Positions 1-64,000 of a DNA stretch of 64,000 nt are shown piece by piece (the stretch's first letter is position 1; the number at the start of each line of letters is the position of its first letter). The notes beneath the pieces are model-generated. The model ran no database searches. It saw nothing but the letters and a program-made list of their open reading frames with translations, and was not told the origin of the DNA. The stretch lies in assembly GCA_963666315.2 (NCBI GenBank), contig CAXXHG010000047.1:64001-128000 (forward strand), given 5' to 3'. This DNA is from Candidatus Binatia bacterium. GTDB taxonomy: Bacteria > Desulfobacterota > Binatia > Bin18. The translations under genes and the position numbers were made by a program.

Positions 1-2232
1 ACGCGTCCGATTCGACATGACGGCGTTGATAAGGTCACGGGTCGCGCGCAGTACGGGGCCGACATCGATCTGGCCGGCCTCCTGCACGGTAAAACTCTGC
101 GCAGCTCACATGCCCACGCCAATATTAAATCAATCGATACCTCAGCCGCAGAGGCGCTGTCTGGAGTGAAGGCGGTCATTACTGCTCAGGATTTTCCGAA
201 TATCGAACCGGGCATGGCCCAAATGGGTGAGCTGCCGGTCAACCCGCAACATATGTCTTTGAACTGCATCGCCCGGGACAAGGTCCTGTACGACGGCCAT
301 GTTGTGGCTGCGGTTGTGGCGACGAGCCCACATATTGCTGAGGAAGCACTCAAACTGATCAAGGTTGACTATGAGGTGCTGCCTCATGTGCAGAACGTTA
401 TGGACGCCATGAATGATGATGCCCCCATCCTCTTACCTGGATTAGGAAAAGGGGACGATGGGGAGCCGAAAGACACCAATGTTGCCAACCATGTGCAGTT
501 CGAACGGGGCGATATTGCTGCCGGGTTTGCGGCGGCTGAGGTCATAGTTGAGCGCGAATTTGATACCTCCATGGTCCACCAGGGCTATATCGAGCCCCAT
601 AACTCGGTGGCCCAATACAGTTCGGACGGGCAAAGCACGATTTGGGTGAGCACCCAGGGCGCGTTCACGGCCCGGGATCAAACAGCCATGGTTCTTGACA
701 TGCCAGCCAGCAAAATTAAGGTCGTTCCGGCGGAAATCGGTGGTGGTTTTGGCGGCAAGATTCCCATCTACTTTGAACCTATTTCCCTGATACTATCCAA
801 AAAAACAGGCAAGCCGGTCAAGATGGTCATGAGCCGGGCTGAGGTGCTCAAAGCCACCGGGCCGACTCCGGGTTCACATATCAGGGTGAAGATGGGCGCG
901 GATAAGGACGGAAAGATCACGGCTGCCGAAGTCTGGATGGCGTATGAAGCGGGTGGATTCCCTGGCTCCCCGGTTGGCGCGGGATGTATGACGATTATCA
1001 CCCCGTATGACATTGAGAACCTCAAAATCGATGGCTATGACGTGTTGGTCAACAAGCCCAAAACAGCAGCCTACAGGGCTCCAGGGTCAACAAATGCAGC
1101 CATGGGCTCAGAGACCGTTATCGATGAGCTAGCCGAAAAGCTGGGGATAGATCCGCTTGAATTCCGGCGCATCAATGGGGCCAAAGAGGGCACGGCCCAA
1201 GCGGCCGGCCCAAAATTTGGACGGATCGGCTATCTCGAAACGGTTGAGGCGGCCAAGACCAGTGACCACTTTAAGTCCGAGTTGCCCCAAGTCGAAGGCC
1301 GGCGGGTTGGTCGTGGTGTGGCATCGGGTTTTTGGTTCAACGCAGGTTTTCAGTCCAGCGCGACTGTGGCGATTAATAGTGACGGTACGGCCAATGTGGT
1401 AACCGGTTCGATCGATATTGGTGGCACGCGGGCGTCGTGCGCCATGATTGCGGCTGAGGTTTTGGGTCTGACCGCAGAAGAAGTGCACCCCGTTGTGGCG
1501 GATACCGAGTCCATTGGTCATACCGATATGACCGGTGGCAGCCGGGTGACCTTTGCCACCGGGACTGCGGTATACGATGCGGCTCAGGATGTGCTCAGTC
1601 AGCTGAAAGAGCGTGCTGCGAAATCTTGGAAGGTCGAAACTGATCAAGTCACGTTTCAAGATGGCGTGTTCACCTGTACCACGAACGGCAACGAGTCCAT
1701 GACCCTCAAAGAACTCTCGGGCAAACTGCCGCGTACGGGTGGGCCGGTCATGGGCCGGGCGTCGGTCAACCCGCGTGGCGTTGGTCCTGCCTTTGCCACC
1801 CATGTGGTGGACGTCGCGGTTGATGAAGAGACCGGCAAGGTCGATATTCTTCGCTATACGGCGGTCCAGGATGTCGGTACTGCTATTCATCCGAGTTATG
1901 TTGAAGGCCAGATGCAGGGTGGTGTGGCCCAAGGCATCGGCTGGGCGCTCAACGAAGAATACGTCTACGGTGATGACGGCAGGCTGCAGAACGCGGGTTT
2001 TCTGGACTATCGGATGCCGACTTGCCTGGACCTGCCCATGATCGAAACCGTGCTGGTCGAGGTTCCTAACCCGGGCCATCCGGTCGGCGTGCGTGGTGTG
2101 GGCGAGGTGCCTATCATCCCACCGCCCGCAGCTATCGCCAACGCGATCTACAGCGCGACCGGGGTCCGTATGGCCGATCTGCCGATGTCGCCGCCCCGGC
2201 TGTGCAAGGCGATCTTGGAGAAAAACGGATAA
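1..2232 (+). CDS. Xanthine dehydrogenase family molybdopterin-binding (large) subunit, 5' end outside the window
   Basis: Frame is open from base 1 (TRPIRHDGVDKVTGRAQYGADI, matching the N-terminus of the paralog at 2621). Motifs HQGYIEPH, IGGGFGGK, AYRAPG, QMQGGVAQGIG and RGVGE. Confidence 0.93.
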   Translation, partial: TRPIRHDGVDKVTGRAQYGADIDLAGLLHGKTLRSSHAHANIKSIDTSAAEALSGVKAVITAQDFPNIEPGMAQMGELPVNPQHMSLNCIARDKVLYDGHVVAAVVATSPHIAEEALKLIKVDYEVLPHVQNVMDAMNDDAPILLPGLGKGDDGEPKDTNVANHVQFERGDIAAGFAAAEVIVEREFDTSMVHQGYIEPHNSVAQYSSDGQSTIWVSTQGAFTARDQTAMVLDMPASKIKVVPAEIGGGFGGKIPIYFEPISLILSKKTGKPVKMVMSRAEVLKATGPTPGSHIRVKMGADKDGKITAAEVWMAYEAGGFPGSPVGAGCMTIITPYDIENLKIDGYDVLVNKPKTAAYRAPGSTNAAMGSETVIDELAEKLGIDPLEFRRINGAKEGTAQAAGPKFGRIGYLETVEAAKTSDHFKSELPQVEGRRVGRGVASGFWFNAGFQSSATVAINSDGTANVVTGSIDIGGTRASCAMIAAEVLGLTAEEVHPVVADTESIGHTDMTGGSRVTFATGTAVYDAAQDVLSQLKERAAKSWKVETDQVTFQDGVFTCTTNGNESMTLKELSGKLPRTGGPVMGRASVNPRGVGPAFATHVVDVAVDEETGKVDILRYTAVQDVGTAIHPSYVEGQMQGGVAQGIGWALNEEYVYGDDGRLQNAGFLDYRMPTCLDLPMIETVLVEVPNPGHPVGVRGVGEVPIIPPPAAIANAIYSATGVRMADLPMSPPRLCKAILEKNG

Positions 2233-2239
2233 ACACTCT

Positions 2240-2267
2240 GTAGGAGCAATGCATGCATTGCTCCTAC
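2240..2267. repeat. Perfect 28-bp GTAG-bounded palindrome (REP-like)
   Basis: GTAGGAGCAATGCATGCATTGCTCCTAC is its own reverse complement; intergenic. Confidence 0.8.
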
Positions 2268-2281
2268 TCCACACAGTATCC

Positions 2282-2545
2282 ATGACAACTGTCTTTATTC
2301 CCTCACTCCTGCGCAAACTGACCGGTGGAAAAGACCGGACAACTGCGCGCGGGGCAACGGTGAGAGAAATTATTGAAGACCTCGAACGCCAGTTCCCTGG
2401 GTTTCGTGACCGCGTGATCGAGAACGGTGACCTGACCGGCTCCATTGCTGTATCCGTCAACGGAGAAATTAGTGCCGAAGGGCTACACGAGGCGGTCCCG
2501 GATGAAAGCGAAATCCATTTTGTGCCGGCCATCGGGGGCGGATGA
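2282..2545 (+). CDS. MoaD/ThiS family sulfur-carrier protein
   Basis: 87 aa, MTTVFIPSLLRKLTGG...EIHFVPAIGGG, with the C-terminal Gly-Gly of ubiquitin-like carriers. Start reassigned to the ATG at 2282. Confidence 0.9.
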   Translation: MTTVFIPSLLRKLTGGKDRTTARGATVREIIEDLERQFPGFRDRVIENGDLTGSIAVSVNGEISAEGLHEAVPDESEIHFVPAIGGG

Positions 2546-2568
2546 ATACGACGTAAAGACGACGGTTG

Positions 2569-2604
2569 AACGGGGAAGGGTAGACAGTGCTCTTCCCCGT
2601 TTTT
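2569..2604 (+). terminator. Putative intrinsic terminator
   Basis: Stem AACGGGGAAG / CTTCCCCGTT followed by a T-run, downstream of the MoaD-like gene. Confidence 0.55.
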
Positions 2605-2620
2605 GTGTAGGGGAGGAAGT

Positions 2621-4903
2621 ATGGAGTCGGACCAAAAGCATCAATTCAAAGTGATCGGAACCCGTCCGATTCGGCATGACGGCGTTGATAAAGTTACGGG
2701 CAGAGCCAGATATGGCGCAGATATCACGCTCCCCGGTCTGTTGCACGGAAAAGTGTTACGCAGTCCCCACGCGCACGCGCATATCAAATCTATTGATACA
2801 TCTGCGGCTGAAGCCCTGCCTGGCGTCAAAGTTGTCATTACGGGAGCCGACTTCCCCGATATCGCACCTGGCATGCTGCAAATAGGCGAGAATTTTGTCA
2901 ATCCGCGCCACTTAGCGTTTAATATCATGGCCCGAGACAAGGTCTTATACGATGGACATGCGGTCGCAGCAGTCGCGGCAACGAACCCGCATATTGCCGA
3001 GGAGGCACTGAAGCGCATTGAGGTGGAGTATGAACCACTGCCCTTTGTGCAAAACGTGCTTGAGGCCATGCAGGACGATGCGGTTATCCTGCATGCCGAC
3101 TTACGGACAGGCGGAATCGATACAGGCAAGGACAAAGAGACTAATGTCGCGCATCACGTCCAGTTTTCTCGGGGTGAGCTCGAAGCCGGCTTTGCTGCAG
3201 CTGGGGTCGTAATAGAGCGCACGTTCAATACGACGATGGTTCATCAGGGCTATATCGAGCCGCATAATGCGGTTGCCCAGTACAATCAAGACGGTCGAGC
3301 CACGGTCTGGGTCAGTACCCAGGGGCCGTTTGCCGTGCGCGAATTGTGCGCCACGATGCTCCACATGAAGCCGGGCGATATCAAAGTCGAGCCGGCTGAG
3401 ATTGGCGGTGGCTTTGGTGGCAAGACGACTGTCTATTTAGAACCCTTGGCGCTGCTCATGGCCAAGATAACAGGTCGTCCGGTCAAAATGGTTATGTCCC
3501 GAAGTGAAGTCCTGCGCGCCACTGGTCCAACGCCGGGATCGCATATTCGGGTCAAAATCGGGGCGAACACCGCTGGTAAAATCACCGCTGCTGAACTGCA
3601 GCTGTCGTTTGAGGCCGGCGCGTTTCCCGGTTCGCCTGTTGCCGCTGGCTGTATGACCGTCCTTGCTCCGTACGACTTAGAAAACTTCCAGGTCGACGGC
3701 TATGATGTTGTTCTCAACAAGCCGAAGACGTGTGCCTACCGTGCGCCTGGCGCTACGAATCCGGCTATGGCGGCGGAAACCGTAATTGATGAGATCGCGG
3801 AAAAGCTCAATATTGATCCGCTGGAATTTCGGCGTATTAATGGAGCACGAGAAGGAACGTCTCAACCTGCAGGGCCCAAATTCAAACGGATCGGCTATCT
3901 CGAAACCATCGACGCAATCGAGAACAGCGCTCACTATCAGTCGCCGGTGCCACGGGCCGAAAACGGGAAACTCCGCGGTCGGGGGGTCGCGTCAGGCTTT
4001 TGGTTTAATGCCGCATTTCAGTCCAGTGCGACGGTGAGTATTAACACCGATGGAACGGCCAACGTTGTCACTGGCTCGCCCGATATTGGCGGCAGTCGTG
4101 TCTCGTGTGCCATGATTGCGGCGGAGGTATTGGGACTGACGGCAGAAGAAATCCATCCCGTTGTTGCGGATACGGAATCTATCGGTCATACGGATACGAC
4201 GGGCGGCAGCCGGGTGACATTTGCGACCGGCTGGGCGGTATATCAAGCCGCCCAAGATGCCATCGAGCAACTCAAGCAGCGGGCGGCGACCATGTGGAAG
4301 GTCAAACCCGAAGAGGTTGTGTATCAAGATGGGAGGCTGTCGTGTACGAGTAACGGGCATGAATCCATGGGCTTAAAAGAGCTCGCGCCAAAGTTCCCAC
4401 GAGCCGGAGGGCCCGTCATGGGCCGGGCGTCCGTCCGTCCGCGTGGTGTTGGTCCGGCCTTTGCCGCGCACGTCGTGGATGTGGAAGTCGATCCCGAAAC
4501 CGGGAAAGTGGACATCCTGCGCTATACCGCGGCGCAAGATGTCGGCAAAGCCGTTCACCCTAGCTATGTCGAAGGCCAGATTCAGGGTGGTGTGGCCCAA
4601 GGCGTCGGCTGGGCGCTGAATGAAGAGTATTACTACGCCGAAGACGGCACGCTGCGCAACACGGGTTTTCTGGATTACCGTATGCCGACGTGTCTTGATC
4701 TGCCTATGATCGAAACCATCTTGGTTGAAGTCGCTAACCCAGGTCATCCGTTCGGGATTCGTGGTGTAGGCGAAGTACCGATCATCCCACCGCCGGCGGC
4801 GATTGCAAACGCGATCTACAGCGCGACCGGGGTACGCATGACCGAACTCCCCATGTCACCCGCCAAAGTGGCCAAAGCGATTCTGGACAAGAATGCGAGG
4901 TAG
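2621..4903 (+). CDS. Xanthine dehydrogenase family molybdopterin-binding subunit (tandem paralog)
   Basis: GGGAGG RBS before the ATG at 2621. Same motifs as 1..2232 (AYRAPG, IGGGFGGK, RGVGE) and colinear with it. Confidence 0.93.
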   Translation: MESDQKHQFKVIGTRPIRHDGVDKVTGRARYGADITLPGLLHGKVLRSPHAHAHIKSIDTSAAEALPGVKVVITGADFPDIAPGMLQIGENFVNPRHLAFNIMARDKVLYDGHAVAAVAATNPHIAEEALKRIEVEYEPLPFVQNVLEAMQDDAVILHADLRTGGIDTGKDKETNVAHHVQFSRGELEAGFAAAGVVIERTFNTTMVHQGYIEPHNAVAQYNQDGRATVWVSTQGPFAVRELCATMLHMKPGDIKVEPAEIGGGFGGKTTVYLEPLALLMAKITGRPVKMVMSRSEVLRATGPTPGSHIRVKIGANTAGKITAAELQLSFEAGAFPGSPVAAGCMTVLAPYDLENFQVDGYDVVLNKPKTCAYRAPGATNPAMAAETVIDEIAEKLNIDPLEFRRINGAREGTSQPAGPKFKRIGYLETIDAIENSAHYQSPVPRAENGKLRGRGVASGFWFNAAFQSSATVSINTDGTANVVTGSPDIGGSRVSCAMIAAEVLGLTAEEIHPVVADTESIGHTDTTGGSRVTFATGWAVYQAAQDAIEQLKQRAATMWKVKPEEVVYQDGRLSCTSNGHESMGLKELAPKFPRAGGPVMGRASVRPRGVGPAFAAHVVDVEVDPETGKVDILRYTAAQDVGKAVHPSYVEGQIQGGVAQGVGWALNEEYYYAEDGTLRNTGFLDYRMPTCLDLPMIETILVEVANPGHPFGIRGVGEVPIIPPPAAIANAIYSATGVRMTELPMSPAKVAKAILDKNAR

Positions 4904-4914
4904 AGAAGATGACC

Positions 4915-5172
4915 GTAGGGACGAGGTTCCCTCGTACTTGTCCCAATTTGAGTGGAATGAGCTGTCTGAGGAGGAACGGAGTGGCAGCGCCAGCGAGCTT
5001 CTCCCCTCTTGGGAGGGGTGCAGCGTAGCGGCGGGGTGGGTTTCGGGCCGGTCCGGGAACCCACCCCGGCCGCCGACCTGTAGTTGGACGGCCACCCCTC
5101 CAAGGAGGGGACAGAACGCTGAGTAACCCGACTAAGGCTTAAGTTGTGACTGATGGGTGACCTCGCCCCTAC
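4915..5172. repeat. Composite intergenic repeat: inverted GTAG REP-like ends enclosing a CCCCTC..GAGGGG hairpin repeat
   Basis: GTAGGGACGAGGTTCCCTCGTAC at 4915 and an inverse GGGTGACCTCGCCCCTAC ending at 5172. The inner CCCCTCTTGGGAGGGGTG...GGGGTGGGTT element resembles 30364-30420 and 50989-51030. Confidence 0.65.
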
Positions 5173-5193
5173 ATATGTCTTGATTGAAAAATA

Positions 5194-6027
5194 ATGCCCC
5201 GACCCCATTCCCACTTTGTCACCATCAACGATCTACGTCTGCACTACCTCGATTGGGGTACGGCGGGAAAACCCGCATTGATTCTGTGTCACGGTGGCTC
5301 GGCCTATGCCCGCTGGTGGGATTTTATTGCTCCCGTCTTTGCCGAGGAATTTCACGTCTTCACTCCGGATTGGCGCGGCCACGGTGAGAGTCAACATGCA
5401 AAACCGCCGGCCTATAGCACGCGGCATTACATTGACGATCTGCATCAACTCGTCAGCCATCTTGGTATCGAACATCCCATCCTCCTCGGGCACTCAATGG
5501 GCGGGCATAATGCGCTTATTTATGCCACGCAACATGCTGAGGAACTCAGCGCCTTGATCTTGGTTGATATCGAACCAGGCTATCCTGAGGCCGCCGTCAC
5601 ATTGCTGCATCGAATGGGTGAAAAGCCGGCCAAGGTGTTTGACTCTTTTCAGGAGGCCATAGCCCGTTTTCGCGTATTTCCCCGTGCGTCTTTAGTCTCG
5701 GTTGATAAGCTGCGCTATCTCGCCTCTTTTGCTTTTAAGGAGCTGCCTGACGGGAAATGGACGTCTAAATTTGATCGGCGCACACTCTTTCGGGAGCCTA
5801 TAAACGGCTGGCCTTTGTTGGCTCGTATTCGCTGCCCCACACTCATTGTGAAGGCCGCGTACAGCCCGGTACTCACCCCACAAAAACTGGAGCGCATGTG
5901 CGCGGGCTTACCCAATAGTCGCTGGGCCGAGGTGCCTGACACATATCATCATGTGATGCTGGATAATCCGGACGGGTTTATCGAGATCGTACAGAGATTT
6001 CTGCGCGATCTGCATCATCATGCGTAA
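5194..6027 (+). CDS. Alpha/beta fold hydrolase
   Basis: LHYLDWG, ILCHGG, DWRGHGES, nucleophile elbow GHSMGG and C-terminal His (YHHVMLDNP). Confidence 0.9.
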   Translation: MPRPHSHFVTINDLRLHYLDWGTAGKPALILCHGGSAYARWWDFIAPVFAEEFHVFTPDWRGHGESQHAKPPAYSTRHYIDDLHQLVSHLGIEHPILLGHSMGGHNALIYATQHAEELSALILVDIEPGYPEAAVTLLHRMGEKPAKVFDSFQEAIARFRVFPRASLVSVDKLRYLASFAFKELPDGKWTSKFDRRTLFREPINGWPLLARIRCPTLIVKAAYSPVLTPQKLERMCAGLPNSRWAEVPDTYHHVMLDNPDGFIEIVQRFLRDLHHHA

Positions 6028-6203
6028 GGCATAATGCGCAAGAAAAAAAGCATGCTGCTGCGTACGCAGTGATTTCTCTGTAGAAAAAACGACCCCTCTG
6101 ACAGATCCACCTGCGCCACTTTTTTGCGGCGGTTCTAGGCCGGCTACTTTTAGCGTAACGGAGGCCCATCTGGATCCGAAGACGGACCACTCGGGCGAGA
6201 CTC

Positions 6204-6527
6204 TCACGCTTTTTCTGCGCTCTCTTCGGCTTCCCACTTATCCGCCTGGCCCTTTTCCAATCGGGCGCGCTCAAACCGCTGCCGATGGACTTCCCGCCAG
6301 TGAAAGGATTGGGGTGGCTGGAGCTGGCGTTCAAGACTCTGAATCAGTGACTCTTTGCGGTCTGAACGACCAAAGCAGTGCTCGCCCAGCCACATCTCCC
6401 AACCGGGCCGCTTTTTCCCGTCAGGGCCGGTAATATTACAGCGGACAAAGTGGGGTTTTTGCGCGACTGTGGGTTTTGGGATAAGCGCATCTTCGGTTTC
6501 TTCAGGCGTTTTCTTGAGCTGCTGCAT
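6204..6527 (-). CDS. Hypothetical protein (107 aa)
   Basis: GGGAGG RBS before the ATG at 6527; directly downstream of the Nudix gene on the same strand. Confidence 0.6.
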   Translation of the reverse strand: MQQLKKTPEETEDALIPKPTVAQKPHFVRCNITGPDGKKRPGWEMWLGEHCFGRSDRKESLIQSLERQLQPPQSFHWREVHRQRFERARLEKGQADKWEAEESAEKA

Positions 6528-6541
6528 CACACGTCCTCCCC

Positions 6542-7135
6542 TCACGACTCGTTAATGAGTTCCAGAAATCCCCGCAGCATGCGGTAAGTGAGGCCCCAGA
6601 TAGTTTTTCCTCCATAGAGCAAGGCTGGGACTTGAATCGTCGATCCGTCCGGAAGATCCCGTTTCACGATCCGTTCAACATCTTCTTGCTGCATAAACGA
6701 CAGCGGCACCCAAATAATGTCCTGTACCTCAACCGGATCAGGGATAGGTCTTGCTTCCCCAGACACGAGATAGACAAAAGGGGCAACGACCATGCCCGTA
6801 TTTTTCCCACGAGCCGTGGCTTGCACCTCGGCAAGACGACCGAGGTATTCGGCCTGAGCATTGAGATTGATGCCGACTTCTTCGTGTGTCTCCCGTTCGA
6901 TTGTGACGAGCAGGTCAGGATCCTCGGGTTCATGCCGGCCGCCCGGAAAGGCCATGTGCCCCGACCACGGGTCTTGTGGATGGTGGGCGCGATGGATGAA
7001 GAGAACGTGCAAGTCCTCGGGCTGTGGTTGTAGGAGCAGCGCGACTGCGGCGCGCATGGGTGATTCAATATCAATGGGAGCTGGGCTGTGGTGGGAAAGC
7101 CGATCACGGATATGCAGGATTTTATTGTCGATCAT
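6542..7135 (-). CDS. Nudix hydrolase, CoA pyrophosphatase type
   Basis: HPQDPWSGHMAFPGG motif, Nudix box GG..E..D.....IERETHEEVG and C-terminal IWGLT. Confidence 0.88.
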   Translation of the reverse strand: MIDNKILHIRDRLSHHSPAPIDIESPMRAAVALLLQPQPEDLHVLFIHRAHHPQDPWSGHMAFPGGRHEPEDPDLLVTIERETHEEVGINLNAQAEYLGRLAEVQATARGKNTGMVVAPFVYLVSGEARPIPDPVEVQDIIWVPLSFMQQEDVERIVKRDLPDGSTIQVPALLYGGKTIWGLTYRMLRGFLELINES

Positions 7136-7317
7136 AGTACGGGTTAGGTCCTACTATAGCCCAATTCCCGAGGCAGAGGAATCCTGTTTTTCTCATCTTT
7201 CCCATCAACGCGGCAGGCTCACGCGGGAAAAAGGGAAGCGCGAAAAATAGCCCGACAGGAGGGTGAACTACACGGAGTGGGAGACTTAGGGAGATGACAG
7301 AACGTGGAGTTACAACG

Positions 7318-7554
7318 TCACTGACGCGAAGTTTCTTCTTGGTTCGCCTCTTTAACGGCGTCGAGAACAGCGTTGGCCTGTTGGACATAGATTTGGACTT
7401 CGAGGATCTGATTCAGCAGGCGGCCGATATATGCCCGGGCCTCTTCGGTTTGGGGGCCCAGTCCTTTGACGAGCTGTGTGGCCGAACCAATCCCCTCGGT
7501 TGCCTGGGTAACGGCATTTTCTATTTCTCCGAAGGATTCTGAATCAATAATCAT
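7318..7554 (-). CDS. Small helical hypothetical protein (78 aa)
   Basis: MIIDSESFGEIENAVTQATEG...; GGAGAGGG RBS before the ATG at 7554; amphipathic helical pattern. Confidence 0.55.
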   Translation of the reverse strand: MIIDSESFGEIENAVTQATEGIGSATQLVKGLGPQTEEARAYIGRLLNQILEVQIYVQQANAVLDAVKEANQEETSRQ

Positions 7555-7855
7555 TCTGTCCCTCTCCGACCGCCTCCACCTCGCACCTCCCTCAGTCGAT
7601 CTATATTTCCCGCAATAGTGTATAGAGAGAACTCCCCCTCCGTCAATCCGGCATGCATCCGGTAAGAACAACCCGCCGGCCACATCCGAACAAAGGGGAA
7701 AATGTATTCGACCGACATATTTGATTTTGCCCAGTGTCAATATTCTGACCCTAAGGAAAAAAATTCGACTCCTCAAGGAACCCCGATTTTGTCCGGCTTT
7801 TTTCTTAAAGGAATGAATTCTCTTATTTCCATTTTTTGAGATAGTCGGTGCAAAT

Positions 7856-7872
7856 TCGGCACGCATATTGCT
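7856..7872 (+). promoter_or_regulatory. Sigma-54 (-24/-12) promoter
   Basis: TCGGCACGCATATTGCT has GG-N10-GC and matches TGGCACG-N4-TTGCW closely. It lies 37 nt before the 7909 ATG, after an AT-rich tract. Confidence 0.7.
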
Positions 7873-7908
7873 TCTTCTCCTAATTGATTTCTAAGTGGAG
7901 GGATAGCA

Positions 7909-8127
7909 ATGGTTGATCGCTCTCGTACCGGAGCACGGTGTTATACCCTACGACGGATCAATTCGGTGAAAGGGCTCTTACCCCGTGAGACCTATGGAAC
8001 GTTGCGTTACGAGGAAGAAAACTTAGGCCGCCGCCTCGTGTTCGTAGATTGGGATAACGGCATGAACGTGCCTGTCTTTCCTGATGAAGTGGAAATTCTT
8101 GAAACCGAGACTGCCACGACTGCATAA
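7909..8127 (+). CDS. Small hypothetical protein (72 aa), possibly an SH3-like beta barrel
   Basis: GGAGGG RBS; pattern GTLRYEEENLGRRLVFVDWDNGMNVPVFPDEVEIL. Confidence 0.7.
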   Translation: MVDRSRTGARCYTLRRINSVKGLLPRETYGTLRYEEENLGRRLVFVDWDNGMNVPVFPDEVEILETETATTA

Positions 8128-8256
8128 AATGTCTGTGCAGGTCCTTTGGACTATCCTTATTTTTCAAGCACGTGCTTGATGCTGTACAATGCCCCACGGG
8201 CTGAGCACGTGCTACTCGGATACACGGACGCTGCACGACAAACCTGGAGGCGAACA

Positions 8257-8472
8257 ATGCAAGTCCCAGACGAACAAGACCGGGTGACCTGTCCAGACAG
8301 CCATACAGACAAACCCTGGAGGCCGGAGAAAGTCTTTGAGGCACGTGGGCCAAATGGAAAGAGCCAGCGCCAGGGCATTCTCGGTAAACACCGCCACGGT
8401 TTTCTTGGCCAAGAATGTCCTTGGTCCGGTCCATCTGTTCCTGTCACACGTATTGACAAAAAAGAGTCCTAG
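8257..8472 (+). CDS. Small Cys/His-containing hypothetical protein (71 aa)
   Basis: GGAGG RBS 6 nt before the ATG at 8257; TCPDSH...LGKH...ECPWSG motif. Confidence 0.45.
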   Translation: MQVPDEQDRVTCPDSHTDKPWRPEKVFEARGPNGKSQRQGILGKHRHGFLGQECPWSGPSVPVTRIDKKES

Positions 8473-8476
8473 TCGA

Positions 8477-9469
8477 TTAGGGAGCACATGCCTGGACTGC
8501 TTCCAGGACATGTTGTTTCCCCGTAGGCCCTTCACTCACCGGAAAAATAACCGGATGCCCTATGCCTGACTGGCGATAGGCTTCCACACGCTCTCGGCAT
8601 TCAGCCGGCGTCCCAGCAATACTGAGGGTCTCAATCAGTACATCCGGGACAAGCTGGACAGCCTTTTCTTTATCACCCTGCTTCCAGGCTTCCCGAATCG
8701 CACGCGCTTCGTCCGAAAATCCTTGCTCCGCCATTGAGCGATTATAGCGAGGAAAGAATCCGCCGTAGAAAGCGATCAGAGGGCGTATGCGCGCCATTGC
8801 TGCCTTACGGTCTTGGGCAATACTCATAGGCAGAAGCAAGACAATGTCGATATCTTCTACACGGCGTCCCGCTCGCTTGGCGCCGATCGCGAGGTTTTCG
8901 GCTGCGCGTCTGCCTGCTTCAGGCGCACTCCAGACCAGAATGGTCCCCTGTGCGATCTCACCGCAGGTTTGCAGCATCTGTGGAAAAACGGCCGAAAGAT
9001 AGATCGGAATCTCTTTGCGGGCAGGTTGAAACCAGAGGTCGAAATGTTCAATCGTCAGGACTTCTCCCTGGTACGATACCTCCCCTTCGCGCAGCAGCGT
9101 GCGGATAATTGCAACGGTTTCCCGCATGCGCTGTACGGGCTGACCATAGGGAATGCTATGTTCAGGTTCAACCTGGACTTTGTGGCTCGAGCCTAGACCC
9201 AAAATGAAACGCTGCTGAGAATAATAATCAACACACGCGGCTGCCATGGCAATCGTGGGCGCACTGCGCACGAAAATGCTGCTAATACTGGTCCCGAGTA
9301 GAATGCGATGTGTTGCCAAAGCGCACGCTGTTAGGATAGAGAATTGATCTCCGCCGTGGCCTTCCGCAAACCAGGCAGATTCATAACCCAGGTCTTCCGC
9401 ATGTTTGACACAGTCAACAATATCTGTTGGAGACATACCACCAGCCAGAGCGAGACCAATACGAGCCAT
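8477..9469 (-). CDS. LLM-class (luciferase-like) flavin/F420-dependent oxidoreductase
   Basis: AEDLGYESAWFAE, RILLGTSI, RFILGLGSSH and AGTPAEC motifs. Confidence 0.88.
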   Translation of the reverse strand: MARIGLALAGGMSPTDIVDCVKHAEDLGYESAWFAEGHGGDQFSILTACALATHRILLGTSISSIFVRSAPTIAMAAACVDYYSQQRFILGLGSSHKVQVEPEHSIPYGQPVQRMRETVAIIRTLLREGEVSYQGEVLTIEHFDLWFQPARKEIPIYLSAVFPQMLQTCGEIAQGTILVWSAPEAGRRAAENLAIGAKRAGRRVEDIDIVLLLPMSIAQDRKAAMARIRPLIAFYGGFFPRYNRSMAEQGFSDEARAIREAWKQGDKEKAVQLVPDVLIETLSIAGTPAECRERVEAYRQSGIGHPVIFPVSEGPTGKQHVLEAVQACAP

Positions 9470-9632
9470 ATTTGTTCTCCTTTATAACGTAGAAATATGA
9501 GGCAAGGCATTCTCGACTGGATCTACGCCAGCGTCAAGTCAGCGAGCTAAGAGAGAGGACTGCAGATGTCTGGACTTCCTTCAAGATGGGCAGCAAGATA
9601 GGGAACTCTCATATTTCGCTACAAGGAAGAAT

Positions 9633-10418
9633 ATGTACCCTGTGGGTCGTTCGTATAAGGAGAGGGAGAAAAGTATTCATGTTTTGCCGCTCTCGTTTAA
9701 TGGGGCTGAAAGACTATTGTTCATCAATCGCGTATTCCCCTCCTTCCTCTTATTCTTCTTATTCGGTCTCTTCTATACTTTGCCCGTGTCCGTGGCCAGT
9801 GCGGACGTGCTGTATAGCCTCGAATTCTCTGGTCAGCCTGATGGACCCGCGGAGGAATGGTTAAAACGTCAGGGTTTTATCTTTCGGTTTGATGCGGATG
9901 ATTTACAGCCACGGTTCAAGAACAACCGTTTGGTCTTGCAGACTACTCGAAAAATAGGAGGACTGTTCGAGCTGTCGCTCAACTTGTCCAATGCAAAACG
10001 GCTCCGCATTCATTGGGGGGTAGACCGTTATCCACGCGGAGCGGATTGGGGGAGCGGAGTCACTGCGGTCCCCATTGCGGTGATGACCTCGTTTGGGACA
10101 AAAAAAATAAGCAGCGGGTCATTTATCGTGCCCAACGCCCCGTATTTCGTCGGTCTCTTCTTAGGCGAAAAAGAACAGGCCAGTCAAGTATATACAGGCA
10201 ATTATTACAAAAAGGGCGGACGCTATTTCTGTACGCCGTGTGGCGTGCCGTTGGGACAGGTAGTTGTGACCGAGTTCGACCTGGATCACGCTTTTCGAAC
10301 TCAATTTAACCAAGCCGTCGTTCCTCCGATCAGCCGGCTTGGTCTTCAGATGAATACGAAAGGCACGTCCGGCGGAGCAGCCGCTTTTTTGGAGAAGGTC
10401 GAATATTTGTCAGACTAG
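9633..10418 (+). CDS. Exported hypothetical protein (start uncertain)
   Basis: Hydrophobic signal-like stretch (FLLFFLFGLFYTLPVSVASA) followed by a beta-rich domain with CTPC. Confidence 0.6.
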   Translation: MYPVGRSYKEREKSIHVLPLSFNGAERLLFINRVFPSFLLFFLFGLFYTLPVSVASADVLYSLEFSGQPDGPAEEWLKRQGFIFRFDADDLQPRFKNNRLVLQTTRKIGGLFELSLNLSNAKRLRIHWGVDRYPRGADWGSGVTAVPIAVMTSFGTKKISSGSFIVPNAPYFVGLFLGEKEQASQVYTGNYYKKGGRYFCTPCGVPLGQVVVTEFDLDHAFRTQFNQAVVPPISRLGLQMNTKGTSGGAAAFLEKVEYLSD

Positions 10419-10609
10419 TCGGTGCTGTTGAATATAGGCGTGTATTTTGCGTCTGAGTAAATAGCTTATCCTCCTTACTCTTTCTTCCTCCTGCCGTAAG
10501 CGGCGGCAGGGAAAGTGCTCATGAACCCCCTTTATGAGCCTTTCCCGTGCTGTTTCTTCAGATTGCTCAGGCCGGAACCTTGGATCTACGTGGATGAAGA
10601 AGATCTGGT

Positions 10610-11248
10610 CTATGCCGGACCACTCCAATCAAAGGGAATATGCTTGCTGGATTGACCCGCCCAGTCCCACTGAAAGCCGTACGCATCGACCTGATTATCA
10701 ACCGTTTTTCCCCATGTCGCGACTTGGCCCGGACCAACTTCCGATCCCGGTGGGTTGAGTAACTGGACGCGTTTGCCTTTCGGTGTAGTTGGACCAGACA
10801 ATGCCTCAGCAAAGGCTGTGACTTTATTTGGAATCTCAACCTTCCAGGAGGCGAGATCGTCTGCAACTTCAAAGTTGATAGGGACAAACTCAATACCCCG
10901 TACCTCGCCGATGGATTGAGCGAAAGTCCCCATAAATCCGCCAGCCTGACCCGAAAAGATGAGTTCTAAGGCCTCACGCTGTGCCGTGTCGGCTTGCTCA
11001 TCGATGAATAGTCCGAGTGAAATACTCGCCTCCCCAGCCCACACGTTGCCGTCGAAGCTGGCGACCGCAACGACACTCAGCCCATCAAGACGCACGGACC
11101 CGTAGCTGCCTTCTCGAACGTGATAAGCCAGGACTCCTTCGCAGTGATTGTTTGTTGGCGGTTGGGCAAATTCACACGGACAGGCGATATTGCAGCTGCA
11201 CACATCAAACCAGTCACCACGTAGAGTCCAATTTTTGATGTCGGCCAT
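10610..11248 (-). CDS. DUF1326 domain protein
   Basis: W.L.GDWFDVCSCNIACPC...C.G Cys motif, IDEQADTAQREALELIFSGQAGG; GGAGAG RBS. Confidence 0.88.
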   Translation of the reverse strand: MADIKNWTLRGDWFDVCSCNIACPCEFAQPPTNNHCEGVLAYHVREGSYGSVRLDGLSVVAVASFDGNVWAGEASISLGLFIDEQADTAQREALELIFSGQAGGFMGTFAQSIGEVRGIEFVPINFEVADDLASWKVEIPNKVTAFAEALSGPTTPKGKRVQLLNPPGSEVGPGQVATWGKTVDNQVDAYGFQWDWAGQSSKHIPFDWSGPA

Positions 11249-11299
11249 ATAGCTCTCCTTCCTCCAGATGTAGAGGCGTGATGAGTGCGCATTCTCCAG

Positions 11300-11326
11300 T
11301 GAGCATTCGCCGGAGGCGAATGCTCA
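11300..11326. repeat. Perfect 12-bp-stem hairpin
   Basis: TGAGCATTCGCC-GGA-GGCGAATGCTCA immediately after the dehydrogenase stop codon; no U-tract. Confidence 0.55.
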
Positions 11327-11327
11327 G

Positions 11328-12413
11328 CTAACTCCGCCACGGTTCGACGATAATCTTGGCATGCTGCTCAGGTGAAGCAAGATCTTTAAACGCTTGCGCA
11401 ATTCCCTCAACACCGATCGTGCCGGTGATGAGGGGATCCGCAATGATTTCACCTTCTGCGATATGGCGCAGCGTTGCCGCGTATTCTTCTCCACTATAGC
11501 CCAGGACAAATTGGAGGTTCAGCTCTTTATTGATCCCGAACATCGGCTCAAAGCTGTCTTTCTCCATACATACGCCTACGACAATAATACGGCTACCTTG
11601 GGGCGTGGCAGCCATAATCTGATCAATGACGCCCGGTACACCCACACATTCAAAAATGACTGCCGGCCGCAGGGCAGGGCCGCTAGCCCAGGGTGGCTGG
11701 GCAGGTGCTTGGCTCGGATCGGCCCAGACCGCCGCTTCCCGCCAGCTGGTATACGGCGACTTTTCTGCTGGATCGATAATAATATCCGCCCCTACTTTCT
11801 CGGCAAGCTGACGGCGGCGCGAAGAGAAGTCAGCGGCAACAATCGGATGGATACCTTTCATCCGCAGGGACGAAATAACCGCAAGTCCGACCGGTCCACA
11901 GCCGATCACCAGCGGCACATCGTCCTTCTCCCAGCGTACCTTCTCAACGGCATGCAGACCCACGGCCATAGGTTCGGTCAGGGCAGCCTTTTCGGTCGGG
12001 AGACCATTCGGCACCTCAATTAAGAGGTTTTCCGTCAACCGCATATATTCGCCGTAGCCACCCGGATGCTCGTTCGAATACCCCACCGTTTTGATGCCGC
12101 TTGAGCGCAGGAGGATGGGCATACAGACCGCACGAGTGCCGGTCTTGAGTGTCTTTTGTGTGTCTGGTCCGTAATCGACCACTTCAACGCAAAATTCGTG
12201 ACCCATCACAATCCCGCGACTCAGGTCCATATCAAAAATACCGCCTGAACGTTCTGAGATTGCAACCAGCTTCTCGGTATGCTTGAGGGCGTGGAGATCT
12301 GAGCCGCAAATGCCACAGGCCAGTGTTTTCACTAGCACTTCCCCGGACCCAGGCTCGGGAACGGGAACATCTTCAACCGTGAGTTTATGATCGAACATGA
12401 CCGCAGCACGCAT
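11328..12413 (-). CDS. Zinc-binding (MDR family) alcohol dehydrogenase
   Basis: CGICGSDLH, GHE and Rossmann GCGPVG motifs; lacks the structural-Zn Cys cluster. Confidence 0.9.
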   Translation of the reverse strand: MRAAVMFDHKLTVEDVPVPEPGSGEVLVKTLACGICGSDLHALKHTEKLVAISERSGGIFDMDLSRGIVMGHEFCVEVVDYGPDTQKTLKTGTRAVCMPILLRSSGIKTVGYSNEHPGGYGEYMRLTENLLIEVPNGLPTEKAALTEPMAVGLHAVEKVRWEKDDVPLVIGCGPVGLAVISSLRMKGIHPIVAADFSSRRRQLAEKVGADIIIDPAEKSPYTSWREAAVWADPSQAPAQPPWASGPALRPAVIFECVGVPGVIDQIMAATPQGSRIIVVGVCMEKDSFEPMFGINKELNLQFVLGYSGEEYAATLRHIAEGEIIADPLITGTIGVEGIAQAFKDLASPEQHAKIIVEPWRS

Positions 12414-12597
12414 AGGCTTTCTCCTTTGTGGTGGTGTGTTCGGCGGCCCAACTATAGGCTATGGGCTCTGCTGCTGTCCAGGCACAGGTGGCAAGAACAG
12501 AGAGAAAGACCAGATAGCAGGACGCCTGCAGAGGCGTCTCTAGTAAAGATGTCTGACGGCTGCTGAAAGACTGACGGAACTGAAAACCTCATCTTGT

Positions 12598-12646
12598 TTG
12601 ACACCTCCCTTCCGGCTGTCATACAGTGCCAGCTGTCAGACAGCTG
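12598..12646 (+). promoter_or_regulatory. Sigma-70-like promoter overlapped by two palindromic operator boxes
   Basis: TTGACA (12598)-N18-TACAGT (12622). Boxes CTGTCATACAG (12616) and CAGCTGTCAGACAGCTG (12630). Confidence 0.55.
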
Positions 12647-12674
12647 CCGGACCCTTTCGATAAGGAGGATCTCG

Positions 12675-13025
12675 ATGAAAGTGACGCGCGTGTACACCGG
12701 ACCGGACAATCAATCGCATTTTGAAGATATCGATATACCGCTCAAAGACGGAGGCATGATTGGTCAGGTGTCTGAACGAGTCCCAGCAACGGGGGTGATC
12801 TTTCGCCACACCTCGGGCGACTATGATCTTGATTTTCACAACGCTCCGCGCCGCCAGTATGTGGCTATGCTGGACGGCGAGGTCGAGATTGAAGTCGGCG
12901 ATGGCACCAAGCGGATTCTCGGAACGGGAGACATCCTGCTTGCAGAAGATACGACCGGCCAGGGCCATATCAGCCGGGCGGTGAAAGGCAAACCGCGCAA
13001 GTCGCTTTTTATTACGCTGGACTAG
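12675..13025 (+). CDS. Cupin domain protein
   Basis: AAGGAGG RBS; TRVYTGPDNQSHFED, FHNAPRRQY and EDTTGQGH motifs. Confidence 0.85.
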   Translation: MKVTRVYTGPDNQSHFEDIDIPLKDGGMIGQVSERVPATGVIFRHTSGDYDLDFHNAPRRQYVAMLDGEVEIEVGDGTKRILGTGDILLAEDTTGQGHISRAVKGKPRKSLFITLD

Positions 13026-13043
13026 AATGAGGGGTGTCTGTGT

Positions 13044-14237
13044 ATGGGCAGCGCGCTGGACGGCATCCGTGTTCTTGATCTCACCCACAACCAAGCCGGC
13101 CCTTCGTGCGCCCAAATCTTGGCCTGGCTTGGTGCCGATGTCATCAAAGTCGAAGAGCCGGGCCGCGGTGATATTGCGCGGGTGAGTCTGAGTGACCGGC
13201 CTGGGACTGACAGCCTGTTTTTTCTGTTTTTTAATGCCAATAAACGTAGCCTGACGCTTAATCTCAAACAGCCGCAGGGCAAAGGGGCCTTTCGCAAACT
13301 GGTCCAGACAGCGGATGTGGTGTTGGAGAATTTCGGTCCTGGCACCATGAAACGGTTGGGGTTTGGCTACGACACGCTCAAACAGCTCAATCCCCGCATT
13401 GTCTACGCTAGTATTAAAGGCTTTGGCTCCTACGGTCCGTATAGTGCGTTCAAGAGCTTTGAGCCGGTCGCCCAAGCAATGGGCGGCTCCATGAGTGTAA
13501 CCGGCTTTCCCGACAATCCGCCAACAGTAACCTGGTCGTGCGTTGGGGACTCCGGTACGGGTATGCACTGTGTGATCGGTATTTTGGCGGCTCTCATGCA
13601 ACGCCATACCAGCGGCGAAGGTCAACAGGTCGAAGTGTCGATGCAAGACGCAGTGGTGAATTTAGTGCGCGTCAGCCTGCGCGATCATCAGCGCACCGGT
13701 AAGCCGGTTGAACGCAACGGCAATCAGCTTGGCTCATTTGTTCCTGCCAACACCTATCGGTGTCATCCCGGCGGAGCCAACGACTATGTGTTTATTATTG
13801 CTCAGCAGCAGATGTGGGAGCCTCTCCTGCGCGCCATAGAGCGCGCAGACCTGATCGGCGATGCTCGCTACCAGAAAGCCGAAGCACGCGTCGAACATGT
13901 GGAGGAGGTGAATGCGTTCATCGAAGAGTGGACGGCGAAAAGACCAAAACACGAGGTCATGCAAATCCTGGCGGACGCAGGGGTGCCGTGCGGCGCGTGC
14001 CAGGATACGGGCGAGGTGTTGAATGACCCGCATTTACGTGCGCGGGAGATGATACTCGACCTGGACCATCCAACCCGGGGGTCCTACACCATGGCGGGCA
14101 ACCCCATCAAGCTGTCGGCCTCAAACGTTCCCATCAAGGCCGCGCCGCTGCTCGGCGCGCACAGCGCAGAAATTTTGACGGAGTTAGGATACGGTGAGGC
14201 TGCCATCGCCGCTATGCGAGAAGCAGGGCTGATCTAG
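13044..14237 (+). CDS. Class III CoA-transferase (CaiB/BaiF, formyl-CoA transferase-like)
   Basis: LDGIRVLDLTHNQAGP, ADVIKVE, NANKRS, ADVVLENFGPG and catalytic Asp in GDSGTG. Confidence 0.9.
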   Translation: MGSALDGIRVLDLTHNQAGPSCAQILAWLGADVIKVEEPGRGDIARVSLSDRPGTDSLFFLFFNANKRSLTLNLKQPQGKGAFRKLVQTADVVLENFGPGTMKRLGFGYDTLKQLNPRIVYASIKGFGSYGPYSAFKSFEPVAQAMGGSMSVTGFPDNPPTVTWSCVGDSGTGMHCVIGILAALMQRHTSGEGQQVEVSMQDAVVNLVRVSLRDHQRTGKPVERNGNQLGSFVPANTYRCHPGGANDYVFIIAQQQMWEPLLRAIERADLIGDARYQKAEARVEHVEEVNAFIEEWTAKRPKHEVMQILADAGVPCGACQDTGEVLNDPHLRAREMILDLDHPTRGSYTMAGNPIKLSASNVPIKAAPLLGAHSAEILTELGYGEAAIAAMREAGLI

Positions 14238-14256
14238 CGCAGTAAAGGAGAGTCTT

Positions 14257-15279
14257 ATGAATGTCGGTTTACTATTCCCCTTTCGGAATCCGCCCAAATG
14301 GCGCAAACCGTTTACACAGTTCTACGCCGAACAGTTGCGCCAGGCGCAGGTGGCTGAGGAACTCGGCTATGACACGATCTGGCTGACCGAGCATCACTTT
14401 GCCGAAGATGGCTACTCGCCTTCGCTGCTGCCTATTGCCGGCGCGCTTGCCGCTATGACGACGCGGATACGGATAGGCACGTTCCTCTTGCTCTTACCTC
14501 TGCACAATGCCGTGCGCATAGGCGAAGATGCTGCGACTGTAGATGTGTTGACCAACGGTCGCTTTGATCTGGGTCTGGGACAAGGCTATTCCCTCTCAGA
14601 GTTTGAGGGCTACGGTATCCCCCGTAAGGAGCGCGCTTCGCTCTTGGAAGAGGGCATTGAGGTGATCAGGGGCATGTGGACCCAAGATCCGTTCTCGCAT
14701 GAGGGTAAACACTATCAACTGAAAAATATTCGTCTTGAGCCCAAACCAGCTCAGACGCCACATCCGCCGGTGTGGATAGGCGCGAATGCACCCAAGGCCG
14801 TCGAGCGGGCGGCTCGACTCGGTTGCCATTTTATGGGAGGAGGGACCTCAGCCGCTCAGGAAGTATATGATTCCGCATTGCGCAGCCATGGTCGTGACCC
14901 CAAAGATTTTCATGCCGCGCAATTGCGTTGGGCCTATGTTGCTCCGACCCACGATCAAGCCTGGGACGACGCCCAAGAGCATCTGCACTATATGCTGACC
15001 TGGTATGGTCGCTGGCTGGCGGAAGCCCAAGACTTTCCAGGCGCTGAACAGTTCAGTCAGTTACCCCCAGTAGCTGAGCTGCGGAACGATCCGGAACAGT
15101 TACTGGCCAGTCCGATGATCGGCACCCCGGAGGAAGTTGGACGTGAGATCGAGCAGTTCACGAAAGACGTACGCACCACGCATCTCGTCCTCGGGATGCA
15201 TCTGCCCGGCCTCGACCCGGCCAAAAGTCAACGCTCGATGGAACTGTTTGCCAAAGAGGTCATACCAGGGTTGCACTAG
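14257..15279 (+). CDS. LLM-class flavin-dependent oxidoreductase
   Basis: AEELGYDTIWLTEHH, EDAATVDVLTNGRFDLGLGQG and SMELFAKEVIP motifs. Confidence 0.9.
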   Translation: MNVGLLFPFRNPPKWRKPFTQFYAEQLRQAQVAEELGYDTIWLTEHHFAEDGYSPSLLPIAGALAAMTTRIRIGTFLLLLPLHNAVRIGEDAATVDVLTNGRFDLGLGQGYSLSEFEGYGIPRKERASLLEEGIEVIRGMWTQDPFSHEGKHYQLKNIRLEPKPAQTPHPPVWIGANAPKAVERAARLGCHFMGGGTSAAQEVYDSALRSHGRDPKDFHAAQLRWAYVAPTHDQAWDDAQEHLHYMLTWYGRWLAEAQDFPGAEQFSQLPPVAELRNDPEQLLASPMIGTPEEVGREIEQFTKDVRTTHLVLGMHLPGLDPAKSQRSMELFAKEVIPGLH

Positions 15280-15396
15280 TTGCACTAAGTGAAAAAGGCC
15301 TGTCATTGAACTGGCGTTGGATTGCTCTGTTCGGCAGAAGGGCAGCATGTGGATCGTGCGAAACCGGCTAAAAGTGTGCGTGTCTGCGCGTTCATA

Positions 15397-15493
15397 CCCT
15401 TCGGCTTTACTCAGGACAGGCTTCGACGGGGCTCAGCACGAATAGACCTTGTCCGTCGTCTCTTTGTCCGTTCGCCCTGAGCCTGTCGAAGGG
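15397..15493. repeat. REP-like CCCTTCGAC..GCTCAG inverted-repeat element
   Basis: CCCTTCGG...CTTCGACGGGGCTCAGCACGAA...TTCGCCCTGAGCCTGTCGAAGGG; related pieces at about 19045-19097 and 44475-44502. Confidence 0.6.
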
Positions 15494-15595
15494 AGAACAA
15501 TGGCGACACAACGCACAGATTTAAGGTAGACGCGTTACTAGGGTTCGCCTTGAATCGAGCCAGCCGAAGGAGTACAGAGGCTGAGAGGTCTGGCC

Positions 15596-18500
15596 ATGAC
15601 GTTCGATGAGGTGCTCGGGCGGGTGCAAGACCTGCTGCAACGAGAGAAACGGGTCTCCTACCGGGACTTAAAGCGGCGCTTTGCCCTCGATGACGAATGT
15701 CTGGAAGACCTGAAAGAAGAACTCATCGGCGCGAAGCGGCTCGCGGTCGATGAAGACGGCCGCTTTCTGGTCTGGACGGGCGGAGAGGATATTTTTACGG
15801 AAGCCTCAGCCTCGACTGCTGTCACTGCGCCCAGTGCTCCGCCTACAGCCACTCCCTCGGACCAATCGGTCCCCGCAGGCGAGCGCCGCCAGCTAACTGT
15901 CATGTTCTGTGACCTGGTGGGGTCTAAGGCCTTGTCCGAACAACTCGACCCCGAAGACCACCATGCTGTAGTGCGAGCCTACCAGGATGCCTGCCGTCAA
16001 GTCATTGAACGCTATGAGGGGCATATCGCCCAGTATCTCGGGGATGGCATCCTGGTGTACTTCGGCTACCCAGCGGCGCATGAAGACGATGCCATTCGCG
16101 GGGTCGAAGTGGGGCTGGACATCCTCGCCGCTTTACCAACGCTTGAGCTGGCTCAACCGATCCAAGCGCGCATTGGTCTCCACACCGGCCCGGTCGTCAT
16201 TGGCGCGGTGGGCGGCGGCGAGCATACCGAACAACTGGCCTTAGGGAGACGCCGAACATTGCGGCGCGAGTGCAAGGCAAAGCAGACCCCAACACGGTGG
16301 CCATCAGTGCCGCCACGCACCGACTCGTCCAAGGTTTCTTCGCGTGCGAGGACTTGGGCACGCAGGAGTTGAAGGGTCTGTCCGCTCCGCTCAGGCTCCA
16401 TCAAGTTACAGGCGAAGGGGAGGCGCAGAATCGGTTTGATGTGTCGATCCAGCAGGGCCTCACCCTACTCATCGGCAGAGAAGAAGAAGTGGAGCTGCTC
16501 TTGCGGAGGTGGGAGCGGGCCAAGGCCGGTGACGGGCAAGTGGTCTTGCTCAGCGCGGAGGCAGGTATTGGCAAGTCGCGGCTGGTGCAGGTGCTGCGCG
16601 ATCACAGTGACAACGAACCCCATCTGAGAATCCTGTGTCGCTGCTCGCCATTCTATCAGAACAGTGCGCTCTACCCGGTGATCGACCGTTTGCAGCGCGT
16701 TTTGCGACTCGGCAAAGACGACACCTCAGCCACAAAACTGGCCAAGCTCACGCAGTGGTTAGAACCTGTAGGGATGAATGACGAAGAGAAGACGGCGCTA
16801 TTTGCAGCTCTCCAGTCCATCCCGTTGCCCGACGATCATCCCCGGCTGCCCTACAGTTCCCAGAAGCAAAAAGAGAAGACCCTCCAGGTGCTTGTGACGT
16901 GGCTCCAGAAAACGGCAGAGCAGCAACCCGTCCGCCTGGAGATCGAAGACTTGCACTGGAGTGATCCTTCGACGTTGGAGTTCCTGGGCGTGCTGATGGA
17001 CCAGGTGCCCACTCGCGGATGCTCGTCCTGGTCACCTTCCGGCCCGAATTCACGCCGCCGTGGCCGGGCCAGGCGCATATGCTCTCACTCCAGCTCACCC
17101 GCCTGGCGCAACACCAGATCACCGCCATGGTCGAGCGGGTAGCGGGCAAAGCGTTGCCCGACGAAGTGGTGCAGCAACTGCTGGCTAATTCGGACGGCGT
17201 ACCGCTGTACATCGAGGAGATGACCAAGAATCTGTTGGAATCGGGGCTGCTGACTGAGACGGACGAGCAGTATGAGTTAACCGGCCCGCTGCCGGAAATG
17301 GCCATCTCGTCGTCCTTACAAGATTCTTTTGCCGCGCGCCTCGACCGCCGCGCGCCGGTCCGAGAGCTCGCCCAAATCGGCGCAGTGTTAGGTCGCGACT
17401 TTACCTACGACCTTATCCGCGCCATGTCCCAGATGGCGGACCCGAAGTTACAAGATGGCTTGGGGCAACTGAGTGCAGCGGAAATCCTGTTTCAACGCGG
17501 TGTCCCTCCTGACGCCAACTACACCTTCAAGCATGCGTTGTTGCAAGATGCCGCGTATGAGTCATTACTCAAGAGCCAGCCCAAGCAGTTTCATGCCCAG
17601 ACGGCAAAAGTATTAGAGCAGCAGCTTCCCGAGACAAAAGAGACCCATCCCGAACTGGTGGCCCATCATTACACTGAAGCCAGCCTTGCGGAACAGGCGA
17701 TTCCGTATTGGCAGCAAGCCGGTGAACGAGCCATGCAGCGGTCCGCGAACCAAGAAGCCATCGGCCACCTGACACAGGGGCTTGCGGTGCTCCAGACCCT
17801 GCCGGACACGCCCGAGCGCAGCCAGCGGGAACTCACGCTACAAATCACCCTCGGTGCACCACTGATCGCAACGAAAGGCTATGCCGCTGCGGAGGTCGGC
17901 GAAGTTTATCGGCGCGCACGTGAGCTGTGTGGCCAGCTTGGGGACAGTCCCCAGCTCTTCCCGGTGCTCAACGGACTGTGGGCGTTTTATTTTATTGGAG
18001 CGCAATTGCAGACGGCGCGGGAGCTAGCGGAACAGCTCCTGAGCCTGGCTTACGATGCACCAGACTCGGCCTTAGTGGAGACCCATTGGGCGCTCGGATG
18101 CACGTTGCATGTCCTCGGAGAGCTCCAGTCTTCCCGAACCCATCTGGAGCAGAGCCTCGCCCTGTACGACTTCGAGCAGCACCGCGCCCTGGCTCTTGTG
18201 TATGGACATGACCCAGCGATGAGTAGCCTTGCCTTGGGGTCCTTCGGGCTGTGGCTGCTGGGCTATCCGGACCAAGCCGTGCAAAGAAGTGACGAGGCGG
18301 TCGCGTTAGCCCGGAAATTGGCACACCCCTATAGCTTGTCGTTTACTTTGCACTGGGCTGCTTTCGACCATCTTGTCCGTGGGGAGGTGCAAGCAACCCA
18401 AGAGCGGGTGGAAGAGGTGCTGGCCCTCTCTCGTGAGCAGGAGTTTCCTCTCTTCTTGGCCATGGGGACTTGCTGTTGGGGGTGGGTACTGGCCGCGCGA

Positions 18501-18998
18501 GGACAGATGGATGCGGGGATGATACAGATCCCCCAGGGTCTATCCGCCCTTCAGGCCACGGGGACAGAACTGTTCCGGCCAGATTATCACAGTTTTCTGG
18601 CGGAGGCGCATCAAAAGGCAGGACAGACTGAAGCGGGACTGAGCGCGGCGGCCGAGGCTCTGACAGCAGCAGACAGAACGGGGGAGCGCTGGTACGAGGC
18701 AGAGCTGTATCGACTCAAAGGTGAACTGACCCTTAAAAAGTTACAAGTCGAAAGTCACAGGTCGCAGGTCGAAGAGGAAGCCGAAGAATGTTTTCAGCAG
18801 GCCATCGAAATTGCTCAAAAGCAAGAAGCGAAGTCCTGGGAACTCCGTGCCACTATGAGCTTGGCACGCCTCTGGCAGCAGCAGGGAAAAAAAGAAGAAG
18901 CCAACGACCTTCTTGCCCCAGTCTATGCCTGGTTCACCGAAGGGTTTGACACCAAAGATTTGCTGGAAGCGGAGACGTTACTGAAGGAGTTAGGCTAA
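15596..18998 (+). pseudogene. Class III adenylate/guanylate cyclase + AAA ATPase + TPR protein, split by two frameshifts
   Basis: [28 protein letters not shown] and EDLHW motifs, ending WFTEGFDTKDL. One-base deletions at about 16244 ([12 protein letters not shown]) and about 17013 (VPT/RMLVL) join three ORFs. Confidence 0.88.
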
Positions 18999-19044
18999 AG
19001 CGAAGGGTCTCTCTGCCACGTTCGCTGCCTCATCGCCGACGGAG

Positions 19045-19097
19045 AGATTCTTCGCCGGAGTTTATCCTGAACTGAGTCGAAGGGGCTCAGAATGACA
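19045..19097. repeat. REP-like GAGATTCTTCG..GCTCAGAATGACA repeat
   Basis: Intergenic hairpin-forming segment related to 15397-15493. Confidence 0.5.
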
Positions 19098-19131
19098 GGC
19101 TGATGTAAAACAATTATCAAGGGCTAATCCC

Positions 19132-19161
19132 GTAGGTCGAGTTAGCGAAGCGTAACCCGAC
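19132..19161 (+). repeat. GTAG REP of the RAYT-associated family
   Basis: GTAGGTCGAGTTAGCGAAGCGTAACCCGAC; near-identical to the copies at 33167, 33407, 34001 (inverse) and 38750. Confidence 0.85.
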
Positions 19162-19308
19162 CTCCCACTCAGAGTGAAAAAGCTGACGTAACGCAATTAT
19201 CAAAGAAGATTTGGTATGAGCAACATGAAGACAAGAATTTTTGGGTGCCTATTTCTGTTGCTTCCACTGGCACACTATGCCTCTGCCACAACAATTCCAT
19301 GAGCCGCC

Positions 19309-19668
19309 TTAGCGGTTTTTCTCTTCCCACTCCCTGAATTCGTCGACCACGCCACCTTGCCACATGGATACACCGGCCCGGTAGGCCGCGCGCGCAATCA
19401 TATGCGCGCCAACCGGAGCGGTGAGAAAGAGAAAGATCAGCACCAGACTTTCTTTAAGACCTGACGACAAACCCAAATAGCGCAGATACAGGAGCGCGGC
19501 GAGAACCAGCCCCGCGACGCCAAATGTGGTGCTTTTCGTCGTGGCGTGCATGCGGGCATACACGTCCTTGAGGCGTAATAGTCCGAAAGAACCGGTCAGA
19601 AGAAAAAATAAGCCGAGCAGTAATAAGAGACTAACGAGTACGTCGAGTATGTAGGGGACTTCCGTCAA
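19309..19668 (-). CDS. mrpG: Mrp Na+/H+ antiporter subunit G
   Basis: DVYARMHATTKSTTFG and LTAPVGAHMIARAAY motifs; last gene of the operon. Confidence 0.9.
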   Translation of the reverse strand: MTEVPYILDVLVSLLLLLGLFFLLTGSFGLLRLKDVYARMHATTKSTTFGVAGLVLAALLYLRYLGLSSGLKESLVLIFLFLTAPVGAHMIARAAYRAGVSMWQGGVVDEFREWEEKNR

Positions 19669-19933
19669 TGACTGTTCCTCCGAGTAAGTATTTGGCTGCT
19701 GCCACTGTCGCTAAGAACGACAGAATGGCAAGTACGAGGGCCACATCCATATAGAGCGCGCTCTGAGTGTGAATCGAAAAGACGATAATAGCTGCGACCA
19801 AATTGGTTGAGATATTATCCAAGGCAACCACCCGGTCGGGTATGGTCGGGCCGCGTAGGACTCGGTACGCACTCAGCAATACCGAGAGCGTAATGCCGCA
19901 CAAAACAACAAGTGATACAAAGGGAGTAATCAT
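19631..19933 (-). CDS. mrpF: Mrp antiporter subunit F
   Basis: YRVLRGPTIPDRVVALD and DVALVLAILSFLATVA motifs. Confidence 0.9.
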   Translation of the reverse strand: MITPFVSLVVLCGITLSVLLSAYRVLRGPTIPDRVVALDNISTNLVAAIIVFSIHTQSALYMDVALVLAILSFLATVAAAKYLLGGTVIDGSPLHTRRTR

Positions 19934-20418
19934 TGGGCAATGCGTTGCAGATAGCGTTCAAAACCGTCTCTGATAAGACGTCGTTCTTCCTCGATATCCT
20001 CGACATTAAGGAAGTGAATGAAGAGAAACTTTCGATCCGGTGCGATTTCTACCGACAGCGTGCCCGGGGTGAGGGTGATCATATTCGCCAGCAGGGTAAT
20101 GAGAAAATCGTCCTTCAACTCAAGGGGATAGGCAATAATACCGGATTGAATCGTAAGCTTCGGGGCCAGGACCTGCTTGACGACTGTTATGTTGGCAATC
20201 AGCAATTCTTTGAAAAAGAACGCCGCCAGCTGGAAGCTTAAGCTGACCTGGTGCAGGTAACGACGCTCTTGATGAAAGGAGCGCGGAAAAAAGAGCATGG
20301 CTGCGGTCGCGACCAATGAGCCGATCAGGAACTGGCGTAGCGAGACCTCATTCTGCAACAGGCACCACACCAAGGCGAGAACGATATTGAGCAGAAGTCG
20401 AGTAGCCATATCTTTCAA
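19930..20418 (-). CDS. mrpE: Mrp antiporter subunit E
   Basis: LLANMITLTPGTL motif. Confidence 0.92.
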   Translation of the reverse strand: MKDMATRLLLNIVLALVWCLLQNEVSLRQFLIGSLVATAAMLFFPRSFHQERRYLHQVSLSFQLAAFFFKELLIANITVVKQVLAPKLTIQSGIIAYPLELKDDFLITLLANMITLTPGTLSVEIAPDRKFLFIHFLNVEDIEEERRLIRDGFERYLQRIAQ

Positions 20419-21899
20419 TAATCCAAGACCGCAGAGATATAGACCTGCGGATCATACACTTGTTGTGCTGCGGCTTCAGTCACGCTGTATAGGATGCCGG
20501 GAAACAAGCCAATAGCGACAATAAAAAAGACGAGCAATACTATGCCCGGAAACAAGGGTTGGAGCGCCACCGGGCGGCGCTCGCCCTTTTCTTCACCCCA
20601 AAAAATACCGTTCCAAATTTTGAGCATAGAGGCCAATGTCAGCAATCCACCCAGCAGACCAATGCCGACATAGCCGTAGCGGCCGGCCTCCATCCCGGCT
20701 TGCAGCACGATAAACTTGCTAAAGAAGCCGGCCAGAGGTGGCAAGCCGGCCAGGCTGAGTGCAGCCAGCAAGAACAACGCACTGAGAGTCCAGGAATGTG
20801 CCTGTAGACCGCCGACCTCCTTCAAATGGGTGCTGCCTGTCGCTTCCTGAACCACTCCGGCAATCAGGAATAATGCCGATTTGGCCATGACGTAGGGCAC
20901 CATATAGAAGAGCGCTCCAGCCAGGGCGTGGGGAGTAAGCAGGCCGATGCCGAGCATGAGATACCCGATCTGACTGATGATGTGGTAGGACAGAATGCGT
21001 TTCATATCCATTTGTGACAGGGCACCGAAAACGCCAATGAAAATAGTCAGGCCGGCCAGGACCAGTAAGAGTTCGTGGGTAAAGGAGGGCGCATGGCGAA
21101 AGAGCAGGGTGAATGTCCGGAAGATAGCATATACGCCGACCTTGGTCAGAATACCGCCGAAAAACGCGCTCAAGCCTGCCGACGGCTGAAAATACGGACC
21201 GGGCAGCCAAAAAAACAGCGGAAAGATGGCGGCTTTGGTACCAAAGACAAACAGAAACACCATGGCCAGGATGGTCAGCATGGGGTCCAATTCGCCTGAA
21301 GAATTTTGAATCTTGAACGCTAAATCGGCCATATTGAGGGTGCCCATAGTCCGGTAGAGTAGGGCCAGGCCGATAAGAAAAAATGTCGAGGCAACCAAAT
21401 TAATGACTAAATATTTAACAGTCTCACGGAGTTGGCCTGGTTCCGAGCCCAGCGCCAATAGGGCAAAGGAGGCAATGAGTAAGATCTCAAAGAACACAAA
21501 CAGATTGAACAAATCTCCAGTCAGAAACGCACCATTGACACCCATCAGCAGAATAAAAAACAGTGGGTAATAAAAGTGTTCCTGCCGTTCCTTCTCGACC
21601 GTGCGTACTGAGAACAGGATGACTGCGACCGCAACCGTCATGGTCAGGGCGACCATGACCATACTGAGGATATCGGCGACCAGGACGATGCCGTACGGTG
21701 CTGGCCAATTGCCCATGCGCAAGACCACGATCCCGTGCCGCAGCACATACAGTAGCCCTAAGACCGACAGCACCCATAGACCAGCACTGACGGCAAGGCT
21801 CAGCCCGCGCTGCAAGGTGTGCTGCTGACGAAAGGCAGCCAGGAATGCCGCTGTCAGAACGGGACCGATGATGAGGATGACGAAGAGATCCGGCAGCAT
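20415..21899 (-). CDS. mrpD: Mrp antiporter subunit D
   Basis: GAFLTGDLFNLFVFFE, LTKVGVY and ILSYHIISQIGY motifs; highly hydrophobic. Confidence 0.92.
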   Translation of the reverse strand: MLPDLFVILIIGPVLTAAFLAAFRQQHTLQRGLSLAVSAGLWVLSVLGLLYVLRHGIVVLRMGNWPAPYGIVLVADILSMVMVALTMTVAVAVILFSVRTVEKERQEHFYYPLFFILLMGVNGAFLTGDLFNLFVFFEILLIASFALLALGSEPGQLRETVKYLVINLVASTFFLIGLALLYRTMGTLNMADLAFKIQNSSGELDPMLTILAMVFLFVFGTKAAIFPLFFWLPGPYFQPSAGLSAFFGGILTKVGVYAIFRTFTLLFRHAPSFTHELLLVLAGLTIFIGVFGALSQMDMKRILSYHIISQIGYLMLGIGLLTPHALAGALFYMVPYVMAKSALFLIAGVVQEATGSTHLKEVGGLQAHSWTLSALFLLAALSLAGLPPLAGFFSKFIVLQAGMEAGRYGYVGIGLLGGLLTLASMLKIWNGIFWGEEKGERRPVALQPLFPGIVLLVFFIVAIGLFPGILYSVTEAAAQQVYDPQVYISAVLDY

Positions 21900-21902
21900 G
21901 GA

Positions 21903-22235
21903 TTACTCTTCCCCTCCAGCTAACTCATCGACACCGTCCGACCCAAACACCTGTCTGGTGCGAAAGGCTAAGACCATGGCAAACGCGGTCATCCCGAAAC
22001 TGATAACAATCGCAGTTAAAACTAAGGCCTGGGGCAACGGGTCAGCGTATGGCGCGTCTGTCGTCAGCAGCGGCGGTCGGCCGCGCTTGAGGCCGCCTGA
22101 AACCATCAAGGCCAGGTTGGCGGCGTGTGAGTAGAGCGATAAGCCTACGATCACACGTAATAAGTGCCGTTGCAGGATTAAATACGTCCCACTTGCGAAC
22201 AGCACGCCAATAACACCGATGATGACAAATTCCAC
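21903..22235 (-). CDS. mrpC: Mrp antiporter subunit C
   Basis: DPLPQALVLTAIVISF motif. Confidence 0.93.
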   Translation of the reverse strand: MEFVIIGVIGVLFASGTYLILQRHLLRVIVGLSLYSHAANLALMVSGGLKRGRPPLLTTDAPYADPLPQALVLTAIVISFGMTAFAMVLAFRTRQVFGSDGVDELAGGEE

Positions 22236-22238
22236 GCG

Positions 22239-24998
22239 CTAGTCCTCAGTAATTGTGCGAATAATGCCCAGCGTCGTCCCCAGTACGACGAGATACACGC
22301 CGATGTCGAATCCTATGGCGGTGACAATTTCGACCTCGCCTAAAAGCGGGAGTACAAAATGGCCGATTGCGCTGGTCAGAAAAGGGTGGCCGAAGGCCAA
22401 TGCGCCCAAACCGGTAAAGGCCGCCAGCAGCAGCCCTAAGACGACCATCCGCAACGGATTCCACGGCATTTCATGCACAACGGCTTCAAGGTTAAAGGCC
22501 ATCATCTGAAACGTGATAGCAGCCGCGGTGAGCACGCCGGCAATAAACCCACCGCCTGGTGCGTTATGGCCGCGCAGCAACAGATAAATAGCGAATACGA
22601 GCATGAGGTGCAGAGTCAGCCGCGCAAATGACTGCAGGATGGGGGAAGGAAACGAGACAAGAATCGCACCAAAGGGCCGCGCACCTTTTTCTCCGAGTCG
22701 CACCATGGCAAAGACGGCAAAGACAGCCACGCTGAAGACGGTAATCTCGCCCATGGTGTCAAAGCCACGAAAATCGACCAAGATGACATTCACCACATTC
22801 TGTCCGCCTGCCAGCGCATAGCTATTCGAGAGGTAGTAGGGCGCAATGAGCGAGGGTAGGGATGGACCCATATTGGCGGCACACAGCAGGAGGACAACCA
22901 GCAGGCCGGTCCCGACACTGATCCCAATATTCAACACCCGCGTGCCTAGTGGGGTTGGTCGCGGGTCGATCACAGAAAAATAGCGCAGCACTAGGAGAAA
23001 GAGCACTAAGCTAACTGCTTCGACCAAGATTTGGGTCAGCGCCACGTCTGGTGCGCTAAACAACACAAAGAAAATGGACATAAGAGCGCCGACTAGGCTG
23101 AGCGAGAGGACCAGGACAATGCGCGAATAGACGGTACAGCTCATAATCCCGGCGAAAGCCATGAGTGCGGCAAGGCCGATCTCATAGTATTCGGGCGGAA
23201 CTATGTCCAGTCGAAGTGCGGCAATATCGGTGAAATCGATGCCGTCGAAGAAGTGCCACAGTGGAACACTCAGCCCCATGATGAGTGCAATCAGGAGGTA
23301 GCGTGTATAGTCGGTGACGAGGCCGGTCATGTAGTGCGCGCGCGTCCACTTAAACACATAGCTCAACATATCCAGGCCGTCGTTATACAGACGATTGAAA
23401 GAATAAACCGCCTGACGGTCTCGAGCTGCAGAAAGAAAACGCTGCCGCAACAAAAAAGCCCCGGCGCCAATGCCGACCGTAAGCGCACTCAGGCCCAGCG
23501 CCGGGGTCAGGCCATGCCACACGGCCAAGTGGAGATGCGGGGGAGCGCCGTGAATGATGGTGAAGGCTGGCGTAATCAGGGCTTGTGCCAAACCGGGTAT
23601 AAGCCCAAACAAAACGGCAATCCCGCTGAGGATAAAGATCGGCAAGAGCAAACCCAACGGGGTTGCTCCGGTGTGGCGCTGAGCGTGTTGCTGAGACGCA
23701 GCGCCAGACTGGCCGAAGAAGGTGCCGTGAAAGAAAAGAAAGGAATACAAAAAGGTGAGGCAACTCGCCGCGACCGCCAGGACGGTCAACACTGTTCCCG
23801 CTTCAAGGACGCCCTCATAGAATAATTCCTTGCTGATAAAGCCTCCCAGGGGTGGCAGGCCGGCCATGGACACCGCTGCCAATGTTGCGGCGCCGGCCAC
23901 CAAGGGCATATGCATCCGGAGGCCGCCGAGCTGACGCAGGTCTCGTGTCCCGGTTTCGTGCTCGACTGTCCCCGCTGTCAAAAACAGGGCGCCTTTAAAA
24001 GCGGCATGGTTCACAATGTTGAGTACCGCCGCCAGCAGGGCAATCTCAGTCTGCAGACCGAGCAGCAGCACGATCAGTCCCAATTGACTGACGGTTGAAT
24101 AGGCAAGCAGAGCCTTGAGATCGACCTGTTTGCAGGCCAAAACTCCTCCCCAGGCAAGAGTCACTGCTCCTACACTGATGACGGTGGCAGACCAGACCGG
24201 ATCGTTCGCAAAAAGCGGGGTGAGTCGGGCAATGAGATACAGGCCGGCTTTGACCATAGTAGCCGCATGCAGATACGCGCTGACTGGAGTCGGGGCTTCC
24301 ATGGCGGAGGGCAGCCAAATATGGAAGGGAAACTGAGCTGATTTGGTGAACGCGCCGACCAGAAAACACAGTCCGGCTGCAGTGGAAATCGGAGCTGAAT
24401 CAGCCAGTAAGACGGACAGCTCAAGGGTCCCGTGTTCGGCATATACGAGGAAAACACCGAACATCATCACCAGGCCGCCACTCACCGTGATCCCGAAAGC
24501 CTTACTCGCCCCCTCGCAGGCGGCAGCTCGTTGAGAGCGAAAACCGATCAGCAGAAAAGAAGAGATGCTGGTTAATTCCCAGAAGACGATGAGGAGAATG
24601 AGGTTGTCGGCCAGAACAATGCCCATCATAGCGGCGTTGAACAAGAGCAAGAGCCTGTACAAGCGCGGCAGGGTGGGATCATCGTGCATATAGGCCGCAG
24701 CATAGGCGAATACGAGTACGCCTATGCCCGAAATCAAGCCGGCAAACAGCCAACTCAGACCATCCAAGGCCAGGCTCAGATTGAGTCCTAAGCCGGGTAG
24801 CCAAGGCCACGAGAGCAGCAGTCGATTGCCCTCTTGGACCGTCGTCCAAAGAGCTACGACAATGAGCAGTTGGAGTATCGGGACGAGCGTATAGACCGGA
24901 GCGATACGCTGACGTAGACGTGCCGGCAATGAAACGAGCGAGCCTAATAAGGGGAAGAGAATAAGGCTGACGAGTAGAAACCCAGACACTACACCCAC
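22239..24998 (-). CDS. mrpA: Mrp antiporter fused subunit A/B
   Basis: [28 protein letters not shown] and [12 protein letters not shown] motifs, plus the C-terminal MrpB motif [13 protein letters not shown]. Confidence 0.93.
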
Positions 24999-25250
24999 AC
25001 CTTCATAAGTACGGATTGCAAAACGGACTTAGCAAGGGCATACGAGGCTCTTCACCTCGCGTAAACTGGAGGGCGAACATAGCTTGCCTCCTCTTGCGTG
25101 TCTAACCCGTCTGCACTAACCAAGCTGTTTGTCATGGGTATCCCATAGTTCATGGATTTTCACTCCTTATCGATTACATTGACAGCTCAAACTTTCACGC
25201 TGGTACCACAACCTTGGGCCGATTCTCTGCAGTAAACAGGAGGTATTGAA

Positions 25251-26096
25251 ATGACCGATCGAACACGCATCGCCAGCTACGGCGAAAACGAGAGCGTCCT
25301 CGTCGACGAAGTGAACGGAAGCAATGGGCTTTTCGTCGTGACGATGAACAATCCACACGAGTTCAACGTACTCACCAGTGGGTTTATGCGTGCGATTGCT
25401 GAAGCCTTTGACGAAATCACTGCCTTGCGCAATTCTGATCCTAATAACGATAAAGTACGCGCTGTGATATTGCGTGCCGAGGGCCGTGCGTTCACCGTTG
25501 GTCTCGATATCGGTAAGCTCGATGAGTATCTGGAAGCGGGCATCACTCCCGCCGGCGATCCGTTTCGGGCGATGTGGGAGTGCCCCTTTCCGATCATTGG
25601 TGCGATCAACGGCCCGGCGGTGACGGGTGGTTTCGAAATCGCATTATGTTGCGATGTCCTTCTTGCCTCAGAACGTGCGGTCTTTATGGACAATCACGCC
25701 AAATACGGCGTACACCCTGGACGTCGCATTTCGCAGCGACTTACCCAGGTCTGCGGTATGAACAACGCCAAGCTTGCAACAATGGCGGCATATCCGATCG
25801 ACGCCCAGCTCGCTTTCAACTGGGGGCTGGTGCAACGTGTATTCGCAACCAACGAAGAACTTGATCGCGAGAGCCTGAATATCGCGCGTCTCATGTCACA
25901 CAACCACCCGGTGATGGTGAAACGCTATAAGGACTTGCTCGAACGCGGGGCGCTCGACAGCTACCGGACCGGCTTGGCATTGGAAGAAAGTTCAGAGCAG
26001 ACCTACTACGGCGACCTCACCGACATGGCGGCGACACTCAAGGACGGAGCGAAAAAATTTCAGGCCATGGTTCGTTGGGTCGCTGAGCGCGATTAG
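25251..26096 (+). CDS. Enoyl-CoA hydratase/isomerase family protein
   Basis: RAFTVGLDI and PIIGAINGPAVTGGFEIALCCD motifs; CAGGAGG RBS. Confidence 0.88.
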   Translation: MTDRTRIASYGENESVLVDEVNGSNGLFVVTMNNPHEFNVLTSGFMRAIAEAFDEITALRNSDPNNDKVRAVILRAEGRAFTVGLDIGKLDEYLEAGITPAGDPFRAMWECPFPIIGAINGPAVTGGFEIALCCDVLLASERAVFMDNHAKYGVHPGRRISQRLTQVCGMNNAKLATMAAYPIDAQLAFNWGLVQRVFATNEELDRESLNIARLMSHNHPVMVKRYKDLLERGALDSYRTGLALEESSEQTYYGDLTDMAATLKDGAKKFQAMVRWVAERD

Positions 26097-26135
26097 TGGA
26101 ATCTGACGTCGAATGGATTGGGTTCTGACTGTCAT

Positions 26136-27002
26136 TTATTGAACACTGAGCATCCACTGCACTGACTTTTTGATAATTTCTGGAAATTGTTTCTTATCAA
26201 TCTTTCCCCATCTACCATGTCCAGGAAAACCCATTCTACATCTTGAAAACTTCCATCTTTTGAACGGATTCTATTTGTCTTTCCCATGAATACCAACACG
26301 CATTCCTAAATGAACCAAATCGATTGAGATTTGAAACCCAGGCAAAGTGATCTCCTGTAAACAAATACTTTGCGTCCCAGAGTAATACGAAATGTCCAAG
26401 CGTATGCCCTGGTGTGAAATGGATTTCACCCAATTCAATCCGATGAGCCTCCTCGCCTTTAAGAATCACCTCTGCATCTTTCTGAACATCCGAGTCTCGT
26501 TCATGAATAATTCTCTTTGCACCGAAGTGTTGGGCATACGGCTGGGCATCGCAAGCATCATCCCTATGCGTCAAAAAAATATATTGAATCCCTCCCATCT
26601 CCTCAAAACTTTTGACCAGTGCCGAGACAAAGCGTGGAGAATCAATTAACCAATTTCCTGAATGAGATTGGATGAAGTAGCTATGAGCGCCATAGGAATT
26701 TCGGTGATTAAAACCATTGATGTACACATTTTTTGCCATCAGCATGGGAAAGGAATTTCTCGCCGAGGTTAAGTCTTTTTTTCTCCCATGCCAATTGAAG
26801 CCGTAGGACAAGCCAGCAGCGCTTGTTTTGCAGCGAACTCATCTTTTGCATTTTGAGGCTGTTTCTTGACAAAGGCATGAGTCCCGCTGTCTCCAAAGAT
26901 CTCAGGAGCATAATGTCGACTCACTCCGCAATTAATGCAGGAGGTATCCACAAAAAAAATTCCTTCCACATTTTCTGATAGAGCTTTCTTGAGATTTGCC
27001 AT
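26136..27002 (-). pseudogene. Ferredoxin-MBL-fold hydrolase fusion, AT-rich, three frameshifts
   Basis: N-terminal CINCG..CP; then THRDD, TPGHTLGH and FTGDH. One-base deletion in the A-run at about 26776-26782 and two more near 26225-26245; correcting them restores DVEWVFPGHGR and a stop at 26136. Confidence 0.8.
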
Positions 27003-27108
27003 TTCTACCTCGGCGGAGTCTTTTTTTAATTTTGCTACCGTCTATGGTTTTCAGCTATGTCACAGAATTCTCATCATACTGCTAATCCATCTAAAAAGGG
27101 ACATTGGA

Positions 27109-27485
27109 CTAGGCGTAATCATTTCTCTCTTCCGGCGCCTCGGTAAGATATTCGACCAGCTCCCACTCAAAGCCGGCTGCATCATAATAATAGACGCGTT
27201 TGCGATGGGGGTGCGGTTCGACAGGAATACCTTTCTGATATCCTTTCTGTTCTAATCGCTCCGTGACCAGGTCAAAATCTTCAACCACCCAAGCCAGATG
27301 GGTTACGCCGTAGTCTTTGTACGGGCGATGGTCTGATTGCGCGTTTGCGCCCAGGTGAGGCTCCTGCAGGGCGATATAAAACTGATCTGAACCAATATGG
27401 GCCCAGCGGTAACTGCCCGGCGGCGTTTCGTCATGCCGCACCCTAAAAGTCGGCTCGACCGTTGTGAGAAAAGCAATCGCTGCTA
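27109..27485 (-). pseudogene. VOC/glyoxalase family gene, 5'-truncated
   Basis: RWAHIGSDQFYIAL, THLAWVVED and YYDAAGFEWELVEY motifs. The N-terminal His strand and start codon are missing; it abuts the divergent regulator. Confidence 0.72.
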
Positions 27486-27495
27486 TAGTTTGCCC

Positions 27496-27795
27496 ATGGC
27501 ATCGAATACTAACGAGCACATTCTCTTTCGCTTGAAGACCTGCGGACCGCAGACAGCAGAAGCGCTGGCCCAGCATCTCGAAATGACTCAGGTGGGAGCC
27601 CGTCAGCATTTGAATAAGCTGGCTGAACGCGCCTTAGTGACCTACCAGGACGCACGCGAGAACGTTGGCGGGCCAAAGCGCTATTGGTCGATTTCAGAGC
27701 ACGGTCAGAAGCGCTTTCCTGACACGCATGCCCAACTCACGCTAGAATTGATTCACTCAATTCGATCGGTGTTTGACGAGGAGGGTCTTGAGCGA
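27496..27795 (+). pseudogene. SufR/ArsR-like winged-HTH regulator, 3'-truncated
   Basis: ILFRLKTCGPQTAEALAQHLEMTQVGARQHL...GPKRYW...RFPDTHAQLT; ends after about 100 aa, without the C-terminal Cys-containing domain. Confidence 0.75.
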
Positions 27796-27919
27796 TGCGG
27801 CGGGGGGCGGGAACTACCAGAATCTCATCAATGAGGCCCTCGTGGATCGTATCAAACAGAAATCGGTGCTTGACGCGGTAAGGAAAGTCGTTCGGGTGGA
27901 ATTACATCAGAGTGTGTAG
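27794..27919 (+). pseudogene. BrnA-type antitoxin C-terminal fragment
   Basis: Manual translation DAAGGGNYQNLINEALVDRIKQKSVLDAVRKVVRVELHQSV*, carrying the recalled G.YQ.LIN.AL signature. No start codon. Confidence 0.65.
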
Positions 27920-27938
27920 GGGCGAGGTGTCCTCGCCC
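27916..27938 (+). repeat. GTAG REP-like palindrome
   Basis: GTAGGGGCGAGGTGTCCTCGCCC; same family as 4915 and 5155. Confidence 0.7.
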
Positions 27939-27958
27939 AGGTGTATGCAATACTCGTA

Positions 27959-30322
27959 TTACCTGGCATTCTCCGCCTCCCGCACCAGCCGAAACAATTT
28001 ATCCGGTGTGATCGGAATTTCGTTGATCTCAATTCCCAAGTGAGACAGCGCATCGGAGACGGCATTGGCGATTGCCGCAGGTGCGCCGATGGTGCCGCCT
28101 TCGCCCATGCCGCGAAAGCCGCCGAGCGTTGTGGGCGACGGCGTTTCAATATGATGCACTTCTATGGGCAGGAGTTCTGAGGCGGTTGGGACGAGGTAGT
28201 CTACCAGTGAGCCGGTCAGGAGTTGGCCTTGTTCGTCGTAGACGACTTCTTCGTACAGCGCCGCGCCGATGCCTTGGGCTACGCCGCCGCGGACCTGGCC
28301 GTCAACAATCAGCGGATTAATAATCCGTCCGCAGTCTTCGACAACGATGTAACGCTGGATTTTTACCGCATAGGTCTCTTTATCCACCTCGACGACGGTA
28401 ACATGTGTGGCGCTGGATGCCGTCCCGAAAAATGGATCGTAGAACCGCGTGACCTCTAGCCCGGGCTCCATATCTTCAGGCAGACGTCGGAGACCGGCGT
28501 AGGCCGTCTTAGCCACCTCACGAAAGGGAAGAGTGCGCTCCGGCTTGTCACACACGAAGACCAGACTGTCTTGCATATCGAGATCGGCCGGGTTGCTTTC
28601 CATCATATGGCCGGCGATTTTGAGCGCTTTCTCCTTGAGCGCCTGGCCCGCGCGTATAGCCGCTCCACCGGCCAACACCGCACTCCGGCTGGCATACGTT
28701 CCTGTGCCGTGGGGGGCGAGAGCCGTGTCCCCACAGATGACGCGCACGTCGTCCAAAGAAACGCCCAGCGCATCCGCGACAACCTGTGCCAAGGCGGTTT
28801 CATGCCCCTGGCCTTGGGGAGCAACGCTGAACGCTGCAGTCACGGTTCCTGACGGATCGACGCGAAGGAAAGCCGCCTCAGTGCCGGTAGAGATGGGCAT
28901 GCCGGGTGAGACGGGAATGGCTGAACCCACACCGGTAAGTTCAATATAGGTCGCAAATCCTATCCCGACCCAGCGACCCTCCGCTCGCGCTTGAATGCGC
29001 CATTGTTTCGTCGTGTAATAATCCAATACTTCCCGCGCTTTTTGCATGCACTCGGTCAGGCTGGCCTGATCCCACACCAGGCCGGACGGTGTTTTGTACG
29101 GGAATTCGTCGGCTTGGATATAATTCTTGAGCCGCAACTCGGCAGCGTCCATATTGAGTTTCCGGGCCGCCCGGTCCATGAGTCCTTCCAGCACGAATGT
29201 CGTGATCGGACGCCCCACGCCACGGTACGGCCCCATGGGTGCTTTACACGTCGCGACTCCTCGATTGCGTCCTCGGTAGTGTGGCATGCGGTACGGGCCC
29301 GACAGAAAGCTAATGGTCTGAATGGGCTCAACCGTCGCCGTCCAGGGATAAATTGAGTAAGCGCCGATATCTGTTGTGACGTCTGCTCTGAGTCCGACAA
29401 TTGTCCCGTCAGCCTGCAGGCCGAGTTCGGCATCAACGACCTCATCCCACGCCTGGGTCGTGGTCATGAGATCTTCGCGTCGGTCGCTGATCCATTTTAT
29501 TGGCCGTTCAAGCCGTCTTGTGACCGCACACAGGGTGATCTCTTCAGGATAGAGGGATGATTTTGCTCCAAAGCCGCCACCCACGTCGGCGGCCACAACA
29601 CGAATACAATGCTCGGGCATATCCAACAGGTCGGCCAAGGCATCTCGGAGCAAGCCTGGACATTGGGTAGCAGAGCGCAGCGTCAGCTCACTCGTGCCGG
29701 TATTGTAGTCGGCTAAGCAGCCCCGATTTTCCATACACACTGCGGCGTGCCGACGGAAGCGAAAGCGCGCGCGGACACGCACCGCCGCCGCCTCTACCGC
29801 TGCATCCACATCGCCTCGGGCAAATTCGCGAGACAAGAGGACGTTGCTGCCTGCGTCTTCATGCAAAACTGGTGCTTCGGGCCGGCTTGCTTCCTCCGCA
29901 TCAGCGACTGCGGGGAGAGGATCATACTCAACAACGATATGCTCTAGCGCATCTTCAGCCAGGTAGCGGCTCTCGGCCACGACGACTGCTACGGCCTCGC
30001 CGACGTGTCTCACCTTATCAATGGCCAGCGGCGGAAAACCGGTCTCTTTATATTCGCGCATCTTTGACGCCGCGCGAACCGGCTTGACCCAGCGCGCAAG
30101 TTCTTTGCCAGTGACCACGGCCACCACGCCCTCCAACGTTTGGGCTGCAGCTGGATCGAGCTGTGTGATACGTGCATGGGCACACGGGCTACGGAGAAAG
30201 GCCGCGTGGAGCATGCCCGGCGGATGATGATCGTCCACATACGCGCCCTGACCGGTCAGGAGGCGCCGGTCCTCCCTGCGTTTGACGCGCGCACCGACTA
30301 TCTTTGGCGTAAACTCTTCCAC
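27959..30322 (-). CDS. Xanthine dehydrogenase family Mo subunit (CoxL/CutL-like)
   Basis: VKRREDRRLLTGQG, DVGGGFGAK, PYRGVGRP and GMGEGG motifs; third gene of an M-S-L operon. Confidence 0.92.
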   Translation of the reverse strand: MEEFTPKIVGARVKRREDRRLLTGQGAYVDDHHPPGMLHAAFLRSPCAHARITQLDPAAAQTLEGVVAVVTGKELARWVKPVRAASKMREYKETGFPPLAIDKVRHVGEAVAVVVAESRYLAEDALEHIVVEYDPLPAVADAEEASRPEAPVLHEDAGSNVLLSREFARGDVDAAVEAAAVRVRARFRFRRHAAVCMENRGCLADYNTGTSELTLRSATQCPGLLRDALADLLDMPEHCIRVVAADVGGGFGAKSSLYPEEITLCAVTRRLERPIKWISDRREDLMTTTQAWDEVVDAELGLQADGTIVGLRADVTTDIGAYSIYPWTATVEPIQTISFLSGPYRMPHYRGRNRGVATCKAPMGPYRGVGRPITTFVLEGLMDRAARKLNMDAAELRLKNYIQADEFPYKTPSGLVWDQASLTECMQKAREVLDYYTTKQWRIQARAEGRWVGIGFATYIELTGVGSAIPVSPGMPISTGTEAAFLRVDPSGTVTAAFSVAPQGQGHETALAQVVADALGVSLDDVRVICGDTALAPHGTGTYASRSAVLAGGAAIRAGQALKEKALKIAGHMMESNPADLDMQDSLVFVCDKPERTLPFREVAKTAYAGLRRLPEDMEPGLEVTRFYDPFFGTASSATHVTVVEVDKETYAVKIQRYIVVEDCGRIINPLIVDGQVRGGVAQGIGAALYEEVVYDEQGQLLTGSLVDYLVPTASELLPIEVHHIETPSPTTLGGFRGMGEGGTIGAPAAIANAVSDALSHLGIEINEIPITPDKLFRLVREAENAR

Positions 30323-30363
30323 CCTACTTCCTCAGTCCCAGAAATCCGCCCCGTACCAATAAA

Positions 30364-30420
30364 TCCCCTCTCGGGAGGGGTGGCGCGCCCGACCGGAGGT
30401 CGGCGGCCGGGGTGGGTTTC
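30364..30420. repeat. CCCCTC..GAGGGG repeat inside the M-S-L operon
   Basis: TCCCCTCTCGGGAGGGGTGGCG...GGTCGGCGGCCGGGGTGGGTT; similar to 5003-5110 and 50989-51030. Confidence 0.65.
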
Positions 30421-30436
30421 TTATCTTGACCCATGC

Positions 30437-30928
30437 TCACCGACCATCCCCACGAGCCCTGAGTTTCTCCGCCGCCGCCTGAATAGCCTGGACTATCCCC
30501 TGATAGCCGGTACAGCGACACAGAACCGCGGATACGCCTGCGCGAATTTCTTCCTCGCTTGGTGTCGGGTTTGTTTGGAGTAGATCGTAGGCTGCCATCA
30601 GCATCCCTGGCGTGCAAAAGCCACACTGGAGTCCGTGGTGTTCCCAAAAGGCTGCTTGGAGTGGATGGAGCTTGCCATCTTCAGCAAGCCCCTCAACCGT
30701 CATCAACTCAGCCCCATTCGCCTGGACCGCCAGCATTAAGCACGAGCGAGCGGATTCACCGTTGACGAGAATAGTACACGCTCCGCAGATGCCATGTTCA
30801 CAGCCCACGTGTGAGCCAGTCAGACCCAGATCTTCACGCAGAAAATCAACCAGCAGTTTGCGCGGTTCAACCTGTCCGCTGTGCACCGTACCGTTGATCG
30901 TAAGCGTGATCTGTCTTCTCTCGCTCAT
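30437..30928 (-). CDS. (2Fe-2S)-binding subunit (CoxS/CutS-like)
   Basis: GCEHGICGACT, QCGFCTPG and CRCTGY motifs. Confidence 0.95.
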   Translation of the reverse strand: MSERRQITLTINGTVHSGQVEPRKLLVDFLREDLGLTGSHVGCEHGICGACTILVNGESARSCLMLAVQANGAELMTVEGLAEDGKLHPLQAAFWEHHGLQCGFCTPGMLMAAYDLLQTNPTPSEEEIRAGVSAVLCRCTGYQGIVQAIQAAAEKLRARGDGR

Positions 30929-31800
30929 GTCTTTCGCTCCCGTCCGCGTTCAATAGCCCGCTTAATCGCGCGGCGAGTCAGCACTTGGGTTAAATGCCGC
31001 CGAAAGTCGGCTGACGCATGGATATCGCTATCAGGTTCGACGAGTTCGGCTGCTTTGGTTGAGGTGCTCTGAATAGCCTGGTCAGTGATTCCCTCTTGCA
31101 TAAGAATGTCTTCTGCTGCGCGTAACCGGATCGGTGTTGGGCCGACTCCAGCAGCAGCCAAACGCGCTGTCCGACACTGTTCGCCATCCGTATCAATTAC
31201 TGCCGCAACTCCGACAACAGCGAAGTCCCCATGCCGCCGGGCAAACTCTTCAAACGCCCAGCCGCTGGTTGGAGGGGAAGGGGAAAAGCGGACTTCAGTT
31301 AAGACTTCGTTCGGTGCGAGTGCAGTGGTGAGATAGCTCACAAAAAACTCTTCAGCGGATAAAATTCTCGTACCGCTTGGTCCCTGAATGACCAATTCAG
31401 CGTCTAAGGCCACTGCCACTGTTGGATACTCTGCTGCAGGATCAGCATGGGCCAGACTCCCGCCTATGGTGCCGCGCGTACGGATGGGGAGATGACCGAC
31501 GAGTGTTGTTGCCTCATACAGGAGCGGAAGCTGGCTGTGAATCAGTTCTGAAAACTCAATCGTTCTCTGCCGGGTTAACGCGCCGATACGGATCTGTCCG
31601 TCTTTTTGCTGAATATATGAAAGGGCCGCCACGCGGTTGACATCGATCAGAGCAGCCGGATAAGTCAGGCGGAAGTTCAACAGCGGCATAAGGCTCTGCC
31701 CGCCCGCCAGCACCTTGGCCTCGTCTCCATAGCGTTGGAGCAGATCCAGCGTCTCTTCGATGCTGGTTGGAGCGTGGTAGTCAAAAGGCGGCGGCTTCAT
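30925..31800 (-). CDS. FAD-binding subunit (CoxM/CutM-like)
   Basis: MKPPPFDYHAP start; AGGQSL, RGTIGGSLAHADPAAE and RRHGDFA motifs. Confidence 0.93.
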   Translation of the reverse strand: MKPPPFDYHAPTSIEETLDLLQRYGDEAKVLAGGQSLMPLLNFRLTYPAALIDVNRVAALSYIQQKDGQIRIGALTRQRTIEFSELIHSQLPLLYEATTLVGHLPIRTRGTIGGSLAHADPAAEYPTVAVALDAELVIQGPSGTRILSAEEFFVSYLTTALAPNEVLTEVRFSPSPPTSGWAFEEFARRHGDFAVVGVAAVIDTDGEQCRTARLAAAGVGPTPIRLRAAEDILMQEGITDQAIQSTSTKAAELVEPDSDIHASADFRRHLTQVLTRRAIKRAIERGRERKT

Positions 31801-31801
31801 C

Positions 31802-31845
31802 TCTCTGGCTTGTATCCGGCCCGCTGAAGGTGGTAAAGGGTGCGC
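31802..31845 (+). repeat. 44-bp direct repeat, left copy (partner 34063-34106)
   Basis: TCTCTGGCTTGTATCCGGCCCG[C/G]TGAAGGTGGTAAAGGGTGCGC; 43/44 identical. Confidence 0.92.
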
Positions 31846-31897
31846 AGAGATTGAAAAAACGATGACACGCAAAATAGGGCACATTGTAACCTTTTTA

Positions 31898-31956
31898 ACC
31901 TAACTGATGCATTCCATCCGATCGTATATCGCGACGGGGAGCCGCTCTCGTTAGAT
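31898..31956 (+). other. Degenerate integron attC-like (59-base) element
   Basis: ACCTAAC (RYYYAAC) to GTTAGAT (GTTRRRY) spans 59 nt, with an internal imperfect hairpin (ATTCCATCCGATCG / CGACGGGGA). Confidence 0.45.
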
Positions 31957-32970
31957 GACTTTCGATGATATCGACATGGTTATCGCGATAGACGAAACAG
32001 GGTCATTCAGTGCTAGGTCAGCGGAGCTAAATTTCTTCATCGCGGTCCACCTTCGCCAAATAAAGACGCTCTACAAACTCAAACAGAGACAGTTTACTGA
32101 GTGGGAAAGGCCGCTCCCAAGAACTCTCAAGAATTCCAAAGAGGAGATTAAGAGCTCTCTGCTCTCGGATAAACAGCTAACTGAGTTTGCCCGCAACGTT
32201 ATCTGCGCACCTTATTTCGTCTGAATTACTCCCTTTACTGTGCGTCCTTTGGACAACTCAGAGTCTGTGGTTGAAAAACACCGCCAGGTAGCTCTTATGG
32301 GAATTCGTGAAGGTGCAAAAGAATATACACGCATGGGGAAACATAATCCGGCACAGCTTTACGAGGAGTTTGGGAATTGGCTGAAGAAGCTGAGCTAGCC
32401 ACAATATCTTAAGATCCGAATCCTCGGTGAATGTATGGCTGCGGCCATGGTGAATACGGTCGGTCACGCAGTTACAGGGAAATACGATGAAGAACTACCA
32501 AGAATGAGGTTTCTCATCGATCGAGACTTTATTAAAGAGCCACGGCCTAACATCTTTTGGCATGAGCTTTTACGAAATTAGTTGTATGAAGCTAGCAAAA
32601 AGAATCCGTTACCTCTTCTCGGCAAGTGGAAAAGAAAGGTCACCCGTTTCTTGAGAAGTAAAGACGAAACGGTCGATTAAACTTGGCCGAGTTATTCTGG
32701 AAGCAACGTGCGTTCGTATTGTCTCACGAGCATTTTGAAATTCGGATTGCAGATGCCGTCAATACGATAGTGTCTCGCCACTTCAATAAACGAAAATGCC
32801 GAAATGCTTACGCGCTCGTTCGGCAAAGTTTTCTTTACGATGGGAAAATCACTCAGCTCGTACTCGATGACTTTGACTTGGAGGTATGGCGCTACGATCC
32901 GGACGACAATCCATGGAGGACATGGTCTAACAACGACGAGCAAACCGCCCCCCATAGCATCTACAAATGA
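31955..32970 (+). pseudogene. DUF3800-like gene with several nonsense codons and a frameshift
   Basis: N-terminal IAIDETG and C-terminal EIRIADAV. In-frame TGA 32222, TAG 32396 and TAG 32579; frameshift at about 32640 and a further TAA just after it. AT-rich. Confidence 0.6.
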
Positions 32971-32985
32971 AGGAGGCGTTCAAAT

Positions 32986-33166
32986 ATGGCTAAGAAACTG
33001 ACTGGACGTGCGCTGTCTCAATTCGAGGCCAAGCGGGATGTGTGGCAAGAGGTTCTGGACGGCGTGCGGGAGATCAAGGCGGGCGGTGGCAAGCGGGTTG
33101 TAGCCGAGCCACGCTCCCCCATTGTGCGTGCGCGTTTGAATCCTGGTCTGACCCACGCGCAGCCCA
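32986..33166 (+). pseudogene. HigA-like (Xre HTH) antitoxin, truncated at a REP
   Basis: AGGAGG RBS; KRDVWQEVLDGVREIKAG...IVRARLNPGLTHAQ stops at the start of the HTH, at the GTAG REP at 33167. Confidence 0.7.
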
Positions 33167-33196
33167 GTAGGTCAGATTAGCGAAGCGTAATCCGAC
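33167..33196 (+). repeat. GTAG REP (RAYT-associated)
   Basis: GTAGGTCAGATTAGCGAAGCGTAATCCGAC. Confidence 0.85.
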
Positions 33197-33209
33197 ACTC
33201 CTTACTGAG

Positions 33210-33410
33210 GGCGAGTTTGAATTCAGTCGTCATGCTTTAAAGCGCGTCGTGGAACGAAACATCAGCGACCAAGAGATTCGGCAAGCCGGGGCACAAGCAA
33301 CCATTATTGAAGATTACCCCGATGACAAATATTCTCCGAGTTGTCTGCTGTTAGGATTTACGCAAACAGGACGCCCCGTGCACATGCAGGTTTCGTTTGC
33401 AGCCCCGTAG
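33210..33410 (+). pseudogene. DUF4258 (RelE-like putative toxin) internal fragment between two REPs
   Basis: Manual translation GEFEFSRHALKRVVERNISDQEIRQAG...IIEDYPDDKYSPSCLLLGFTQTGRPVHMQVS. No start codon; the frame ends on the TAG of the next REP. Confidence 0.78.
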
Positions 33411-33436
33411 GTCGGGTTAGCGGAGCGTAACCCGAC
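33407..33436 (+). repeat. GTAG REP flanking RAYT (left)
   Basis: GTAGGTCGGGTTAGCGGAGCGTAACCCGAC. Confidence 0.88.
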
Positions 33437-33456
33437 GTTTCCTGTAGACGTATCTC

Positions 33457-33994
33457 ATGCAATATCGACGAGCTTTTGTCCCAGGCGGAAGCTACTTCTT
33501 CACCGTAGTGACTGCACAAAGACGGAAGTTGTTCGTCGATGAGGGGACCGTTGAAGTGTTGCGCAAGGCATTTCGACAAGTCAACGAGAAACGGCCCTTT
33601 ACCGTCGCCGCTATGGTGTCTTACCCGACCATCTCCACTGCATCTGGACCTTACCGACGCTGATAAGGACTATCCAACCCGGTGGCGATTGATCAAAACC
33701 TGGGTGACCAAAAATTACAATCCTCGCCGTAAACATCCCCTAGTCCTGACCGCATACCATCAGGGTGAGCAAGCATTGTGGCAGTCTCGGTATTGGGAAC
33801 ACCTCATGCGGGATGAGACAGACTACCGGCAGCATGTGGAGTACATTCATTACAATCCAGCGAGACATGGATATGTCTGACAACTTGGTGCCTGGCCGCA
33901 TTCGGGTTTTCGGCGATATGTAAAGGAGGGCGTCTATACGAGAGATTGGGGAAACACGGAGCCTGTGGTGGGCGAGGGTATTGGACACGAATAG
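33457..33994 (+). mobile_element. REP-associated tyrosine transposase (RAYT/TnpA-REP), pseudogenised
   Basis: MQYRRAFVPGGSYFFTVVT, VLPDHLHCIWTL (HUH motif, after a frameshift), WQSRYWEH and YIHYNP. Two one-base deletions at about 33615-33655 and a TGA at 33878. Flanked by inverted REPs. Confidence 0.9.
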
Positions 33995-34000
33995 GAGGAG

Positions 34001-34030
34001 GTCGGATTACGCTACGCTAATCCGACCTAC
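34001..34030 (-). repeat. GTAG REP flanking RAYT (right, inverted)
   Basis: GTCGGATTACGCTACGCTAATCCGACCTAC is the reverse complement of the REP consensus. Confidence 0.88.
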
Positions 34031-34062
34031 GGGGCTGTCCGTATTTTGGCCGCAAACATATT

Positions 34063-34106
34063 TCTCTGGCTTGTATCCGGCCCGGTGAAGGTGGTAAAGG
34101 GTGCGC
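34063..34106 (+). repeat. 44-bp direct repeat, right copy
   Basis: Matches 31802-31845 with one mismatch. Confidence 0.92.
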
Positions 34107-34150
34107 TATATGGATACTGAGATAACGTTCTGAAAAGAGAGTGACACTCC

Positions 34151-36184
34151 GTGACAAAATATCGTGTGGCTGCAGATATTGGTGGGACATTCACCGACTT
34201 TGTCGTTGAACAGGAGTCTAGTCACGTCTTTACCGGCAAAGTCCTAACAACCCCGGATAATCCTGCCCGCGGCGTGCTGAACGGACTCAGGGAACTCATT
34301 CCCGTCCCAAAAGACATCGACTTTCTCGTCCACGGCACGACGGTTGGACTGAACGCCTTTCTCGAACGCAAAGGCGAGCGCGTTTTGCTCATTATGACCG
34401 CCGGACTGCGGGACGCCTACTCCATTGCCCGGGGTGACCGCAAAGAATTGTACGCCCTACACTACCGCAAACCCCAGCGCCTCGTCCCTCGGCGCGACGT
34501 CCACGGCGTCCGCGAACGCATCAAATGGGATGGCACAGTGCTCGATCTCCTGCACGAAGAGGATTTTGCAGCCATCATCCAAAAAGTGCACGACGAGGGT
34601 ATCAAGGCAGTCGCCGTCTGCTTTATTCACGCCTATGCCTTTCCAGACCACGAGCTGCAGGCACGGGAGATATTGTCGGCAGCGCTGCCGGGTGTATCGA
34701 TCAGTCTCTCGCATGACATTGCGCGTGAATGGCGCGAATACGAACGGGCCTCTTCGGCGGTGCTGAACGCCTATATTGCGCCACTTGTAGAGGGGTATCT
34801 GACGAGCTTCGAGCAGGAAGTGCGTACTCTGGGGGTTGAGACGACCTTGCACGTGATGCAGTCCAGCGGCGGTGTGATGACACTCGATGCCGCCCGTAAG
34901 TTGCCGATCTCTACGCTCTTGTCCGGCCCTGTGGGCGGAACCATAGGTGGGATTGCCCTCTCTCAGGCCATGCAGCGTCCCAATCTGCTGTGTGTGGATA
35001 TGGGCGGCACGTCGTTTGATCTGAGTTTGGTCGTAAATGGCAAGCCCGAAATCACTACGGAGACCGAGCTGGAAGGTTTGCCGTTACTGATGTCTATTGT
35101 GAATATTCATACCATAGGCGCGGGGGGCGGATCGCTGGCGTGGGAAGAAGCCGGCGCAATCCGGGTTGGCCCGCAGAGTGCGGGCGCCGTGCCCGGCCCT
35201 GCCAGTTATGGTCGAGGTGGCAGCCAGCCCACTGTTACTGATGCCAACTTGTTCCTCAAACGACTCGGCGCACAGTCGTTGTTGAGTGGGCGCATGACGC
35301 TGGATGAAGACGCGGCAGCCCAAGCTATTCACCACCTAGCCCAACAGGTTGGGCAGGCTGGACTGGACGACGTGGCCTTTGCCGAAGGTATACTGGCCAT
35401 CACCAACGCCAAGATGGCGGATGCGATGCGGACTATTACGGTGGAGCAGGGCATAGACCCACGCGCCTATTCTCTGGTGGCGTTTGGTGGGGCTGGGCCC
35501 ATGCATGCGACCTGGTTAGCCAGCGAACTGGATATTCGTGAGGTGATTATCCCGCGCTTCCCAGGGACCTTCTCTGCGTGGGGGATGCTGCAAACCGATG
35601 TGCGCCACGACTTGACCCATACCTTCTACCGTCCCACACAAGAGGTGACAGCGAAAGATGTTGCGCAGGTCTACCAACAACTCCAACAAGACGGAACGGC
35701 TGCGCTCCAAGCCGAGCGTATCGCCCCGGAAGAGATGTATTTCGTGCGCTCAGCCGATATGCGCTATATCGGCCAGGAATATGCGGTGAACGTCGATATT
35801 GACGCGACGATAGACATCACCACGATTGAGGCGAGTTTTCACACTAGCCACCAGACCCGCTACGGCCACGCGACACCGGACGCACCGATCGAGTTCGTCA
35901 ATCTTCGCTTGGCAGCCAAGGGGCGGCTGCAGCGCAAGACCGCCCGCTTTGCTATGCCGGACGACGGGCAAGATTCTGTGCAAGATCCCCTAATAGGCAG
36001 TCGAGATGCCATTTTTGACGGGACCGCCCACCCGACGCCGGTCTTACGTCGAGACTGGATACACGCTGGGGCCGAGTACTCCGGGCCGCTCGTTATTGAA
36101 GAGGATAGCGCCACCACGGTTGTGCCGCCCGGCTATCATGTCCGGCTGGATGAGCAGGGAAACATCATCATCACTATCGAGTAA
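34151..36184 (+). CDS. Hydantoinase A / 5-oxoprolinase family ATP-binding subunit
   Basis: DIGGTFTD, HGTT, SGPVGG, DMGGTSFD and IGAGGGS motifs. Confidence 0.93.
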   Translation: MTKYRVAADIGGTFTDFVVEQESSHVFTGKVLTTPDNPARGVLNGLRELIPVPKDIDFLVHGTTVGLNAFLERKGERVLLIMTAGLRDAYSIARGDRKELYALHYRKPQRLVPRRDVHGVRERIKWDGTVLDLLHEEDFAAIIQKVHDEGIKAVAVCFIHAYAFPDHELQAREILSAALPGVSISLSHDIAREWREYERASSAVLNAYIAPLVEGYLTSFEQEVRTLGVETTLHVMQSSGGVMTLDAARKLPISTLLSGPVGGTIGGIALSQAMQRPNLLCVDMGGTSFDLSLVVNGKPEITTETELEGLPLLMSIVNIHTIGAGGGSLAWEEAGAIRVGPQSAGAVPGPASYGRGGSQPTVTDANLFLKRLGAQSLLSGRMTLDEDAAAQAIHHLAQQVGQAGLDDVAFAEGILAITNAKMADAMRTITVEQGIDPRAYSLVAFGGAGPMHATWLASELDIREVIIPRFPGTFSAWGMLQTDVRHDLTHTFYRPTQEVTAKDVAQVYQQLQQDGTAALQAERIAPEEMYFVRSADMRYIGQEYAVNVDIDATIDITTIEASFHTSHQTRYGHATPDAPIEFVNLRLAAKGRLQRKTARFAMPDDGQDSVQDPLIGSRDAIFDGTAHPTPVLRRDWIHAGAEYSGPLVIEEDSATTVVPPGYHVRLDEQGNIIITIE

Positions 36185-36189
36185 ACGCC

Positions 36190-37959
36190 ATGCAAAACAA
36201 TCAAACTATGCGGGATCCATTGCAACAGGCGGATCCCATTACTACCGAGATCATCCGCAATATGTTTGTTTCGATTGCGAATGATATGAATGCGGCCCTG
36301 ATTCGGAGTGCCTACACTCCGGTTATCTATGAGGGCAAAGACTGCTCTGTGGCGCTCCTGGATGAAAACGGTCAGGTGTTAGGCCAGTCGCTTGGCTTAC
36401 CCCTCTTTCTGGGCAATCTGGAAGTCTGCGTCCAGCTGACGGCTGAGCAATTCGGCTGGGACGTGTTTCAGCCGGGAGATATATTCTATCTCAACGACTC
36501 GTATATGACCGGGACGCACCTGAACGACGCCACGATCTTCGCGCCTATTTTCTGGAACGGGAAACGCGTCGGGTTTACGGCAACACGCGCGCACTGGCTG
36601 GACGTCGGCGCCAAAGATCCCGGCTCGCCCATGGACTCCCACGAGATTTATCAGGAAGGCATGCGCTGGGGGCCAACAAAAATCTATGACGGGGGCAGGC
36701 CCCGCGACGACATTATTGATTTCCTGCGACGCAACAGTCGTTTTGGCTACGGGCTGGTCGGCGATATGAACGCGCAGGTCGCCGCGTGTCGAACTGGCGA
36801 GAGTCGGCTGCATGCGCTGCTGGACCGCTTTGGCTACGACACTGCGCTTGCCGCCCGGGATGAGATCTTTCGTCAATCAGAACAGTTGGAATGTGAGGCC
36901 GTGGCCGCCATCCCCGACGGCTCGTACACGGCCGAAGGATATTTGGATAATGACGGGTTGGGCAGTGAGCCGGTCCGCGTTCAAGTGCGCATCGATGTGT
37001 CCGGCGACCGCATGATGGTTGATCTGGCAGGCTCAGACAAACAAACCCGGGGCCCGGTGAACTGTGGGTTTGTGCAAACCATCTCGGCCGTCCGGGTGGC
37101 CTTCAAGCTATTGGTCAGTCCGACTCGTCCGGTTGACGGCGGGACCTTTAAGACGCTCTCGGTCACCGCGCCCGAGGGCACGCTCTTCCGGGCTCAGGAG
37201 CCGGCGGCGTGTGCCTGGTATTTTTCTTCGTTGGGCTTGCTGATTGATCTGATCCCCAAAGCGCTGGCTTCGGCCATACCGGAGAAAGTTGCCGGGGCGC
37301 ACTATGGCGACTCCATGGTCATTGCGCTGGCTGGAACAGATCCGCGCAAAGGCGATATCCCGTATTTCGCTATTGAACCAACGACGGGCGGCTGGGGCGC
37401 GTTTAATACTGGTGACGGCCAGGATGCGCTGATTAACAACGTCAATGGCGCGTTCAAAGATTTGCCCATTGAGGTGTATGAAAATAAATATCCAGTCACG
37501 CTCACCAAATACGGCTTTCGTCCGGATACGGGCGGTCCGGGCCGTTTTCGTGGCGGGACCGGCGTCTACCGCGAGTATCACACCGAAGCGGCCTCCATCC
37601 TGTATCTCTGGTTTGAGCGTTCAGTGACACCCGCCTGGGGATTGTTTGGCGGCAGAGACGCTGCTCCACCAGCTGTGGTCGTGAATCCTGGTTGTAAGAC
37701 TGAACGCCATATGCTCAAGGCGAACGCGCTGCCACTTGAGGCAGGAGACGTGGTCAGAACCCAGACCGGTGGCGGAGGGGGCTTCGGCCCGGCTTGGGAA
37801 CGCGATCCGATGCGGGTGCGTGAGGATGTCCTTGACGGGTATGTCACCCGCCAAGGTGCTGCGTACGATTACGGGGTGGTATTAAGAGACGATTTAAGCC
37901 TGGACGAGGCAGCGACAGCGAAACACCGCGCGGCATTGCAGCAAGAGACCGTCGATTGA
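36190..37959 (+). CDS. Hydantoinase B / 5-oxoprolinase family subunit
   Basis: RSAYTPVIYEGKDCS, GTHLND, RAHWLDVG and TGGGGGFG motifs. Confidence 0.93.
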   Translation: MQNNQTMRDPLQQADPITTEIIRNMFVSIANDMNAALIRSAYTPVIYEGKDCSVALLDENGQVLGQSLGLPLFLGNLEVCVQLTAEQFGWDVFQPGDIFYLNDSYMTGTHLNDATIFAPIFWNGKRVGFTATRAHWLDVGAKDPGSPMDSHEIYQEGMRWGPTKIYDGGRPRDDIIDFLRRNSRFGYGLVGDMNAQVAACRTGESRLHALLDRFGYDTALAARDEIFRQSEQLECEAVAAIPDGSYTAEGYLDNDGLGSEPVRVQVRIDVSGDRMMVDLAGSDKQTRGPVNCGFVQTISAVRVAFKLLVSPTRPVDGGTFKTLSVTAPEGTLFRAQEPAACAWYFSSLGLLIDLIPKALASAIPEKVAGAHYGDSMVIALAGTDPRKGDIPYFAIEPTTGGWGAFNTGDGQDALINNVNGAFKDLPIEVYENKYPVTLTKYGFRPDTGGPGRFRGGTGVYREYHTEAASILYLWFERSVTPAWGLFGGRDAAPPAVVVNPGCKTERHMLKANALPLEAGDVVRTQTGGGGGFGPAWERDPMRVREDVLDGYVTRQGAAYDYGVVLRDDLSLDEAATAKHRAALQQETVD

Positions 37960-37969
37960 GAGAATTTTT

Positions 37970-38251
37970 GTGGAATGTCGAGTAGGCTGCGGCGCGTGCT
38001 GCATCGCCCCGTCGATTTCATCACCCCTCCCTGGGATGCCGACCGGCAAGCCTGCCGGAGTACGCTGTCTCCATCTCAGCCCTGAAAATCGGTGTCTACT
38101 GTTTGGCCGACCTGAACGTCTGGCGGTATGCCGCGACCTGCAACCCAGTGCAGACATGTGTGGGCAGAGTAACGAATACGCACTCGCCTATTTGACACGA
38201 CTGGAAAAACTCACGACGCCGTCACGAGAATTTCAGAAAGGAGACGTATAA
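37970..38251 (+). CDS. YkgJ-family cysteine cluster protein
   Basis: CRVGCGACCIAPSISS...GKPAGVRC...C..FGRPER..VC. Confidence 0.88.
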   Translation: MECRVGCGACCIAPSISSPLPGMPTGKPAGVRCLHLSPENRCLLFGRPERLAVCRDLQPSADMCGQSNEYALAYLTRLEKLTTPSREFQKGDV

Positions 38252-38253
38252 GC

Positions 38254-38661
38254 ATGACTAACCAAGAAGAGGCAATCAGACAATTCTACGCGAGCTATCT
38301 CGATACTTTTCATACCGGTAAGGCCAAGGCGGTGGTGCCTTTTTACCATGCCCCATGTCTTTTCATCACGGACCAGGGTGTCACATTGCTTTCCAATGAA
38401 ATAGAGATTGAGAACCTGTTTGCGCAAGTTATGGAAGGACTCAAGGGCCGGAATTACAGTCACACTGAAGTCACCGATGTTCAGATCAAAGAACTCAGCG
38501 CAGAAATGGCTTTATTCAGCGGCCTTGCCGTCCGCTACACCAAAACGGGTGAAGAACTCGAACGCTTAAGCGCAACATATACGACGCGCAAGTCCAACAA
38601 TGCGTGGCAATTCGTCACTGTTGTGGCTCATAGCCCGGAGACGCTGGTGCGGTTTGCGTGA
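38254..38661 (+). CDS. NTF2/SnoaL-like protein
   Basis: FYASYLDTFHTG..., RYTKTGEELERLSATY...WQFVTV pattern. Confidence 0.75.
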   Translation: MTNQEEAIRQFYASYLDTFHTGKAKAVVPFYHAPCLFITDQGVTLLSNEIEIENLFAQVMEGLKGRNYSHTEVTDVQIKELSAEMALFSGLAVRYTKTGEELERLSATYTTRKSNNAWQFVTVVAHSPETLVRFA

Positions 38662-38749
38662 GTGGATATAGATCCGTTCAAAGAGAGATTTCCGGATTTT
38701 AAGATCCGGATTTTAAGATATGGACGGGGGGATGTATAATATAAGTCCC

Positions 38750-38779
38750 GTAGGTCGGATTAGCGGAGCGTAATCCGAC
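38750..38779 (+). repeat. GTAG REP upstream of a second RAYT remnant
   Basis: GTAGGTCGGATTAGCGGAGCGTAATCCGAC. Confidence 0.88.
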
Positions 38780-38799
38780 ACCTCCTATGGACTCACGAC

Positions 38800-38907
38800 A
38801 TGCAATATCGACGAGCTTTTGTCCCAGGGGGAAGCTACTTCTTCACCGTAGTAACCGCACGCAGACAGAAGCTGTTCGTCGATGAGAGGGCCGTTGAGGT
38901 ATTGCGC
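38800..38907 (+). pseudogene. RAYT 5' fragment (36 codons)
   Basis: Near-identical DNA to the 5' end of 33457 (MQYRRAFVPGGSYFFTVVTA...VEVLR), then abrupt loss of similarity. Confidence 0.88.
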
Positions 38908-39150
38908 ACCCGACCTCTTGTCAGTCAAGCACTGGCCTCGCGAGTGACAACCAAAGGCTATTTATACTACCCAGCCGGCGCGTACGTTGGAGCGCAAGGC
39001 TATCTGACCGAAGTCTACAGCCAAGAACGGGCCGGGTTTCAGATTGAGTTTTCGAGCGGGCCTCATTCGGATCCGTCTGATTGGCGTCTGTCCTTTTCTT
39101 TGCTACCGTCTTTCATGTTGTTGGACACAGAGACACAAAAGGGAGGGACT

Positions 39151-39568
39151 ATGTATTCGATCTGTAAACTTGATTCCATCGAAAAATACATTCACCCAGC
39201 AGTCGTTCATCAGACCTTGGTGAAGGAGCAGTCTAAAAATGTCGAGATTTGGATGCAGACCTCAAAGCCGAGCAAACCCACGCCCACGCATTGTCATTCG
39301 GGCGAGGAAATTCTTATTGTGTTAAAAGGCACGGGGTGGTGTCAGGTTGACGGCAAACAGGTCGATTTTGGACCGAATAGTGTGCTGACCGTGGGCCCGC
39401 CTATACGCAGCATAAAGTCTGCACTACAGGAGAAGAGGATCTGCTGGTAATTGCAGTTCTGGAGACGCCGGTGGAGATTTTCAATAAAGCGGCGAGCCGA
39501 TACAGTTGCCGTGGGCGCATGGGAAAATGAGCGGGATGCTGGAGCCGACTTCGGCTCAGGCAGGCTGA
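39151..39568 (+). pseudogene. Cupin domain gene, frameshifted
   Basis: GGGAGG RBS; cupin motif 1 PTHCHSGEE...KGTG; motif 2 (QHKVCTTGEEDLLVIAV) continues in another frame after about 39400. Confidence 0.7.
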
Positions 39569-39591
39569 TATTCACTCAGCAGGTCGTGTGA

Positions 39592-39708
39592 TCACGCCAA
39601 GGCATCCAAGAGGGCTTTGGCTTCTTGAAGATCGGCTACGTCAAAGCCTTCCGTATACGATGCATAGATTTTAGAGAGGAGTTGATACGCGGCTTGTGCT
39701 GCGCTTGC
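39592..39708 (-). pseudogene. C-terminal fragment of a cyclase/ATPase-TPR family gene
   Basis: Reverse translation AYQLLSKIYASYTEGFDVADLQEAKALLDALA*, homologous to the end of 15596-18998. Confidence 0.75.
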
Positions 39709-39845
39709 AACGGTTTTCCCAGTAGTTTCTACGACTGTCTGTTCGCCTGCTGACTTTTGATTGTGTCTTTATCTCAGCTTCCCCACTCCCGTCCGTTCAC
39801 CTTTCTCTGCTACGCTAGTATAAGAACAGTTCAAGGGAGGATGGT

Positions 39846-41618
39846 ATGCGAAAATTCTTTGGACGGATGCTGATGCTCATTGGCGCGTGGGTCGTCGTTA
39901 TGGCCGTTGTCGGCACGATCTCCGCGCTGATGAGTCAAGAGAGTATCCCTGACAAAGTTGTTGTCGAGATCGACTTTGAACGCGAATTTGCCGAGTATAT
40001 CCCGGACGACCCACTGGCCAGTATCCTGATGGAACAAACCGCCTCGGTGCGGGATCTGGTTGAGGCACTCCAACAGGCGACGGACGACGACCGCGTGGTG
40101 GCTCTGGTTGCTCGGGCGGGCAATCCGCGCATGGGGTTGGCTGAGATCCAAGAGGTCCGGGATGCGGTGCTTGCCTTTCGTGAAAGTGGTAAGCCGGCCA
40201 TTGCGTATGCCGAGACCTTTGGTGAGTTTGGGCCAGGAAACGGTACCTATTATTTGGCTTCAGCCTTTGATGAGATCTATCTCCAACCCTCGGGTGATAT
40301 CGGCCTGACCGGGCTGATGGCGGAATCTTCGTTTGTGAGCGGGACGTTTGAGAAGCTGGGGATTACGCCACGCATGGATCACCGCTACGAGTACAAAAAT
40401 GCGCTGAATATGTTTACCGAGAAAAAATACACTCCGCCGCATCGTGAGGCCATCCTGCGCATTATCGAATCGCAGTTTGGACAAATCGTTCAGGGTATTG
40501 CTGACGGGCGCGGACTTGAGGTCGGGCACGTTCGCGCGCTTATTGATCGTGGGCCTTTTCTGGGACCACAGGCGCTGGCAGAGAAACTCGTTGACGGGCT
40601 CATGTACCGAGATGAAGTCTATGCCCGGGTCGAAGACACGGTTGGTGATGATGCTGAGCAACTCGGCCTGCTGACTTATCTGCGGCGCATGGGGCGACCG
40701 CATACTGAAGGCGATGCGATTGCTCTTATTTACGGCGTGGGCGGGGTCCAGCGCGGCAAAAGCGAATATAGTGCCGCCTTTAGCGGCCCCACCATGGGCG
40801 CGGATTCTGTTTCCGCAGCGTTCCGCGCGGCTGTTCAAGATGAAGCGGTCAAGGCGATTCTCTTTCGGGTGGATAGTCCGGGCGGCTCATACGTGGCCTC
40901 AGACACGATTTGGCGCGAGACCATTCGGGCCAAAGAGGCCGGGAAACCCGTCATTGTGTCTATGGGCAATGTGGCAGGCTCGGGCGGCTACTTCGTGGCT
41001 ATGGCTGCGGACAAGATTGTGGCCCACCCCGGAACGATTACTGGCTCCATCGGCGTGCTTGGCGGAAAAATGCTGACCGCTGAGCTTGCGGAGAAAATTG
41101 GCTTGACGTCGGATGAGGTCCATACTAGCACCAATGCCAACATGTGGTCGAGTTCGCTGGATTATACTCCGGAACAATGGCAGCGGATCACCGCGTGGCT
41201 AGATCGCGTATATGAAGATTTTACCGGCAAGGTTGCTGAGGGACGCGGTCTCAGTCAGGAACAGGTTCATGCCGTGGCGAGAGGACGGATTTGGACCGGT
41301 GAGGATGCCAAAGACATCGGGCTGGTTGATGAACTCGGCGGATTCCCCATGGCGTTGCAATTGGCCAAGGACGCGGCTGGGATTGCTGAAGATGCCGATG
41401 TCCATCTCAAACTCTTTCCTGCCTCAAAGACTCTGTTTGAGACTGTCCTGACAAGTCTGCAAGGCGGCGATGACGCGACGGCTCGGACAACCGCGACGGG
41501 AGTTGCCCTGCGTCAGGCCGTACGGGCGCTCCAACCTCTGGCGCAAATGGGACAACGCCTGGGATTATGGTCTGAGCTTGGGGTGCTCACCATGCCGGAG
41601 TGGGAGATGGTGCGCTAG
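39846..41618 (+). CDS. sppA: Signal peptide peptidase SppA (67K type)
   Basis: N-terminal TM; YYLASAFDEI, EYKNA, RVDSPGGS, SMGNVAGSGGY, TITGSIGV and GRIWTG motifs. Confidence 0.93.
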   Translation: MRKFFGRMLMLIGAWVVVMAVVGTISALMSQESIPDKVVVEIDFEREFAEYIPDDPLASILMEQTASVRDLVEALQQATDDDRVVALVARAGNPRMGLAEIQEVRDAVLAFRESGKPAIAYAETFGEFGPGNGTYYLASAFDEIYLQPSGDIGLTGLMAESSFVSGTFEKLGITPRMDHRYEYKNALNMFTEKKYTPPHREAILRIIESQFGQIVQGIADGRGLEVGHVRALIDRGPFLGPQALAEKLVDGLMYRDEVYARVEDTVGDDAEQLGLLTYLRRMGRPHTEGDAIALIYGVGGVQRGKSEYSAAFSGPTMGADSVSAAFRAAVQDEAVKAILFRVDSPGGSYVASDTIWRETIRAKEAGKPVIVSMGNVAGSGGYFVAMAADKIVAHPGTITGSIGVLGGKMLTAELAEKIGLTSDEVHTSTNANMWSSSLDYTPEQWQRITAWLDRVYEDFTGKVAEGRGLSQEQVHAVARGRIWTGEDAKDIGLVDELGGFPMALQLAKDAAGIAEDADVHLKLFPASKTLFETVLTSLQGGDDATARTTATGVALRQAVRALQPLAQMGQRLGLWSELGVLTMPEWEMVR

Positions 41619-41629
41619 GGAGAATCGGT

Positions 41630-41854
41630 TTACCAATCCTCTAAATCCGGATCCATATCTCCGGTCGTTGGACCGTGGAGGCGGACGACTCTGTGCTCAG
41701 GATCATTGCCGAGTGGGCTGACTGTCACTTCCGTAATGGGCAGATCCGCCCCAGTCTCCGCGACAAGATAGACCTCTATATCTCCCTGTTGATCGTAGAT
41801 CTCTTGGAGATTCTGCAGCAGCTGGGAAAGGGCTATGGATGTGAGCTGAGGCAT
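41630..41854 (-). CDS. Small acidic hypothetical protein (74 aa)
   Basis: Fills the gap downstream of the OsmC-like gene on the same strand; plausible alpha/beta pattern. Confidence 0.5.
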   Translation of the reverse strand: MPQLTSIALSQLLQNLQEIYDQQGDIEVYLVAETGADLPITEVTVSPLGNDPEHRVVRLHGPTTGDMDPDLEDW

Positions 41855-41921
41855 TCTTGTATCTTTCTTGCTTGACCGACGAGCAGGCGAGAATAGATCT
41901 GAAGAGCGGGTGCGCTCCGTG

Positions 41922-42386
41922 TTAGAGTGCCGCAGCCTCGGAAGACTCAGCAGGCGCCGCGTGTGTCGAAACCGGCGTCAGATTCATCAGGTTATCCGAT
42001 ACCGGACACCGGGATTCGATAGTTGTCAGCCAACGATCAAGCGTAGCCCGGTCAACATCGGCATCGACGTTGAGTGTGACCTCAATGCTTTTATAACCCG
42101 CCCGATCATCCGTCGGTTGGCCGAGTAATTTTGCCGGATTGAGTGGACCCGCTGCGTCGATCTTGAGGGACCGGATGGTGAAGCCCATTTCCTTTGCAAT
42201 AATATGGCCCATTACGTTGAGACAACCGGCGAGCCCGGCAAGGATATATTCAACGGGATTCGGACCTTCATCATCTCCACCCAGACTAGGGGGTTCATCA
42301 ACAATCAGCTCGAAGTCTCTCACCTGCACGGCAAGACGGGTCGGTGATTCAGACTGTCCTGAGACTGTGAATAGCGCATCCGACAT
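41922..42386 (-). CDS. OsmC/Ohr family protein
   Basis: GGGAGG RBS; VDEPPSLGGDDEGPNPVEYILAGLAGC...RCPVSDN with two Cys. Confidence 0.9.
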   Translation of the reverse strand: MSDALFTVSGQSESPTRLAVQVRDFELIVDEPPSLGGDDEGPNPVEYILAGLAGCLNVMGHIIAKEMGFTIRSLKIDAAGPLNPAKLLGQPTDDRAGYKSIEVTLNVDADVDRATLDRWLTTIESRCPVSDNLMNLTPVSTHAAPAESSEAAAL

Positions 42387-42589
42387 AGGCGTCCTCCCTG
42401 TATTGGCGCATACCCTGCCAATACCGTACAGGCCGCGGCATGAGCTTAGCAAGAGGTGGGGCTGGCGTTGATATTTTCCTGAGAGGCAGTCAGAAACTAC
42501 ATTTCCCCTGGGGGGCTCATAGCGACACAATCGGCATAATCGACACAAGGGGATCCTCTCAGCAAAGCTTGTACAAAGAGGGGAGACTA

Positions 42590-42618
42590 TTGACATTTAT
42601 TCAACCATATGGTTGAAT
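42590..42618 (+). promoter_or_regulatory. Promoter -35 followed by a perfect 20-bp palindromic operator
   Basis: TTGACA at 42590; ATTCAACCATATGGTTGAAT (42599-42618) is self-complementary. Confidence 0.75.
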
Positions 42619-42670
42619 TTTGAACTAAGACTTTGAACTAAGACTTTGAACTAAGACTTTGAACTAAGAC
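42619..42670 (+). repeat. Tandem repeat (TTTGAACTAAGAC) x4
   Basis: Four perfect 13-bp units between the operator and the AAGGAGG RBS. Confidence 0.95.
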
Positions 42671-42688
42671 AAAGTAAGGAGGTCCAGT

Positions 42689-43396
42689 ATGGAAAGCCAT
42701 GCCGTTGTATCGAGAGAAGAGTGGGGTGCTGCGCGTAAGGAATTTCTTGTCAAGGAAAAAGAATTTACCCGATCACGTGATCAATTAAGCCAGCAGCGGC
42801 GTGCGCTGCCATGGGTCAAGGTTGAGCAGGTCTACGCATTTGATGGAACGAATGGCCCGGAGTCCCTGGCCGATCTCTTTGAGGAGAAAAGCCAGCTGCT
42901 CCTATATCACTTCATGTTTGGCCCGGACTGGGAAGAGGGCTGTAAGAGCTGCTCGTTCTGGGCGGACAACTATAACGGTGTGAGCATCCATCTCGCGCAT
43001 CGTGACGTCTCGCTGGTTACTATTGCCAGAGCCCCGCTAGACAAGCTGACAGCCTATAAAAAACGTATGGGCTGGGACTTTAAATGGGTGTCGTCATTCG
43101 GCAACGATTTTAATCGGGATTATCATATTTCCTTCACTCCCGAGGAGATGGAGAAAGGAGATATATACTACAACTATCGGATAGGCAAGTTTCCGAGTGA
43201 AGACGCCCCTGGTATCAGCGTTTTTTATAAAGATGAGAAAGGCAATATTTTTCACACCTACTCGTGCTACTCACGTGGTTTGGACATGCTGAATGGGGCC
43301 TATCATTATCTGGATCTGGTGCCGAAGGGGCGTGATGAAGCGGGCTTAAGCTATTCCATGGAATGGCTGTATCGGCACGATCAGTACGCGGACTAG
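42689..43396 (+). CDS. DUF899 family thioredoxin-like protein
   Basis: RRALPWV, YHFMFGPDWEEGCKSCSFWAD, HTYSCYSRG and LDLVPKGRDE motifs. Confidence 0.93.
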   Translation: MESHAVVSREEWGAARKEFLVKEKEFTRSRDQLSQQRRALPWVKVEQVYAFDGTNGPESLADLFEEKSQLLLYHFMFGPDWEEGCKSCSFWADNYNGVSIHLAHRDVSLVTIARAPLDKLTAYKKRMGWDFKWVSSFGNDFNRDYHISFTPEEMEKGDIYYNYRIGKFPSEDAPGISVFYKDEKGNIFHTYSCYSRGLDMLNGAYHYLDLVPKGRDEAGLSYSMEWLYRHDQYAD

Positions 43397-43433
43397 TATT
43401 GGTTGGCCGAAGTTTCTCTCCGGTTCCGCTTGC

Positions 43434-43504
43434 TGTCATTCCTGCGCAGGCAGGAACCCATCCACCGGCGCTGGACTGGATTCCCAATCAAGTCGGGAAT
43501 GACA
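43434..43504. repeat. GTCATTCC..GGAATGAC inverted-repeat element
   Basis: TGTCATTCCTGCGCAGGCAGGAA...TGGATTCCC...GGGAATGACA. Confidence 0.7.
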
Positions 43505-43750
43505 GGGGAAGGTGGGAACGGCTGGCTGAGGGAGCTGTCTTTCGCATAACAGGCGAAGAACTTCCGCCGCAGTGTACTCGGACTAGGACCGGCCTCGCTC
43601 TGGGAGCAGCCTCTGGAGAGGGCGTCGTCCGCGGGAGCAGCCGGCTTGCCGAGTACTAATGCGGATTAAGACGACGTTGGCGCCACCTGGCATTTTGTAT
43701 TTTCCGTCCGTATGTTAGCGAACTGTTCGAAGAAACAGGAGGAAAATACT

Positions 43751-44629
43751 ATGTCCCAGCCAGATAGACCGTTCGCCGTCTCGCATGCCTTAGGTGTCTT
43801 GCGCGCGGCGTTTGTCGCTTTGACCGTGACTCTGTGGGCCGTAGGGCCGAGCCTCGCGTCCGATGTCGCCGACATGCATGTCGGCGACGTGCTGCACGAC
43901 ACGGCTGCCATCCAAAAATTCACCATCTGTTATGCACACGGAACGGACGCCATCGGCAGGGGCGATCTCGAAGCCGGGCAGGCGCTGTATCAGGCCTGCT
44001 TTACGAAAGACGCCACCATTGCGGCCGTCTTCCCTGACGGTCGGGGTGAGAAGAGAACCAGCCCAGAAGCGTGGGCGAACTTTGTGTTATCCGTGTTCAA
44101 AAATGCGGGATATACTGTTACGCAGCATCTTTTGGGTACGATAGATATTGAGGTCGCAGGTGAGACGGCAACCATGAATACCTATCTGCATGCGACCCAT
44201 GTGCTCCCGAACGGCAGCATCGATGTTGCGAACGGGACATATGTGGATGAGGTTGTGAAGACACCGGACGGCTGGCGCATCCGCAGCCGCACGCTCACAC
44301 TTATTACTTTTTTGAATCTTGCTCCGCCGAAACAATCAGATTCGACTGCAAGCGCCCAGCGAGCAAGGGCGGATAATCACCGGCCGCCCGAGAGCCAAAG
44401 AGATAAGATTTTCTTATCCTCGTTTCCATGTACTACCGCGCCTGCTCTTAAATTGTGTGTTACTCTGCCACCGTCCCCCTTCGACGGAGCTGAGCATGAA
44501 CGAGCGGGCATGCCCTATTTTAAGCTGGACGTGCCAATGCGCTCCGCGCTGTTGACAAACGCCGGGCGGAAGTGTCACATATTTTGCTATCATCAACAAA
44601 ATCATTCGCTAGACGTTTGCTTCGGATAA
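43751..44629 (+). CDS. Secreted NTF2/SnoaL-like protein; tail after about 44330 is probably read-through
   Basis: CAGGAGG RBS; signal-like helix; YAHGTD..., TQH..., GTYVDEVVKTPDGWRIRSRTL motifs. Confidence 0.75.
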   Translation: MSQPDRPFAVSHALGVLRAAFVALTVTLWAVGPSLASDVADMHVGDVLHDTAAIQKFTICYAHGTDAIGRGDLEAGQALYQACFTKDATIAAVFPDGRGEKRTSPEAWANFVLSVFKNAGYTVTQHLLGTIDIEVAGETATMNTYLHATHVLPNGSIDVANGTYVDEVVKTPDGWRIRSRTLTLITFLNLAPPKQSDSTASAQRARADNHRPPESQRDKIFLSSFPCTTAPALKLCVTLPPSPFDGAEHERAGMPYFKLDVPMRSALLTNAGRKCHIFCYHQQNHSLDVCFG

Positions 44630-44638
44630 GGAGGGGGA

Positions 44639-46348
44639 ATGCAGTACGATCTGATCATTAAAAACGGAACGGTCATTGACGGCTCTGGGTTGCCGCGTTT
44701 TCGGGCCGATGTGGGTGTGGTGGATGGCAAGATTGCCTCGATTGGCAGGATTCGTGCGGGGGCAAAAGAAACGATCGATGCTGAGGGCCATGTTGTCACC
44801 CCGGGGTTTATTGACGGCCACACGCATATGGATGCCCAAGTCTCTTGGGACCCGTTGGGGACCTGCTCCTGTTGGCATGGCATTACCAGCGTGGTGATGG
44901 GTAACTGCGGCTTTTCGCTCGCGCCATGTAAAGAGAGCGAAAAGGACATGGTCATGCGCAATCTGGAGCGAGCCGAAGATATTGCGCCTGAGGCGATGAA
45001 TGCCGGCATCAAGTGGACCTGGGAGACCTTCCCCGAATATTTGGATGCTGTTGAGCGGCTGCCTAAAGGCATCAATTACTCTGCCTATGTGGGTCACTCT
45101 GCGCTGCGCACCTATGTGATGGGTGAGCGGGCGTTTACGGATACGGCGACCGAAGATGATATAGACCGCATGCAGCATGTGGTGCGTGAAGCGATCCAGG
45201 CCGGCGCCATGGGCTTTACGACCTCACGCACGCGCAATCATCAGACACCTCAGAGACAACCCGTTGCCAGTCGCCTGGCGACCTGGGACGAAGTGCGGCA
45301 ACTTGTCGGCACCATGGGTGAGATGGGCGCAGGCATCTTTGAGATTGCCGGCGAAGACACCGGCCGTGATCCCCAGCGCGTCCGCGAATATATGGACCGT
45401 TTGAAAGCGCTTGCCGTTGATACCGGCGTGCCCGTGACTTACGGCATGTTCAGCATGCGGCGCGCGCCAGACTGCTGGCAGCCGTATTTAGACCTGGCTG
45501 ACGAGACGGCTGCGGCGGGCGGTCGGATGTTCCTCCAGGTGCATAGTCGTGCACTCAACCTGCTGCTGTCTTTTGAAACAGCGACCCCGTTCGACAGGCT
45601 GCCGGTGTGGCGCGATCTGAAAAAGCTGTCGCTGGCAGAAAAGGAAGCCGCACTGCGGAACCCGGAAATGCGCCGCGCATTGGTCGAGGCGGCTCACCAA
45701 CAAGCCGACGACGGAAACCGCGGAACGGGCCCTGAAGCCCGTTCCGCTGATTTCAAATGGTTGTTTCTGTTGGACCAGCCTAACCCGCCGCACCGCTCGA
45801 TTGAGGACATTGCCGCCGAGCGCAACCAAGACCCGGTGGAGACCTTTATTGATCTAGCACTGGAGAAAAACCTCAAGCAATTTTTCCTCCAACCGCTGGC
45901 CAATGAGAACCAGGATCATGTGTTGCAGATGGTCAAGCATCCGCGCTCGGTCGTCACGTTCTCCGACTCTGGAGCCCACGTGTCTCAGATCATGGACTCG
46001 TCTCTGCAAAGTCATCTGCTGAGCTATTGGGTGCGTGATAAGCAAGAAATCACACTCGAAGACGCGGTCCAGCAGCTGACCTTTGTGCCGGCCTCACATT
46101 GGGGCCTGAACGAGCGCGGGTTGCTGCGCCCAGGGATGGCTGCAGACATCGTGGTCTTCGACCCCGAGACGGTTGGTCCGATGATGCCCGAACTCACGTA
46201 TGACCTGCCGGCCGGTGCGCGGCGGCTCAAGCAAAAAGCGTCCGGCTTCTTGGCCTCTGTGGTGAATGGGGAAGTTGTGCTGCGTGAAAACGAGCATACC
46301 GGCGCCCTGCCTGGGCAGTTGTTGCGTGGTCCGTTGGCCCACCGATAA
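44639..46348 (+). CDS. N-acyl-D-amino-acid deacylase family amidohydrolase
   Basis: PGFIDGHTHMD, GITSVVMGNCG, SDSGAH and RGLLRPGMAADIVVFD motifs. Confidence 0.92.
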   Translation: MQYDLIIKNGTVIDGSGLPRFRADVGVVDGKIASIGRIRAGAKETIDAEGHVVTPGFIDGHTHMDAQVSWDPLGTCSCWHGITSVVMGNCGFSLAPCKESEKDMVMRNLERAEDIAPEAMNAGIKWTWETFPEYLDAVERLPKGINYSAYVGHSALRTYVMGERAFTDTATEDDIDRMQHVVREAIQAGAMGFTTSRTRNHQTPQRQPVASRLATWDEVRQLVGTMGEMGAGIFEIAGEDTGRDPQRVREYMDRLKALAVDTGVPVTYGMFSMRRAPDCWQPYLDLADETAAAGGRMFLQVHSRALNLLLSFETATPFDRLPVWRDLKKLSLAEKEAALRNPEMRRALVEAAHQQADDGNRGTGPEARSADFKWLFLLDQPNPPHRSIEDIAAERNQDPVETFIDLALEKNLKQFFLQPLANENQDHVLQMVKHPRSVVTFSDSGAHVSQIMDSSLQSHLLSYWVRDKQEITLEDAVQQLTFVPASHWGLNERGLLRPGMAADIVVFDPETVGPMMPELTYDLPAGARRLKQKASGFLASVVNGEVVLRENEHTGALPGQLLRGPLAHR

Positions 46349-46362
46349 GAACCTGTCTATTG

Positions 46363-46393
46363 GGTCAGATATGGGAATCTCCCGTATCTGACC
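46363..46393 (+). terminator. Stem-loop after the deacylase gene
   Basis: GGTCAGATATGGGA / TCCCGTATCTGACC inverted repeat with a weak pyrimidine tail. Confidence 0.45.
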
Positions 46394-46574
46394 TGTCTTC
46401 CCGTCGTCCCATCTTTTGATCCCCGTCGGCAATTCCCACCGCCGTATCAAACGCGTCCGACTAAAACGGAAAGACCCTTGCTTGTGTCCCTTGTCAGCAG
46501 GAAAGGAAACAGAGTAAAGGAGAGAAGGTTTTAGTCCACGAAACCATATAGGAAATCCAGTGACAGGAGGGAGT

Positions 46575-47941
46575 ATGGCCCAAACGACACTTTTTAAAAA
46601 TGCACGCCTCATCGATGGCCTGGCCGATCACCCCGCGAAGGAGTTTCCCTCCTAGTCGATGGTGAACGGATTACACAGGTTGAAGACGGCGATCTGCCTA
46701 CACCGGCAGGTGCGCAAGTCGTCGATCTCGGGGGAAAGACGGTGCTACCGGGTTTGATCGACACCCATGTGCATGCCACCTTTATGGACAGCGAATGTCT
46801 GCCGCTGTTTCTGGCCGCTGGTGTGACCAGCGCGCGCGATGTGGGCGGCAAGTTAGAGAAGGTCAAACAGCTCAAAGCTGAGCTGAACAGTGGCCAGAAG
46901 CTGGGCCCTCGGCTGTGGATCCTTGGTCCGTTGCTTGATGGCTCAGAGAGCAGCTTCGACTACAGTGGCCCTTTGGGCGAGATGCTCGACAGCGTGCCTT
47001 CCCCTGAAGCCGTACCCCAAAAGATTGGCGATCTACTCAAGGAAGGCGTAGACGGGATCAAGTTATACTTCACTATGCCGCCAGAAACGGCCAAGGCCAT
47101 TATCCGCTTTGTGGACAAACGTGTGCTCGTCACCGGCCACCTGGGCTATACTCATTCACTTGATGTGATTAACGCTGGAATCGACGGTCTGGAGCATATA
47201 TGGATCTCTCCGTATAATGAATTTTGCGCGCTGGAGCGGCAATTTGGTTCTGGGGCTTCCATGATGAATCCTCATTTCTGGACCCAGATCACCCAAGGCT
47301 GGGAAGACGCGGACCTCGAAGGAGAAGGTGCTAAGACGTGGTTTGGCGCCATGGTCGAGAAACAAGTCAATCTGGGCACCACCCTGGATCTGCTGTGGCT
47401 GGCGAAATTTGGAGTCGAAGCCGCTCTGGAAGACCCCGACCGCCAGTATATTCCGCCGATGGCCTTAGCCCGGCAGAGGGCGATGATTGCGCATATGGGC
47501 GAGCGGCCGGACTGGGATATATACCCTGGCTTTTTCGATCCGGCCCAAGGCGTACGGGCGCTCGAAAAACATCAAGAATCGACCCGCATTTTACATGAAG
47601 CCGGTGGTTTGGTCGTGGGCGGGACGGACTGTGGTGGGCTGTCCTATCCGCCGCCTGGATTTGCCCTTCTGCATGAGATTGAGCTGCTGGCTGAAGCGAT
47701 TGGTGCGATGGCTGCGTTCAAGGCGGTCACCTCTGTTGCCGCGCGCTACCTGCGACAGCAAGATGATATCGGGAGTATTGCGCCCGGCCGGTATGCGGAC
47801 TTTTTGGTTGTTGATGGGGACCCGCTGCGTGACGTGCGTGAAATTCGTAATCTCACGACTGTCTACCGGGGTGGGGTAGCACATGAGCCCCACACGCTCT
47901 TGGCTCAAGTACCCAAGTCCGACCTTGTACCGTCCCATTGA
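46575..47941 (+). pseudogene. Amidohydrolase family gene with one frameshift near its 5' end
   Basis: AGGAGG RBS and ATG at 46575 (MAQTTLFKNARLIDG). One base missing in the C-run at about 46631-46634; adding it restores EGVSLLVDGERI...LPGLIDTHVH. GTD and GRYADFLVVDGDPL motifs. Confidence 0.8.
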
Positions 47942-48080
47942 GAAGGAGTCTTGTAAGAGTCGAGGGAGAGTCTCAGCCACGGCCTATCGGGACAGAGGCG
48001 GGCATCTCGCGCATCTGCCCCTGCGTAGGCAGCCAGCGTAGGCAGGCGCCCCAGCGTATACCGGGGGCTGTCCTTACAAG

Positions 48081-48782
48081 TTATTCTACAAGCGCCGGTT
48101 GCCCCTGAGTAGCGTAAATTTGGGGGTCCAAGCCGACTTTTTCCCCGGCGATCTGCCCTGCCACATAGCCGTTAGAGTCGACTTTGAGAGAGCGTGTCGT
48201 CCCCGCCTGTTTACGGATAGAGGTCCCTTGGTCAGCAAGGAAGGTGTACACCTCGTCACGGTAGGTTTCCCGCACGGCGGGCAGAGTGGTCTCGTGTTGC
48301 GCTGGTTGCCTGGCAGTAATGAGTTCCTGAATCTTGTCGTTAATGGACTGGGCACAGCCATACGCAAAGGAATCCAAGTATCGCCGTCCTTTGCCGTAGT
48401 GAGCCTTGCGCAAGCGCTGGACCGTCTCAATGAGATATGCCAGCATCTCTTTGGCCACTATCACATTGTGTGACCGGCCGATGATAAACGATCGGCCCAC
48501 AGACAGCGTGGAACAACAAAAATAGAGCTTACACGTGCCAAACCACAAAAGACGTTCCCACGGTAACAGTCGGCCCGTTTTCCAGCCTTCGACGCGCATT
48601 GCCTGGTCGGACTCTACATTTTGCGCCTCTACCTCGGTTAAGGAGAGGTTGTAGTCAGCTAAGAGCTGATGCACCTTAGCCGCAGCCAGGGCGGCCTCGT
48701 GCTCGGTTGCAGCCTCGTCGCGGCTGAGGGTCAATAATTTTTGGATCTTAGGAATAATGGGAATAACAGGAATTTGGTCCAT
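48081..48782 (-). CDS. DUF2786 domain protein
   Basis: N-terminus IPKIQKLLTLS...ATEHEAALAAAKVHQLLADYNL; SFAYG and GYVAGQIAG motifs. Confidence 0.82.
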   Translation of the reverse strand: MDQIPVIPIIPKIQKLLTLSRDEAATEHEAALAAAKVHQLLADYNLSLTEVEAQNVESDQAMRVEGWKTGRLLPWERLLWFGTCKLYFCCSTLSVGRSFIIGRSHNVIVAKEMLAYLIETVQRLRKAHYGKGRRYLDSFAYGCAQSINDKIQELITARQPAQHETTLPAVRETYRDEVYTFLADQGTSIRKQAGTTRSLKVDSNGYVAGQIAGEKVGLDPQIYATQGQPALVE

Positions 48783-48863
48783 AGGCAGATTTCTTGCTCC
48801 CACTCTATGTGACTCTCTGCGAACTGACTAGCCCTATCGTATTTTCCTCTCTCTTATGTGATT

Positions 48864-49682
48864 TCAGACACCCAGCTCACCTATCCCCCAGCGAATGCCG
48901 CGCCTCAGCAGCTCGTAATAGACGGGCACATCCCACGAGCAGCGCTCTACGGAACACACGGGCATGAACGGCTGCATGTCGTATTTGCCGCGACAGTGTC
49001 CGAGCGTCAGATACAGGACCTCGCCCGCAGCATAGGGGTGCAGATAGAGCTGTGGCCGGGGTGCATCCTGCCCTAAGTCTTCCCCCAAGTCCTCGCGCAC
49101 ATAGCCCTCGGATTTGGCTGTATAGCGCGACTCCAGCAGGGTATGGATTTTGCCGTAAAATTCGCAGTAATAAGGCTCATCAATAACGTCGAACGGCTCG
49201 ACGCCCTGCACCAAGGGATGGGCTGGATCAGAGACCGTAACGTGTATGGGTTGAATTGGCGGGTGGGACACAAAGTGATTGCCTAGCATGTCCGAGAATG
49301 CCGGTGCTTTCTTGGGCGTATCGACCTTGCCTGGAATAACAATGCCGTCGGTCTCCAGACTTTCTCCGACAAACTCCAACAACGCGCTCGTTCCGTGTAG
49401 GGCAAACCAGCGCTTGCCGCTGGTGAGGAACTGTTTGAGCCCCTCCTGTTGATCGGGAGTTGGGCACACATCGCAGGTGTAGGTGATGAGGAGCTTGGAC
49501 TGGTTGATGGCTTCAATAGCCTGGTAGTCTTCTGCCACGCGGACAACAACATCCTCGTGTTCGGCCAAGAGCTTGAGCAATTCGAGCCGTACAAAATTGG
49601 TGTCGTGATATTTGGCGTTGCAAATCAGATACACGTCAATCCGATTATTTTCGCGAGTATTTTCGCCATTATGCTCTGCCAT
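48864..49682 (-). CDS. ThuA-like domain protein
   Basis: WFALHG, FVSHPP, HPLVQGVEPFDVIDEPY, YLTLGH and LLRRGIRW motifs. Confidence 0.85.
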   Translation of the reverse strand: MAEHNGENTRENNRIDVYLICNAKYHDTNFVRLELLKLLAEHEDVVVRVAEDYQAIEAINQSKLLITYTCDVCPTPDQQEGLKQFLTSGKRWFALHGTSALLEFVGESLETDGIVIPGKVDTPKKAPAFSDMLGNHFVSHPPIQPIHVTVSDPAHPLVQGVEPFDVIDEPYYCEFYGKIHTLLESRYTAKSEGYVREDLGEDLGQDAPRPQLYLHPYAAGEVLYLTLGHCRGKYDMQPFMPVCSVERCSWDVPVYYELLRRGIRWGIGELGV

Positions 49683-49873
49683 GGTTTCTCCCCCTTATGT
49701 GGCTAGTGCAGCCTCAGTCTCATTATCCAGTCCGCAGCACAGAAAGATATACCTATTGCCTGCCCCATTGCCTGCATACAGGAAATGGACAGCTCTCATA
49801 CGTCTTTGCAGCACGGCGTAGGAGTGCTATGCCGTAATCATCAAAAAGCATTCTCCATACAAGGAGGGGAAAC

Positions 49874-50872
49874 ATGGAAAACGGACACACGATTTGTTTA
49901 GGAACCGTTGGCGCGGGGGTATGGTATAGCTCTGACAGTGGCGAACGCTGGCGACGAAGTCGGATGAATCTGCCGTTTGATGCTGAGCCTGGGGAAGTCC
50001 AGATTCGTTCGCTGGTTGTCTCTCCGCATGACGCCAACGTCGTGTATGCGGGCTCTGAGGTGGGGCTGTATCGGAGCAAGGACAAAGGCGCGATCTGGGA
50101 CCTGATAGAATCTCCCGCAGACGGGAAACAAATTTGGTCGCTTGCCGTTCATCCGGATGATCCAGACATAATTCTTGTCGGAACCAAACCGCCGTGCGTA
50201 TTGCGTACCAAGGACGGCGGCAAGAACTGGCAAGAATTGCCTATCAATGCTGCTGAGCGCTGCCTTGCCGGAGCGCCCAAGGTCACCAATATCCTTTTTG
50301 ATCCACGCGACTCCGGCACGATCTGGGTGAGCGTTGAGATCGACGGTATCCATCGGAGTACAGATGGCGGTGATAGCTGGCAGCGTCTTCCCGCGCTGGG
50401 CGAAAACGAGCTGAACCAGGATATCCACGGTCTGACGATCAGCCCTGATCCGCACAGAAAAATCATAGCTACCACCCCGGACGGCATTTGGACCAGCACG
50501 GACGAAGGGCAGAGCTGGTCGCTGCACGGTTTCCCGCGTTTCTTCGAGCGGGGCATCTCGTATTGTCGTGGTGTAGCGCTGAAAGCCGATGATTCGGACG
50601 TCATGTTTGTGGGCAACGGCGATTTTATCCCGGGCAAGGTCGGTGCTATCCAGCGTTCGACTGATGGCGGGCAAACGTGGCAGGCCGCTCCTTTACCCGT
50701 CGTCCCCAATTCCACCATTTATTGGTTTGCCACGAATCCGGCGGATCCTGATTTTATTGTGGCCAACAGCCTGCATGGTTATGTCTACACCAGTTATGAC
50801 GCTGGCGTATCGTGGAATAAATCAGAACGGGAGTTTGGTGAGGTGCGAGCCTTAGCTTGGACGCCGAATTAA
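49874..50872 (+). CDS. BNR/Asp-box beta-propeller protein
   Basis: Repeated S.D.G.[ST]W boxes; no signal peptide. Confidence 0.88.
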   Translation: MENGHTICLGTVGAGVWYSSDSGERWRRSRMNLPFDAEPGEVQIRSLVVSPHDANVVYAGSEVGLYRSKDKGAIWDLIESPADGKQIWSLAVHPDDPDIILVGTKPPCVLRTKDGGKNWQELPINAAERCLAGAPKVTNILFDPRDSGTIWVSVEIDGIHRSTDGGDSWQRLPALGENELNQDIHGLTISPDPHRKIIATTPDGIWTSTDEGQSWSLHGFPRFFERGISYCRGVALKADDSDVMFVGNGDFIPGKVGAIQRSTDGGQTWQAAPLPVVPNSTIYWFATNPADPDFIVANSLHGYVYTSYDAGVSWNKSEREFGEVRALAWTPN

Positions 50873-50901
50873 GCTCTCGCCCGCCACAAAAAGTCTACCA
50901 A

Positions 50902-51030
50902 AATCCCTTCTCTCCAGGTAGGAGAGGGGCAGGGTGGGGGGATAGCAGTTGTATAGGATGCAGCCCATGCACCGTGCTCTCTTAGAAAATCTCTTCTAGG
51001 GAGGGGTGGCGCGTAGCGCCGGGGTGGGTT
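50902..51030. repeat. CCCTCTC..GAGAGGG / GGGAGGGGTGGCG..GGGGTGGGTT repeat cluster
   Basis: Two hairpin repeats; the second is similar to 5003 and 30364. Confidence 0.6.
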
Positions 51031-51076
51031 GCCCTTCCTTTTCCGAAGGTGAAGGAGACTAAGAAAGGAAAAACCC

Positions 51077-51610
51077 ATGGCCAGAATTCCATACGTCGAA
51101 AAAGACACGGCAACCGCAGAGGCAAAAGAGTTGTACGATAGTTTTGCCCAGCAGTTTAACCTAGACGATGTGCCCAATGTCGTGAAGGCATTGTCAAATA
51201 ACCCCAAGCTGGCCAAGCGAATTTTTCCACTCGCCGATTACTTTATGCATCAATCCGCCCTGGATCCCCGGTTGCGCGAGTTAGCCGTGCTCATTCTCAT
51301 GAAGCGACTCAACTGCAATTACGGTTTCGTGCGGCACATCTCAATCGCTGAAGGCACGGGGATTTCCCGCGAACAGATCGACACCATTGGTTCGTATCAA
51401 ACGAGCTCGCTGTTTAATGATGACGACAAGTTAATCCTGCGCTACGCTGACGACCTGACCCAGAAGGGCACGGTCGATGACGAGCTATTTCAACAGGTCC
51501 AAGACTGCATAGGACAGCAGCATATTCTCGATCTCACCGCAGCCACCTCATTCTGGAATATGATGGCCCGCAACCTCAACGCCTTACGGGTTGATTTAGA
51601 AGACTGGTAA
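51077..51610 (+). CDS. Carboxymuconolactone decarboxylase / AhpD-like family protein
   Basis: MARIPYV, LDPRLRELAVL...CNYGFVRH and ILRYADDLT motifs. Confidence 0.85.
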   Translation: MARIPYVEKDTATAEAKELYDSFAQQFNLDDVPNVVKALSNNPKLAKRIFPLADYFMHQSALDPRLRELAVLILMKRLNCNYGFVRHISIAEGTGISREQIDTIGSYQTSSLFNDDDKLILRYADDLTQKGTVDDELFQQVQDCIGQQHILDLTAATSFWNMMARNLNALRVDLEDW

Positions 51611-51671
51611 GCTTTGCTCAGAGCCTGTAGGGAGATGAGGTGAGGGTCGTAATGCCGCGAAAAGGGGATCG

Positions 51672-54600
51672 TTAGAGTTTGAGTTGTTTCCTGTCACCAC
51701 AGGAACCACGGATACGCCCCTGCTGCTTTTCAAGAAGGCACTTCTCCGACATCTTCATGACTGTTCTTCCGTTCGCCTCGATCCGTCTGACGAGTGAGAC
51801 TTGGGCGCGCTTCTCTATCTGAGAGACCGAGACCTCGTCTTGCACTATAACCCGGTACTCCTGCTCACAGGCCAGCCTTTGAAAACCTATTCTGGCGCCG
51901 TTATTTACCGCTCCAAGTTCGACTAAAGTCGCCACGTTTTGACATGGATTTTGGTAGGCTAGGCGGACTTTTCTGACCCAATCTTTGGCCTCTTCAATCG
52001 TCACGGTGCTGCTTGCCTCATCCTGGGCCTTCCCTCTGGCTTGCTCAAAGAATACTGCAGCCTCACGGTATCGAGTTCTTGCAGTTGTATACTGCCGACT
52101 ATCACGCAGTTGGTTCGCATTTGCTTGGGCCGATATTCCATCCTGAAATAGTGCTGAAGCATATTGGCGGGCACTAGCTTTTTCGGCTTCTTGTTTCCGT
52201 GCCTCTGCCGTGTCCTGGGCGCCTTGCATCGTCGTTTGGTTTCTCTTACCCGCTTGTTGTTTTGCCCTTGTAGCTGCATCGTTAAAGAAACGGGTTGCTT
52301 GGGCATAGTGTTGTCGTGCTTCCAGATATCGTTGCTCTTGGCTAGATCCGTCGGCTTGGGTCAGGGCATACTGCGCCTTTTGGAGGAGGTCTCGAGCATC
52401 GTTTTTTGCACCAGCCTTTTCAGCTTTTACACGGGCTTGGGCGGCTTGATTTTGTATTGTGTCAACCAGCTTGAGCTGCTGGGTGCGTGCTTGATCTAGC
52501 GCTTGTGAAAAGAGATCTTGGGCACTCCGATATTGCTCGGTGGCCAGTGCGTACTGTTTGTTGGTACCCAGCCGATTCGCCTCTCGGAGCGCATCCATAC
52601 CCTGACTCCAGGAGCGTTCTGCATATTGGGGTGCCTCAATCTGTTTGGCTTGCTGCTGAATGTCGCTCACGAAGGCTGCAAGTTCTATGGCCGTGTTGTT
52701 CTCTTGCGTTGCTGTAGCGAGCTTCTGCTCGGTTCGCTTCCGCGCCTCTTCTTCAGCCTTGCCCTGCGCCACCGCCGCTGCCCTAGCCTCTGCCGCTGCT
52801 TCGCGTCTAGCTTCCTCTTCTGTTACCAGTTGGACCTGTTCCTCGACTTTCCGCTGGGCCGCTACGTCCTCGATTCGCTTTTGCGCTTCTTCTCCTTCGC
52901 GCTGGGCTTCCTCCGTTTTCCGTTGTTCGGCCTGTTGGCGGGCGCCCTCGGTTTGTTGGGCGAGTGTTTTGCTTTGGTCGACCAACGGGGTGGGGACGGG
53001 CGGTGGAGGCCGCTTTGCGACCACTTGCACTGGTTCGTCTGGAATCGGGCCGGTTTCTGTATCGGGCGGCTCAAGAAATCGAACCAGAATTGTGGCAGCA
53101 ATAAGAATACTAGCGGCAGCGGCAAGACGGGGGGCATACTGCTTGAACAGAGCGCCTCTACGGGCCTGCTCGGCAATGCTCAGGGCATCTTTATATGCCC
53201 GGATGGCCGCTGAGTACTGGGCGGTTGCTCGGGAATAGTCCGCGTCAGCCAAGAGCGGTGCGGCTTGCTGGGAGGCTTGCTCACCGTCAGTATAGCGCGC
53301 TTGGGCGCTCGGCCACTGAGCGAGGCCAAATGCCTCCGCCTTTGCCCTGGCTTGCTCTGTCGTAGCCTGGGTCTGGACGGCAGCCCGACGGGCGGCCTCG
53401 CGCTCGGCCTGCGTTACCGCTTTGACATACAGCTCCGCTGCCTGTGCAAATTGTTCCTTGGCCTCGGTGTATGCTTGTGTGTCAAACTCGGCCTGCGCGC
53501 TGCTCAGCGCTCTTGTCGCCTCGCGCCACGCCGTCTCCGCCAGCCCCTGAGCTTGGGCGTCGCGTGCTGTCTGTTGGCCGGCTAGCGCTGAGGCCTGAGC
53601 CTGGAGGGCAGCCTGACGGGCGGCCTCGCGCTCGGCCTGTGTTACCGCTTCGGCATACAGCTCCGTTGCCTGTGTAAATAGATGCGCCGCCGTGGCGTAG
53701 GCTGCAGAAGCAGGGGTCGCCTGCGCTGCCTGGAAAGTCTCTGATGCTTGGGTAAGACTATCCTCCGCAGCCGTCCAGGCGGTCGGAACAAGTGCCTCAG
53801 CGTCACACGCTTGCGCCTTTACCCTGGCTTTCTCTGCCGCCGTCTGGGCTTGTTCCGTCGCTTGGCGGGCGGCCTCGAGCTCTGCCTGTGTAGCCGCTTT
53901 GGCATACAGCTCCGCTGCCTGCGTCAATAGATGCGCCGCCGTGGTGTAGGCTGCAGAAGCAGGGGTTGCCTGCGCTGCCTGGAAAGTCTCCGTTGCTTGG
54001 GTAAGACTATCCTCCGCGGCCGTCCAGGCCGTCGGAACAAATGCCTCAGCGTCACACGCTTGCGCCTTTGCCCTGGCTTTCTCTGCCGCTGTCTGGGCTT
54101 GTTCCGCCGCCCGGCGGGCTGTTTCCTGTTCCGCCGTCGTCTGGGCCGCCTCGTACTGAGTGGTCGCTGCCGCGAACTGCCCCTGGGCGGTCGTATACCT
54201 GGCCGCGTCGTCTTCCTCCCCTGCACGCGTAAACGTTGTCGTCGCTGCTCCCAACGCAGCCTCTGCTGCCGTCCAGTCTTCTCTCGCCAGGGGCTCCGCT
54301 TGGGCGGCCTGGGCCTGGGCTCGGGCGTGTGCGGCCGTTTCCAGCGCCGCTGCCGCTAGGTCTTGAGCCGCCTGCACGCAGGCGAGGGTCTCCGCAGCCG
54401 CAAAGCATTCCGCGGCCGCCTGAAACTGTGTCGCGGCTTCGGTATAATCGTGGGCTTCCCATGCCGCCTGCGCCCGCCCAAGCACGGCTTCTGCTTGCTC
54501 CCACTCCGTGGGTGCAAGACCCGCCGCCTGCGCGCCCGCCGCTTGTCCCTTTGCCCTGTCAGCCTCGCCCTGTGCTGCCTGCGCTGCCGCTCCCTGCGTC

Positions 54601-57600
54601 CCGCGTGTGGCGATGCTCAGCGCCTCTTCATACGCCTGGGTTGCCGCTGCGTACAACGGGCTGGCCTGACGATACTCCGTCCTGTCCCAGTGGTCGGCTG
54701 CTTGGCCGTAGGCCGCGTCGCCAGCCGTCACGCGGGCTTGGGCTTGTGGCCAGGAACGGATATCCGTGGCCTCAGTTCGTTCCTTCGCGCTCTTGGTGGC
54801 TTGCTTCGCAGGCTCCGCCTCTCGGCGGGCTGCTTCCTGGTCAGCGGCTATCCGGGCCGCCTCGTAGAGAGTGGTTGCCGTCTCAAACTGGGCGATTGCG
54901 GTCGTACACCCCGCTGCGTCGTGTTCCTCCTCCGCGCGCTCAAATGTGGCGCTGGCTTCTCCCCACGTCGCTTCCGCGTCGTCCCAGTCGCTCGGTGCTA
55001 AGGTGGCTGCGTGCGCCGCTTCGGCTCCCTCACGGGCAGCCAGCGTCACACGTTGGGCCGTCTCGGCGCTGCGCCGTGCCGCCTCCCCCTCCGCGCTTGC
55101 CTGCGCCTCCCCATAGAGTGCGGTCGCCGCCTGAAACTGCGTCTCCGCTAGCGTATAGTCGTGGGCCTTCCATGCCGTCTGCGCTTGCCCAAACTCTCCT
55201 CCCGCGGCTATCCACTCCGCCTGCGCCAAGGCTACCGCCTGCGCCGCCGCTGCCTGGCCCCTCGCCCGATTAGCCTCGCCCTGTGCTGCCTGCGCTGCCG
55301 CTCCCTGCGTCCCGCGTGTGGCGATGCTCAGCGCCTCTTCATACGCCTGGGTTGCCGCTGCGTACAACGGGCTGGCCTGAAGATACTCCGCCCTGTCCCA
55401 GTGGCCGACGGCTTGCCGGTAGACCTCGTCCGCGGCCGTCACGCGGGCTTGGGCTTGTGGCCAGGAGCGGATATCCGTGGTCTCAGTTTGTCCCTTTGCG
55501 CTCTGGGCGACTTGCTTCGCTGTCTCCGCCTCCCGGCGGGCGGTCTCTTGGTCAGCCGCCGTCCGGGCCATCTCGTAGTGAGTGGTTGCCGTCTCAAACT
55601 GGGCGATTGCGGTCGTACACCCCGCTGCGTCGTGTTCCTCCTCCGCGCGCTCAAATGTGGCGCTGGCTTCTCCCCACGTCGCTTCCGCGTCGTCCCAGTC
55701 GCTCGGTGCTAAGGTGGCTGCGTGCGCCGCTTCGGCCTGCGTGTGCGCGTGTTGGGCTGCTCCCTGTGCCGCCTGCGCCGCTTTATGAGCCGCCTGCAGC
55801 CGCGCGGCCTCCGCTGCCGTCGCGAAGAATTCTGCTGCCGCCTGAAACTGCGCCTCCGCTGCGGTATACGTGGCGGCAGCCGGGGTCTCCTCTGCCTCTT
55901 GGAAGACGGCCTCGGCTGACTCTGCCTGCGTGACGGCCTGCTGCCACGCAGGAGCAACGAGTCTTTCCGCGCTGGCCGCCTGTGCCTGCGCGTGGGCGGC
56001 GGCGACGGCGTTACGGGCAGTCGCCGCCGCACTGGCCGCCGCTCTGACGGCCCGTTTCGCTTTCCGCCGCTTATCTTCTTCTAGTGCTTGTTCCTGAAGG
56101 GCCCCAAACTCCTGGTTAGCTTGCGTGTAACAGGGGAGCGCGGCAGTCCAGTCTTGGGCTTCTGCGTGCGCGAGGCCCGTACTGAGCCGTTGCGCCACTT
56201 CTGCGAACTCCTGAGCAGAAAATATCTTTGCGCCAGCTAACTCTGCCCCTTCTTGAGCGCGCTGCGCGTCTTCGCACGCGACTTGGGCTTTTTCCTTATT
56301 GGCTAGAGAGAGCAGTAGCTCAAAAGCGGAAATAACGGTAGTGTACGCACTCAGCGCTGTTTCATAGTCTTCCTGGTCGAAGGCCTCTTCTGCACGCCGC
56401 CACTGCTCTTCCGTAGCGGTTGACTCGTTTGGAACGAGGTCCTGGGCTCCCTCCCCTATGACTCGGTCCCGTAGCTGCTGGGCCGCTTCCTGGGGCACCA
56501 GATCTAAGGCTTCCCTGAAAGAGGCCGCCGCTTTCTCATAGCCTAATCCGTCCTGCGCCTGCGTTTGGTGGGCTACCCCGTCGCGGTAGGCCTTTGCAGC
56601 ACGTGGCCAGTTTTGCACACCCCGTTTATCCGCTTCTTGTCGAAGCCGTTCGGCCTGCTCGGGGGCGGCCGCAGCCCAGGCCGCTTGGGCTGCCTCTCCA
56701 AAAAGTTGCCGGGCTTCTTCGTAAGCCGTTACGGCCTTCGTATAGGAGCGCGCCGCGATCAGCTGCCCGCCCTCTGCTTCCCGCTCTCCTGCCCGATTCC
56801 AGAGGTCGGCTGCCCAGTGTCCCGCCTCTTTTTCTTCCGCCTGCTGTTTGGCATTCCCTAGCTCCGCTCGGACTGCCAGGGCCTGCTCGAATGCCGGCAA
56901 CACCTCCCGGCACTGATCAATCGCTTGCAGCAGGGCCTGCATGTCTGGATAGCGATCATCGGGACGCCAGGTGATCGCTTGTCTCAGCAGATCCTCGAAT
57001 TCGGGTAAGCCTCCAATGTCGAGAGTCCGAATGGCCTCGCGGTTTGGGTACGGATGCACCCGCTCGCCCGTATAGAGCTCGGCCATCACCAAGCCGAGGG
57101 AATAAATATCGCTCCGGTGGTCAAGATTTTTCAGACCATTGAATTGCTCTGGAGAGGCATACGCTCCCGTGAACACCATAGTCCCGGTATGGCCGGTGTC
57201 ACCTTCTTGGACCTTCTTGGCAATGCCCAGGTCCATGACTACCACCCGCTCCGTGTCGTCCTCGATCATAATATTGGGCGGTTTGATATCCCGATGGACC
57301 AGCTGCTGGCCGTGCATATACGACAGTGCGTCGGCGACCTGATCCGCAATATCGAGCACACGGCGAAGGGGGAGTCCTGCAGCGGAAGCCAACGGTTGGG
57401 TTGTCTCGGTGAACTTGACCGTTTCGTCGAGTTGGTTGAGTACTTCCCGCAGCGTTTGGCCTCGGATGTACTCCATCAGGATGTAATTGCAATCCTTCTC
57501 CTCGTCGTACTCCGCATCGAAGACTTGGACGATGTGATCGTGCTTGCCGAGCTGCGCCATCCTTTGCGCTTCATTCTGGAAGCGCTCAACCATGGCTCCA

Positions 57601-57767
57601 TCTGCCGCAAATTGAGGCGAGAGAATCTTTAAAGCGCGATGCACATTCAGTCTGCGCTGGAGCACTTCGTACACCTCTCCCATGCCGCCGACGCCGACCA
57701 GCTTGAGGACGGTGTAGCGACCATCGATGATGTCGTCCTGGGAAAGGGTTTGTTTCGCCTCAGACAT
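51672..57767 (-). CDS. Giant (2031 aa) membrane-anchored Hanks-type Ser/Thr kinase with Ala-rich helical repeats
   Basis: GVGGMGEVY, ALKIL, HRDIKPPN, DLGIAK, YASPEQ and SDIYSLG. About 16 repeats, then a TM helix (about aa 1548-1565), a Pro linker, 3 more repeats and a Cys-containing C-terminal domain. Confidence 0.92.
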   Translation of the reverse strand: MSEAKQTLSQDDIIDGRYTVLKLVGVGGMGEVYEVLQRRLNVHRALKILSPQFAADGAMVERFQNEAQRMAQLGKHDHIVQVFDAEYDEEKDCNYILMEYIRGQTLREVLNQLDETVKFTETTQPLASAAGLPLRRVLDIADQVADALSYMHGQQLVHRDIKPPNIMIEDDTERVVVMDLGIAKKVQEGDTGHTGTMVFTGAYASPEQFNGLKNLDHRSDIYSLGLVMAELYTGERVHPYPNREAIRTLDIGGLPEFEDLLRQAITWRPDDRYPDMQALLQAIDQCREVLPAFEQALAVRAELGNAKQQAEEKEAGHWAADLWNRAGEREAEGGQLIAARSYTKAVTAYEEARQLFGEAAQAAWAAAAPEQAERLRQEADKRGVQNWPRAAKAYRDGVAHQTQAQDGLGYEKAAASFREALDLVPQEAAQQLRDRVIGEGAQDLVPNESTATEEQWRRAEEAFDQEDYETALSAYTTVISAFELLLSLANKEKAQVACEDAQRAQEGAELAGAKIFSAQEFAEVAQRLSTGLAHAEAQDWTAALPCYTQANQEFGALQEQALEEDKRRKAKRAVRAAASAAATARNAVAAAHAQAQAASAERLVAPAWQQAVTQAESAEAVFQEAEETPAAATYTAAEAQFQAAAEFFATAAEAARLQAAHKAAQAAQGAAQHAHTQAEAAHAATLAPSDWDDAEATWGEASATFERAEEEHDAAGCTTAIAQFETATTHYEMARTAADQETARREAETAKQVAQSAKGQTETTDIRSWPQAQARVTAADEVYRQAVGHWDRAEYLQASPLYAAATQAYEEALSIATRGTQGAAAQAAQGEANRARGQAAAAQAVALAQAEWIAAGGEFGQAQTAWKAHDYTLAETQFQAATALYGEAQASAEGEAARRSAETAQRVTLAAREGAEAAHAATLAPSDWDDAEATWGEASATFERAEEEHDAAGCTTAIAQFETATTLYEAARIAADQEAARREAEPAKQATKSAKERTEATDIRSWPQAQARVTAGDAAYGQAADHWDRTEYRQASPLYAAATQAYEEALSIATRGTQGAAAQAAQGEADRAKGQAAGAQAAGLAPTEWEQAEAVLGRAQAAWEAHDYTEAATQFQAAAECFAAAETLACVQAAQDLAAAALETAAHARAQAQAAQAEPLAREDWTAAEAALGAATTTFTRAGEEDDAARYTTAQGQFAAATTQYEAAQTTAEQETARRAAEQAQTAAEKARAKAQACDAEAFVPTAWTAAEDSLTQATETFQAAQATPASAAYTTAAHLLTQAAELYAKAATQAELEAARQATEQAQTAAEKARVKAQACDAEALVPTAWTAAEDSLTQASETFQAAQATPASAAYATAAHLFTQATELYAEAVTQAEREAARQAALQAQASALAGQQTARDAQAQGLAETAWREATRALSSAQAEFDTQAYTEAKEQFAQAAELYVKAVTQAEREAARRAAVQTQATTEQARAKAEAFGLAQWPSAQARYTDGEQASQQAAPLLADADYSRATAQYSAAIRAYKDALSIAEQARRGALFKQYAPRLAAAASILIAATILVRFLEPPDTETGPIPDEPVQVVAKRPPPPVPTPLVDQSKTLAQQTEGARQQAEQRKTEEAQREGEEAQKRIEDVAAQRKVEEQVQLVTEEEARREAAAEARAAAVAQGKAEEEARKRTEQKLATATQENNTAIELAAFVSDIQQQAKQIEAPQYAERSWSQGMDALREANRLGTNKQYALATEQYRSAQDLFSQALDQARTQQLKLVDTIQNQAAQARVKAEKAGAKNDARDLLQKAQYALTQADGSSQEQRYLEARQHYAQATRFFNDAATRAKQQAGKRNQTTMQGAQDTAEARKQEAEKASARQYASALFQDGISAQANANQLRDSRQYTTARTRYREAAVFFEQARGKAQDEASSTVTIEEAKDWVRKVRLAYQNPCQNVATLVELGAVNNGARIGFQRLACEQEYRVIVQDEVSVSQIEKRAQVSLVRRIEANGRTVMKMSEKCLLEKQQGRIRGSCGDRKQLKL
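53645..54106. repeat. Intragenic direct repeat, period 249 bp
   Basis: 53645-53857 vs 53894-54106 are near-identical. Confidence 0.85.
54561..55736. repeat. Intragenic direct repeat, period 711 bp
   Basis: 54561-55025 vs 55272-55736 are near-identical, with long perfect stretches. Confidence 0.9.
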
Positions 57768-57982
57768 TATACGTCAGACGTGAGGAGCTACAGCATCCCT
57801 GTGCTTTTCGTGCATGCTTAGAGGGCGTCCAAAAAGTCCATTCCGGGCGTCGCCCGGCTGCAATCAGCGTGTCCAGCGTTGCCCTGCATCTCCATATCCC
57901 AGTGGATATGGCTGCTTCGAGCGCCTCGGTCACACCGTTTTCGCGCGGGCTTTGGCCGCAGAGACACTTATTAGACATCCTC

Positions 57983-58762
57983 TTAGCGCGCGGCGGTCTC
58001 CTCGTAGGCCAGGACAATCACCGTGCTATTATCTGGACCGCCCCGTTCGTTGGCTAAATCCACCAGACCATCACACGCGGTTTGTAAATCCTGCCCTTCT
58101 GCTGTCACTATCTCTAGGAGTTCCTGATCGTTTATTACCCCGTGGACACCATCACTGCACAGAACAAATAGATCTCCAACTTGTGGTGTTTCCATACGGA
58201 TATCGGGGCGCACCATGGCACTCGTCCCTACGGCTTGGGTGAGCATATGTCTGGAGGGGTGTGTGCGCATCTCCTCCTGCTCTATTTCGCCCTGCCGAAA
58301 GAGCTGTTGGACGATGGAATGATCTTCGGTGAGCTGATCAAGTTGGCCGTCTCGAACACGGTAGACGCGCGAGTCTCCCACGTGGCTGATACACACGACT
58401 TTTTCCTGTAGGTCAAATAGGATGGCCGCGATCGTCGTGCCCATGCCCTCCAAGGCTGCGTCTTGCTTGCTCCGTTCGAACACGTCGTTGTTGGCTTGAT
58501 GAACGGCCATTTCGAGCCGGCGTCCGCCAGTAGAATAGTGTCCACTAGAGTCTGCCATGGGGGTCAGGTCCTCTGCTTGAGTATTTCCGAGAGAGCGTCG
58601 CATGGTCTCTACCGCCAAAGCGCTGGCAACGGCTCCACCCTGGTGCCCACCCATGCCGTCAGCGACTATGTAAAAGGCCAGCTCCGAACAACAGCCAAAG
58701 GAGTCCTCGTTCTTTTTACGGACCTTTCCTATATCGCTCCGGACTGCAGATTGAATGATCAT
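57983..58762 (-). CDS. PP2C-type (Stp1/PrpC) Ser/Thr protein phosphatase
   Basis: SDIGKVRKKNED, VADGMGGHQGG, GMGTT, HVGDSR, LCSDG and GGPDNST motifs; AGGAG RBS. Confidence 0.94.
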   Translation of the reverse strand: MIIQSAVRSDIGKVRKKNEDSFGCCSELAFYIVADGMGGHQGGAVASALAVETMRRSLGNTQAEDLTPMADSSGHYSTGGRRLEMAVHQANNDVFERSKQDAALEGMGTTIAAILFDLQEKVVCISHVGDSRVYRVRDGQLDQLTEDHSIVQQLFRQGEIEQEEMRTHPSRHMLTQAVGTSAMVRPDIRMETPQVGDLFVLCSDGVHGVINDQELLEIVTAEGQDLQTACDGLVDLANERGGPDNSTVIVLAYEETAAR

Positions 58763-58864
58763 GAGACACTCTCCTATCTGGACGAGAGCAACGTTGCAGG
58801 TAACCACAATACTGATTTTCTTTATCTATGTCGCCTACTTAGTGGCTGTCAAGCTTCTTATTGT

Positions 58865-59740
58865 TTATCTGAGGGCTCCACGCAGCGTGAGGTCTTGCAG
58901 CGGGCTGAAATAGGCGTCGTCGCTCCGATCACGTGGAACCGGCATATGCACCCAGTCAACGCGTCTGCCCGTCTCAGCAACTGCAGCATTCGCCATGCGC
59001 ACGCTGAGCCCGAGATCCTGTGGCTGTTTCATATGCTGATGGCCCAGGTCTGCATAACAAAAATGGTAGCCTAACAAGACCTCGTCCGGAATCTGAGCGG
59101 AGAGACGCTGGATCTCGGTCACATAGCGCTGCCACGCATCTCCTGGCGGAGCCCAAGGGAAAATGCCCTCAATCTCTAAGACCTCCCAGCAGACGTCCCA
59201 CTGCAGCGCCAGATCCTCAGCCGGAATCTGCTCGACTATTTTCTCGACCTCGTGCAGCATGGCTGCCTCATACGGCGGGATTATGCGCGCCAGGTTGCCC
59301 GGCTGCTGAAAGAACCAGCCTGAACCGCCCAGAGGAGTGGGTAGGCTGACTTGAAACCGAACGGACTGGGGAATGACCCCTTGGTCACGCAGACGACAGA
59401 ATGTGCGGTACGAATCGACAGCCGCACTCGCATATTTGAGATCCGAAAATTGGATCTCCTGCGTCCACTCTTTTATTGTGAAGCGCCACGCATCCTCCAG
59501 GTCGCCCGGCATCCAGGGTTCTGGTCCCCGTTGGAGTTGATGCAGGTTGACGAGTTGTGCGTGCTCATGAAATATCCGATACGCCTGGAAGATGACCCAG
59601 ATGGTGCGGTCGCCGACTTCCCCATCAGGCAGACAGGTGACATGCGCACCCAGCTCTCGGGCACACGTGCTGAAGACCTCTGCGGCGGTATCCAGCGGGA
59701 CACTGCCAACCAGCAGAACTGAACCGGTCAAGTCTGACAT
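58865..59740 (-). CDS. UROD/MetE-like TIM-barrel protein, probably 3'-truncated
   Basis: LVGSVPL, PDGEVGDR, RFQVSLPTP, LQWDVCWE, HFCYAD and HMPVP motifs; ends at LQDLTL without the usual final LG../CG.GR segment. Confidence 0.7.
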   Translation of the reverse strand: MSDLTGSVLLVGSVPLDTAAEVFSTCARELGAHVTCLPDGEVGDRTIWVIFQAYRIFHEHAQLVNLHQLQRGPEPWMPGDLEDAWRFTIKEWTQEIQFSDLKYASAAVDSYRTFCRLRDQGVIPQSVRFQVSLPTPLGGSGWFFQQPGNLARIIPPYEAAMLHEVEKIVEQIPAEDLALQWDVCWEVLEIEGIFPWAPPGDAWQRYVTEIQRLSAQIPDEVLLGYHFCYADLGHQHMKQPQDLGLSVRMANAAVAETGRRVDWVHMPVPRDRSDDAYFSPLQDLTLRGALR

Positions 59741-59758
59741 GATTTCAACTTCACACTC

Positions 59759-61372
59759 TTACGATGGTGCAATCAAAAATGATGCGAGGTAGCGCTCAAG
59801 CAAGGCGTATTCGTCGATGTTGCACCGAAAACCGATATATCCATCCGGGCGCACCAAGACAAACTCGCCGTTGGCCGACACGTTCAGAGTGTGTGCGACC
59901 TTGCCCTCCGGATCTGCTATCGGCAGCAAGGCGGGCCACGGATGGGGCACGGTGGGTGCGATCAACTCGAATTTTACGCAGGCAGCGTAGCCTGCTTGAA
60001 TCGCACTCAGGGCGGCGGCGGCGTCAGCTAATTGCTCATCTTGTGCCTGTCCCAACACGCTCAGGAGGGTAAAGCGGGTGTGGCTAAACAGTTGGTGCAA
60101 GCGCAGATGCTCGGAAATGGCCACATCGGGGGCGCGGTCACCGATAGCCGGATCCCAGTGGGTTGCAGTGCCTGCCGGCAACTCGATAAGTCCGCGGTAG
60201 TTATAGCTGAGTCCGGATATGCGGGCCACGGCATTGTCCTGCCAATTCTCGCTCTGGGTAAGCGCCATGCGGTCTGCCAAGCCCTGGCCGTGGGCGAGAA
60301 TAATTTCATGCACGGCTGAGCTGCCTTCGATCACTTGATCGGTCACGGGCTCGCGTTCGCGCTCATAGGTGTCGAGTAACGCAGGCTTTGCATACCCTTG
60401 AATCACCAAAGCGATTTTCCATGCCAGGTTGTAGGCATCTTGGATGCACACATTCCAGCCTTGGCCGCCGGCGACCGAGTGCACGTGCGCCGATTCCCCA
60501 CACAGAAAGACATGGCCTTTGCGGTAGGCGTCGGCTTTGCGGATCCAGATCTCCCAGGTTGTTTTCCATTCCGGCTCGCCGATTTTTACGGCAGGCAGAT
60601 GGTCTGCGACTATCGGGCCGACGTGATCTTCTTGCGCAAATTCTCCGCTATCCCCCTGGCTGCTGACCAGCACGCGATGATTGGGGCCGGCCAGCTTGCC
60701 GATCATGAGGAAGGTATCTTTGGCGATATAGTAATGCAGCATATGATCCGAGCCCTCGAAATTCTCAAGCTCGGCGTCAACCATCTGCATGACCAGGCCC
60801 TCATATTCCGAGCCCTCATACTTGAATCCCAGGCATTCGCGAGTGGGACTATGCAGGCCGTCACACGCGATCACCCAATCCGGCTTGATGATCTCTTCGC
60901 TCTCGCTGTCCCCCGTCTTGTGCGTCTCGTGATTGACGCTCACCGTCACCGTGCCGTCGGCGCTCTCCTCGATATTGGTGAGTTCCGTACTCCACTCGAT
61001 GGGCAAACCCAGATCGTGTTCCAGATGATCGCGTAAAACCTTTTCGGTCTCATTTTGATTAAACATGCACACGAACGGATAGCGCGTAGGCAAGCGCGTG
61101 TAGTCCAAGCCGGCTTTCATATCGCTGCCCTTGAAATTAAAGACATACCCGTCGTTTCTGACACCGCCATGTAAAAAGCGCCCGACTATGCCGATGTCTT
61201 CGAGCATCTCCAGCGTTCGGGCATGTACGGTAATCGCGCGCGAGGTGTCGGACGGGCCGGGCCGTCTCTCGATAATGCGGCACTAAATGCCGCGCCGGCG
61301 TAGCTCGATGGCAGTCCCGAAACCCGTGGGTCCTGCCCCCACGACGAGAACTTGTGGATGGTTATCGTTCAT
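59759..61372 (-). pseudogene. FAD-dependent phenol monooxygenase, PcpB-like, with an in-frame TAG at codon 30
   Basis: ATG at 61372: VLVVGAGPTG...RRGI*CRIIER...HARTLEM, in frame with the 482-aa ORF. Motifs CDG, GESAHVHS and QDAYNLAWK. Confidence 0.85.
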
Positions 61373-61394
61373 ATTTATACCTGTTATATCGCAA

Positions 61395-62450
61395 TCAGAG
61401 ATTCCGGACATGCGGCAGCACGTGCTTGGCGAAACGTTCGAGTGACCGCAAAATCTTGTCCTGCCTCATGCCCCCGAAGTTCACTTCAAGCAGCATATAG
61501 GTGAGGCCCAAGCCGTCCTTGATGTTCTTGATGCGTTGCACGCAGCGCTCGGGGCTGCCAAAGATCAGTCCATCGCCTTTGTCCATAATGTCATAGCTGA
61601 GCTGGGCGAAGATGTCGCCGAGTCCTTTGCCATATGCCTTATACTGTGCGGACTGCCACGGTTTATCCAGACCGGCGAAGAACTTGAGATAGCGATCTAA
61701 TTCTGTTTCGGCTTCACGCCGCGCCTGGCCGTCGTCTTCGGCTATATACATGTGGTAGGCGCCCTGTACTTCTCGTTGGGCCGGATCGTATCCGTTGTCG
61801 ACTAAGGTTTGCCGATATAAATCGACCCGCTCGCGCAGCGGTCCAAAGGTCGGATAAGCGAACGGCACGAGCATGATGTTATAGCCGCGCTCTCCAGTCC
61901 ACATGAACGACTCGGGTGACGCCACGGCAGCGGCCCAGATGGGTGGGTGGGGTTGCTGCACCGGCGTGGGCAGGGTTTTGACCGGCTCGATGTTGAAATG
62001 GGTGCCGGCATACTCGACCTCGCCCTGGGTCCAGGCTTGGAGAATGATATCCAGGGCTTCATGGTAGCGGCCTTGGCTGTGGTCGGGGTTGACCCCGAAC
62101 AGGTCGTACTCGTGGCGCAGAATACCCCGGCCGATACCGAAATCGAGCCGTCCGCCGCTGAGAACATCCAGCATCGCATATTCCTCGGCCGTCTTGATCG
62201 GATGCGTCAGGGGTAACAGCGTCACCCCAGTCCCAAAGCGTATGCGCTTAGTGCGCTGTGCGGCTGCGGCGGCAAAGATAGGCGGTGAGGGAAACGCATA
62301 GCCGCCGACGTAGTGCTCGGCAAACCAAACGCCATCGATGCCGATTTCTTCACACAGATCGATTTGCTCTAATATCTCACCGTAGTAATGGCTGGACGAT
62401 TTGTGGCGTTCTTCGTAGTAGTCGGGAATATACAAAACACCGAATTTCAT
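61395..62450 (-). CDS. LLM-class flavin-dependent oxidoreductase
   Basis: VWFAEH, AEEYAMLDVLSGGRLDFGIGRG and SLERFAKHVLP motifs. Confidence 0.9.
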   Translation of the reverse strand: MKFGVLYIPDYYEERHKSSSHYYGEILEQIDLCEEIGIDGVWFAEHYVGGYAFPSPPIFAAAAAQRTKRIRFGTGVTLLPLTHPIKTAEEYAMLDVLSGGRLDFGIGRGILRHEYDLFGVNPDHSQGRYHEALDIILQAWTQGEVEYAGTHFNIEPVKTLPTPVQQPHPPIWAAAVASPESFMWTGERGYNIMLVPFAYPTFGPLRERVDLYRQTLVDNGYDPAQREVQGAYHMYIAEDDGQARREAETELDRYLKFFAGLDKPWQSAQYKAYGKGLGDIFAQLSYDIMDKGDGLIFGSPERCVQRIKNIKDGLGLTYMLLEVNFGGMRQDKILRSLERFAKHVLPHVRNL

Positions 62451-62487
62451 TGTGTCTTCCTTGTGATGCGCCTACGTTTACAGATTT

Positions 62488-63549
62488 TTACGGACCTTGC
62501 GGCCGCCGGCCATGAAAGGCGTTGTCCAGCAGCGTTCGGATCGACTCCTGGTTGAACGGACGTGGATTATAGTATGGGTTTTGGGTGGCGAGCTGCGCGG
62601 CGCGATCCAAATCCGCCTCTTGCAAACCCAGGTCTTTGAGCGCGACTGGAATCTGCAACGTCACGGCCAGGTCGTAGAGTCCTTGCGCGGCGTCTTCCGT
62701 GCCCAGCGCGCGGGCTACGCGCGCGTGCGCGTCCGCTGCGGCCGGAAAATTAAACGCTGCGGCATGGGGCAGAACTATCGTATGGGTTTCTGCATGGGGC
62801 AGATTAAACGTCCCGCCTAACGTGTGACACAGCTTGTGGTGCAGGGCCATGCCCACTGATCCCAAGGTCACTCCGGCCAGCCAGGCTCCGTACAGGGCCT
62901 GCGCTCGGACGTCAATATCTTGGGACGCCTCCCTAAGCTGAGGCAGGCTGTTGGCCAAGGCGCGAATGCTTTCTTCCGCCATAAGCGACGCAATCGGATT
63001 GGCATCTTCGGCGTATAGTCCCTCAACACTATGCGCGATAGCATTCATGCCGCTCGTCCCCGACAGCTGAGTGGGTAAGCTGAGGGTCAGCGTTGGGTCG
63101 TAAATAACAGTCCGAGGCCGGATGCGCTCATTTCTTCCCGTTTGTTTGACACCCTCGGCCGTCAGTCCCCAGATCGGCGTCATCTCAGAGCCGGCATACG
63201 TAGTCGGAATGGCAATAAAAGGAAAGTCGAGTTTCAGGGCGATGGCTTTGCCCAAACCGGTTGTTGATCCTCCGCCTATGGCGACACCGCCATCGATGTC
63301 CGCGTCTTTGACCACCTGTATGGCTGCGCTTTGGGTGGCAACCGGCACGTGCATGACCGCCTGGTCAAAGATGGTCACGGCCCGTGAACCTATGAGGGTG
63401 GCAACCCGCTGTCCCTGATCCTGCTGTTCCGGCGTGGACAGGATGACCACCCGGGATAAGCCGAGTCGGTCCAGCTCATCAGGCAGTTGGTCGAGACTGC
63501 CCGCGCCAAAGACTACGCGGCTGGTCAGCATCTCACACGTGAATTTCAT
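62488..63549 (-). CDS. Maleylacetate reductase (iron-ADH family)
   Basis: RVVFGAGS, AVMHVP, GGGSTTGLGKAIA, PTTYAGSEMT and MALHHKLCHTLGGTFNLPHAETH motifs. Confidence 0.93.
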   Translation of the reverse strand: MKFTCEMLTSRVVFGAGSLDQLPDELDRLGLSRVVILSTPEQQDQGQRVATLIGSRAVTIFDQAVMHVPVATQSAAIQVVKDADIDGGVAIGGGSTTGLGKAIALKLDFPFIAIPTTYAGSEMTPIWGLTAEGVKQTGRNERIRPRTVIYDPTLTLSLPTQLSGTSGMNAIAHSVEGLYAEDANPIASLMAEESIRALANSLPQLREASQDIDVRAQALYGAWLAGVTLGSVGMALHHKLCHTLGGTFNLPHAETHTIVLPHAAAFNFPAAADAHARVARALGTEDAAQGLYDLAVTLQIPVALKDLGLQEADLDRAAQLATQNPYYNPRPFNQESIRTLLDNAFHGRRPQGP

Positions 63550-63934
63550 GACGGTCTCTCCTCGCTGATGCGGATCTGATCCGGATCATGCCGTTGTGTT
63601 GGCTGACTGGGACCAGATCGAGGGAGGCAGCTCTGCACGGTCCGTCGATGCAATAACCATCGTCATACTGGAACAGGGCGGTATGGTTGGCACACATAAT
63701 CAGGCTGTGATTTGAGGTCACAAAACGATCCTGCTGTACGTTGATGGGAATAGAAAAATGCGGACAGCGATTGGGATAGCCCCAGACCTCTGCTCCGCGC
63801 CGCACCACAAACATCCGAAACGCGTGGTAGCCGCTACCAAAGACAAACTCCTTACCCTGTCCATCGGGGATATCGTGCAGCTGACACAGAGGGGTGCCCA
63901 GGGCGGGGGCATTACGCTGTGTTTGCCATTCCAT
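63533..63934 (-). CDS. Rieske (2Fe-2S) ferredoxin-like protein
   Basis: NRCPH...IMCANHTALF...G.CIDGPC motifs. Confidence 0.9.
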   Translation of the reverse strand: MEWQTQRNAPALGTPLCQLHDIPDGQGKEFVFGSGYHAFRMFVVRRGAEVWGYPNRCPHFSIPINVQQDRFVTSNHSLIMCANHTALFQYDDGYCIDGPCRAASLDLVPVSQHNGMIRIRSASARRDRHEIHV

Positions 63935-63947
63935 AATGACAGCTCAA

Positions 63948-64000
63948 TTACAGATCGATGGGATACGGCGAGAGTTCGCCGCTGTCATATCGGTCGGGCA
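63948..64000 (-). CDS. 3' end of an upstream gene of the same operon (unidentified)
   Basis: ...PDRYDSGELSPYPIDL* stops 14 nt before the Rieske start codon. Confidence 0.45.
   Translation of the reverse strand, partial: PDRYDSGELSPYPIDL

What the first reader, a model, noticed from the sequence alone, without database searches (positions are those of the whole stretch)
59759..64000. PcpB-like monooxygenase in an operon with maleylacetate reductase, a Rieske protein and an LLM enzyme: candidate natural halophenol pathway
Seen: the flavoprotein contains RYPFVCMFNQNETEKVLR, RECLGFKYEGSEYE and HEIILAHGQGLADRMALTQSENWQDNAVARISGLSYNYR. From memory these align closely with Sphingobium pentachlorophenol 4-monooxygenase PcpB (RYPFITIYNQNETERVLR; HEIIMGHGKGLTDRIELTQ..W..A..RVSGMSYNYR), outside the generic FAD motifs. 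Established: PCP and nitrophenol pathways run through hydroquinone ring cleavage to maleylacetate reductase, which is two genes upstream here. Inference: a para-hydroxylation (halo/nitro)phenol pathway in a non-sphingomonad, with an LLM enzyme, a Rieske protein and a MetE-like gene as unusual partners. It could point to the natural substrate of the PcpB clade, such as biogenic halophenols.
Basis: partly seen in the sequence, partly recalled or inferred. Interest (0 to 1): 0.75.

Follow-up and report, generated by a model that had tools for sequence, protein, structure and literature searches.

The report
Broken PcpB-related flavin monooxygenase gene
This is an interrupted copy of an uncharacterised phenol-hydroxylase-type flavoenzyme that is a real but distant (39% identical) relative of pentachlorophenol hydroxylase, lying beside a maleylacetate reductase gene in an arrangement not seen in any relative examined, so it is a fairly ordinary aromatic-breakdown gene row and not yet a clue to a halophenol pathway.

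Summary
A 537-codon minus-strand ORF (61372..59759) carries the three quoted peptides and an in-frame TAG at codon 30. It follows a small Rieske-type protein, a maleylacetate-reductase-like Fe-ADH and an LLM enzyme, with 13-37 nt gaps or overlaps.

The PcpB resemblance is real: 39% identity, E 1e-139, and all three motifs align. In trees the protein's own family (62-95% identity, mostly Gammaproteobacteria MAGs) is one of about six subclades in a well-supported clade that also holds PcpB. It is not shown to be PcpB's sister.

The pathway inference is weak:
- Maleylacetate reductase and the Rieske protein lie beside the homologue in 0 of 23 related loci.
- No ring-cleavage dioxygenase shows up in the rest of the window or in the neighbour genes scanned.
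- The gene is interrupted, and the next gene (MetE-like) lacks its last ~65-70 residues at an abrupt homology break.
- Three frameshifts elsewhere in the window mean the TAG could be an assembly error.

Verdict: a new member of a known enzyme kind, substrate unknown, low to moderate interest.

The parts
63948..64000 (-). Possible 3' end of a further upstream gene that runs in from beyond the window. One minus-strand frame is open for 16 codons and stops (TAA, 63950..63948) 13 nt before the Rieske start.
   Evidence: It is too short to identify. A second frame is also open to 63944, so coding status is not shown.
63533..63934 (-). 133-aa small Rieske-type [2Fe-2S] protein (CPH, then 21 residues, then CANH). 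Its end overlaps the start of the next gene by 17 nt.
   Evidence: The motif was read from the translation. Pfam Rieske_2 reaches only E 0.084. There is no significant PDB hit. In the Atlas, 30 of 30 nearest clusters are PF00355 Rieske clusters of 123-130 aa, with scores up to 0.97.
62488..63549 (-). 353-aa maleylacetate-reductase-like iron-type alcohol dehydrogenase family protein, apparently intact.
   Evidence: Pfam ADH_Fe_C at 9.7e-46 and Fe-ADH at 4.9e-27. PDB hits, all full length: 3jzd 429 bits, 3hl0 'maleylacetate reductase' 363 bits, 3w5s 'maleylacetate reductase' 360 bits.
61395..62450 (-). 351-aa luciferase-like monooxygenase (LLM), apparently intact. Its subfamily is not resolved.
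   Evidence: PF00296 at 1.4e-61. All NCBIfam matches are below their cut-offs; the best are LLM_2I7G at 153 bits (cut-off 462) and seco_metab_LLM at 152 bits (cut-off 244). The best PDB hit is 7bip at 183 bits, which is RslO1 of rishirilide biosynthesis (PMC8093152, one passage read).
59759..61372 (-). 537-codon group-A flavoprotein monooxygenase of the PcpB-containing clade. It has GAGPTG at residues 12-17, CDGLHS, a 'GESAH' variant of the GD motif, and a C-terminal thioredoxin-like domain. It is interrupted by TAG at codon 30.
   Evidence: sequence. FAD_binding_3 at 4.1e-60 and Rng_hyd_C at 2.5e-9; 39% identity to PcpB; trees.
61283..61285 (-). In-frame TAG (codon 30), lying between the dinucleotide-binding motif and the rest of the FAD domain.
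   Evidence: At this column the 30 relatives in alignment A1 have D15, E6, A3, H2, Q1, N1, R1, S1. The 94-95% identical relative P0002 has Q, so a single CAG to TAG change would explain it (inference).
58865..59740 (-). 291-aa ORF: a 3'-truncated member of a large Pfam-less family of about 350 aa. It is distantly MetE-C-terminal-like (HxC ... ECGF). Homology to relatives ends at residue 286 (about window 58880).
   Evidence: about 92% DNA identity to L009 stops abruptly. L009 357 aa and L010 351 aa share a conserved C-terminus that is absent here; all 120 listed homologues are 332-392 aa, and none has a Pfam domain; weak MetE link.

Best explanation
The gene encodes a single-component, NAD(P)H- and FAD-dependent aromatic hydroxylase (group A flavoprotein monooxygenase with a C-terminal thioredoxin-like domain). 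It belongs to a broad, well-supported clade that also contains pentachlorophenol 4-monooxygenase PcpB, but it sits in its own deep, uncharacterised subfamily found mostly in Gammaproteobacteria MAGs.

By analogy with the family (inference), it would use a C4a-hydroperoxyflavin to hydroxylate an activated phenolic ring. In this genome the product could feed a (hydroxy)hydroquinone route to maleylacetate and then 3-oxoadipate, through the adjacent maleylacetate reductase. The LLM would then be a second flavin-dependent oxygenase and the small Rieske protein an electron carrier.

The substrate is unknown, and nothing points specifically to halogenated phenols.

As sequenced, the copy is not functional. 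A TAG at codon 30 cuts the protein after the FAD dinucleotide-binding motif, and the next ATG (Met55) would give a protein without that motif. The downstream MetE-like gene has lost its C-terminal 65-70 residues, including a near-invariant Glu-Cys, at a rearrangement or assembly junction.

The lesion is either recent or a sequencing error, because the gene has evolved under purifying selection.
For: Family and architecture:
- FAD_binding_3 at 4.1e-60 plus Rng_hyd_C at 2.5e-9.
- The best NCBIfam model is PRK06184 at 302.6 bits.

Relation to PcpB:
- 39% identity, E 1e-139, full length.
- FastTree of 248 rows puts the family (33 rows, support 100) inside a 106-row clade (support 99) that holds PcpB, itself inside a 139-row clade (support 100).
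- IQ-TREE 'quick' on 68 of those rows, rooted on E. coli MhpA, puts the family (100*) and the PcpB subclade (100*) inside a 43-row clade (SH-aLRT 99*), within a 55-row clade (100*, stem 0.69).

Gene row and neighbours:
- The row is tight, with gaps of 13-37 nt or overlaps.
- No terminator-like site lies in an intergenic gap. The 2 found lie inside the monooxygenase gene, against 5.0 expected from shuffles.
- Maleylacetate reductase identity: 360-429 bits to solved MARs.

Inactivation:
- The TAG, with TAG used as a normal stop in 15 of 55 ORFs.
- Truncation of the downstream gene.

Purifying selection against the 95% relative L009: dN/dS 0.11 over 382 codons of the monooxygenase and 0.15 over 286 codons of the downstream gene.
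Against: - The association with maleylacetate reductase is seen only here. tblastn of the window's MAR and Rieske proteins found them in 0 of 23 related loci. The LLM matched only 29-35% identical paralogues, 0.5-9 kb away, in 2 of 23 loci. The juxtaposition may therefore be fortuitous.
- No ring-cleavage dioxygenase family matched in the 49 ORFs covering 1..57767, in 51 of 81 neighbour ORFs of close relatives, or in 44 of 66 neighbour ORFs of the 36-42% relatives.
- Neighbours of close relatives vary: GSTs in 5 of 10 loci, PhyH in 3, SRPBCC 'polyketide cyclase' in 3, hydantoinase in 3. They give no common pathway.
- The nearest solved structures are polyketide and rifampin oxygenases (about 126-143 bits), so a tailoring or detoxifying role is possible.
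- The NCBIfam PRK06184 cut-off (476 bits) is not met.
- The window holds at least three frameshifts in two other genes, one of them in a G-run. The TAG and the junction could therefore be assembly artefacts, and the gene could be intact in the organism.
Confidence: 0.6

Rival explanations
1. One reading: an intact-in-nature para-hydroxylating (halo/nitro)phenol monooxygenase that starts a natural halophenol pathway running through a hydroquinone to maleylacetate. This would reveal the ancestral substrate class of the PcpB clade.
For: - Membership of the PcpB-containing clade.
- A sister relation of the family and the PcpB subclade is not rejected (p-AU 0.138, 31 rows, LG+G4).
- A maleylacetate reductase lies two genes upstream.
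- An ORF runs in from beyond the window end and could be the missing dioxygenase.
- Many family members come from marine-type sources; for example two of the listed hits carry 'tara' names.
- GST genes lie near the homologue in 5 of 10 close-family loci.
- The original substrate of PcpB is an open question (PMC3318906, passages read).
Against: - Identity to PcpB is only 39%, and the same paper warns that specificity cannot be assigned at about 35%.
- The MAR link is absent from 23 of 23 related loci.
- No dehalogenase, quinone reductase or ring-cleavage dioxygenase was seen.
- The neighbouring GSTs are generic. The 267-aa one is best matched by the lignin beta-etherase LigF at 87 bits, and the 219/237-aa ones by YfcG-like disulfide reductase models. 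None points to PcpC or PcpF.
- The gene is interrupted as sequenced.
Confidence: 0.12
2. The adjacency is an accident. A monooxygenase plus MetE-like two-gene module (the pairing that recurs elsewhere) was placed next to an unrelated Rieske-MAR-LLM unit by rearrangement or by chimeric assembly, and the two units do not share a pathway.
For: - The monooxygenase/MetE-like pairing recurs in L009 (95% / 91% identity, same order) and in L010 (66% / 58%, reversed order), while MAR, LLM and Rieske do not recur.
- One clear homology breakpoint already lies at the other end of the module.
- The window carries other lesions.
- LLM genes are common here, with two more in the window at 8477..9469 and 14257..15279.
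Against: - The gap between the LLM and the monooxygenase is 22 nt, with no terminator-like site in any gap. This looks like a settled operon junction.
- L009 starts inside the monooxygenase gene, so the closest relative says nothing about the upstream side.
- MAR beside a phenol hydroxylase is a biochemically sensible pair (established knowledge of the hydroxyquinol and chlorohydroquinone pathways).
Confidence: 0.2
3. The enzymes are tailoring or detoxifying oxygenases acting on a polycyclic or secondary-metabolite aromatic compound, not on a simple phenol.
For: - The best solved relatives of the monooxygenase are 4x4j, rifampin monooxygenase 5kow, OxyS-type 4k2x and PgaE/CabE (118-143 bits).
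- The best solved relative of the LLM is RslO1 of rishirilide biosynthesis.
- SRPBCC 'Polyketide_cyc2' genes lie directly downstream in 3 of 10 close-family loci.
Against: - These PDB scores are about a third of the score to PcpB and reflect which structures happen to be solved.
- No polyketide synthase or other biosynthetic core was seen in the window.
- A maleylacetate reductase points to catabolism.
Confidence: 0.08

Closest known systems
Pentachlorophenol 4-monooxygenase PcpB of Sphingobium/Sphingomonadaceae (cluster P0069, source name Q935V4)
   Same: Same architecture and length (537 vs 543 aa). 39% identity over the full length, E 1e-139, and the quoted non-cofactor motifs are shared. 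Both fall in the same strongly supported clade. In both genomes a maleylacetate reductase takes part in, or lies near, the pathway (pcpE in the PCP pathway, PMC3318906).
   Different: It is not an orthologue. True PcpBs are 72-98% identical to each other (PMC3318906). The window's family is a separate subclade with a long stem. The GD motif reads GESAH where PcpB has GDAAH. No pcpD-type reductase or pcpR-type regulator was seen nearby. The gene is interrupted. Activity is unknown.
NCBIfam PRK06184 subfamily ('hypothetical protein', FAD monooxygenases)
   Same: It is the best-scoring curated model, matching residues 5-534 of the protein.
   Different: The score of 302.6 bits is below the curated cut-off of 476 bits.
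Aromatic polyketide and rifampin group-A monooxygenases with solved structures (4x4j, 5kow, 4k2x, PgaE 2qa1)
   Same: Same fold family, and the nearest solved structures by sequence (126-143 bits).
   Different: Much more distant than PcpB. They act on polycyclic substrates in biosynthesis or antibiotic inactivation.
Hydroxyquinol / (chloro)hydroquinone catabolic clusters that end in maleylacetate reductase (for example pcpE, and GraC = 3w5s)
   Same: A full-length MAR homologue (360-429 bits to solved MARs) lies in the same gene row as a phenol-hydroxylase-type enzyme.
   Different: No ring-cleavage dioxygenase is visible. An LLM, a small Rieske protein and a MetE-like gene are unusual companions. 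No paper in the searched library holds 'maleylacetate reductase', 'luciferase-like monooxygenase' and 'Rieske' together. The arrangement is not seen in 23 related loci.

Membership tests
Group A flavoprotein monooxygenase (PF01494) with C-terminal thioredoxin-like domain | Pfam FAD_binding_3 and Rng_hyd_C above their gathering scores | tested here: met
   204.3 bits (cut-off 22) and 37.8 bits (cut-off 27.5)
Group A flavoprotein monooxygenase (PF01494) with C-terminal thioredoxin-like domain | GxGxxG, DG and GD fingerprint motifs (motif names recalled from general knowledge of the class) | tested here: inconclusive
   GAGPTG (12-17) and CDGLHS are present. The GD motif reads GESAH, with E invariant in 31 of 31 family sequences. 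PcpB has GDAAH.
Group A flavoprotein monooxygenase (PF01494) with C-terminal thioredoxin-like domain | Uninterrupted reading frame | tested here: not met
   TAG at codon 30. TAG is a normal stop in this window.
PcpB, pentachlorophenol 4-monooxygenase (EC 1.14.13.50) | Orthologue-level identity (72-98% among accepted PcpBs, PMC3318906) | tested here: not met
   39% identity. The paper passage was read.
PcpB, pentachlorophenol 4-monooxygenase (EC 1.14.13.50) | Falls inside, or as sister to, the PcpB subclade in a tree | tested here: inconclusive
   Same 43-row clade (99*), but the subclades form an unresolved polytomy. A forced sister relation costs 10.2 lnL units, p-AU 0.138, so it is not rejected.
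PcpB, pentachlorophenol 4-monooxygenase (EC 1.14.13.50) | Hydroxylation and dechlorination of PCP | not testable with these tools
   Needs an enzyme assay.
NCBIfam PRK06184 | Score at or above the curated cut-off | tested here: not met
   302.6 bits against a cut-off of 476
Maleylacetate reductase (Fe-ADH superfamily) | Full-length, high-scoring similarity to solved MARs | tested here: met
   3hl0 363 bits (residues 8-350), 3w5s 360 bits, 3jzd 429 bits. No MAR-specific NCBIfam model matched. Activity was not tested.
Rieske [2Fe-2S] protein | CxH ... CxxH ligands and a Rieske domain match | tested here: inconclusive
   The CPH / CANH motif is present. Pfam Rieske_2 reaches E 0.084, below its cut-off. 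In the Atlas, 30 of 30 nearest clusters are PF00355.
Cobalamin-independent methionine synthase C-terminal (MetE-like) fold | Significant profile match and Zn-ligand motifs (HxC ... C) | tested here: inconclusive
   No Pfam or NCBIfam hit. The family profile's top PDB hit is 1ypx at E 0.04, with HxC and CGF aligned. The nearest Pfam-bearing Atlas cluster is PF01717 at 0.82, a lead only. The window copy lacks the C-terminal Cys.

The most novel reading that the evidence does not exclude
The 62-95% identity family is an uncharacterised lineage that may turn out to be the sister of the PcpB subclade. That relation is not rejected (p-AU 0.138). If so, in this one genome the family would be wired to a maleylacetate reductase, an LLM and a Rieske carrier as a genuine natural pathway for substituted (possibly halogenated or methoxylated) phenols, and the recurrent MetE-like Zn enzyme partner would act on the same substrate, for example by removing or transferring a methyl group. 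That would give a handle on the pre-industrial function of the PcpB lineage.
Probability: 0.1. Interest if true: 0.6.

Novelty: new member of a known kind. Interest (0 to 1): 0.27.

Why it matters
The source and original substrate of PcpB are acknowledged open questions (PMC3318906). A natural relative embedded in a complete pathway would make them testable. This locus does not deliver that. The relative is distant, the pathway context is unique to this window and incomplete within it, and the gene is interrupted.

Two things are still useful. First, there is now a defined, well-supported PcpB-containing clade with at least six subclades, whose intact members could be screened. Second, a very large Pfam-less family of about 350 aa, distantly MetE-like, recurs beside this monooxygenase family.

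Tried and rejected
Recoding of TAG: rejected, because TAG ends 15 of 55 ORFs.

Restart at Met55: rejected as a route to function, because the 482-aa product lacks GAGPTG.

Conserved synteny with MAR, Rieske or LLM: looked for and not found.

Synteny of the rest of the window with related loci: only 26-37% identical paralogues, apart from the MetE-like gene in L009 and L010.

The missing 3' end of the MetE-like gene and L009's next gene (a 425-aa FAD_binding_3 protein, PRK07538 598 bits): searched for in the whole window and absent. The break is therefore not a simple insertion within the window.

Plasmid collection searched with PcpB: 327 records, all below 60% identity (best 36.6%), and all generically annotated. 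It gave no characterised reference.

GST neighbours: checked for PcpC/PcpF-likeness, with no specific signal.

Promoter and terminator scan: counts were below the shuffled expectation and uninformative.

Literature search for PcpB with bromophenol, marine or OdcA terms gave nothing relevant in the 20 listings seen.

AU test on the 68-row set with the mixture model did not finish in two calls. It was repeated on 31 of the 68 rows with LG+G4.

Structure prediction failed and was then switched off. No model or fold search of the MetE-like protein or the monooxygenase was made. A profile search against PDB sequences was used instead.

Full report
**What is there**

On the minus strand at the right end of the window lies a tight, co-directional gene row.
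- A 133-aa protein (63934..63533).
- A 353-aa Fe-ADH family protein (63549..62488, overlapping the previous gene by 17 nt).
- A 351-aa luciferase-like monooxygenase (62450..61395, after a 37-nt gap).
- A 537-codon FAD monooxygenase frame (61372..59759, after a 22-nt gap).
- A 291-aa ORF (59740..58865, after an 18-nt gap).

Next come a PP2C phosphatase gene (58807..57983) and a 2031-aa Ser/Thr kinase gene (57767..51672).

One minus-strand frame is open from the window edge and stops 13 nt before the first gene, so the row may continue beyond 64000. No terminator-like site falls in any intergenic gap. The scan found fewer sites than shuffles did.

**The observation**

TAG is an ordinary stop in this window: 15 of 55 greedily chosen ORFs end in it.

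The TAG sits just after the GAGPTG dinucleotide-binding motif. The first ATG after it (Met55, the 482-aa ORF) would give a protein without that motif.

In an alignment of 30 close relatives the column is variable (D15, E6, A3, H2, Q1, N1, R1, S1). The 94-95% identical relative P0002 has Gln, so one CAG to TAG transition would explain the stop (inference).

**Is it PcpB-like?**

Yes, at the level of a clade, but it is not an orthologue.
- By phmmer PcpB scores 428 bits. Solved enzymes score far lower: polyketide and rifampin oxygenases 126-143 bits, phenol 2-monooxygenases 95-106 bits, a 2,4-dichlorophenol 6-monooxygenase 94 bits, and PnpA 78.5 bits.
- About 67 clusters rank above PcpB. The protein's own family (P0002-P0039, 62-94% identity) is separated from everything else by a gap down to 45% or less.
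- In the exhaustive search of 50%-identity representatives, the own-family representative scores 850 bits and the next 496 bits. A band at 340-455 bits follows, then a smooth decline.
- The best curated model, NCBIfam PRK06184, scores 302.6 bits against a cut-off of 476.

**Trees**

*FastTree, 248 rows.* The rows were the query, the 246 fetched proteins of 470-620 aa (21 others of the 268 on hand were dropped for length), and E. coli MhpA as outgroup. The family (33 rows, support 100, stem 0.68) falls inside a 106-row clade (support 99) that holds PcpB. That clade lies inside a 139-row clade (support 100, stem 0.49).

*IQ-TREE 'quick', 68 rows.* These rows were chosen from the 248 to span the groups, and the model was LG+C20+F+G4.
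- The picture is the same. The family (100*, stem 0.78), the PcpB subclade (6 rows, 100*) and three or four other subclades form an unresolved polytomy in a 43-row clade (SH-aLRT 99*).
- That clade lies within a 55-row clade (100*, stem 0.69).
- The only indicated sister of the family is the pair P0045/P0052 (support 84, not starred).

*AU test.* Forcing the family and the PcpB subclade together costs 10.2 log-likelihood units and is not rejected (p-AU 0.138). This used 31 of the 68 rows and LG+G4, and the group was named after seeing the tree.

A specific PcpB relationship is not shown either.

The S. chlorophenolicum genome paper (PMC3318906, passages read) makes three relevant points:
- Accepted PcpBs are 72-98% identical to each other.
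- Homologues at about 35% identity annotated as PCP hydroxylase are probably wrongly labelled.
- The original substrate of PcpB is unknown.

**Neighbours in the window**

*Fe-ADH protein.* It is a full-length maleylacetate reductase homologue: 3jzd 429 bits, 3hl0 363 bits, 3w5s 360 bits.

*LLM.* It is intact, but no NCBIfam subfamily cut-off is met. Its best solved relative is 7bip at 183 bits. That is RslO1 of rishirilide biosynthesis (PMC8093152, one passage read).

*133-aa protein.*
- It carries CPH...CANH.
- Pfam and PDB sequence searches give nothing significant. The Rieske_2 match reaches only E 0.084.
- All 30 nearest Atlas clusters are PF00355 Rieske clusters of similar size, with scores up to 0.97.
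- I accept it as a small Rieske-type protein.

*291-aa ORF.* It has no Pfam, NCBIfam or PDB sequence match.
- Its family is very large: at least 4524 hits at E 1e-5 or better among the 8000 candidates scored.
- All 120 listed members are 332-392 aa, and none has a Pfam domain. One of the 120 is named 'methionine synthase II (cobalamin-independent)'.
- A family profile's top PDB hit is 1ypx, a B12-independent methionine synthase family protein, at E 0.04. The family's invariant HxC and near-invariant ECG(F) align to the corresponding motifs.
- The Atlas gives PF01717 clusters only as a 0.82 lead. It also shows the fold fused to SAM methyltransferase domains in 685-aa actinomycete proteins.
- 'MetE-like' is therefore plausible but not established.

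**Signs of damage**

- The window and locus L009 are about 92% identical in DNA (the monooxygenase proteins are 95% identical). This runs from inside the monooxygenase gene up to codon ~286 of the 291-aa ORF, where similarity stops abruptly.
- L009 continues for 71 more codons (357 aa in all). L010's copy is 351 aa with the same conserved C-terminus, including ATECGFGRR.
- The window instead has five unrelated codons, a stop, and then the phosphatase-kinase genes.
- The missing tail, and L009's next gene, are nowhere else in the window.
- Elsewhere in the window, a cyclase/ATPase/TPR gene (15596..18998) needs two frame changes. One, near 16270, looks like a G lost from a G-run. An amidohydrolase gene (about 46560..47941) needs one.
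- This lesion density fits either a pseudogene-rich genome or an error-prone assembly, and I cannot tell which.
- dN/dS against L009 is 0.11 over 382 codons of the monooxygenase and 0.15 over 286 codons of the MetE-like gene. Any inactivation is therefore recent, or is an artefact.

**Is the pathway context conserved?**

No. L001-L010 carry a close-family monooxygenase (64-95% identity) and L011-L023 a 36-42% relative.

The window's operon proteins were compared with all 23 loci by tblastn:
- Maleylacetate reductase: found in 0 of 23 loci.
- Rieske protein: found in 0 of 23 loci.
- LLM: only 29-35% identical paralogues, 0.5-9 kb away, in 2 of 23 loci.
- MetE-like gene: directly adjacent in 2 of 23 (L009 after the monooxygenase, L010 before it).

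L009 begins inside the monooxygenase gene, so the closest relative is silent about the upstream side.

*Close-family loci.* Pfam scans covered 51 of the 81 neighbour ORFs (the monooxygenases themselves and the more distant ORFs were left out). They showed:
- GSTs in 5 of 10 loci.
- A PhyH dioxygenase directly upstream in 3 loci.
- An SRPBCC 'Polyketide_cyc2' protein directly downstream in 3 loci.
- Convergent hydantoinase genes in 3 loci.
- No ring-cleavage dioxygenase.

The GSTs are generic. The best PDB hit for the 267-aa type is LigF at 87 bits, and the 219/237-aa types match YfcG-like models.

*More distant loci.* 12 of 13 were scanned (L020 was too short), using 44 of 66 ORFs. They showed:
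- A ~287-aa protein with a cytochrome-c (PSCyt1) domain directly downstream in 7 of 12 loci.
- An Amidohydro_2 protein upstream in 4 of 12 loci.
- No MAR and no ring-cleavage dioxygenase.

*The rest of the window.* The 49 ORFs covering 1..57767 have no ring-cleavage dioxygenase family. No paper in the searched library combines 'maleylacetate reductase', 'luciferase-like monooxygenase' and 'Rieske'.

**Interpretation**

*Shown:*
- A PcpB-clade group-A flavoprotein monooxygenase gene, interrupted as sequenced.
- A tight gene row with an intact MAR homologue, an LLM and a Rieske-type protein.
- A truncated downstream partner.

*Inferred:*
- The enzyme family hydroxylates a phenolic substrate through a flavin hydroperoxide.
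- In this genome the product may be funnelled through a ring-cleavage step (not seen) to maleylacetate and then 3-oxoadipate.

*Not supported:*
- Any specific link to halogenated or nitro-phenols.
- Any claim that this locus reveals PcpB's natural substrate.

The rival readings remain open. They are a fortuitous juxtaposition of two modules, or a tailoring/detoxification role.

**What stayed unchecked**

- Sequence beyond 64000.
- Read support for the TAG and for the junction.
- Source names and organisms for the nearest proteins (unavailable).
- Any 3D model.
- The position of characterised enzymes other than PcpB and MhpA in the tree.
- Supplementary tables of PMC3318906, which were not consulted.

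**Verdict**

This is a new, apparently broken member of a known enzyme kind. The pathway and 'natural halophenol' inference rests on a single, unconserved and incomplete gene arrangement.

Noticed in passing
window 58865..59740; L009:1168-2241; L010:145-1200: The gene after the monooxygenase belongs to a very large family of about 350 aa with no Pfam or NCBIfam model (at least 4524 hits at E<=1e-5; all 120 listed are 332-392 aa). It has invariant HxC and a near-invariant ECG. It is distantly MetE-C-terminal-like, and it is also found fused to SAM methyltransferase domains in 685-aa actinomycete proteins.
   Followed up: partly
window about 58879..58883: There is an abrupt end of about 92% DNA identity with L009 inside the MetE-like gene. 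Beyond it the window continues into a PP2C phosphatase gene and a 2031-aa Ala-rich repeat Ser/Thr kinase gene. This is either a rearrangement or an assembly junction.
   Followed up: partly
window 15596..18998: An adenylate/guanylate cyclase, ATPase and TPR regulator gene is split over three reading frames. The frame changes lie near 16270 (what looks like a G lost from a G-run) and near 17010.
   Followed up: partly
window about 46560..47941: An amidohydrolase gene has its first ~24 codons in another frame (frameshift near 46640).
   Followed up: partly
L013, L014, L015, L016, L017, L019, L023 (directly downstream of the 36-42% monooxygenase homologue): A ~287-311-aa protein with a PSCyt1 cytochrome-c domain follows the PcpB-clade monooxygenase in 7 of 12 high-GC Gammaproteobacteria MAG loci. 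A DUF3300 protein often lies next to it, and an Amidohydro_2 protein lies upstream in 4 of 12. This pairing of a flavin monooxygenase with a cytochrome-c-domain protein is conserved and unexplained.
   Followed up: no
window 51672..57767: A 2031-aa Ser/Thr kinase has a long, very Ala/Gln/Glu-rich internally repeated region. Local GC rises to 0.69 with strong AT skew.
   Followed up: no
window 1..4903 and 27959..31884: There are two tandem molybdopterin-binding large-subunit genes, plus a complete CoxL/S/M-type set (xanthine dehydrogenase / CO dehydrogenase family). The window also holds two further LLM genes (8477..9469, 14257..15279) and a seven-gene Mrp antiporter operon (19309..24998).
   Followed up: no
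alignment A1 (close family), residues 291-307 of the window protein: The family's FAD 'GD' motif is invariantly C-G-E-x-x-H...SVAGGQGWN (Glu in place of the usual Asp) in 31 of 31 sequences. PcpB has GDAAH.
   Followed up: no
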